A DNA stretch of 32,000 nucleotides from Pseudodesulfovibrio mercurii (lineage in GTDB: Bacteria > Desulfobacterota > Desulfovibrionia > Desulfovibrionales > Desulfovibrionaceae). The position numbers were made by a program, and so were the translations under genes. Where the stretch lies: assembly GCF_000189295.2 (NCBI RefSeq), contig NC_016803.1:1650001-1682000 (forward strand), given 5' to 3'. The notes beneath the pieces are model-generated. The model was not told the origin of the DNA. It searched no databases and saw only the letters and a list, made by a program, of their open reading frames with translations. The number at the start of each line of letters is the position of its first letter. The stretch's first letter is position 1. Of the stretch, positions 1 through 32,000 are shown in pieces.

Positions 1-573
1 ATGGGTCACCACACCCGGCCGCCGCACCGGGCCGACCGCATGTGGGGGGTGGTGGACACGACCATCCGCAAGGTCTGCGCCAACGTGTTCTGCCCGGTCA
101 TGGTGGTCACCAACCCCATGCCCGCCGGGGCGTCCATCAGGCGCATCGTCATGGCCACGGACTTTTCCACCCCGTCGGATTCGGCCCTGTGCTACGCGGT
201 GCAGATGGCCGCCTCCTTCGGGGCGCACCTGGACATCTTCCACGTGCTCGACGTGGGCCAGGTCACGCCCAATCCCGAGTACTACATGCAGTCCATGGAG
301 GTCTTCATCGACAAGGCCCTGGCCCGCATGCACAGCCGCTACGCCCGGGCCCTGGACGGCGTCGACCACGAGTTCCACTGCTGGGAGGGGCTGCCCTACG
401 TGGAAATCCTCAAGCAGGCCCGCTGGCAGGAGGCGGACGTGGTCATCATGGCCCAGTACTCGTCCAGCGAGGACCACGCCAAGCCCTCGGTGGGGTCCAC
501 CACCATCCAGGTGGCGCTGTCGCCGGGTTGCCCGGCCATCCTGGTCAACTACCGCGCGCGCACGTGCATCTAG
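1..573 (+). CDS. Universal stress protein (UspA family), 5' end probably outside the window (looks like a tandem-Usp protein)
   Basis: The frame is open from base 1 and stops at TAG 571-573. 'IRRIVMATDFSTPSDSAL...' is a typical Usp domain start and '...GSTTIQVALSPGCPAILV' a typical Usp C-terminal motif. The preceding 'VVDTTIRKVCANVFCPVMVV' resembles the tail of an upstream Usp domain. Confidence 0.8.
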   Translation: MGHHTRPPHRADRMWGVVDTTIRKVCANVFCPVMVVTNPMPAGASIRRIVMATDFSTPSDSALCYAVQMAASFGAHLDIFHVLDVGQVTPNPEYYMQSMEVFIDKALARMHSRYARALDGVDHEFHCWEGLPYVEILKQARWQEADVVIMAQYSSSEDHAKPSVGSTTIQVALSPGCPAILVNYRARTCI

Positions 574-581
574 GAGCGACC

Positions 582-1004
582 ATGGCCCGAACCCTCTGCG
601 CCCTGGCCGCCCTGGCCTGCCTGCTCACGGCCTTCGGCTGCGGCGTGCCCAAACAGAAGATTCCGGTGTCCACCGACCCGCTGGGCGCCGTGGTGTACGC
701 CGACGGCGACAGGGCCTGCGGGTCCACGCCCTGCTCGGTCCGTCTGGACCGCCGGTCCGACCATCTCCTGACCATCGTCAAGGAGGGGTACGAGCAGGTC
801 GAGGTCGTGGTGCGCCGCGAGTTCAAACCGGACCGCGCCATCCGCGACGGGGTCATCTCCGGGATCATCAAGGGCGGCGACCCCGAGGCCGTGGCCGCGG
901 AAACGGCCAGGGAGGTGGACGAGCAGGAGCGCAGCGGCGAGGCCTACGTGCTCGAACCGTCCATCGTGACCATCCGGCTGACGCCCAAGGGCACGGGGAT
1001 ATGA
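582..1004 (+). CDS. Putative lipoprotein with PEGA-like domain
   Basis: ATG at 582 lies 8 nt after a GGAG. The signal peptide has a lipobox ('LLTAFGC'). 'PCSVRLDRRSDHLLTIVKEGYEQVEV' is PEGA-like. This is the in-frame 3' part of the 42-1004 ORF, whose 5' part overlaps the Usp gene and is treated as artefact. Confidence 0.7.
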   Translation: MARTLCALAALACLLTAFGCGVPKQKIPVSTDPLGAVVYADGDRACGSTPCSVRLDRRSDHLLTIVKEGYEQVEVVVRREFKPDRAIRDGVISGIIKGGDPEAVAAETAREVDEQERSGEAYVLEPSIVTIRLTPKGTGI

Positions 1005-1492
1005 CCATGGCCTACCGACGCACAACGGACCGGCCCAAGCGCCGGAACAAGGCCCAGAGCGTGGGCGACGCCCTGCCGGGCCTGCTGGACGGCCTGGACC
1101 GGGCGGGCGGCCGCAGGCTGGTCATGCTGTGGCGGGCCTGGGACGAGCTGCTCGGCGACATGGCCGCCATGGCGCGGCCCGTGGGTCATCGCGGCGGCAG
1201 GCTGGTCCTGGCCGCGGGCGATCCCATCGTCATGCAGGAGGCCCAGTATCTCGGCCCCATGATCCTCAAAAAGGTCAATGAATTTTTGGGACAGGAAGTC
1301 TTTGACAAAGTGGTGTTCGAACTGCTAAACGGCAGAGTTCCTTTGGACGGAGTGATCCGGCCGGAGGCCCCTAAGCCTCCGAGGAAACTTAAAAAACCTG
1401 AGAAGTTAGGCAGCTTGAATGAGCAGCTGGACCCGGATTCGCCTGTTGGCAGGTGCTACCGGGCCTACCAGCGAATGTTTGACGACTCGTAA
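1001..1492 (+). CDS. DUF721 (DciA-like) domain protein
   Basis: The ATGA start/stop overlap with the upstream gene suggests translational coupling. The N-terminal two thirds ('LPGLLDGL...WRAWDELLGDMAAMARPVGHRGGRLVLAAGDPIVMQEAQYL...IL') matches my memory of the DUF721 pattern. The start could instead be the ATG at 1007. Confidence 0.6.
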   Translation: MTMAYRRTTDRPKRRNKAQSVGDALPGLLDGLDRAGGRRLVMLWRAWDELLGDMAAMARPVGHRGGRLVLAAGDPIVMQEAQYLGPMILKKVNEFLGQEVFDKVVFELLNGRVPLDGVIRPEAPKPPRKLKKPEKLGSLNEQLDPDSPVGRCYRAYQRMFDDS

Positions 1493-1530
1493 CACAATTC
1501 CGCTTCAGGTATTTTTTTAAGGAGTACACC

Positions 1531-1881
1531 ATGAGCGAAGAAGTAAAAGAGATTTCCTTTGACGAGCTTGGCCTGACCAAGCCCCTTGAGAAGATGACCG
1601 CCAAGGAGCTGCGTGCCCTGTGCATGGACAAGCTCCCCATGATCTCCGGCGCCTCCGGCAAGGAAAAGGAAGTGCTGGTCCAGGAGATCAAGGAAGTCTT
1701 CGGCATCGTCGAAGAGGAGCAGATCTCCCCCTACAAGAAGCAGATCCACGAGATCAAGCGGCAGATCCGCGCCCTGCGCGAGAAGAAGAGCGCGACCGAG
1801 GACCGTACCCAGCGCGATCGCATCCGCCGTCAGATCACCAAGCTGAAGAAGCGCACCCGTCGGCTCGCCCGGGCCGTCTAA
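1531..1881 (+). CDS. Small hypothetical protein, acidic N-terminus and highly basic C-terminal tail
   Basis: A strong SD ('TAAGGAG') lies 7 nt upstream of the ATG and codon usage is clean. The tail is 'RQITKLKKRTRRLARAV'. I recognise no family. Confidence 0.6.
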   Translation: MSEEVKEISFDELGLTKPLEKMTAKELRALCMDKLPMISGASGKEKEVLVQEIKEVFGIVEEEQISPYKKQIHEIKRQIRALREKKSATEDRTQRDRIRRQITKLKKRTRRLARAV

Positions 1882-1898
1882 ATTGTGCAAAAAAGAAG

Positions 1899-1927
1899 TT
1901 GACATAAAAGGGGCCAACCCTTAAATC
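1899..1927 (+). promoter_or_regulatory. Sigma70-type promoter of the tRNA-Gln/tRNA-Glu operon
   Basis: TTGACA (1899-1904), a 17-bp spacer, then TAAATC (1922-1927). It ends 13 nt upstream of the tRNA-Gln 5' end. Confidence 0.5.
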
Positions 1928-1940
1928 AACTTCTCGCTGT

Positions 1941-2015
1941 TGGGCTGTCGTTCAATTGGCAGGACGACGGATTCTGGCTCCGTTAATCAAGGTTCGAGTC
2001 CTTGCAGCCCAGCCA
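1941..2015 (+). tRNA. tRNA-Gln (anticodon CUG)
   Basis: Manual cloverleaf: acceptor TGGGCTG/CAGCCCA, anticodon stem ACGGA/TCCGT, loop TTCTGGC, T-arm CAAGG-TTCGAGT-CCTTG, encoded CCA. Confidence 0.9.
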
Positions 2016-2020
2016 CCTGC

Positions 2021-2098
2021 GTCCCCATCGTCTAGCCTGGTCCAGGACGACGGCCTTTCACGCCGTTAACAGGGGTTCAAATCCCCTTGGGGACGCCA
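2021..2098 (+). tRNA. tRNA-Glu (anticodon UUC); integration target of the island array
   Basis: GTCCCC...GGGGACGCCA closely resembles canonical bacterial tRNA-Glu. Anticodon stem ACGGC/GCCGT, loop CTTTCAC, T-arm AGGGG-TTCAAAT-CCCCT, encoded CCA. Confidence 0.9.
2050..2098 (+). repeat. att core copy 1 (49-bp 3' part of tRNA-Glu, within the intact gene)
   Basis: 'acggcctttcacgccgttaacaggggttcaaatccccttggggacgcca' recurs identically at 16226-16274 and 25155-25203, and with 3 mismatches at 28903-28951. Confidence 0.9.
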
Positions 2099-2107
2099 AG
2101 GAAATAC

Positions 2108-2143
2108 AAGGCCTTACGCACACCGCGTAAGGCCTTTTCCTTT
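2108..2143 (+). terminator. Intrinsic terminator after tRNA-Glu (possibly bidirectional, also closing int)
   Basis: A 12-bp perfect stem aaggccttacgc/gcgtaaggcctt (2108-2136) with a 5-nt loop is followed by a T-rich tract 'ttccttttc'. An A-rich tract lies on the other side. Confidence 0.6.
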
Positions 2144-2144
2144 T

Positions 2145-2170
2145 CACGTGTCACCCGCAAGTGTCATTTT
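2145..2170. repeat. Candidate integrase arm-type site (left end of island 1)
   Basis: 'cacgtgtcacccgcaagtgtcatttt' is a direct repeat of 'cacgtgtcgcccaagtgtcatttt' at 16116-16139. It is also related to 25046-25069 and 28794-28818, and a degenerate copy lies at about 16320-16345. Confidence 0.4.
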
Positions 2171-2177
2171 TCCGGGA

Positions 2178-3233
2178 TCAGCTCCCGACCGCATCGCCCA
2201 GGGCCGCATCCAGGGCATCCACGGCACCGGTGGTCTTCTTCACCCGGAGGATGTAGCGCTGGGTCGTGGCAATGGACTTGTGCCGAAGCAGGTGCTTCAC
2301 TTCCATGATGGTCGCACCGTTGTCGATAGCCACTCGGGCCGCCAGGTGGCGGATGCCATGAAAGCCGAACGGCTTCACCCCGGCTTCGGTGCACAACCGC
2401 TTCAGCCACCGATTGTTAGGGTCCAAAAGACCGTTGAATCGATTGCCGAAGACCAGGTCCTCGGCGCCGGACACCAGCTTCCATTCGGCCAGCTTGGCTC
2501 GAAGCCCTGCGGACATGGGGAGCTCATCGAATTCCGCGTTTCCGCTTCGACGCTTCCGTGTCCAGTAGCCGACAAGCCCTAATCCGAAGTCGACCTCGCT
2601 CCACTTGAGCTTCCAGAGCTCGCTCCTGCGCGGCGCGGTATGGAAGGCCAGCAACAGCAGTTGCCGACGACGAGGCCCGGCCAGGTCCAGCACCTTGCGG
2701 AAATCGTCCAGCGGCGGGACATAGCGCGGGTGGCGATCCTCGGGGAACCTGTCCACATGCTGAAAGGGATTGTCCCGGTCCAGATTGAGGTACTTGATCC
2801 CCCACACCCAGGCTGCGGCAAGGTTCTTGCGATCCTTGTTCGCCGAATTTCCGGATACCGCCTTGGAAACCCTGGCCAGATGTTCCAGAGCCACGTGAAG
2901 GCTGATTCGCCCGACCAGCGACCGGTCGTCCCTGAGGAAAGACCCCAGTCGCGGGAAAGCCAACCGCTTTTCGTTGTAGGTCTTCCGGCACATCGTGGCC
3001 TCGACGTGATCGAGGTAACGATTCGCCCATTCCGTCACGGTCAGAGCCCGGCCAATCACATCGGCCTTGGCAGGGTTTCTCTGATCGGCCACCTTCAATG
3101 CCTTGACGGTTTCGCCTTCCCAATCCTCTGCCTGTCTCTTGGTTTCAAAGAACTTCGTGCGCCTGATGATCGGACCATGTGTCGGGGCGAAACGCACCAC
3201 GCCCCTCCACCGTTTTCCTTCCTTGTAAGGCAT
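2178..3233 (-). CDS. Tyrosine site-specific integrase (island 1, intact)
   Basis: 351-aa ORF next to the tRNA. Catalytic signature: 'TAPRRSEL' (Arg), 'HGIRHLAA' (His-x-x-Arg), 'LLRHKSIATTQRY' (His...Tyr). Confidence 0.9.
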   Translation of the reverse strand: MPYKEGKRWRGVVRFAPTHGPIIRRTKFFETKRQAEDWEGETVKALKVADQRNPAKADVIGRALTVTEWANRYLDHVEATMCRKTYNEKRLAFPRLGSFLRDDRSLVGRISLHVALEHLARVSKAVSGNSANKDRKNLAAAWVWGIKYLNLDRDNPFQHVDRFPEDRHPRYVPPLDDFRKVLDLAGPRRRQLLLLAFHTAPRRSELWKLKWSEVDFGLGLVGYWTRKRRSGNAEFDELPMSAGLRAKLAEWKLVSGAEDLVFGNRFNGLLDPNNRWLKRLCTEAGVKPFGFHGIRHLAARVAIDNGATIMEVKHLLRHKSIATTQRYILRVKKTTGAVDALDAALGDAVGS

Positions 3234-3272
3234 ATTTTCTCCTGCAGGGAAGGTCGCTTACCAGTATTGAAG

Positions 3273-3518
3273 TTACCAAATGCCATGACGATCCGTCAAA
3301 TCTGACCGGCTACCGCCTTCGTCCGTGACTGGCGTCTTTTCTGCATGGCCGACCTGTCCCCTGGCGATGTACGCCTTGAGCAGATCATGGTGAAATCGGA
3401 TGCCCCGTTTCCCAATCCGAAAAGCCCCCAGCGCGGCAAGCATGGCCGGAGTTCTGACCAGGCTTTCCGAACAATTCAGGATTCGGGCGACATCCTTGAC
3501 CTTCAATGCGTTCGACAT
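3273..3518 (-). CDS. Excisionase-family / AlpA-like helix-turn-helix DNA-binding protein
   Basis: 81 aa, immediately upstream of int on the same strand. 'LKVKDVARILNCSESLVR...FRIGKRGIRFHHDLLKAYI' fits the excisionase-type HTH pattern. Confidence 0.65.
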   Translation of the reverse strand: MSNALKVKDVARILNCSESLVRTPAMLAALGAFRIGKRGIRFHHDLLKAYIARGQVGHAEKTPVTDEGGSRSDLTDRHGIW

Positions 3519-3667
3519 GCGACCTAAACCAAAAGGTTAAACACCTGTCCCGGTGCGGGACTCCCAGCCAACCCTTCAGTTTAAGCACGCCGGTATATTT
3601 GAGAGCAAGGAACCGGAAACGGATATTTTCACTTTTTCTACAAGTATTGCTCCTGCCCAGTGAAAGT

Positions 3668-3752
3668 CCTCCGCGCCCATCGGCCACAAGCCGACGGGCG
3701 CGGAGGACGGTTGCCTGGAGATGAATCGCTCAGGCGATTCATCTCCAGGCAA
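3668..3752 (-). repeat. Two long tandem hairpins downstream of the rec2 terminator
   Basis: Hairpin 1 (3668-3706) has a 17-bp stem with a single A/C mismatch that becomes a G-U pair on the minus-strand transcript. Hairpin 2 (3711-3752) has a 19-bp perfect stem and a 4-nt loop. The structural counterparts in island 2 are at 17064-17153. Confidence 0.7.
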
Positions 3753-3760
3753 CCTCACGC

Positions 3761-3791
3761 CCAAAAGGAAACCCCACCGGGAATGGCGGGG
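3761..3791 (-). terminator. Intrinsic terminator of the rec2 gene
   Basis: On the minus strand, ccccgcc-attccc-ggtgggg (with one G-U pair) is followed by 'tttcctttt'. It starts 7 nt after the stop codon. Confidence 0.65.
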
Positions 3792-3797
3792 CTTCTT

Positions 3798-4754
3798 CTA
3801 ACGGGAACTGCCAAGGTAGGCATCGGACACATCCCGCCTTCCTGCGGAATGTCCTGCGGTCACTTCGATTTCGTCACGGGCTTCGGCGTCAAGCCGAGGC
3901 CATTCATCCCCTGCCACGTCATAGGCAGTTTGTTGCAAGACTTTTACTGAAGAGTGCTGATTGGGCGGCTGAAAGCCCGTGTGCTTAACGTACAGGCGGT
4001 GAAACCGTTCATGACGGTTGCTGTGCAGCGTCCACCCACTTTCTTTCTTGGTAAACCCGCAAAGCCTAGCCGCGTAGGACAGTTTTTCCTGCCACTTGTC
4101 GCCCATCCCTTCAGGCATGAGATTATGTACCCCCGGTCTGTTGGATTGACTGATATATGGCAACGCCCGTTCCAGAGCGTCCTGCTGCTTGTCGGACAGA
4201 TTGGTCAGCGTCCTCGGCCGTCCCCCTTTCGTCCCATACTGGACGAGCAGGCTGCGGCCTTCCCTATTCCAGTCCTTGACCAGATCGACTTTGGCCGACT
4301 CTTCTCGACGAAGGCCCAGTTCCCATTGCAGGCGAATTTGGGCGGCACACCGGGAACCGTATTCATAGCCAAACTCGTTTTCCAGCTTGTCGATTGCCCC
4401 CTGCACGAAGGCGGGGGCAACCGCTTTGCTGTTGGCGTTGGCAATGCTGCCCCGCCGGACGTCGAACACGTCATTGGTCGGGCTGATGCCGGTATTTCCG
4501 TAGGCCTTGCAAAGGGCACGGGCCGCCGAAAAAATTTCGGTGATGCGCCCGTCACCCTTGCCTTCTTCCTGCATTTGCCGGGCAACATCCGAAAAGTGCT
4601 TGTTCGTGACATTGGTCCATTTGCGAACCCCGAACCCTGCACGGCGAAGCCGCTTGGCAAAAGTTCGGGCATTCTGACGGACCCTATTCTGCTTCGAACG
4701 CGGGCCGGACAGGGTTGCCCTGTTCGCGCCCAGTACCAGACTGATGGATTTCAT
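3798..4754 (-). CDS. Second tyrosine-recombinase-like protein (Integrase_1/PF12835-like, family named from memory)
   Basis: I chose the start at 4754 (MKSISL...) because 'AGGAAGGAGA' precedes it; the tracked ORF begins 14 codons earlier. Candidate catalytic residues: 'LGLRREE', 'TKGGRPR', 'HSNRHERF', 'AGHSAGRRDVSDAYL'. A paralog lies at 17194-18150. Confidence 0.6.
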   Translation of the reverse strand: MKSISLVLGANRATLSGPRSKQNRVRQNARTFAKRLRRAGFGVRKWTNVTNKHFSDVARQMQEEGKGDGRITEIFSAARALCKAYGNTGISPTNDVFDVRRGSIANANSKAVAPAFVQGAIDKLENEFGYEYGSRCAAQIRLQWELGLRREESAKVDLVKDWNREGRSLLVQYGTKGGRPRTLTNLSDKQQDALERALPYISQSNRPGVHNLMPEGMGDKWQEKLSYAARLCGFTKKESGWTLHSNRHERFHRLYVKHTGFQPPNQHSSVKVLQQTAYDVAGDEWPRLDAEARDEIEVTAGHSAGRRDVSDAYLGSSR

Positions 4755-5519
4755 GTGAATCTCCTTCCTGAAATTCGGGGCAACGCCCCGGGACAAAGCA
4801 GGTCAGACCTTCCCCGTTTGCCGGGAAATGACCTGCCTATGGCGCGAATGCGCCACACAACAACCGACACGGGACAAATCAATGTCCGTTTCCCACTGAA
4901 GGAAAATTCAGGAATCCATTTAATAAGGTGTGCCACCACGCAGGCTCATTCGTCCTGCGCATAAAGCGGTGGCCGTGGGGGAATTTCGACAACGGCAGAT
5001 TTGTAGATACCTGTCGTTTGTCCGGCGGGGGTGCTGTGTTTCAGCCTGGCGTTTGGATGTGAAAGCGTGCCGTTTGGAAATGAACGGCAGCGAAGTCTTT
5101 GGCGTTACGGCATGTTAGTGCCTACTTAAGCGTTCATCAGTTTAGACTTGCGTCAAAACTTATGAACGCGCCTTGGGTGCGTTTTACCTCCTTCTGGTGA
5201 CCGATTTATCCGGTGGATATGCCCAACCATATGACGCCACGAAACTTTCGCGCAAGCTTCTGCGAAGGGATATTTGCTCCTCCCGCCGTTTTTCCAGCGA
5301 GCGTGACGCAAGCAGCCGCCACGGCAAGGCCAAGCCCTTCGGGCGGACGCTTCGCGATCCGGCCTTGCCCCGGCGACTTTGCTTGCGTCGTCATCAACGC
5401 AGGCGACGGCGAGAGGGATGGCGGATTCGACTCCGGCTCAAGGGATATCCTCAGATCCCTGCTCACGCATCCACCCCAAAAAAGCAACAAATCCCTTGCT
5501 ACTGATTAGCAACTTATTT

Positions 5520-5559
5520 ATTAACAGGGTTAAGCAATTAGTTGCTTAACACTGTTAAT
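5520..5559. promoter_or_regulatory. Palindromic operator candidate (C-box-like) upstream of the HTH gene
   Basis: attaacagggttaagcaa - ttag - ttgcttaacactgttaat: 18-bp arms with 1 mismatch, ending 17 nt upstream of the ATG at 5577. An SD-like 'aaggtgg' lies between them. Confidence 0.5.
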
Positions 5560-5576
5560 AAGGTGGTTGATTAACC

Positions 5577-6065
5577 ATGGCTGAAGATGATGACGTTGAC
5601 CTCACCCCCGTGAAGACCCCGGAACAATTGTTGAAGGAAGAAGTCGGGCTTTATCTGAAGATTGTCCGGGAGAATCGGCATAAGCCCCTCAGATGGGTTG
5701 CCCAGAAGTTGGGATACTCCAGCTCGTTCATATCCCAGATCGAGAAAGGGCGCGCTCCCATTCCACTGGATCGGGTCCTAGACTTTTCCTTGGCCTATGA
5801 CCTCCCCATACCGGAGTTCGTTCGTATCGTTCTCGTCACCATGCACAACGACACGTATAAGGCGTTGATGAGCATACTGGAAAATGACCCGGAAATGGCT
5901 CATGCAGCTGAGCAGTGCCACTCGACGAACGATCCGAAACTACAAGCCAAACGACGTAAAGCCCTCAATCCGGGGCTGAGCTCAAAGTCGCTTGACCGGA
6001 TGCGAACATTCATCTTGAAAAACCAAAAACCGGAATACGGGAAACCGATGGCAGGTGACGCTTGA
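5577..6065 (+). CDS. XRE-family helix-turn-helix regulator (controller-protein-like, with a long C-terminal extension)
   Basis: 'LRWVAQKLGYSSSFISQIEKGRAPIPLDRVLDFSLAY' is an HTH_3-type motif. Its stop codon overlaps the start of the methyltransferase gene. Confidence 0.75.
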   Translation: MAEDDDVDLTPVKTPEQLLKEEVGLYLKIVRENRHKPLRWVAQKLGYSSSFISQIEKGRAPIPLDRVLDFSLAYDLPIPEFVRIVLVTMHNDTYKALMSILENDPEMAHAAEQCHSTNDPKLQAKRRKALNPGLSSKSLDRMRTFILKNQKPEYGKPMAGDA

Positions 6066-6790
6066 AAGACCTTCGGAAACAAGACTATCTGGGGGTGACC
6101 TCATCGTCGGAAGACGGCGACATCCACAACAATGACGCCTACCTGTTTCTGGGGAATTGTCCTGCCCATCGGTACGAAGCCATAATCACGGACCCACCTT
6201 ACGAAATCGGAATTGCAAGCAAGGAATGGGATTGTAAAGAGCTACAGATCGACGTCCTGGCTTACCAGTTTCATCGGGTCCTGAAACCTGGCGGCAATGT
6301 TTTTGTCTTCTGCTCGGACTTTCAATTCGGCACCTGGTATCGAGAACTCTCCCGCTACTTCACCAAGTTGCGCAAGTATGCTTGGTGCAAGCCTGATTCA
6401 GTCGGGTACAACAAAGGTATGTTTCAGGAAAGCTTTGAACTCGGGCTACATGCCTGCTCGGACGATTCATACTTCGACATGGGGAATTATTATAAAAATC
6501 ATACCGTCATAGGGAAAACATCGGGAAAGGAACGGATAATGCCTGACCCAGATGAAGAGTGGACAAAGGGAAAAGGCTCCAAGGCCCTTCACCCCACTCA
6601 AAAATCTCTGGAGGTAATCAAAAACCTGGTTTCCGCATTGAGCAAAGAAGGCGACACGATTCTTGATCCCTTTTCAGGCACCGGAACTCTGAGGGTCGCA
6701 GCCAAGCAGTTGGGCAGAAAATTTGAGATGATCGATTATGGATTCCGAAACCACATTGCGGCTTGGGATAGGATCTTAGGAAAAGAGTGA
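6062..6790 (+). CDS. DNA methyltransferase, beta-class N6-adenine or N4-cytosine (N6_N4_Mtase type)
   Basis: Motif IV 'ITDPPYEIG' precedes 'HPTQKSLEV' and motif I 'LDPFSGTGT'. A TTG start at 6062 overlaps the TGA of the HTH gene (TTGA), and 'aggtga' lies 5 nt upstream. There is no ATG alternative. Confidence 0.8.
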   Translation: MKDLRKQDYLGVTSSSEDGDIHNNDAYLFLGNCPAHRYEAIITDPPYEIGIASKEWDCKELQIDVLAYQFHRVLKPGGNVFVFCSDFQFGTWYRELSRYFTKLRKYAWCKPDSVGYNKGMFQESFELGLHACSDDSYFDMGNYYKNHTVIGKTSGKERIMPDPDEEWTKGKGSKALHPTQKSLEVIKNLVSALSKEGDTILDPFSGTGTLRVAAKQLGRKFEMIDYGFRNHIAAWDRILGKE

Positions 6791-6841
6791 GTTCGTTACA
6801 TTGAATGAACGTTTGGTCATATTTGTATTCAAGGACGGAGG

Positions 6842-7915
6842 TTAAGGGGTCATAACCTCAAAAATCCCTGCCCTCTGGCAGCCTTCGAGAAAAGCCAATT
6901 TGAGAAAGTTACTGTTGGCAACCGGAGACTTTGCCGTTTGTTGTTTGATGTCATTTATCGAGTCGGCAGGAACAATTCCACGGTCTTGCATAATACGAAC
7001 TTGCTCCAACCAGTCCTTGGCATCACTACCGCAACATTTTGCCTTGTAACGCTCTTCGATGCCGTACATTTCTTTCCAGGTTTCAATCTCCTCATGGATG
7101 GCAGCTGGGCCGAACGTGAGTTGAATGTCGGTGGACATCAGACGATCAATATCTGGGCTGTGTAGATCGACAGCAATCTCAATTCGGTGACCACCCGTCG
7201 CATAGGGGTAAAAAGACTTACGTCGCCCGACCGTATTGTATGCAGGGTCTTTGCTGAGTTTATAGGTGCTGTTGCATTCGTTACAGGCCGGGGCCAAGTT
7301 ATGAAAATTGATAGAATTGAATGGATATAGAGCCTTGGGGAAATAGTGATCGTAAGCCTCACGCCTGGTGTGGTGCATGCCTTTTATATCACCGAGGCCA
7401 CAAAAAGGACATTTCCCGGTAGTATTAGCGTGAATAAAAGCCTTATAGTGGTCATCAATATCGCCGATTTTTTCCCGTAGCGCCACAAGTCCAAGCAAGC
7501 CCTGAGAATAAAGTCCCTTAAAAAAAGAAGCCAATTGCTCGCCCAGGATGGGATGGATGACAGAAATATCTGCATAGCGAACGATCTGGACAGCAGGGGC
7601 ATTGGCACATATTTTTTCGATGTCGTTGTTGGCCTGATACCACTGTTTCAGATGGCTAATCTGGGGTGATGTCAAATCAGCAAAAAGTTCATAAATTAAT
7701 TTGATATCACTATAGAATTGTTTACCCCGCTCGGGGGCCCTTGCGGCAAAGCCGAAAGAGGAGAGAACTTCTCTTAAGTCTGGCTTATCGTCAAACAGGT
7801 CAAGACTGAAATCCAATCCAATTGGTGCTTTACACCACACTTCGGAAAAAATGTAATCGATGAATTCTTGCATTTTTTCCATCGCATGGGGGACATAGGT
7901 GTAGGCGAACAGCAT
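6842..7915 (-). CDS. HNH/Zn-finger nuclease-domain protein (PtuB-like), last gene of the hsd operon
   Basis: 'GKCPFCG...HHTRREAYDHYFPKALYPFNSINFHNLAPACNECNSTYK' gives CxxC...DH...N...CxxC. I do not recognise the 170-aa N-terminal region or the 130-aa C-terminal region. The start overlaps the ATPase stop (TAATG). Confidence 0.65.
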   Translation of the reverse strand: MLFAYTYVPHAMEKMQEFIDYIFSEVWCKAPIGLDFSLDLFDDKPDLREVLSSFGFAARAPERGKQFYSDIKLIYELFADLTSPQISHLKQWYQANNDIEKICANAPAVQIVRYADISVIHPILGEQLASFFKGLYSQGLLGLVALREKIGDIDDHYKAFIHANTTGKCPFCGLGDIKGMHHTRREAYDHYFPKALYPFNSINFHNLAPACNECNSTYKLSKDPAYNTVGRRKSFYPYATGGHRIEIAVDLHSPDIDRLMSTDIQLTFGPAAIHEEIETWKEMYGIEERYKAKCCGSDAKDWLEQVRIMQDRGIVPADSINDIKQQTAKSPVANSNFLKLAFLEGCQRAGIFEVMTP

Positions 7916-9756
7916 TAACTCTGTCCTTCCATACTGTCGAGAATGGTCTTGATGAGCAGAACTTTTTCTACCGAATCGCCTAGTTGGCGATTGATCTCCG
8001 CAATTACCTGATCTTTATCCTCACCTTCTTCAAACCGGCGGCGGAGGGCGTCTAGCTGCGACTGAGCATGACCGCCAATGGTCTCACGTTTGTCAAAGGT
8101 AGCCATGGTGATCTTGTTGATGGACGAACCCAAGGTATTGTAGTCGGGACGGATCACGGAAACTATCCCATTGGTCTTATTGAATACCAACACCTTGTCT
8201 GGGCTACTGTCTGAGATCAAAAACGGTGTGTGAGTGGTAATCAGCATCTCGTGGTTATCGCCAGCCCCCTTAAAACAGTCGTGTAGCCGGGATATAAAAC
8301 TTGAACGCCAGTTCGGGTTAAAGTGCGTTTCCGGCTCATCAAGCAAAAAGAGGCTTTGGGTATTCTTAAACAACAAACAAAGGCCAAGGCTATGCAACAA
8401 TTGGTGTTCACCGTCAGATAGGGACTTAAGAAGAACGGGCTCTTCCACTCCTTCCTTCTTGAGCCAAAAATCTTTAAAACGGACAATACGTTCATCTGAC
8501 GCCAACGTTGGGACGGTTTCCGAAACATACAGGCTGTCTGATTGATAAAGATCCGACTTGAGAGTGTCGCTTACCGAGAAAAGATTAAGCATCAAAAGGA
8601 CTTGAAACGCCTGAAAAAGGGCTATGGGAGACTTGTTAACCTCAAAGTCAAAATTATTAGAAAAAGCCTGCTTTGTTTCTTCTGTAACGTAATAGTCCAG
8701 ATAAAGTGAATCTGTTGCTTCGTCTTCATATGAACACGTTGCACAGCGCTTCAATCGACTAATCAGCTTATCTGATTCTTCTTCACCTTCGAGCAATTCT
8801 ATTAAATTTGCTCTGTATGTTGATCTAGACTCATCTCCTGTTTCTGTTATCTCGATTGCAGGATGGTTTAGCCCGACCTCTTGCATCTTCCGAGGTCTTG
8901 GATTTTCGCCTCGACTAAATCCAAGCGCCTGGTCCAGGCTGACCTCGATACTTAGACGAATAATAATACGAAATTTTATTATTTCTTCAATTCCGACATC
9001 TTCACGAAACGGCTTGAGGGTCTCCCGATCATGATAGAGTAAATTACAAAGTAAAATTGCTTGGCTGAAGTTGCTATCTAGGTAAGCCAGGCGTGATTCC
9101 GGACGGCCGGGATAGTCTAATTGGTTTTGAAGTGCGTCCCAATATTCGTCGAACTGAACAAAGCGCATCTTAAAAAATGGCAGGCTGAGGATTTCATTTT
9201 CCCCAGACGAATAACCCAGTACAAATTCGGGTAGAATTTTACGAATTTTTTGTCCGTCAATCAGCTCTTCTTGTTCTCCGGTTTTGAGGTCGGTTTGGGT
9301 GACCACGGGATGTTTCCCCAGTTCTTTGGATATATGTATCTCCACCGGGCGTATACGATCTCGGAATTCTGTTACTCCGGCTAATGTTCTGCCAGCCTGA
9401 GCGACTCCTGCGGATGCAGGGGTATAGTAATTCTTGTCTATCAGATTAAATCTATATGTAAGTTCAAAAGCATCTGGCGTAGACACTGACCCTTGAAATC
9501 CATTGGGGTTTGCCTCTTCGTCATAAACAAAGCTATCTGGCTTATTTGCCAAATAAATACATTCCATATGATAAAAAATCGCCGCAAGCACTTCCAGCAG
9601 ATTTGATTTGCCACTGCCATTGGGCCCCGCACAGACAAAAGGAGCGAATCCTTGCTCCTCCTCCAAATCCCATTCGCTACGAAAGCGGTATTCGAATCCC
9701 GTCTGAAGGCTGCGAAACCCTTTGGGATCAGTGATCTTGATATAAAGCAACTTCAT
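7915..9756 (-). CDS. ABC/SMC-type AAA ATPase (PtuA-like; 'restriction system-associated AAA ATPase' type)
   Basis: Walker A 'GPNGSGKS', signature-like 'LSDGEHQLL', Walker B 'LFLLDEPETHFNP', H-loop 'TTHTP'. It starts 11 nt after the hsdS stop. Confidence 0.75.
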   Translation of the reverse strand: MKLLYIKITDPKGFRSLQTGFEYRFRSEWDLEEEQGFAPFVCAGPNGSGKSNLLEVLAAIFYHMECIYLANKPDSFVYDEEANPNGFQGSVSTPDAFELTYRFNLIDKNYYTPASAGVAQAGRTLAGVTEFRDRIRPVEIHISKELGKHPVVTQTDLKTGEQEELIDGQKIRKILPEFVLGYSSGENEILSLPFFKMRFVQFDEYWDALQNQLDYPGRPESRLAYLDSNFSQAILLCNLLYHDRETLKPFREDVGIEEIIKFRIIIRLSIEVSLDQALGFSRGENPRPRKMQEVGLNHPAIEITETGDESRSTYRANLIELLEGEEESDKLISRLKRCATCSYEDEATDSLYLDYYVTEETKQAFSNNFDFEVNKSPIALFQAFQVLLMLNLFSVSDTLKSDLYQSDSLYVSETVPTLASDERIVRFKDFWLKKEGVEEPVLLKSLSDGEHQLLHSLGLCLLFKNTQSLFLLDEPETHFNPNWRSSFISRLHDCFKGAGDNHEMLITTHTPFLISDSSPDKVLVFNKTNGIVSVIRPDYNTLGSSINKITMATFDKRETIGGHAQSQLDALRRRFEEGEDKDQVIAEINRQLGDSVEKVLLIKTILDSMEGQS

Positions 9757-9767
9757 GGTGTTCAGCG

Positions 9768-11366
9768 TTAGGCGGGAGCCACTTGCAAAGAATTAATTCC
9801 AGTAGCGAAAGCCTGAATCAAGGTGCCGTTTTCTATAAGTTTAAAAATCATGTCCTTCAGGCTGTCGTAGTCTGCAATAGTTATTTTGGGCTCCCCATCT
9901 CGTCCCCAATCTTCAAACAACCCATCATGATCCAACTCAATCATCTTGTTCAGAACTTTCTCCAGAAATAGTTGAGCAGAAAAAGTCTCACCAACCCTCA
10001 TCTGCCCGATGCATTCTTTTAACCACTGCTCAATGGTCGGCTTGCGCCCATCGGGCGTCGCCAACTCCAGTAATGCTTCAATGTCTGGAGTCGAAAGTTC
10101 CAGAGACCTAATGGCTGTATTGTCTTCTTGTATCTCCTGAGGTTGATACTCTTCGGCCATAGCATCTTGTTGCTCATCGGGCAGAACAATTCGAGACAAA
10201 TCCAGTTCACCATTGAATGCCTTCTGGCTCAAGGCACCATAGAGGTATTCCATATCGGCCAGGCTTTGCTGATAGCGAGATTTGAGGTCTTCGACCTTTT
10301 CAACGATTGTGGCGAACCTTTCTCGATCTTTGTCCAGAGGACAGATAACGGGCAAAGGGCGTAATGTCTCAATATTAATGTTTGCCCTTGCCGCTTCAGG
10401 CGCTCTAGCTCTGAGCACTGGTTTCCAGAAACGGAGCAAAAATTCTATGAAAACAGATTCTGTTTCTTTGGTTGCAGACTTTGGAGTAATGCCGATGACG
10501 GAGTCAGGGGCATAGGTGGGAATTTGAAGAATGGCTGTTTCGCCGATTGTCGCGCCAACAATTGCGATCACAATCGTGCCGACATCGAATTTTTTGCTGA
10601 CTTTGATGCCAAGCTCGTTAAGCGTCTGGGTATATTCTCGAAGCCGTCCGTTCGATCGACTTATGTCTCCAGTTTGAATAAATGGATAGGCCCCATTATA
10701 AAATTTCGGGTCATTCCGTGGGCGTGGCGAGAACCGACCTCGCTCAATTGTTGCTAGTTCTCCAAGTAATTCCGTCTCCCACCCCATCTCATTCCTCACG
10801 GGATCGCCGAACATCTTCAGAAACACGCTTTTGAGCAGGTCGTCGAGTTGTTGCAGGTGTTGCTTGCGCCGGGCGATCAGTCCTTCTACTTTGCCGAGCA
10901 GATGGGCAATACGCTTTTGGTCGTCGAACGAAGGGAATGGGATCTCTAACCCTAAGAAATCTACTTTGGAAAGGCTTCTTCTACGAGCGACAGCACCCTT
11001 CATCTTTGATGCGTAAATCTGGCGGGCCTGATTAGAACGCAAATATCTTTCAAGGTATGGTATAAAAGTATCATTTGGGGACTTAAGCTTCCAAATGTCA
11101 TATGCTGGGCTTACAATCCCAGCCGGATATTTTGTTTGGAACCCCAGAACCCCTTCGTCTATTGGGAAGCCAACAACTAGCTCATTTCGGTGAGCAATCC
11201 GATATTTGGTTGTGTCTCGACTTGCGACACGCTTTTTGAATTTTTCCGATTGGTCGACAAGCCCATCACTCATTGTGATTGAAAGAATTGGGAGATCCTG
11301 CTTACCGGCTCTATCGGTACCGGATTTATCTAGTAGTGCATCAAGTGTACGAAAGCCCCAGGTCAT
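9768..11366 (-). CDS. hsdS: Type I R-M specificity subunit HsdS with a non-canonical C-terminal extension of about 144 aa
   Basis: It has two target-recognition-domain/conserved-helix units: '...DDQKRIAHLLGKVEGLIARRKQHLQQLDDLLKSVFLKMFG' and '...RERFATIVEKVEDLKSRYQQSLADMEYLYGALSQKAFNGEL'. Its start has an ATGA overlap with hsdM. Confidence 0.85.
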   Translation of the reverse strand: MTWGFRTLDALLDKSGTDRAGKQDLPILSITMSDGLVDQSEKFKKRVASRDTTKYRIAHRNELVVGFPIDEGVLGFQTKYPAGIVSPAYDIWKLKSPNDTFIPYLERYLRSNQARQIYASKMKGAVARRRSLSKVDFLGLEIPFPSFDDQKRIAHLLGKVEGLIARRKQHLQQLDDLLKSVFLKMFGDPVRNEMGWETELLGELATIERGRFSPRPRNDPKFYNGAYPFIQTGDISRSNGRLREYTQTLNELGIKVSKKFDVGTIVIAIVGATIGETAILQIPTYAPDSVIGITPKSATKETESVFIEFLLRFWKPVLRARAPEAARANINIETLRPLPVICPLDKDRERFATIVEKVEDLKSRYQQSLADMEYLYGALSQKAFNGELDLSRIVLPDEQQDAMAEEYQPQEIQEDNTAIRSLELSTPDIEALLELATPDGRKPTIEQWLKECIGQMRVGETFSAQLFLEKVLNKMIELDHDGLFEDWGRDGEPKITIADYDSLKDMIFKLIENGTLIQAFATGINSLQVAPA

Positions 11367-13027
11367 CCAATCATCTCCCTCAGTCCCAGCAGTTCCCGAA
11401 CAATCCCACTTTTAACTTTGCCTAAGCTCTCGTCTTCCACCTCGCCGACTTCTTCCTTCAGAAGCCGCTTCAGAATTACCCCCGGCGCATCATACTTGAC
11501 CTCCTCAAACACCTCCTTCTTGTACCGCGACATAGAAAGGTCATAGCCGTTCTTTTCGTCTGCGATTTCAGCTCGCGGCACCATAAACCATTTCGCGGTG
11601 CGATCTATATCCTTCTCCGTATTCCGCTCATGGAACCGGGCGACGATATCCAGCAAATCCCCATATCCTTCCTGTTTGCTGCGCTTGTCGTCCAGGGAGT
11701 AGCCGTCGGCCTGCATCTCGTAGAACCAGACATGCTCCGTGGCCGCTTGCGTCACTTTTTCTTTCGGCCCCCATACCTTGGTAAAAAGCAGGATTGCGGT
11801 GCTGACCCCGGCATAGGGCTTGAACACGCCGCTTGGCATAGTGATCACAGCCTTGAGGTCGCAACGGTCCACCAATATCTCGCGCAGGGCCTTGAAGGCC
11901 TTGCCCGAGCCGAACAACACCCCCTGCGGAACGATGACGCAGGCAGTGCCACCTTTTTTCAGCAGACGATAAAAATTATCGACAAAAAGCAACTCGGTCT
12001 TGGTGGTGGCTACCGTGAGGTTCTCGTTAATATCGCCCTTGTCGATGCTGCCGGTAAAGGGCGGGTTGGCCATGACGATGTCGTATTCACCCTCCTCAAG
12101 ATAGCTCTTAGAGAGGGTGTCCTTGTAGTCGATGTTCGGCTCGTCGATGCCGTGCATCATCAGGTTCATTAGTCCCAGGCGCACCATGGTGACATCAATG
12201 TCGTAGCCGAAGAGCGAAGCTTGCAGGATGGCCTGAGCCTTTTCGGTGAGCCCCGCAGCCACCGAGGTACGGACAAAACCGTCTTCGTCGGGCTGTAGAT
12301 CCTTGGCCCCGGCCTTTTTCGCCAACTCCGTGACGATGTACTGGTAGGCCCCAAGCAGGAAGCCGCCGGAACCGCAGGCCGGATCGGCGATGCGATGGCC
12401 CAGTTGCGGACGCACCAAATCGGCCATCAGCTTGATGATGTGGCGTGGAGTGCGGAACTGGCCGTTTTTGCCCGCCGTGGCGATCTCGGAGAGAAGCATT
12501 TCGTAGACATCGCCCTGGATGTCCTGAAAGGCTTGGCCCTTCTCCTGCGAATCCTTCTCCATGATCTCGAAGATCTCGTCGATGGTCTTCACCGCCTCTA
12601 CCAACAGGGCAGGCTTGGGGATGATGAAGACAGCATTTTCCATGTGGCGGGTGAAGTTGGACGTTGCCCCGTTCATATCCTTAAGAAAAAGAAAGACCCT
12701 GGTCTGGACGTGCTGGAGCATCTCCTCGGCCTGCATATGTTTGAACTCGCGCCAGCGCAGGGTGTGCCTATCGACAGCGTACTTATCTTCGTCTTCTTTG
12801 CCTCGGAATTCAGGAGGAATCCACAACCCCTCAAATTTCGATGTATAGGGTTCGCCGGTCCATTCAGCATCAGCCTGTTTCTTCTGGTCCAAGTCGTCGA
12901 GGCGCTTCATGAATAGAAGGTAGGTGATCTGCTCAATGGCGGTGAGCGGGTTAGAAATGCCGCCAGCCCAAAACTTGTTCCAGAGCTGGCTGATCTTGCT
13001 TTTGAGTTCGGGATTATTTTGAAGCAC
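11363..13027 (-). CDS. hsdM: Type I R-M N6-adenine DNA methyltransferase subunit HsdM
   Basis: HsdM_N-like N-terminus ('LWNKFWAGGISNPLTAIEQITYLLFMKRLDD'), motif I 'DPACGSGGFL', motif IV 'VMANPPFTGS'. GTG start with 'AAGGA' 8 nt upstream. Confidence 0.9.
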   Translation of the reverse strand: MLQNNPELKSKISQLWNKFWAGGISNPLTAIEQITYLLFMKRLDDLDQKKQADAEWTGEPYTSKFEGLWIPPEFRGKEDEDKYAVDRHTLRWREFKHMQAEEMLQHVQTRVFLFLKDMNGATSNFTRHMENAVFIIPKPALLVEAVKTIDEIFEIMEKDSQEKGQAFQDIQGDVYEMLLSEIATAGKNGQFRTPRHIIKLMADLVRPQLGHRIADPACGSGGFLLGAYQYIVTELAKKAGAKDLQPDEDGFVRTSVAAGLTEKAQAILQASLFGYDIDVTMVRLGLMNLMMHGIDEPNIDYKDTLSKSYLEEGEYDIVMANPPFTGSIDKGDINENLTVATTKTELLFVDNFYRLLKKGGTACVIVPQGVLFGSGKAFKALREILVDRCDLKAVITMPSGVFKPYAGVSTAILLFTKVWGPKEKVTQAATEHVWFYEMQADGYSLDDKRSKQEGYGDLLDIVARFHERNTEKDIDRTAKWFMVPRAEIADEKNGYDLSMSRYKKEVFEEVKYDAPGVILKRLLKEEVGEVEDESLGKVKSGIVRELLGLREMIG

Positions 13028-13057
13028 GTAATGATTCCTTATGGGCTATCGCTTTTC

Positions 13058-15868
13058 CTAGGCCGCCAAACGTTCGGTTAGTTGCAGTATTTCGTTAATT
13101 TCTGCCGGACCAAAGACACCTCGAATACCTTGCGGATGGATCACCGTAAAGGGAGCATTGATGAGGTCTCTTTTTTCGACCTTCTCGCGTTCGATGATGA
13201 ACCCCTTAAGCAGATTCAGGAATTCCAACTGGCGGCTGGAAAGGTTGCTGTGCTGACCGATGAACTGATCAAACGCCTCGCTAACCGTCTCGGGGAAGCT
13301 TCTGAGAACCTCTATCCCAAGAATATGGCGAATGAACTGGATGAAATGTGCTTTGCGATTCTTGTAGACCTGGCGCAGGAGGTCTTCGGTGATGTGCGGA
13401 TGTTCGGCATGGAGCATTTCTGCCAAATCGGCAGCCTCTGCCGAAGAAACATTTTCGCCGTTTTTGATTTTTTGCAGGACGGGATTATGGTCAGTAAGTT
13501 CGGCAATCATCGTCTCGACCATTTCGCGGTAGCGGCTGATGCTGACCGATTCGTGCTGCGGGCCGAACTCTACCCGTTCTTTGTTGTGTAGCACGTCGGT
13601 TAGGTCGAGGTGCACAGGGCCCGGGCCAGTCTGCAACTCGCGAAACTTCATCAACGGGCCGAGGCGGGTGTTCAATTCGTCAAGAGCATCCTCCAGTGCG
13701 TTGACATCACTTACGGACCAATAATGGTTTGTCTGGGCAGCGCGAATCAACTGTTCTTCTGCTTTAACGAAGTTGACGGAAAGCGGCAGTTCGCTGATCT
13801 GCTCGATAAGCCCCTCCTTGAGGGTTTCAGCCTTTTCCTTTTCGTTGCTGAGCCTTGCGAGTGAATATTCTAGAACATCCCGCTCAAAGCGCATGGCCTT
13901 AAAGTCAGCCTCGGAAACGGTGCGGAAGAGCGGCTTGATCTCGGAGCGCAGGAATTCCAATCTCTGGCGGCTTAGCGTTATCCAGAAGTTCCCTTCATAC
14001 ACCCTGCCCAGACAGGCCGCCGCCTCCTTGATGACTACTGAATTTTGCGGCAACTGGCTGATTTGAAAACGCAGCTTGTCTATTTCGCGCTTGGCGATCT
14101 GTTCCTGTGCCAGGTCGAGGGCTTTTTCAATCTTATCAAGGCGCAACCCGACAAGCCGCACAGGCAGGGGCAGTTGAGGCTTGAGCTCCTTGCCCTTTGG
14201 CTGCAATTTGAAATATTCAAAGTTGTCCCAGCAGTCGAGAATTAGGAATACATCCTTTTCTAGGCACCAGGGCTTAGGTTTGCTGGTTTCCAGGAGACGG
14301 GTGCCACGCCCGATCATCTGCCAAAACTTGGTGTAGGAGTACACTGGCTTGGCAAAGACAAGATTGACTATTTCGCGAACGTCAATACCGGTGTCCAACA
14401 TATCGACGCTGATGGCGACCCGAGGCATGTCGCTGTTGGTGAATTGATCAAGCAGTCCGCCCTTGCCGTAGACACGGGGGTCATCGGAAACCAGAACCTT
14501 GGCCAACTCGCCTTTGTGCTCGGGGTAAAGCTTGTCGAAAATTTCTTCCATCCGTCGGGCATGGGCCTTGGAAGAGCAAAAGAAGATGGTCTTGCCGGGC
14601 AGCACACCGTTGTGGTCTTTGATGCACTCCTCCATGAATTCCCTGACAATTAGGGTGTTGGTCCCTTTGTTGATCACCTGCTTTTCCAGCTGTGATCCCT
14701 CGAAGTTGATCTCTTCGACTTCCTTCCCCTCCAGAAGCAGCTTTCTTTGATCCTCCAGCGAGATTGTGCGCTTACTGATGCCTTCCATCTGGAAGCGGGT
14801 CTGGATTTTCATTACCTGAAAGCTGCTCAGATAGGGCGGCACGCTGTTAACCGCCTCTTCAAAAGTGTAGGCAAAAGTGGGGAGGCCCTCTTCGCAATGG
14901 AAGAGCTGAAAGGTGTTGTGGTCAATGATGTCTGTGGGCGTGGCCGTCAGGCCCAGGGTGATTGTCTTGAAGAAGTCCAACACCTCTTTATAGGTGTTGT
15001 AAATGGAGCGGTGGCTTTCATCGACCACTATGAAATCAAAGAAGTGCGGTGATAGGTTCTGCGACTCGTCCCGAATAATGTTGAGCATGGTGGGGTAGGT
15101 CGAAATGTAGATACGGCGGTCTTTGGCGAGGAGCTTTTCGCCTACGTTGGGCCAGCGCGGCTCGTTGGGCAGGTGTTCCTTAAAAGCGGCCAACGCCTGC
15201 TCACGCAATGCGGTACGGTCAACCAAGAACAACACTCTTTCAGCGTGCCCGGCCCGCATCAGGGCATCAATCGTCGCTATGCAGGTTCGAGTCTTGCCGG
15301 TACCGGTCGCCATAACTAGCAAAAAGTCACGTTTTTTTTGTTCGATGCCTTCAAGAACGGCACGTATGGCCCGGATTTGATAATCTCGTCCGGCAATGGC
15401 GGTATTGATGAGTTCTTGGGTCAGCGGCTTACGATTACGACGGATGTACTGAAACCGCTCCAAATCATCTCGCGTTGGAAAGCCTACAACCTTGCGAGGT
15501 GGATAGTTGTCCAGATCCCAAAAATAGATGTCATGCCCGTTAGTGTAGAAACAGAATGGGAGTTCTCCACCCAGTTGCTTTTGGATATTAATGCAATATT
15601 GCTTAGCCTGCTCTCGACCTATTGCTGCATCTTTGCTGGATTTCTTGGCCTCAACAACCGCCATGGGTTTGCGGTCTTTGCCAAGCAAGACATAGTCGCT
15701 GAACTGGTGACCTTCATAGAGTGTACGAGGCTCAGCGACACCTTCTGGAAGAGAGGTTAAAATATCAAATTCTTCTATTACCTGACCTGGATCTTTGACA
15801 TTCCAGCCAGCGTCAGCCAAACGATTGTCAATCAGCTCCGAACGAGTTTGGGCCTCAGTCTTGGTCAT
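13058..15868 (-). CDS. hsdR: Type I restriction endonuclease subunit HsdR (EcoEI-type C-terminal domain)
   Basis: N-terminal 'TEAQTRSELIDNRLADAGWNV' nuclease region. Helicase motifs 'VMATGTGKTRT' and 'FIVVDESHRS'. The C-terminus 'SSRQLEFLNLLKGFIIEREKV...FTVIHPQGIRGVFG' is EcoEI_R_C-like (family named from memory). Confidence 0.9.
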   Translation of the reverse strand: MTKTEAQTRSELIDNRLADAGWNVKDPGQVIEEFDILTSLPEGVAEPRTLYEGHQFSDYVLLGKDRKPMAVVEAKKSSKDAAIGREQAKQYCINIQKQLGGELPFCFYTNGHDIYFWDLDNYPPRKVVGFPTRDDLERFQYIRRNRKPLTQELINTAIAGRDYQIRAIRAVLEGIEQKKRDFLLVMATGTGKTRTCIATIDALMRAGHAERVLFLVDRTALREQALAAFKEHLPNEPRWPNVGEKLLAKDRRIYISTYPTMLNIIRDESQNLSPHFFDFIVVDESHRSIYNTYKEVLDFFKTITLGLTATPTDIIDHNTFQLFHCEEGLPTFAYTFEEAVNSVPPYLSSFQVMKIQTRFQMEGISKRTISLEDQRKLLLEGKEVEEINFEGSQLEKQVINKGTNTLIVREFMEECIKDHNGVLPGKTIFFCSSKAHARRMEEIFDKLYPEHKGELAKVLVSDDPRVYGKGGLLDQFTNSDMPRVAISVDMLDTGIDVREIVNLVFAKPVYSYTKFWQMIGRGTRLLETSKPKPWCLEKDVFLILDCWDNFEYFKLQPKGKELKPQLPLPVRLVGLRLDKIEKALDLAQEQIAKREIDKLRFQISQLPQNSVVIKEAAACLGRVYEGNFWITLSRQRLEFLRSEIKPLFRTVSEADFKAMRFERDVLEYSLARLSNEKEKAETLKEGLIEQISELPLSVNFVKAEEQLIRAAQTNHYWSVSDVNALEDALDELNTRLGPLMKFRELQTGPGPVHLDLTDVLHNKERVEFGPQHESVSISRYREMVETMIAELTDHNPVLQKIKNGENVSSAEAADLAEMLHAEHPHITEDLLRQVYKNRKAHFIQFIRHILGIEVLRSFPETVSEAFDQFIGQHSNLSSRQLEFLNLLKGFIIEREKVEKRDLINAPFTVIHPQGIRGVFGPAEINEILQLTERLAA

Positions 15869-16115
15869 GTCTCAACTGTTCCTGTGTGTTTAACCCTTGT
15901 CCGAGGGCTTCAAATCGAAAATGAATCTATGATTCTTATTCAACTATTGGTAATCATATAACAGGAGGCCCCTCCAGAGAAAAGTTAAAAGACATCATTC
16001 AACAAGGAATACACAGTCCCTTGTTTTCATAAAAACACATGTTCTAACTCTATCCCCAAAAGCCACTTCTCGGTTGATATGAGCGGCTCTAATTTCTGTC
16101 TATCTTTGACAACTT

Positions 16116-16274
16116 CACGTGTCGCCCAAGTGTCATTTTCAGCGGCAACTATGGTTTTTGTGGTAAATATGGCGTTTTCAACCCATTGAAATAACATAGG
16201 TAAGCGACCTTCCGGTTGATTGTTTACGGCCTTTCACGCCGTTAACAGGGGTTCAAATCCCCTTGGGGACGCCA
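16116..16274. repeat. Conserved island right end (about 110 bp) plus att core copy 2 (16226-16274)
   Basis: This block of about 159 bp recurs at 25046-25203 and 28794-28951. Its last 49 bp are identical to tRNA-Glu positions 2050-2098. Confidence 0.9.
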
Positions 16275-16283
16275 AGGAAACAC

Positions 16284-16318
16284 AAGGCCTTACGCAGATT
16301 GCGTAAGGCCTTTTCCAT
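16284..16318 (+). terminator. Hairpin homologous to the post-tRNA terminator
   Basis: aaggccttacgc-agatt-gcgtaaggcctt followed by 'ttccattt'. The stem is the same as at 2108-2136 and the loop differs. Confidence 0.5.
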
Positions 16319-16319
16319 T

Positions 16320-16951
16320 TCACGCGGCACCCGCGAGCGTCATTGCTCCTGGATCAGTTTCCGACCGCATCGGCCAGGGCCGCATCCGGGGCTTCCACGG
16401 CGCCGGTGGTCTTCTTCGTCCGATGTAGCGCTGGGTCGTGGCGATGGACTTGTGCCTGAGCAAGTGCTTCACTTCCATGATGGTCGCACCGTTGTCGATG
16501 GCCACTCGGGCCGCCAGATGACGGATGCCATGAAAGCCGAACGGCTTCACCCCTGCTTCGGCGCACAACCGCTTCAACCACCGGTTGTTCGGGTCCAGAA
16601 GACCGTTGAACCGGCTGCCGAAGACCAGATCCTCGGCGCCGGACACCAGCTTCCATTCGGCCAGCTTGGCTCGAAGCCCTGCGGACATGGGGAGCTCATC
16701 GAATTCCGCGTTTCCGCTTCGACGCTTCCGTGTCCAGTAGCCGACAAGCCCTAATCCGAAGTCGACCTCGCTCCACTTGAGCTTCCAGAGCTCGCTCCTG
16801 CGCGGCGCGGTATGGAAGGCCAGCAACAGCAGTTGCCGACGACGAGGCCCGGCCAGGTCCAGCACCTTGCGGAAATCGTCCAGCGGCGGGACATAGCGCG
16901 GGTGGCGATCCTCGGGGAACCTGTCCACATGCTGAAAGGGATTGTCCCGGT
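16320..16951 (-). pseudogene. Tyrosine integrase remnant (5'-deleted and 3'-frameshifted)
   Basis: Homology to the island 1 integrase starts only at 'DNPFQHVDRFPEDRH...', so roughly the first 150 codons are missing. A 4-nt deletion relative to 2240-2263 changes '...TTQRYILRVKKTTGAVDAL...' to '...TTQRYIGRRRPPAPW...'. The tracked ORF start (16985) lies in unrelated sequence. Confidence 0.8.
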
Positions 16952-17063
16952 GCGGGACTCCCAGCCAACCCTTCAGTTTAAGCACGCCGGTATCTTTGAG
17001 AGCAAGGAACCGGAAACGGATATTTTTGTTTTTTTACAAGTATTGCTCCTGCCCAGTGAAAGT

Positions 17064-17153
17064 CCTCCCCGCCCATCGGTTTGAACCGATGGGCGGGGAG
17101 GACGGTTCCATGGGTGAGAGAAATCGCCCAGGCGATCTCTCTCACCCATGGAA
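17064..17153 (-). repeat. Tandem hairpins, structural counterparts of 3668-3752
   Basis: Hairpin 1' (17064-17101) has a 16-bp perfect stem. Hairpin 2' (17106-17153) has a 23-bp stem whose single A/C mismatch becomes G-U on the minus transcript. The stem sequence of hairpin 2' differs largely from the island 1 version. Confidence 0.7.
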
Positions 17154-17163
17154 CCTCACGCCC

Positions 17164-17188
17164 AAAAGGAAACCCCGCCGAAGCGGGG
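17164..17188 (-). terminator. Intrinsic terminator of the rec2 paralog
   Basis: On the minus strand, ccccgc-ttcg-gcgggg is followed by 'tttcctttt', 5 nt after the stop codon. Confidence 0.65.
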
Positions 17189-17193
17189 TCCTG

Positions 17194-18150
17194 TCACTGA
17201 CAGCTGCCAAGGTAGGCATCGGACACATCCCGCCTTCCTCCGGAATGTCCTGCGGTCACTTCGATTTCGTCACGGGCTTCGGCGTCAAGCCGATGCCATT
17301 CATCCCCTGCCACGTCATAGGCCGTTTGTTGGAAGACTTTTACTGAAGGGTGCTGATTGGGCGGCTGAAAGCCCGTGTGCTCAACGTACAGGCGGTGAAA
17401 CCGTTCATGACGGTTGCTGTGCAGTGTCCACCCACTTTCCTTCTTGGTGAACCCGCAAAGCCTGGCCGCGTACGAAAGCTTTTCCTGCCACTTGTCGCCC
17501 ATCCCTTCAGGCATGAGATTATGTACCCCCGGTCTGTTGGATTGGCTGATATATGGCAACGCCCGTTCCAGAGCGTCCTGCTGCTTGTCGGACAGATTGG
17601 CCAGCGTCCTGGGCCGTCCCCCCTTCGTCCCATACTGGACGAGCAGGCTGCGGCCTTCCCTGTTCCAGTCCGTGTCCAGATCGACTTTGGCCGATTCTTC
17701 TCGGCGAACGCCCAGTTCCCATTGCAGGCGGATTTGGGCGGCACACCGGGGACCGTATTCATGGGCAAGCTCTTTTCCCAGCTTGTCGATTGCCCCCTGC
17801 ACGAAGGCGGGGGCAACCGCTTTGCTGTTGGCGTTGGCAATGCTGCCCGGCCGAACGTCGAACACGTCATTGGTCGGGCTGATGCCGGTATTCCCATAGG
17901 CCTTGCAAAGGTCACGGGCCGCCGAAAAGATTTCGGCGATGCGCCCGTCACCCTTGCCTTCTTCCTGCATTTGCCGGGCAACAGCCGAAAAATGCTTGTT
18001 CGTAACATTGGTCCATTTGCGAACCCCGAACCCTGCACGGCGAAGCCGCTTGGCAAAAGCTCGGGCATTCTGACGGACCCTGTTCTGCTTCGAGCGCGGG
18101 CCGGACAGGGTTGCCCTGTTCGCGCCCAGTACCAGACTGATGGATTTCAT
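17194..18150 (-). CDS. Second tyrosine-recombinase-like protein, island 2 paralog (intact)
   Basis: 318 aa from the SD-preceded ATG at 18150. My manual alignment finds about 22 amino-acid differences from the 3798-4754 product. The extended ORF to 18321 has no counterpart in island 1. Confidence 0.6.
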   Translation of the reverse strand: MKSISLVLGANRATLSGPRSKQNRVRQNARAFAKRLRRAGFGVRKWTNVTNKHFSAVARQMQEEGKGDGRIAEIFSAARDLCKAYGNTGISPTNDVFDVRPGSIANANSKAVAPAFVQGAIDKLGKELAHEYGPRCAAQIRLQWELGVRREESAKVDLDTDWNREGRSLLVQYGTKGGRPRTLANLSDKQQDALERALPYISQSNRPGVHNLMPEGMGDKWQEKLSYAARLCGFTKKESGWTLHSNRHERFHRLYVEHTGFQPPNQHPSVKVFQQTAYDVAGDEWHRLDAEARDEIEVTAGHSGGRRDVSDAYLGSCQ

Positions 18151-19232
18151 GTGAATCTCCTTCCTGAAATTCGGGGCAGCGCCCCGGGACAAAGCTGGTC
18201 GGACTTTTCCCGTTTGCCGGAAAATGATCTGCCCATGACGCGAATACGCCACACAACAACCGACACGGGAAAAATCAATGTCCGTTTCCCACAGAAGGAA
18301 AAATTCTGAGAATCCATTCAATAAGGGGTGCTACCACGCAGGCTCGTTCATCCTGCGCATAAAGCGGTGGTCGTGGGGGAATTTCGACAACGGCAGATTT
18401 CTAGATACCTGTCGTTTGTCCGGCGAGGGTGCTGTGTTCCAGCCTGGCGTTTGGATGTAAAAGCGGGCCGTTTGGAAATAAACGGCAGAGAAGTATTTGG
18501 TGTTACGGAATGTTAGTGCCAACATAAGCGTTCATAAGTTTTAACGAAGTCTAAACTGATAAACGCGCCTTGGATGCGTTTTACCTCCTTCCGGTTACTC
18601 AACCTGACTGGTTATGCCCTGTCGTATCATCTCGGGAAATCGCCGCGCAAGCTCCGGCGGCACGGATTCTTCACCTCCCGCCGTTTTCCCTGCGAGCGTG
18701 ACGCAAGCAGCCGTCAAGGCAAGGCCAAGCCCTTCGGGCGGACGCTTCGCGGTCCGGCCTGGCCCCGACGACTTTGCTTGCGTCGTCATCCGCGCAGGCG
18801 ACGGCGAGAGGGATGGCGGCTTCGACTCCGGCTCAAGGGATGGGGAGCGCATTGGGTGCCATCGCTAATTCCAAGCCCACTTTATTTTTTCCATCGAACT
18901 GTCCGAACACCCAGTCCGATCTCTTATGTGCAAAATGATTTTTGAAATTTGTACGAATGCGCTAGATTGACAAAACAATATTAATACTGCCCTCTTTCAC
19001 TTCTTACGAAGACGACAGAGGGTTCCCCCCTTGGGGAATCCCCGTCGTCAAATAGAAACGGATAGCTGACGCGGGAGGCCGGGCCTGATGGGAAATGAAG
19101 GCATGGAAGATCCAAGCAAGCAGTTCGACGGAGTACAGGCCGTGGATAGCATCTCGTTTGCCGCGGAGCGGGGGGGGCTATCCGAGCTCGGACCATTCCA
19201 GGCAAGCCTCAACAACACCGGGAGACGGTGGG

Positions 19233-19781
19233 TTGCCTGATCGATCGCAATCGCAACTCCCGGACGAGGCCCTGTTGGAAGCCTCGGGAAACGGGGACCG
19301 ACAGGCCTTCGGCGAACTGGTCCGGCGGCACCAGTCCTGGGCCTGGGGTGTGGCCTATCGTTTCCTTGGCTCCAAGGACGAGGCCGAGGACATTGTCCAG
19401 GCCGCCTTCATCAAGCTGCTTGCCGCATCACACCGCTATCGCCGAACCGCTCGTTTCAAGACGTTTTTCCACGTCATCATATCCCGGCTCTGTCTGGATC
19501 ATGCCAAGAAGAAAAAGCCCGGACCGTCGGATGATTATCTGGAATTGGCCGATCCATCCCCCGGACAGGAGGAGGCGCTGATGGCGAGCCAGGACGCGAC
19601 GCGCGTGCGCCTGGCATTGGATACCCTCCCCCCCAAACAACGCATGGCCTTGGTACTGCGTTATTATGAAGGACTCGGCTACGATGAAATGGCCACCGTG
19701 CTCGAAACGTCGCGCAAGGGAGTCGAGCGGCTACTGTCAAGGGGACGCGAGGCATTGCGCACGGAATTGGCATCGCGTTGA
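19233..19781 (+). CDS. ECF (sigma-70 family) RNA polymerase sigma factor
   Basis: Region 2 'DRQAFGELVRRHQSWAWGVAYRFLGSKDEAEDIVQAAFIKL' and region 4 'LPPKQRMALVLRYYEGLGYDEMATVLETSRKGVERLLSRGREAL'. The start is uncertain: I chose the TTG at 19233 preceded by GGAG, and the ORF track starts at the ATG at 19095. Confidence 0.8.
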   Translation: MPDRSQSQLPDEALLEASGNGDRQAFGELVRRHQSWAWGVAYRFLGSKDEAEDIVQAAFIKLLAASHRYRRTARFKTFFHVIISRLCLDHAKKKKPGPSDDYLELADPSPGQEEALMASQDATRVRLALDTLPPKQRMALVLRYYEGLGYDEMATVLETSRKGVERLLSRGREALRTELASR

Positions 19782-19848
19782 ACTTTTTTTGTTCGAAGGC
19801 GGGGGTTTTCCCTACTTGAGTCGTTTAATGATAACGAGGTCAGCAAAC

Positions 19849-20322
19849 ATGCATTGCCGAAATTGCCATACACGTCTTTCCGCCTACCTGGACGGCGAAC
19901 TGCCCGAACGGGAACTGCGGGAGATGAAACGCCATCTCGATGGGTGCGCGGCCTGCCGCGCGCGCCTTGCCGAGCTGGAGGCTCTGGAAGCACCTCTTGC
20001 CTCCCTGGACACTCCGGCGATGCCGGGCGATCTGGAATTCCGGATCATGGCCCGGGCTTCACGAGAGTATTTCGATTCCCCGGCCAAAAGCCGCTTCCGG
20101 GAGATTGTCCGCAGAGGGCTGGGGATGACGGTCACGGCATCCGCCCTTGCCGTCGGCCTGCTTCTGGGAGGTTTGCTCGGGTGGAACAGCCATGGCGGAT
20201 CTATCTCTGAACGGGCCATGATGCGGACCGAGAATGTAGTCTTCGCGTCCCTGAGTGCGGCTCCCGGCGGGTCTATCGAGGCCGCGGTGCTAGCCGGATT
20301 CGACGGCGGGGGGAGGTTGTAG
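19849..20322 (+). CDS. Anti-sigma factor, zf-HC2 type, single transmembrane helix
   Basis: 'CRNCHTRLSAYLDGELPERELREMKRHLDGCAACRA' is the H-x3-C-x2-C motif. The TM segment is 'MTVTASALAVGLLLGGLLGW'. GAGG lies 8 nt upstream of the ATG. Confidence 0.8.
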   Translation: MHCRNCHTRLSAYLDGELPERELREMKRHLDGCAACRARLAELEALEAPLASLDTPAMPGDLEFRIMARASREYFDSPAKSRFREIVRRGLGMTVTASALAVGLLLGGLLGWNSHGGSISERAMMRTENVVFASLSAAPGGSIEAAVLAGFDGGGRL

Positions 20323-20324
20323 TC

Positions 20325-20822
20325 ATGCATTATCTGAAGCGGTCGTTGCTGGCCCTGTCGCTGGGATTGAACATCGCCTTTGTCCTGTTCTGGGGCATGC
20401 AGTATTTCCCCGGACAAAATTCGACTCCGTTGGAGGCTTCCCGTCCTTCAGGAGACCGATTTTTTGCGGCGCGGTATGAAGGCGTGCAGGTGACTCCCGA
20501 ACAATGGAAAAAACTGGAGCCCTATGCCCTGGCCTTCAAGACCAACGCGGACCGTATCCGCCGGGAAACGATGCAACTGAGAACGCGAATGCTGGAGTTG
20601 CTGGCCGAACCCGTTGCCGACGAAAAAGCGATCCGGGCCATTCAGCAAAAGATTCTTATGAATCAGGGTGGAATGAAAGACGAGGTGCTTCGCCTTCTGC
20701 TCCACGAAAAGGCCGTGTTGCGGCCGGATCAGTTTTCAGGGCTGATACAGGCGATTCAGAATTACGGCGGCCGTGGGCCAGGATTTGGGGCAATGGCCGG
20801 GGGAAATCCGGGTTGGAATTAA
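20325..20822 (+). CDS. Periplasmic Spy/CpxP-like (heavy-metal-sensor-like) protein
   Basis: N-terminal signal/anchor, then helical repeats ('TPEQWKKLEPYALAFKTNADRIRRETMQLRTRMLELL', 'LRPDQFSGL'). It starts 3 nt after the anti-sigma stop. Confidence 0.55.
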   Translation: MHYLKRSLLALSLGLNIAFVLFWGMQYFPGQNSTPLEASRPSGDRFFAARYEGVQVTPEQWKKLEPYALAFKTNADRIRRETMQLRTRMLELLAEPVADEKAIRAIQQKILMNQGGMKDEVLRLLLHEKAVLRPDQFSGLIQAIQNYGGRGPGFGAMAGGNPGWN

Positions 20823-20867
20823 TTGCACGGCCGGGAAAACCCCAGGCCATGCGGACAGGAGAAAACC

Positions 20868-21578
20868 ATGTCGCTGATCGAACTGAACGGCATTTCGAAA
20901 AAATATCTGACAGGGCAGGTCGAAACCGAAGCCTTGAAACAGATCACCGTCTCCATCGAAAAAGGAAAACTCGTAACGTTCGTGGGACCTTCGGGAAGCG
21001 GCAAGACAACACTGCTCAACATCATCGGCTGCATGGACAAGCCATCGTCCGGAGAGGTCCGGGTGACCGGCACCAGGGTGGATACCCTGGGGAAAAAGGA
21101 AGCAGCCCATTTTCGCGGCAAGCATCTCGGCTTCATCTTCCAGTCATTCAATCTTATCCCGGTCCTGAGCGTGTACGAGAACATAGAATATCCCCTGCTC
21201 ATGATCACCCGGACTCCCGCGGTCGAGCGGCGGGAACGCGTGATGGCCGTGCTGGAGGCCGTCGGCATGACCGACCAGAAGGACAAGCGACCGGACCAGA
21301 TTTCGGGCGGCCAGAAACAGCGCGTGGCCGTGGCCCGGGCGCTGGTGACCAACCCGGAGGTTGTGCTGGCGGATGAGCCAACCGCCAACCTCGACCATGA
21401 CACGGCCCACAAGATCATCGATCTGATGAAAAAGATGCGGGACACCTATGGGACCACCTTCGTCTTCTCCACCCACGACCCGCGTATCGTCGAACACGCC
21501 GACGTGGTGCACGGCATCGAGGACGGCAAACTGCTGAACGGGAATCCCCTCATTCAGGGAGGCAAGGACCATGCTTAA
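20868..21578 (+). CDS. ABC transporter ATP-binding protein (MacB/LolD type)
   Basis: Walker A 'GPSGSGKTT', signature 'ISGGQKQRVAVARAL', Walker B 'VVLADEPTANLD'. ATG at 20868 follows 'GGAGAAAA'. Confidence 0.9.
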   Translation: MSLIELNGISKKYLTGQVETEALKQITVSIEKGKLVTFVGPSGSGKTTLLNIIGCMDKPSSGEVRVTGTRVDTLGKKEAAHFRGKHLGFIFQSFNLIPVLSVYENIEYPLLMITRTPAVERRERVMAVLEAVGMTDQKDKRPDQISGGQKQRVAVARALVTNPEVVLADEPTANLDHDTAHKIIDLMKKMRDTYGTTFVFSTHDPRIVEHADVVHGIEDGKLLNGNPLIQGGKDHA

Positions 21579-22824
21579 CATCTTCAAGATCGCCCTGCGC
21601 AACCTGGCGCGCTACAAACGGCGCACGGCCCTCACTTCCCTGCTCATCGTCATCGGCGTGTGCATGGTGGTCATGTTCTCGGGCCTCGCCGGGTCATTCA
21701 AGTCCATGATGATCGGTATCATCACGGATTCGAGCATCGGCCACCTGCAGATCCACCGCAAGGGCTACTTTTCGTCCATCGACACCATGCCCCTCAATCT
21801 GAACATGAAGGGACAGGGATACAAAAAAATTGCGGAAACCCTCGATGCCACTCCCGGCGTGGAGGCGTATGCACCGAGGCTGAAGCTCGGTGCGGTCCTC
21901 AGCAACTACATGGAAAGTACCAACGTCAGACTTTCGGCCATCGACCCGAAACGGGAAACGGCCGTCTGCACATCCCTGGCGGGCAGGATGAAGCAGGGCG
22001 CCCCCGGTCCCGGCGAGGATCTGCTCAAGAAGGGCCAGGTCGTGGTTCCCGAAAAGGTGGCCAAGAGCCTGGGGATGAAGCCCGGCGACTCCGTGGTGCT
22101 GGTCGCCACCAACAAGGACGGTTCCGTCAACGGCATGGAATTTCAGATTTCCGGGATCATCGAGGACATCATGGGACCGGGCGGCAAGGACGCCTACATG
22201 CACATCGAAGACGCCCGCAGCCTACTCCGCACCGAACCGGGCGAAGTTACGGAAATCGTGGTCAGGGTGTCCGACTTCAACAAGCTGAAGCCCGTCGCGG
22301 CGTCGCTCGCGGCAACGCTCGGACAGGTCAAGAACAAGAAGGGACAGCCCGCCTTTGAACTGCACACCTGGGACAAGCTGTCGCCGTTCTCCAACATAGC
22401 GAACATGATCGACCTGATGCTGGTCACGGTGAAGATCGTCATGGTCGCCATCGTCCTCATCAGCGTGCTCAACGTGATGCTGATGTCGGTCTTCGAGCGC
22501 GTACGGGAAATCGGGACCATCGCGGCCATGGGCACGTCCCCCGGAACGATCATGTCGCTTTTCGTGGCCGAAGGCGTGCTCCTCGGCATACTGGGGACGG
22601 TACTCGGCCTGATCCTGGGCGTGGGGGGATTGCTGGCCTTCAAGGCGGCGGGAGTGGCCTTCTCCTTCGGGCGAATGGACAACCTGATCGTGCGCCCGGA
22701 CATCAACCCCAGTGAAATGCTCTTCCTGTCGGCCATCGTCCTGGTGGCATCCGCCCTGGCCGCGCTGCAACCCGCGTGGAAGGCGAGCCGGATGGAACCC
22801 GTCGATGCGCTCGGCCACGTATAA
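21571..22824 (+). CDS. ABC transporter permease, FtsX/MacB-like (LolC/E family architecture)
   Basis: Layout is an N-terminal TM helix, a large periplasmic domain, then a C-terminal FtsX-type 3-TM bundle ('SVFERVREIGTIAAMGTSPGTIMSLFVAEG'). It overlaps the ATPase gene by 8 nt. Confidence 0.85.
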   Translation: MLNIFKIALRNLARYKRRTALTSLLIVIGVCMVVMFSGLAGSFKSMMIGIITDSSIGHLQIHRKGYFSSIDTMPLNLNMKGQGYKKIAETLDATPGVEAYAPRLKLGAVLSNYMESTNVRLSAIDPKRETAVCTSLAGRMKQGAPGPGEDLLKKGQVVVPEKVAKSLGMKPGDSVVLVATNKDGSVNGMEFQISGIIEDIMGPGGKDAYMHIEDARSLLRTEPGEVTEIVVRVSDFNKLKPVAASLAATLGQVKNKKGQPAFELHTWDKLSPFSNIANMIDLMLVTVKIVMVAIVLISVLNVMLMSVFERVREIGTIAAMGTSPGTIMSLFVAEGVLLGILGTVLGLILGVGGLLAFKAAGVAFSFGRMDNLIVRPDINPSEMLFLSAIVLVASALAALQPAWKASRMEPVDALGHV

Positions 22825-22843
22825 CCCCATGAGGACAAATGCG

Positions 22844-23590
22844 ATGCATAACGTAAGACATATTCTCATCCTGGTCGCCTTCAGCCTCCTCCTTGGCTGC
22901 GGCCAGGTGTTCGCCATGGATGCCGGGGAAGTGCTGCTGGCAGTGGACCGCAACCTTGCCCCGGTCAGCTACGAATCCTACCGCAAGCTCATCAACATCG
23001 AGCCGGACGGGAGCAAGCGGGAATACGTCCTGTACACCATCAAGAAAGGGCAGGACATGGTGGCCTCCGTCTTCCTGGAGCCTTCCAGCGAAAAGGGCCG
23101 TGCGACCCTGCGCCTGGGCGACAACATGTGGCTCCACATTCCGAGCGTGGCCAAGCCGGTCAGGATAACCAGCCTGCAATCGGTAACGGGCGGCATCTTC
23201 AATAACGCCGACATCATGCGGCTCGACTACAGCGTCGAATATGCGCCGGAGTCCATGGAAGAAAGCGGCGACGCCTACGTTCTCCGCCTCAAGGCGAAGA
23301 CCAACGACGTGGCCTATGACAGGCTGGAGATGCTGGTGGCGAAGGACCAACTGGTCCCGACGGAAATCAAGTGTCTCGCGGCGTCCGGAATGCTCATCAA
23401 GACACTGCATTTCAAGAAGATGACAGACTTCGGCGACGGATTCATCCGTCCGGCCATTGTCGAGACGGACAGCCCGCTTCACAAGGGGTACCTCTCGGTG
23501 ATGATTTTCGCCCGGATGAAGGCCAGGGACTTTTCGGATGAAGTCTTTACCCTCAACTACCTGCCGCGGATAGAAACCCTCCGTCAGTGA
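22844..23590 (+). CDS. LolA-like outer-membrane lipoprotein-sorting protein (lipobox present)
   Basis: 'ILILVAFSLLLGCGQ' is a signal peptide with lipobox. The body resembles the LolA_like family (from memory). The start is 22844 (GAGGA 8 nt upstream) or 22829. Confidence 0.65.
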   Translation: MHNVRHILILVAFSLLLGCGQVFAMDAGEVLLAVDRNLAPVSYESYRKLINIEPDGSKREYVLYTIKKGQDMVASVFLEPSSEKGRATLRLGDNMWLHIPSVAKPVRITSLQSVTGGIFNNADIMRLDYSVEYAPESMEESGDAYVLRLKAKTNDVAYDRLEMLVAKDQLVPTEIKCLAASGMLIKTLHFKKMTDFGDGFIRPAIVETDSPLHKGYLSVMIFARMKARDFSDEVFTLNYLPRIETLRQ

Positions 23591-23604
23591 TTGCGGGAAA
23601 GGGA

Positions 23605-24987
23605 ATGACGAAAGCCGGCGTCCAGCTCGGACTGTTCTTCTGCATGGCGCTTATCCTGGTTGCCTCGGCTTCGGCCCTGGCCCAGGATGAGCCCCTGTAT
23701 GATGCGGACTTCGACATTCCTACGGCGGAGGAAAAGCACTTCGAGTTCTGGGGCCAGGCCGAATTCCGAATGTACGAACGGCTCCTGAACAGGGACTCTG
23801 CGGTCTACGAGCAACGCTTCTACAACTCCCGGCAGGATGAACTCCAAGCGGACCTGTTGCTCCAGATCAAGCCCGAAATGTCCCTGAAATACGAGAAGTT
23901 CGGATTCTATGCCCGTCCACGTGCCGACGTCGGGTGGAGCCAGTTGCCCCTGTCGGCCTCCAGTGAGCCGGATGAACCGTCGGAGCGTTTTTTCAAGAAC
24001 GACCAGCACTGGGCGGGGGATATCATGCTTGAGGAAGGGTTTGCCGCCTGGAGACCGGACCCGAGATTCACGCTTGAAACAGGGAAAAAGGTCCTCAAAT
24101 GGGGCAAGGGATATGCATGGAATCCCGTGAGCTTCGCCAGCCGTCCCAAGGACGTAGATGACCCGGACCAGACCCGAGAAGGCTACGTCATGGGCGTCGC
24201 CGACGCCATTTTCAGCTTCGATGGACCGTTGCAGACGTTGGCGTTCACGCCGGTGATCGTTCCCGTATGGGAGCGGGTGAACACGGGGTTGGCATCGGAT
24301 GAAAGCGTTCTCTACGGGGGGAAGCTCTACTTCCTGATTGCCGACGTGGACATGGACGTCATGGCCATGGCCGGAGACTATTACGATACGTCCCTCGGCT
24401 TCGATTTTGCCATGAATCTCACCGACAATTTCGCCATCCACGGCGAAACGGCGGTCCGGTTGGGCTACGAGAAAACGGTGCTCCACGATGACGGAACCCG
24501 CAGCGTCGACGAATACGACGCCTGGAGCTTTCTTCTTGGCGCGCGCTACCTGACCGAGGACGAAACGACCTATCTCCTAGAATATTACCACAACGGAGAG
24601 GGGTACACCGCTTCGCAACTGGAAACCTACTACGACTATGTCCACACGGCGTACGACACGTATCAGGCCACGGGGAACGCCGCCGACCTGAATAAAAGCA
24701 AACAGGTATCGTCCTATTACAACCAGAGCAGCGTCGGACAGGACTATCTGTATTTCCGCGTGTCCCAAAAAGAACCTTTCGATATCCTCTACCTGAACAC
24801 GACAGCGACCGTGATCATGAACCTCGGGGATGGAAGCCTCTCCTTCAACCCCGAAGCATCCTACATGCTCACGTCCAACTTCGAGTTGAGGCCCCGGCTC
24901 ATCCTGCCGATCGGAGGCTCCGACACCGAGTTCGGCAACAAGCTTAACGCAGCCAGGGGCGAACTTCGGTGCGTGTACTACTTCTGA
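23605..24987 (+). CDS. Putative outer-membrane beta-barrel protein
   Basis: Signal peptide ('LILVASASALAQ'), alternating aromatic/hydrophilic pattern, C-terminal 'LRCVYYF' with a terminal Phe. Family not recognised. Confidence 0.55.
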   Translation: MTKAGVQLGLFFCMALILVASASALAQDEPLYDADFDIPTAEEKHFEFWGQAEFRMYERLLNRDSAVYEQRFYNSRQDELQADLLLQIKPEMSLKYEKFGFYARPRADVGWSQLPLSASSEPDEPSERFFKNDQHWAGDIMLEEGFAAWRPDPRFTLETGKKVLKWGKGYAWNPVSFASRPKDVDDPDQTREGYVMGVADAIFSFDGPLQTLAFTPVIVPVWERVNTGLASDESVLYGGKLYFLIADVDMDVMAMAGDYYDTSLGFDFAMNLTDNFAIHGETAVRLGYEKTVLHDDGTRSVDEYDAWSFLLGARYLTEDETTYLLEYYHNGEGYTASQLETYYDYVHTAYDTYQATGNAADLNKSKQVSSYYNQSSVGQDYLYFRVSQKEPFDILYLNTTATVIMNLGDGSLSFNPEASYMLTSNFELRPRLILPIGGSDTEFGNKLNAARGELRCVYYF

Positions 24988-25045
24988 GCTGAAAACCGAC
25001 GACTGGGCCAGCATCCGTTCCTCTCTCCTCTCCCCGGCAGGTTCT

Positions 25046-25203
25046 ACGTATCGCCCAAGTGTCATTTTCAGCGGCAACAATGTTTTTTGTGGTGAATATG
25101 GTGTTTTCAACCCATTGAAATAACGTAGGTAAGTGACCTTCCAGTTGATTGTTTACGGCCTTTCACGCCGTTAACAGGGGTTCAAATCCCCTTGGGGACG
25201 CCA
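25046..25203. repeat. Conserved island right end plus att core copy 3 (25155-25203)
   Basis: Homologous to 16116-16274 and 28794-28951. The 49-bp core is identical to the tRNA-Glu 3' part. Confidence 0.9.
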
Positions 25204-25217
25204 TATTGACCAGCAAA

Positions 25218-25248
25218 GGCCTCACGCTTTGAGCGTGAGGCCTTTTTC
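25218..25248 (+). terminator. Intrinsic terminator-like hairpin following att copy 3
   Basis: ggcctcacgc-tttga-gcgtgaggcc followed by 'tttttcg'. A homologous hairpin lies at 28966-28990. Confidence 0.55.
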
Positions 25249-25476
25249 GTTGTCTGCGGCATTGGCGCCTTTCCGGGCTCGGCTTCCGACCGTATCGTGG
25301 CCGGGGAGCACCCGGTCTGCCTGGAGGCGTGCATGACCGACGCCATCACCTTCGGGGGAAAGGAGGTGCTTCTTCAGAAAGCCAGAGACATGAGCCGGGA
25401 GATCGACAGGAAAAAGAGCGCCGAGCCGAGCATCTACCTGAAGCCCCCGCCGAAGAACACCCTGCCGCAAGCGTGA
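25249..25476 (+). pseudogene. 3' remnant of a 4Fe-4S dicluster (DmsB/HybA-like) protein gene
   Basis: My own translation of an open frame with no plausible start: '...SASDRIVAGEHPVCLEACMTDAITFGGKEVLLQKARDMSREIDRKK...'. It matches the last Cys cluster and C-terminal tail of DmsB-type subunits (PxC-x3-C...A-I-x-F-G). Stop at 25474-25476. Confidence 0.4.
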
Positions 25477-25755
25477 CGAAAGACGACAAAAGAGAATTGT
25501 CGGAAATGGAAGGGCCCTGCCACGGCAGGGTCCTCGGTTTGTGAAGACCCGGGGAATCCCCGTCGTTCGACGCTTGCGGCCAGCCAGGGATGGCTGCTTC
25601 TGCTTGGCCGAACTCCGGGGGCGAGCCATTGGAGGCGGAACGAGCGGTTTCGGATATGACAGAAGAGACGGGTAAGGGATACGAATAAATAACACGCCGT
25701 TTCGCATAGTCATGCTATGGATGATCGGGATCAAATTTTGGAAAAGGAGCGGGCC

Positions 25756-28536
25756 ATGGACGAAATTGCATTCCATGCCTTGTCAGTGGACGAAACGTTC
25801 GCCGCATTGAATTCTTCCATGCAGGGACTTTCCTCACAGGAGGCTGCGCGTCGGCTCCGCGTCCATGGTTCCAACGACCTCGTTTCGGCCAAGTCTCGCT
25901 CCCGCCTTGCCATTTTATTCTCGCAGTTCAAGGATCTGCTGGTAGTCGTTTTGATCGTGGCAGGATTCATCTCCTTTGGTATCGCCCTCGTGGAAAACTC
26001 ATGGGAAAACTACAGAAGCGGTACGATCATTTTTCTCATCGTCATCGCCGACGCGGCCCTCGGGTTCAGTTTGGAATACAACGCCAGCCGGATAGTGCGT
26101 AAGCTCCGCACGCTCATTTTCTCCCCTGCCCGGGCAATCCGCGACAAAAGGCTTACGGAAATCCCGCTTCAGACTCTGGTGCCCGGCGATGTGATCGATA
26201 TTGAGCAGGGGGACAAGATCCCGGCCGATTTGCGCATCGTCGAATCCAACAACCTGCAAACCAACGAATTCAGCCTTACCGGCGAATCGATGCCGGTGGA
26301 CAAAACGACCGAAAGGTTTGCCGCCGACCTGACCGTGGCTGACCGCCGCAACATGGCGTTTGCCGGGACCTCTGTCGCCAGCGGAAGCGGCATGGGCGTG
26401 GTGGTTTTCACCGGCATGCGCACCGAGTTGGGAAAAATCGCGACGATGACGGAGGAGACCATCGAGGTCCGCTCGCCGCTGCAAGACGAGCTCAATGTGC
26501 TGGCAGTGCGGTTGACCGTGGTGGCCGGGGCCGTCTCGGGAGTCCTGCTTGTCCTGGCCTTGTGGCTGGGGCTGGGGTGGCTTGTGGCCGTGACCTACGC
26601 ACTGGGCGTGGCCGTGGCCTGTGTCCCCCAGGCCCTTCCGGCGCAACTCATCGTGGCCATGTCTTCCGCCAGCCAGCACCTGGCCAGAAAAAATGCCGTT
26701 GTGAAAAGCCTGCCCACCGTGGAGGCGCTCGGCTCCACCAACGTCATCTGCACCGACAAGACGGGGACCCTTACCCGCAATGAAATGACAGTGACCCGGG
26801 CGTGGAGCAATGAACGGGAGTTGGAATTAACCGGCGTCGGCTACCAGCCTGAGGGCGAGGTGTTGGACGAAGCCGGGAATCCGGTGTCGGAGGAAGATCT
26901 TCAGGCTTTGTCTCTTCTCTTCCGGACCGCCATCCTCGCGTCGGCAGGCACCGTTCACCCGCCGGACGACCAGCACGAGAACTGGTACGCGGTGGGAGAC
27001 CCCTCGGAGGCCGCCCTGGTGGTCATGGCCATGAAAGCGGGAGCGTTTGATGGTAAAATCGAGGAATCGCCGAAATTGCGCAGCTTTCCTTTCGACCCCG
27101 GCCGGAAACGTATGAGCTTTATCAGACGGTTGCCCGAAGGTGACTGCGTAATGATGAAAGGGGCTACCGACTCGATTCTCGACGTATGCGTTTCCATGTT
27201 GAAGGACGGAGGCGTTCAGCCCATGACACAGGGGGATAGGGAGCGTATCGAAGACTGGAACATAGCATCCTCCGACCAGGCCCTGCGGGTCTTGGCCCTT
27301 GCCTACCGTCCGCTGAACGGCGATTTCGAATCCGCTTCGCTTGAGGAAACCGAACGGGACATGGTTTTCCTCGGCCTCGTCGGCATGATCGATCCTCCCC
27401 GGCGCGGCGTGCGTGAGGCGATGGCGAAATGCCACAACGCGGGCATAGATACCTATATGATTACCGGCGACCACGCGGCAACGGCAGCGGCCATAGCCCG
27501 GGACATCGGATTGGCTCGCGCTGACGGGCGTACGGTTCGGGTCGTCCGGGGAAAGGAAATGGCGGGCCTCGGCGACGAGGAACTTGCCTACATGATGCGC
27601 AGCAACTCGGCCCTGATTTTTTCCCGGGTGGAACCGGCACACAAGCTGCGGGTGGTTCGCCTGCTCGGAGAGCAGGGACGGGTCGTGGCCGTGACCGGAG
27701 ACGGCATCAATGATGCTCCGGCCCTGAAGCGGGCACACATTGGCGTGGCCATGGGGAAGACCGGCGTGGATGTGGCCAAGGAGATTGCCGAGGTCGTGCT
27801 GCTGGACGACAATTTCTCCACCCTCGTGGATGCCGTGGAGGAAGGTCGGAGCATCTACAGCAACATCCGCAAGGTGGTGCTCGCCTCCCTGACGACGAAC
27901 GTCGCGGAACTCCTTGCCGTCCTTTTCGGCCTGGTCGGGATCGCCGTGGGCAACTACGCAATCCCCATGCTGACGATCCAGATCCTGGCCATCGACCTCA
28001 TGGCGGAAATTCTGCCTTTGACTTTCCTGTGTTTCGATCCACCCACGCCGGATGACATGAAGCGGCGGCCTCGAAACCGCAGCGACCATATTCTCAATGC
28101 GGCAACCGGGATTGAGGTCGGCTTCTTCGGTTCCCTCATCGGGGCGCTGTCGGTGGCCAACTTTTTTCTCTACATGCACCGTCACGGCCTGACGCTTGGG
28201 CAGGACGCCATCGGCACGATCGAATACGCGAGGGCCAGCGCGATGACTTGGCTGACCATGGCCTTTTGTCAATTCGGGAACATCCTTTCGCGCCGATACC
28301 AAAACGTCTCGATTTTCAACAGCAACATTCTGACCAACAAAATCCTGCTCGCTTCAATCATCATCTCCGCCGTGCAGAGCTTTGCTGCGGTCCACGCCCC
28401 CGGCATAAACGATTTCCTGGGATTCGCCCCCATCGGCATTGTTGACTGGCTCTACATTCTGGCCGCAGCAGGCGTCTTCCTCGCCTTTTGGGAGGGTCTC
28501 AAGTGGATGCGGAGGCGTCCTATGCAAACCGTCTGA
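25756..28536 (+). CDS. Cation-translocating P-type ATPase (P2/Ca2+-Mg2+ type, with Cation_ATPase_N and _C regions)
   Basis: 'ICTDKTGTLTRNEM' phosphorylation motif, 'TGES' actuator motif ('SLTGESMPV'), 'MITGDH', 'VTGDGINDAPALKRAHIGVAMG'. I chose the start at 25756 (AAGGAG 6 nt upstream); the tracked ORF starts at 25717. Confidence 0.9.
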   Translation: MDEIAFHALSVDETFAALNSSMQGLSSQEAARRLRVHGSNDLVSAKSRSRLAILFSQFKDLLVVVLIVAGFISFGIALVENSWENYRSGTIIFLIVIADAALGFSLEYNASRIVRKLRTLIFSPARAIRDKRLTEIPLQTLVPGDVIDIEQGDKIPADLRIVESNNLQTNEFSLTGESMPVDKTTERFAADLTVADRRNMAFAGTSVASGSGMGVVVFTGMRTELGKIATMTEETIEVRSPLQDELNVLAVRLTVVAGAVSGVLLVLALWLGLGWLVAVTYALGVAVACVPQALPAQLIVAMSSASQHLARKNAVVKSLPTVEALGSTNVICTDKTGTLTRNEMTVTRAWSNERELELTGVGYQPEGEVLDEAGNPVSEEDLQALSLLFRTAILASAGTVHPPDDQHENWYAVGDPSEAALVVMAMKAGAFDGKIEESPKLRSFPFDPGRKRMSFIRRLPEGDCVMMKGATDSILDVCVSMLKDGGVQPMTQGDRERIEDWNIASSDQALRVLALAYRPLNGDFESASLEETERDMVFLGLVGMIDPPRRGVREAMAKCHNAGIDTYMITGDHAATAAAIARDIGLARADGRTVRVVRGKEMAGLGDEELAYMMRSNSALIFSRVEPAHKLRVVRLLGEQGRVVAVTGDGINDAPALKRAHIGVAMGKTGVDVAKEIAEVVLLDDNFSTLVDAVEEGRSIYSNIRKVVLASLTTNVAELLAVLFGLVGIAVGNYAIPMLTIQILAIDLMAEILPLTFLCFDPPTPDDMKRRPRNRSDHILNAATGIEVGFFGSLIGALSVANFFLYMHRHGLTLGQDAIGTIEYARASAMTWLTMAFCQFGNILSRRYQNVSIFNSNILTNKILLASIIISAVQSFAAVHAPGINDFLGFAPIGIVDWLYILAAAGVFLAFWEGLKWMRRRPMQTV

Positions 28537-28793
28537 ATGTAAAAGTCATCGCAACATGCAGGCGTATGTCCAACACGCTCAAAAACGCCCATGACCTTTT
28601 CACTTCCACCCACTGTCAGCGACATCTACTCGAAATTCATGCGTTCCTCAAAGGGGCGACAATTCACCAACGAGAGGGAGGGAATTCCGCAACCGATTCA
28701 TTTTATGTGTCTTGCGCAAAGACACCCCGAAAAGCCAAGACCGCTTTTCCCAAACAAGTCCCGTTTTCTCCCTTCCTCCAACTCCATCTCCCC

Positions 28794-28951
28794 GCGTGTC
28801 ACCCAAGTGTCATTTTCAGCGGCAACTATGGTTTTTGTGGCGAACATGGCGTTTTCACCCCATTGAAACAACCTAGGTAAGCGACCTTCCGGTTGATTGT
28901 TTACGGTCTTTCACGCCGTCAACAGGGGTTCAAATCCTCTTGGGGACGCCA
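28794..28951. repeat. Conserved island right end plus att core copy 4 (28903-28951, 3 mismatches)
   Basis: Homologous to 16116-16274 and 25046-25203. The core differs at three positions (acggTc, ccgtCaac, atccTc). Confidence 0.85.
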
Positions 28952-28965
28952 TATCGACCAGCAAA

Positions 28966-28996
28966 GGTCTCACGCTTCGAGCGCGAGGCCTTTTTC
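28966..28996 (+). terminator. Terminator-like hairpin after att copy 4 (likely the ancestral tRNA-Glu terminator)
   Basis: ggtctcacgc-ttcga-gcgcgaggcc (one G-U pair, one mismatch) followed by 'tttttcg'. Confidence 0.45.
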
Positions 28997-29075
28997 GGGC
29001 GCGCCCGGACCCTACGGCGGCCGCCCATCAGAGGATTGACAACCCCATCCGGTCCCATTATTGACTTTCGAATCA

Positions 29076-29087
29076 TTGACAAGTCAA
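29076..29087. promoter_or_regulatory. Palindrome TTGACAAGTCAA upstream of the MarR gene (candidate autoregulatory operator)
   Basis: A perfect 5-2-5 palindrome lies 15 nt upstream of the ATG at 29102. A further TTGAC is at 29061-29065. Confidence 0.35.
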
Positions 29088-29101
29088 CGATCGAGCGCGC
29101 C

Positions 29102-29557
29102 ATGCAGACAAAAGACGTCATACGGTTTGAACAGGATTCGCCCATCCGCCGTATATCCAGACTGAGCCGACTGAACATGAATTCCCTGGCCGGGCCCATT
29201 TCGGCCATCGGCATCGCCCGGGGCACCTTCCCCTTTGTCATGGAGGTGCTGTGCCGAGAGGGCGTCATCCAGGAAGACCTCTCCAGACTGCTGTCCATCG
29301 ACCGGGCAGCAACGGCCCGCGCCCTGAAACGGCTGGAGAGGGACGGTCTGATCGAGCGCCGGGAAGACCCTGCGGACAGACGAGGGAAGCACGTTTTCCC
29401 GACCGACAGGACGCGGGATCTGTGCGGCGACATCCTCGGCATCCTGACGCAGCAGAAGGAGGCCCTGTTCAACGGCTTCGACGAGGGAGAACGAGCGCTG
29501 TTCCTGCGCATGCTGGACCGGGTGATCGACAACATGGGCGCACCGACCTCCCCCTGA
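29102..29557 (+). CDS. MarR-family transcriptional regulator
   Basis: 'QEDLSRLLSIDRAATARALKRLERDGLIERREDPADRRGKHVFPT' is the winged-HTH signature. The start is chosen at the first ATG that gives a MarR-sized protein; the tracked ORF starts at 28940. Confidence 0.8.
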   Translation: MQTKDVIRFEQDSPIRRISRLSRLNMNSLAGPISAIGIARGTFPFVMEVLCREGVIQEDLSRLLSIDRAATARALKRLERDGLIERREDPADRRGKHVFPTDRTRDLCGDILGILTQQKEALFNGFDEGERALFLRMLDRVIDNMGAPTSP

Positions 29558-29706
29558 TCGCCGGAGCCGCCTCCCGACGGCCTTCCGCATCGGCGCGTCG
29601 CCGTGTGGCCGCCGTCGGCACTTCCGTTTCATCGCGGTCCGGGCCCGACCCCGGCCCCCCCGGCCGCGCCGCGTACCGGCTTCAACCTCATCATAGGATT
29701 ACAACA

Positions 29707-31017
29707 GTGCTTTCCACCCGCAAACTCATCGACGTGCTGACCATGATCCTGGGCCTGCTCATCATGGCCCTGGGCGTATCCGTCTCGGTCAGGGCGGATC
29801 TCGGGGTCACCCCCATCTCCTGCGTGCCCTACGTCTATAGCCTGAGCACGCCGTTCACCCTGGGCGAAATGACCATCTTCATGAACATCTTCTTCATCCT
29901 GGGGCAGATGGCCATATTGCGAAAACGGTATTCGCCCATCCAGCTCCTGCAACTGCCAGCGGTCGTCATCCTGGGCTACTGCATCGATTTCACCTACCGC
30001 CTGGTTTCCGGCATCGAGCCGTCGAGTTACCTGGAACAGCTGCTCTGGCTGCTGGTCAGCTGCGCGCTGCTGGCACTCGGGGTGTTCCTGGTGGTCAAGG
30101 CGAACCTGACCTACATCCCGGGCGACGGCCTGATCGTGGTCATCGCCGATACCTTCAAGAAGGATTTCGGCAAAACGAAGATGTGCTTCGACAGCTCAAT
30201 GGTCGTCATCGGCCTGTCGAGCTCCCTGCTCCTCTCGGGCAGAGTGGCCGGGATACGTGAGGGAACCATCATCGCGGCCCTGCTGGTCGGTTATCTCATA
30301 CAGCTCTTGAACAGGCTTCTGCGGGCGGCGGCCGCCCGGATCGAAGCCCGCGGCCGGACCGAGTCCCCGGCCGAGGCCCCGGCGGGCGTCTACGGGACCT
30401 TCCCGGTCATCACCATCTCCCGTGAATACGGGAGCGGCGGCCACGAGATCGGACAACAGATCGCCAAGAAACTGGGCTTCACCTTTTACGACAGGGAATT
30501 GATCGACCTGACCGCCCAACAGAGCGGCTTCACCGAGGACTACATCAAGGACCGGGAGCAGAAGATCAGCAACTCCCTGCTCCACGAACTCTACGCCCAG
30601 AACTACGCCTACGTGCAGGACAAGCTGCCGCCCACGGACCTGCTCTTCCTTATCCAGAGCAAGATCATCCGGGACGTCAGCGCCAAGCAGCCGTGCGTCA
30701 TCGTCGGACGGTGCGCCAACTTCGTCCTCAAGGACAACCCCAGTTGCTTCAACATCTTCATCCACGCGAACGAGGCGTACCGCAAACGGAAGATCGTCGA
30801 CGACTACAAGGCCCCCGCCTCCTATTCCTCCAAGGACCTGGAACAGATGGACCATGAACGGGCCAATTACTGCCTGAAATATACCGGCGGGAACTGGCGC
30901 GACGTGACCGGCTATCACCTGACCCTGGACAGCTCGCTGTACACCACGGAACAGCTCGCGAAAAAGATCATCGAACTGTTCCGCACGGCCCAACCGCGTC
31001 TGCGGGCGGCGGCCTAG
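29707..31017 (+). CDS. Fusion protein: multi-pass membrane domain (YczE/YitT-like, tentative) plus cytidylate-kinase-like (Cytidylate_kin2-type) domain
   Basis: GTG at 29707, or ATG about 12 codons later. About 5-6 hydrophobic helices are followed by 'PVITISREYGSGGHEIGQQIAKKLGFTFYDRELIDL', which is characteristic of the cytidylate kinase-like family (from memory). The long upstream part of the tracked ORF (from 29251) overlaps the MarR gene and is rejected. Confidence 0.65.
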   Translation: MLSTRKLIDVLTMILGLLIMALGVSVSVRADLGVTPISCVPYVYSLSTPFTLGEMTIFMNIFFILGQMAILRKRYSPIQLLQLPAVVILGYCIDFTYRLVSGIEPSSYLEQLLWLLVSCALLALGVFLVVKANLTYIPGDGLIVVIADTFKKDFGKTKMCFDSSMVVIGLSSSLLLSGRVAGIREGTIIAALLVGYLIQLLNRLLRAAAARIEARGRTESPAEAPAGVYGTFPVITISREYGSGGHEIGQQIAKKLGFTFYDRELIDLTAQQSGFTEDYIKDREQKISNSLLHELYAQNYAYVQDKLPPTDLLFLIQSKIIRDVSAKQPCVIVGRCANFVLKDNPSCFNIFIHANEAYRKRKIVDDYKAPASYSSKDLEQMDHERANYCLKYTGGNWRDVTGYHLTLDSSLYTTEQLAKKIIELFRTAQPRLRAAA

Positions 31018-31133
31018 CCTCAGCCCTCCCCGTCGCGGGACATCGCCGGAGCGGTCGTTTCAGCCACGGCGAGTCGGCGCGCCGCGTCAACCGGGGCGGG
31101 AAATCGTCACGAAGGAAAACGGGGAGGGAGCGG

Positions 31134-32000
31134 TCAGCGGGTCCGGAGGATCATCAGGCCGACGAGCACGGCCAGGAGCGCGGTCCAGGCCAGGGCCGCC
31201 CGCAGGGTGGCCTTTTTGGCGCGTTCCTTGTCCCACCAGGACAGGGGGCGGATGCCCTGGGCCAGGAAGGTGCCGACCCCGGCCAGGTTGAGGCAGATGA
31301 TGTTCACGGCGAAGAGCAGGCCCGCCCCGCCCGCCTGGGCCAGGAAGCCCGCGCCCAGGAACAGGCCGCAGGCGATGAGCGGCGGGAGCAGGGACAGGGC
31401 GACCATGACCCCGACCAGGGAGGTGGGCACGCCCAGGGTGACGGTGATGATCCCGGCCGCGCCCGAGACCATGGCCAGGACGATGTCGGAATAGGCGGTC
31501 ACGCTACGGATGGCCAGTTCGTGGTTCGCCTCGGGCACGCCGAGGAGCAGCCCGGCCCCCACGGACAGGGCGAAGCACAGCCCCACGCCCACGGCCAGGG
31601 TCTTGAAGGCCTCGCGGGTCAGGCGGGCGTCGCCCAGGGTGGTGGCCAGGGCCAGGCCCACGTTGGGTCCGAGCAGCGGGGCCAGGACCATGGCTCCGAT
31701 GATGATGGCCACGTTGTCGCGCAGCAGCCCGATGATGCCGACCAGGGAGGCGAAGAGCACGAGCATGACGTAGTTCTTGGAGAGCAGGCTCGTGTCCAGG
31801 ACGTCGTCGTACAGTTCCTCGCGGCTGATGGACCCGCTGCCGCCCTTGTTCTCCTCGGGGAAGACGGCGTGCGCCTTCTCCTCTTCCTTGGCCAGCTTGT
31901 CCAGGCGCGGCAGGGTGGCCTCGGCGGGATAGACCACGATGCGGTACTTGGAGGTCCAGGCGAAGAGTTCCTCCAGCTCGTCCAGGACGTTGCCGGTCTC
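31134..32000 (-). CDS. DUF389 / TIGR00341-like integral membrane protein, 5' end outside the window
   Basis: Gly/Ala-rich TM repeats ('IIIGAMVLAPLLGPNVGLALA', 'VGVMVALSLLPPLIACGL'). The frame stays open upstream of the tracked GTG at 31937 ('...ETGNVLDELEELFAWTSKYRIVVYPAE...') to the window edge. Confidence 0.7.
   Translation of the reverse strand, partial: ETGNVLDELEELFAWTSKYRIVVYPAEATLPRLDKLAKEEEKAHAVFPEENKGGSGSISREELYDDVLDTSLLSKNYVMLVLFASLVGIIGLLRDNVAIIIGAMVLAPLLGPNVGLALATTLGDARLTREAFKTLAVGVGLCFALSVGAGLLLGVPEANHELAIRSVTAYSDIVLAMVSGAAGIITVTLGVPTSLVGVMVALSLLPPLIACGLFLGAGFLAQAGGAGLLFAVNIICLNLAGVGTFLAQGIRPLSWWDKERAKKATLRAALAWTALLAVLVGLMILRTR

Follow-up and report, generated by a model that had tools for sequence, protein, structure and literature searches.

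The question raised by this locus is whether an ATPase and an HNH nuclease encoded right behind hsdS belong to the Type I restriction-modification system that precedes them, or simply travel with it. The earlier note had read hsdR, hsdM, hsdS and this pair as a single operon within the window (i.e., the whole 32,000-nt stretch of DNA analysed), and suggested that the pair may be coupled to the restriction enzyme. The results of this work suggest, with a probability of about 0.9, that the pair is an accessory dedicated to the Type I M/S genes and functionally coupled to them.

Gene content and genomic setting

The coordinates, gaps and motifs given earlier for the five genes are all present, and Pfam, PADLOC and NCBIfam return the same gene identities (Table 1). 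HsdR has an N-terminal PD-(D/E)xK nuclease (D58, E73-A-K75), an SF2 motor (GTGKT at 189-193, VVDESH) and a C-terminal EcoEI_R_C domain, with Pfam matches to ResIII (5.9e-42), EcoEI_R_C (4.8e-31) and HSDR_N (5.8e-10) and a PADLOC match to REase_I (8.8e-164). For the NCBIfam EcoAI/FtnUII equivalog its score is 269 bits (cutoff 550), and it is therefore IB-like and no equivalog of EcoAI/FtnUII. HsdM carries DPACGSG, its AdoMet motif, at 215 and NPPF, the catalytic one, at 321 (Pfam N6_Mtase 8.3e-56, HsdM_N 1.8e-17; PADLOC MTase_I 1.7e-165), and HsdS matches Pfam Methylase_S (5.2e-14) and, over its full length, the PADLOC Specificity_I model PDLC03117 (3.5e-107, residues 10-527). To judge from these domains and motifs, the type IB-like system is complete and apparently active.

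Table 1. Features of the cassette and its island, in coordinates of the window
Feature	Position	Strand	Basis
tRNA-Glu(TTC), island integration site	2021..2098	+	ARAGORN
Integrases	2178-3233 and 16320-16985		
HNH nuclease partner, 357 aa	6842..7915	-	motifs, PADLOC, AF2 model
Weak terminator-like hairpin, CTGCC-AGAG-GGCAG + T-run	6868..6881	-	consensus scan
ABC-type PtuA/AriA-like ATPase, family TIGR04435, 613 aa	7915..9756	-	NCBIfam, PADLOC, motifs
hsdS, specificity subunit, 532 aa	9768..11366	-	Pfam, PADLOC
hsdM, N6-adenine DNA methyltransferase subunit, 554 aa, GTG start	11363..13027	-	Pfam, PADLOC, motifs
hsdR, Type I restriction subunit, type IB-like, 936 aa	13058..15868	-	Pfam, PADLOC, NCBIfam
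Non-coding leader ahead of hsdR, presumably with the cassette promoter	15869..16225	-	sequence read

Read directly, the junctions leave successive gaps of 30, -4, 11 and -1 nt: the hsdR TAG is followed by 30 nt with AAGGAA and the GTG of hsdM, hsdM and hsdS overlap in ATGA, 11 nt separate the hsdS TAA from the ATPase ATG, and the ATPase stop and HNH start overlap in TAATG. All five genes are probably read as one transcription unit. A scan for consensus promoters and terminators gave no more sites than in shuffled sequence, so internal promoters inside the coding sequence are neither supported nor excluded. The hairpin that overlaps the final HNH codons may be the operon end, and is taken as a lead only, because the regional count of such sites is not above that of shuffled sequence.

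The leader has no ORF of at least 80 aa and ends at a duplicated 3′ segment of tRNA-Glu, the last 49 nt of this gene being repeated at 16226-16274; the direct repeat 2050-2428 vs 16226-16600 has 90-93% identity. GC content is 0.44-0.56 inside the island vs 0.57-0.69 in its flanks. The five genes are best explained as one horizontally mobile cassette in a genomic island that Pseudodesulfovibrio mercurii ND132 carries at tRNA-Glu.

The ATPase and its HNH partner

The ABC-type ATPase bears each of the motifs by which it had been recognised: Walker A GPNGSGKS at 44-51, the signature LSDGEHQ at 446-452, Walker B at 469-476 within LFLLDEPETHFNP (469-481), and the H-loop H509 within TTHTP (507-511). 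Its Pfam domains are AAA_21, AAA_15 and SMC_N, and it matches TIGR04435 (“restriction system-associated AAA family ATPase”) over the full length, with 868 bits for a cutoff of 300. TIGR04435 is an annotation model only, of type hypoth_equivalog, named in PGAP records of E. coli, Kovacikia, Priestia, Hymenobacter and Sphingobium. A literature search found no paper mentioning it and no experimental study of the cassette; at the annotation level the restriction link is not unrecognised, since the family name already encodes it. PtuA is the top PADLOC model for the ATPase in each clade tested (here PDLC00293, 6.5e-47), and the best PDB matches of the family profile are PtuA structures (2.4e-13 to 5.5e-08) and AriA (2.4e-08). 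As a canonical PtuA the protein was rejected, scoring 40.5 bits vs a cutoff of 500 for the NCBIfam PtuA equivalog. The earlier note would have given up the coupling had both proteins been canonical PtuA and PtuB and their homologues not enriched beside hsd genes; the ATPase score, a PtuB match limited to the HNH core of the partner, and the linkage described below are the opposite.

The HNH protein is as unusually long as had been remarked, and its CxxC...DH...N...CxxC motif lies at C169-C214 (C169-x2-C172, D189-H190, N203/N206, C211-x2-C214-N215). This zinc-finger core (residues about 166-220, CPFCG...DHY...N...CxxCN) stands between an N-terminal helical domain (13-163) and a beta-hairpin with a C-terminal helical domain (246-354). 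Pfam and NCBIfam have no family model for it; PADLOC gives PDC-M01B (1.1e-14), PDC-M62B (1.2e-13) and PtuB (7.9e-09), the last over roughly 65 aa, and a Foldseek search of PDB and BFVD with its AF2 model (pLDDT 93.6, pTM 0.89) gave no match at E below 0.5. At E<=1e-30 its family falls into 371 clusters (50% identity) of proteins 335-380 aa long.

Linkage to the hsd genes

Linkage was followed in a close set of 80 loci, retrieved via the HNH protein, and a distant set of about 60. Where the context suffices, a look at the neighbourhood of homologues, as the earlier note had proposed, puts the pair immediately behind hsdS in all 70 close and in 37 of 39 distant loci. Between hsdS and the ATPase the median spacing is -4 nt, and none of the 70 close loci exceeds 54 nt; the ATPase-HNH gap is -1 nt in 76 of 78, never exceeding 8 nt. 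Chance falls far short of explaining an arrangement that recurs in about 140 independent loci. ATPases of only 25-44% identity (Bacillota, Bacteroidota, Alphaproteobacteria) still adjoin hsdS and are followed by HNH homologues of 335-390 aa (hhalign probability 98.7-99.9), and unrelated genes (KilA-N, YhcG, RhuM/Fic, Schlafen-like) are inserted only between hsdR and hsdM (15/54) or hsdM and hsdS (6/65).

The pair also co-diverges with the hsd genes, Mantel r being 0.78 for HsdR-ATPase, 0.59 for HsdR-HNH and 0.82 for HsdR-HsdM (all p=0.001). Across 44 cassettes the catalytic residues of HsdR, the ATPase and the HNH protein are invariant, and the ATPase motifs invariant or nearly so, a mark of purifying selection. 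HsdR orthologues within the cassette keep 72-89% identity across phyla, and in a plasmid collection HsdR identity falls from 85% straight to 41% or less, i.e., they form a discrete clade; HsdS, at a mean pairwise identity of 35%, is as variable as expected. Presence in 96 complete E. coli genomes makes the cassette experimentally testable.

These comparisons strongly support a coupling of the pair to the hsd genes. The coupling proposed earlier stands for hsdM and hsdS, which are invariant partners, and has to be narrowed for hsdR: of the 30 distant loci whose flanks reach 4 kb or more, 17 lack it within about 5 kb upstream and up to 10 kb downstream, and one further locus has it only in a separate system. 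Given this frequent absence in distant clades, the conserved core is hsdM-hsdS-ATPase-HNH. The pair is best explained as a specialised offshoot of the Septu-like ATPase/HNH modules, obligately tied to the HsdM/HsdS core and not free-standing. Its constant company with such genes in many bacterial phyla suggests that classic Type I defence systems have a second effector arm, so far unstudied.

Mechanism, alternatives and known systems

Both mechanisms floated in the earlier note, a back-up triggered when restriction is inhibited and a shared recognition module, may apply. The back-up, or guardian, mechanism stands at about even odds, and its steps can be modelled on PrrC, Ronin, PARIS and Septu. 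The closest relatives of the ATPase, PtuA and AriA, belong to abortive systems in which a sensor ATPase is paired with a nuclease. The effector would be the PtuA/AriA-like ABC ATPase (TIGR04435) with the family-specific 350-aa HNH nuclease, translationally coupled behind hsdM-hsdS, and an ATPase oligomer would keep the nuclease inactive. The ATPase would monitor the HsdM2-HsdS complex, presumably in physical association with it, and, were an anti-restriction factor of a phage (a DNA mimic like Ocr or ArdA, or a Stp-like peptide) to block the complex, or the complex to fail otherwise, would license the HNH domain to cut nucleic acid, be it DNA or, like retron-linked PtuAB, tRNA. Second-line defence or abortive infection would result. 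The Septu mechanism can be carried over only on weak grounds, since outside the core the HNH partner is unlike PtuB, and the search of PDB and BFVD found no structural relative of it. In one locus (L048) hsdR, hsdM and half of hsdS were lost to an IS element while the ATPase-HNH ORFs stayed intact, which argues against HsdMS as a simple antitoxin, although the genes may be unexpressed there.

Tentatively, the pair could instead be an alternative restriction arm, HsdM2-HsdS recognising unmethylated sites and recruiting the ATPase and HNH protein to cut foreign DNA without the help of HsdR. A single specificity/methylation core would then serve two different nuclease motors in the five-gene version, whereas in HsdR-less loci the pair would be the sole restriction component, making these a distinct Type I-like RM class. 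The absence of hsdR from so many distant loci favours this, as do the housekeeping genes around some of them, the NPPF motif kept by their HsdM, and a small HTH gene ahead of hsdM (L087, L143), possibly a C-protein-like controller; an autonomous RM-like unit fits such loci at least as well as the guardian does. The translational coupling of hsdS and ATPase suggests stoichiometric co-assembly, and losing M/S with the pair kept, as in L048, would be harmless under this reading. On the other hand, the window's clade always has an HsdR with intact nuclease and motor, so a second nuclease is unneeded for restriction; the characterised relatives of the ATPase are all infection sensors, not sequence-guided restriction enzymes; and the HsdM-binding domain at the C-terminus of HsdR has no counterpart in either protein. 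Moreover, hsdR could sit elsewhere in the HsdR-less genomes, outside the flanks, and Ronin likewise keeps NPPF with methylation dispensable (bioRxiv 10.1101/2023.04.06.535777).

It is improbable that the pair is an ordinary, self-sufficient Septu-type system, co-transferred and co-transcribed since defence genes cluster, even if its top PADLOC matches are PtuA and PtuB/PDC models and Type I loci often have embedded defence systems (bioRxiv 10.1101/2024.01.29.577857). The KilA-N, YhcG, RhuM/Fic and Schlafen-like genes do hitch-hike at these loci, but sporadically and at the R/M and M/S junctions, whereas the pair is universal, fixed at the hsdS 3′ end down to 25% ATPase identity, and co-diverging with HsdR and HsdM; canonical Septu stands alone in the overwhelming majority of cases, with only 0.7% of its systems embedded in Hma. 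Marginally less probable still is a non-defence accessory (restriction alleviation, clearing of stalled Type I complexes, post-HsdR end processing, or an island-stabilising addiction module), for, while unmodified host sites make control of Type I enzymes necessary, mobile islands and ICEs carry the cassette, and DNA ends or stalled complexes are frequent targets of ABC/SMC-type ATPases, HsdR-less loci leave nothing to alleviate or process, the closest relatives are all anti-phage effectors, and Pfam and NCBIfam detect repair or regulatory domains in neither protein.

A dedicated accessory of the M/S genes, as preferred here, resembles several known systems in part. Like Septu (PtuA/PtuB, including retron type I-A PtuAB), it has two overlapping genes for an ABC ATPase and an HNH nuclease, with PtuA models and structures as top matches and an HNH core matching PtuB HMMs. 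Unlike Septu, its ATPase belongs to TIGR04435, below the PtuA equivalog cutoff; its HNH partner of about 350 aa has extra N- and C-terminal helical domains and matches solved PtuB neither in sequence nor in fold; and in the loci examined the pair follows hsdM-hsdS, never being free-standing or retron-linked. Retron-Eco7 PtuAB degrades tRNA-Tyr (PMC12673091). The ATPase is a clear member of TIGR04435, whereas the HNH partner has no such model. PADLOC's PDC-M01 and PDC-M62, untested candidate ATPase and HNH-like pairs embedded in RM, BREX or DISARM loci, follow the same domain logic. Of the HMMs, theirs match the HNH partner best, although weakly (40-60 bits) and in part past the core; such scores lie far below family level, and the ATPase fits PtuA models better than PDC-M01A or PDC-M62A.

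PARIS, a sensor of anti-restriction proteins, shares with Septu the control of a nuclease by an ATPase (PMC12065111), and among solved structures its AriA is second only to PtuA in closeness to the cassette ATPase; its partner AriB, however, is a Toprim nuclease, and it is free-standing or on phage satellites, not hsdS-linked. Ronin (ronA-hsdS-hsdM, a decoy system of E. coli ECOR55) offers an experimental precedent for an effector that is always linked to HsdM/S and set off by anti-restriction proteins (bioRxiv 10.1101/2023.04.06.535777), and it has many loci without hsdR and an intact HsdM NPPF, but RonA is a 61-aa membrane toxin without ATPase or nuclease, and the window's own clade keeps a fully intact HsdR. 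PrrC of EcoprrI (Type IC; relative RloC) unites its parts in one polypeptide, the anticodon nuclease being its C-terminal domain, whereas the cassette has a separate HNH protein, an ATPase of a different ABC family, an IB-like host system and the order R-M-S-ATPase-HNH. Even so, PrrC is an ABC-ATPase-based nuclease effector right after hsdS, found almost exclusively in Type I loci, tied to HsdM/S and triggered by an anti-restriction protein, as experiments have established (PMC12707154). It is the accepted model of an effector that its RM complex keeps silent until an anti-restriction factor of a phage switches it on.

The cassette and its island

Few defence systems have been studied as thoroughly as Type I restriction-modification. 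In the window the three genes of such a system are followed by two more, for an ABC ATPase and an HNH protein, and the five co-directional reading frames of this cassette lie exactly where the earlier note had put them, on the minus strand. Every ABC-ATPase motif it had quoted is present in the fourth protein, and the HNH motif it had claimed for the fifth was found as CPFCG...DHY...N...CxxCN. Read directly, hsdR and hsdM are separated by 30 nt, with an AAGGAA Shine-Dalgarno-like element before the GTG; hsdM and hsdS overlap by ATGA, hsdS and the ATPase gene are 11 nt apart, and the ATPase and HNH genes overlap by TAATG. A scan for promoters and terminators returned counts no different from those in shuffled sequence, and is therefore uninformative on internal promoters.

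Features of the cassette and of the tRNA-Glu insertion site, in window positions
Feature	Position	Strand	Remarks
hsdR	13058-15868	minus	936 aa
hsdM	11363-13027	minus	554 aa, GTG start
hsdS	9768-11366	minus	532 aa
ATPase gene	7915-9756	minus	613 aa
HNH gene	6842-7915	minus	357 aa
HTH and methyltransferase genes	5577-6790	plus	HTH_3/HTH_31 protein (162 aa) overlapping start of N6_N4 DNA methyltransferase (242 aa)
tRNA-Glu	2021-2098
Direct repeat	2050-2428 and 16226-16600		14.2 kb apart, 90-93% identity
First integrase module	2178-3233 with 3798-4796
Second integrase module	16320-16985 with 17194-18321
First island	about 2099-16225		low GC

In profile searches HsdR has the domains ResIII, HSDR_N and EcoEI_R_C and matches the PADLOC model REase_I at 8.8e-164; it carries D58, E73-x-K75, GTGKT and VVDESH, the motifs of a PD-(D/E)xK nuclease and an SF2 ATPase motor. 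Encoded together with it are an HsdM with N6_Mtase (8.3e-56) and HsdM_N domains, an AdoMet motif DPACGSG at 215 and NPPF at 321, and an HsdS with a Methylase_S domain and a full-length match to PADLOC Specificity_I. HsdR falls short of the NCBIfam EcoAI/FtnUII HsdR equivalog NF046051 (269 bits against a cutoff of 550, only residues 4-547 being matched); since the EcoEI_R_C domain is present in spite of this, it is, to judge from its sequence, type IB-like but in a separate, tight clade. In the plasmid collection HsdR identity drops from 85% to 41% or less, so that the clade is discrete, and the 85% match is plasmid pB of Kovacikia, which carries the whole cassette.

The cassette is cargo of an island with a GC content of 0.44-0.56, against 0.57-0.69 in the flanks, integrated at tRNA-Glu. 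The 3′ 49 nt of the tRNA gene and the end of the adjacent integrase gene form a direct repeat and there are two related integrase modules, hence two islands in tandem at tRNA-Glu, the first being the cassette carrier. On the same island, convergent with the HNH gene, the HTH and N6_N4 methyltransferase genes may be those of a Type II methyltransferase that is an orphan or linked to a controller; no nuclease was found to go with it. The ATPase/HNH pair also occurs in 96 of 5,426 complete Escherichia coli genomes, and in the records listed the match extends over hsdS as well; the variant in 11 of the 96 genomes has 90-95% DNA identity with the Citrobacter query, that in the other 85 has 60-80%. 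The full five-gene cassette is found in an ICE-like island at ssrA in enterotoxigenic E. coli TW11681 (NZ_CP035855.1 2354994-2363896; locus L139, 3977-12879). Its presence in E. coli makes the cassette experimentally accessible.

Association of the pair with hsdM and hsdS

An alignment of HNH-family members yielded 198 confirmed relatives in one-genome-per-species contigs, of which the best 80 (L001-L080) were kept as close loci. When these best 80 of 198 were searched by tblastn with the five window proteins, the same five-gene order on one strand was found in every locus reaching far enough, at identities of 72-89% (HsdR), 66-84% (HsdM), 28-60% (HsdS), 47-67% (ATPase) and 51-78% (HNH). The hosts are Thermodesulfobacteriota, Gamma-, Beta- and Alphaproteobacteria, Cyanobacteria, Verrucomicrobiota, Lentisphaerota, Nitrospirota and others. 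The ATPase-HNH spacing is -1 nt in 76/78 close loci and 8 nt at most, and that between hsdS and the ATPase gene, with a median of -4 nt, does not exceed 54 nt in 70/70. Inserts of 0.45-1.5 kb are limited to the hsdR/hsdM (15/54) or hsdM/hsdS (6/65) junctions; none was seen at the hsdS/ATPase or ATPase/HNH junctions of L001-L080.

These inserts are genes commonly lodged in Type I loci and belong, in different genomes, to six unrelated families: KilA-N, YhcG/DUF1016, Schlafen-AlbA_2 with HATPase_c_4 and Fic-like_C, RhuM with Fic, PDDEXK_3, and Bro-N (examples are L003 3682-4506, L017 5422-6558, L024 3568-4953, L031 3903-4904, L033 3659-4066 and L065 4021-4884). No sixth gene is conserved; downstream the most frequent family is RhuM (7/59 loci), upstream it is Fic (5/31). 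L048, on a Methylophilaceae chromosome, is the only close locus in which 7 kb of upstream sequence holds neither hsdR nor hsdM. There (6213-11095) an IS (rve) transposase replaced hsdR, hsdM and the 5′ half of hsdS and left the ATPase and HNH reading frames intact, which rules it out as a free-standing pair and makes it an IS-mediated truncation. As a natural remnant of the pair without HsdM/HsdS, it bears on whether these are needed for the nuclease to be harmless.

In the 44 complete cassettes, ATPase distances follow those of HsdR almost as closely as HsdM distances do (Mantel r of 0.78 for HsdR-ATPase, 0.82 for HsdR-HsdM and 0.59 for HsdR-HNH, all p=0.001), while HsdS varies independently of HsdR, as expected. 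No catalytic residue of HsdR, the ATPase or the HNH protein varies among these cassettes, so that selection acts on both nucleases and both ATPases and the HNH protein does not replace a decayed HsdR nuclease. Its role as a stand-in for a dead one is ruled out by the invariance of D58/E73/K75 and the motor motifs in 44/44. Mimicry of the HsdM-binding C-terminal HsdR domain by either protein was likewise rejected, as hhalign of the EcoEI_R_C region with both families gave probabilities below 1%.

The only other ATPase matches in the plasmid collection, from Priestia, Hymenobacter and Sphingobium, are only 25-29% identical, and all are named by PGAP as ‘restriction system-associated AAA family ATPase’. 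Each of their genes overlaps or abuts the end of hsdS and is followed by one for a 340-387-aa ‘hypothetical protein’ homologous to the window HNH family (hhalign probability 98.7-99.9). A second subfamily, of Bacillota and Bacteroidota, was sampled by contig look-ups and a metagenome scan, with genes called by HMMs built from the cassette proteins. The enrichment beside hsd genes that would be expected from the coupling proposed in the earlier note is borne out, the pair standing directly after hsdS in 37/39 distant loci with upstream sequence, as in 70/70 close ones. As many as 30/31 such distant hsdS genes abut hsdM in turn. The exceptions are fragmented pseudogene loci, one match just under threshold and one locus where two genes have been inserted. 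Across the family the core is thus hsdM-hsdS-ATPase-HNH, and no free-standing member was met among about 140 loci.

Outside the window's clade HsdR is optional. In 30 distant loci with at least 4 kb upstream of hsdM, hsdR is adjacent in 12, one of which (L129) has an HsdR of a different family, with HSDR_N, SWI2_SNF2 and T1R_D3 domains; 17 have no hsdR within the fetched range, several being flanked by housekeeping genes, and in the remaining one, from Bacillus wiedmannii, a separate and complete R-M-S system lies 3 kb downstream. Chryseobacterium lathyri (BJYI01000005.1) and Chryseobacterium sp. NRRL B-14798 are among the hosts of HsdR-less loci. The catalytic NPPF motif of HsdM is retained in such loci, two of which have a small HTH gene ahead of hsdM.

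The B. wiedmannii locus (L140, 1-20074) is a dense defence island in which an AAA_15/AAA_21 ATPase with a 386-aa partner and McrBC precede the HsdR-less unit, whose hsdS is split; the complete hsdR-hsdM-hsdS beyond it raises the possibility of an HsdR shared in trans. A second, far more distant ATPase and HNH-like pair (7e-09 and 2e-07 against the cassette HMMs) stands free beside nSTAND3/AAA and Peptidase_S8 proteins in L087 (16448-19016), 6 kb downstream of the hsdMS-linked pair. Right after the cassettes of two HsdR-less loci, L131 (11512-13586) and L132 (11007-13081), lies a conserved two-gene unit of a 261-aa HNH_2 (PF13391) protein and a 429-aa protein without Pfam family, and an AbiEii gene precedes hsdM in L113 and L131. 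In the decaying cassette of Flavobacterium oreochromis (L088, 1282-9981) hsdR, hsdM, hsdS and the ATPase gene are each fragmented and the HNH reading frame is intact, with McrBC immediately downstream.

Possible roles of the pair

From gene order and sequence comparison, the pair is best regarded as a dedicated accessory of the HsdM/HsdS genes, and two mechanisms fit the data. We put at roughly 0.5 the probability that it acts as a guardian or back-up effector, which would be set off when the HsdM/HsdS complex is blocked or failing. This is favoured because the characterised relatives of the ATPase are all sensors that gate a nuclease, because PrrC and Ronin, the two known effectors obligately tied to HsdM/HsdS, act in this way, and because the window's clade retains a fully competent HsdR. 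In Septu, PtuB is held by PtuA hexamers and controlled through ATP in a PtuA6:PtuB2 complex (PMC12065111), and PtuAB of Retron-Eco7 degrades tRNA-Tyr (PMC12673091). The Ronin effector, always linked to hsdM/hsdS and usually without hsdR, was found experimentally to be freed by anti-restriction proteins (bioRxiv 10.1101/2023.04.06.535777); the PrrC/EcoprrI/Stp paradigm is summarised in PMC12707154.

More tentatively, the HsdM2-HsdS (M2S1) core could be a targeting platform shared by two nuclease machines, with the ATPase and HNH protein as an HsdR-independent, methylation-sensitive restriction arm and the sole nuclease in hsdR-less loci. The frequency of HsdR-less loci with an intact methyltransferase motif speaks for such an arm, as do the controller-like HTH genes and the L048 remnant; the competent HsdR of the window's clade speaks for the guardian. 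Simple hitch-hiking of the pair is very unlikely, given the comparative evidence.

If the pair is a restriction arm, it would represent a new, Type I-like class of restriction-modification system (M-S-ATPase-HNH), so far hidden in ‘Type I’ annotations; ‘orphan’ hsdM-hsdS loci would have to be read differently, and a new nuclease architecture would be guided by a programmable specificity subunit. If the pair is a guardian, it would join PrrC and Ronin as a third independent case in which a Type I system is tied to a suicide or back-up effector, and Septu-like ATPase/HNH machines would gain a defined trigger. Under either reading, a widespread branch of Type I systems in many phyla has two extra, strictly conserved enzymes, and annotation pipelines and defence-system finders now split the unit into ‘Type I RM’ and ‘Septu-like or hypothetical’ genes.

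The pair among known systems

The HNH partner, identical to DND132_1496 of Pseudodesulfovibrio mercurii, is without family model or structural relative. Profile searches assigned it to no Pfam or NCBIfam family, and its PADLOC matches are weak and cover the HNH core only (PDC-M01B 1.1e-14, PDC-M62B 1.2e-13, PtuB 7.9e-09). Across the clades tested, the partners reach only 40-60 bits with PDC-M01B and PDC-M62B. A search of PDB sequences with the HNH profile gave chance matches only (E about 0.13). A shallow alignment of 17 sequences gave a poor model (pLDDT 61), and the AlphaFold2 model from 93 sequences of two subfamilies (pLDDT 93.6, pTM 0.89) predicts helical domains at both the N and the C terminus, with a small HNH core and then a beta-hairpin between them. 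Foldseek with this model found nothing in the PDB, PtuB structures included, or in BFVD (best E values 2.0 and 0.51), and the flanking domains are therefore not annotatable by fold. The family is nonetheless large and uniform, with 371 clusters at 50% identity (E<=1e-30), almost all of 335-380 aa and matched over full length; none of 50,697 phage records holds a homologue.

The association itself is already recognised by an NCBI annotation model, and comparative studies have pointed out, in a general way, dyads of an ABC ATPase and a nuclease close to RM genes. Krishnan et al. 2020 probably mentions related ABC-anchored RM-like systems. A literature search found no paper mentioning TIGR04435 or ‘restriction system-associated AAA’ and no functional study of the pair, and an M-S-ATPase-HNH core in which HsdR is optional has apparently not been described. 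Payne et al. described ‘guilt by embedding’, and in the same work PrrC is almost exclusive to Type I loci and Septu mostly free-standing (bioRxiv 10.1101/2024.01.29.577857).

The ATPase belongs to the NCBIfam family TIGR04435, ‘restriction system-associated AAA family ATPase’ (868.4 bits against a cutoff of 300, over residues 1-610/613), and its genes adjoin hsdS as that name implies. Its best solved relatives, from a family profile against the PDB, are PtuA chains of retron I-A effectors and Septu (2.4e-13 to 5.5e-08), yet these matches are limited to the C-terminal half; AriA of PARIS follows (2.4e-08), AriA matches being weaker than those of PtuA (56.6 bits). Among PADLOC models PtuA PDLC00293 scores best in all clades tested (145-186 bits, with nearly the whole length matched in the distant ones), and the score with the NCBIfam PtuA equivalog falls far short of its cutoff (40.5 bits against 500). 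MADS identity is ruled out on the NCBIfam cutoffs of the MAD2 methyltransferase and MAD3 ATPase equivalogs (NF047738, 122.7 bits against 720; NF047739, 26.1 against 420). PDC-M01, which appears in the literature in genome surveys only, and PDC-M62 are remote relatives at best, the scores of their A models being 1.5e-15 and 4.4e-16.

In Septu the pair is autonomous or retron-linked, whereas here hsdM-hsdS always precede it; PtuB is an HNH protein of about 200-250 aa, whereas the window protein has two extra domains and its PtuB match is confined to the HNH core (residues 156-226). PARIS pairs AriA with a Toprim (DUF4435) nuclease, and not with an HNH protein. No PrrC or RloC model was among the best PADLOC matches of the window proteins. 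In PrrC and RloC the ABC ATPase is fused to a C-terminal anticodon-nuclease domain, whereas the window ATPase ends after the ABC C-terminal region, the HNH protein being separate; what they share with the cassette is a gene beside hsdS in a Type I hsd locus, here in the order R-M-S-ATPase-HNH with only 11 nt between hsdS and the ATPase gene.
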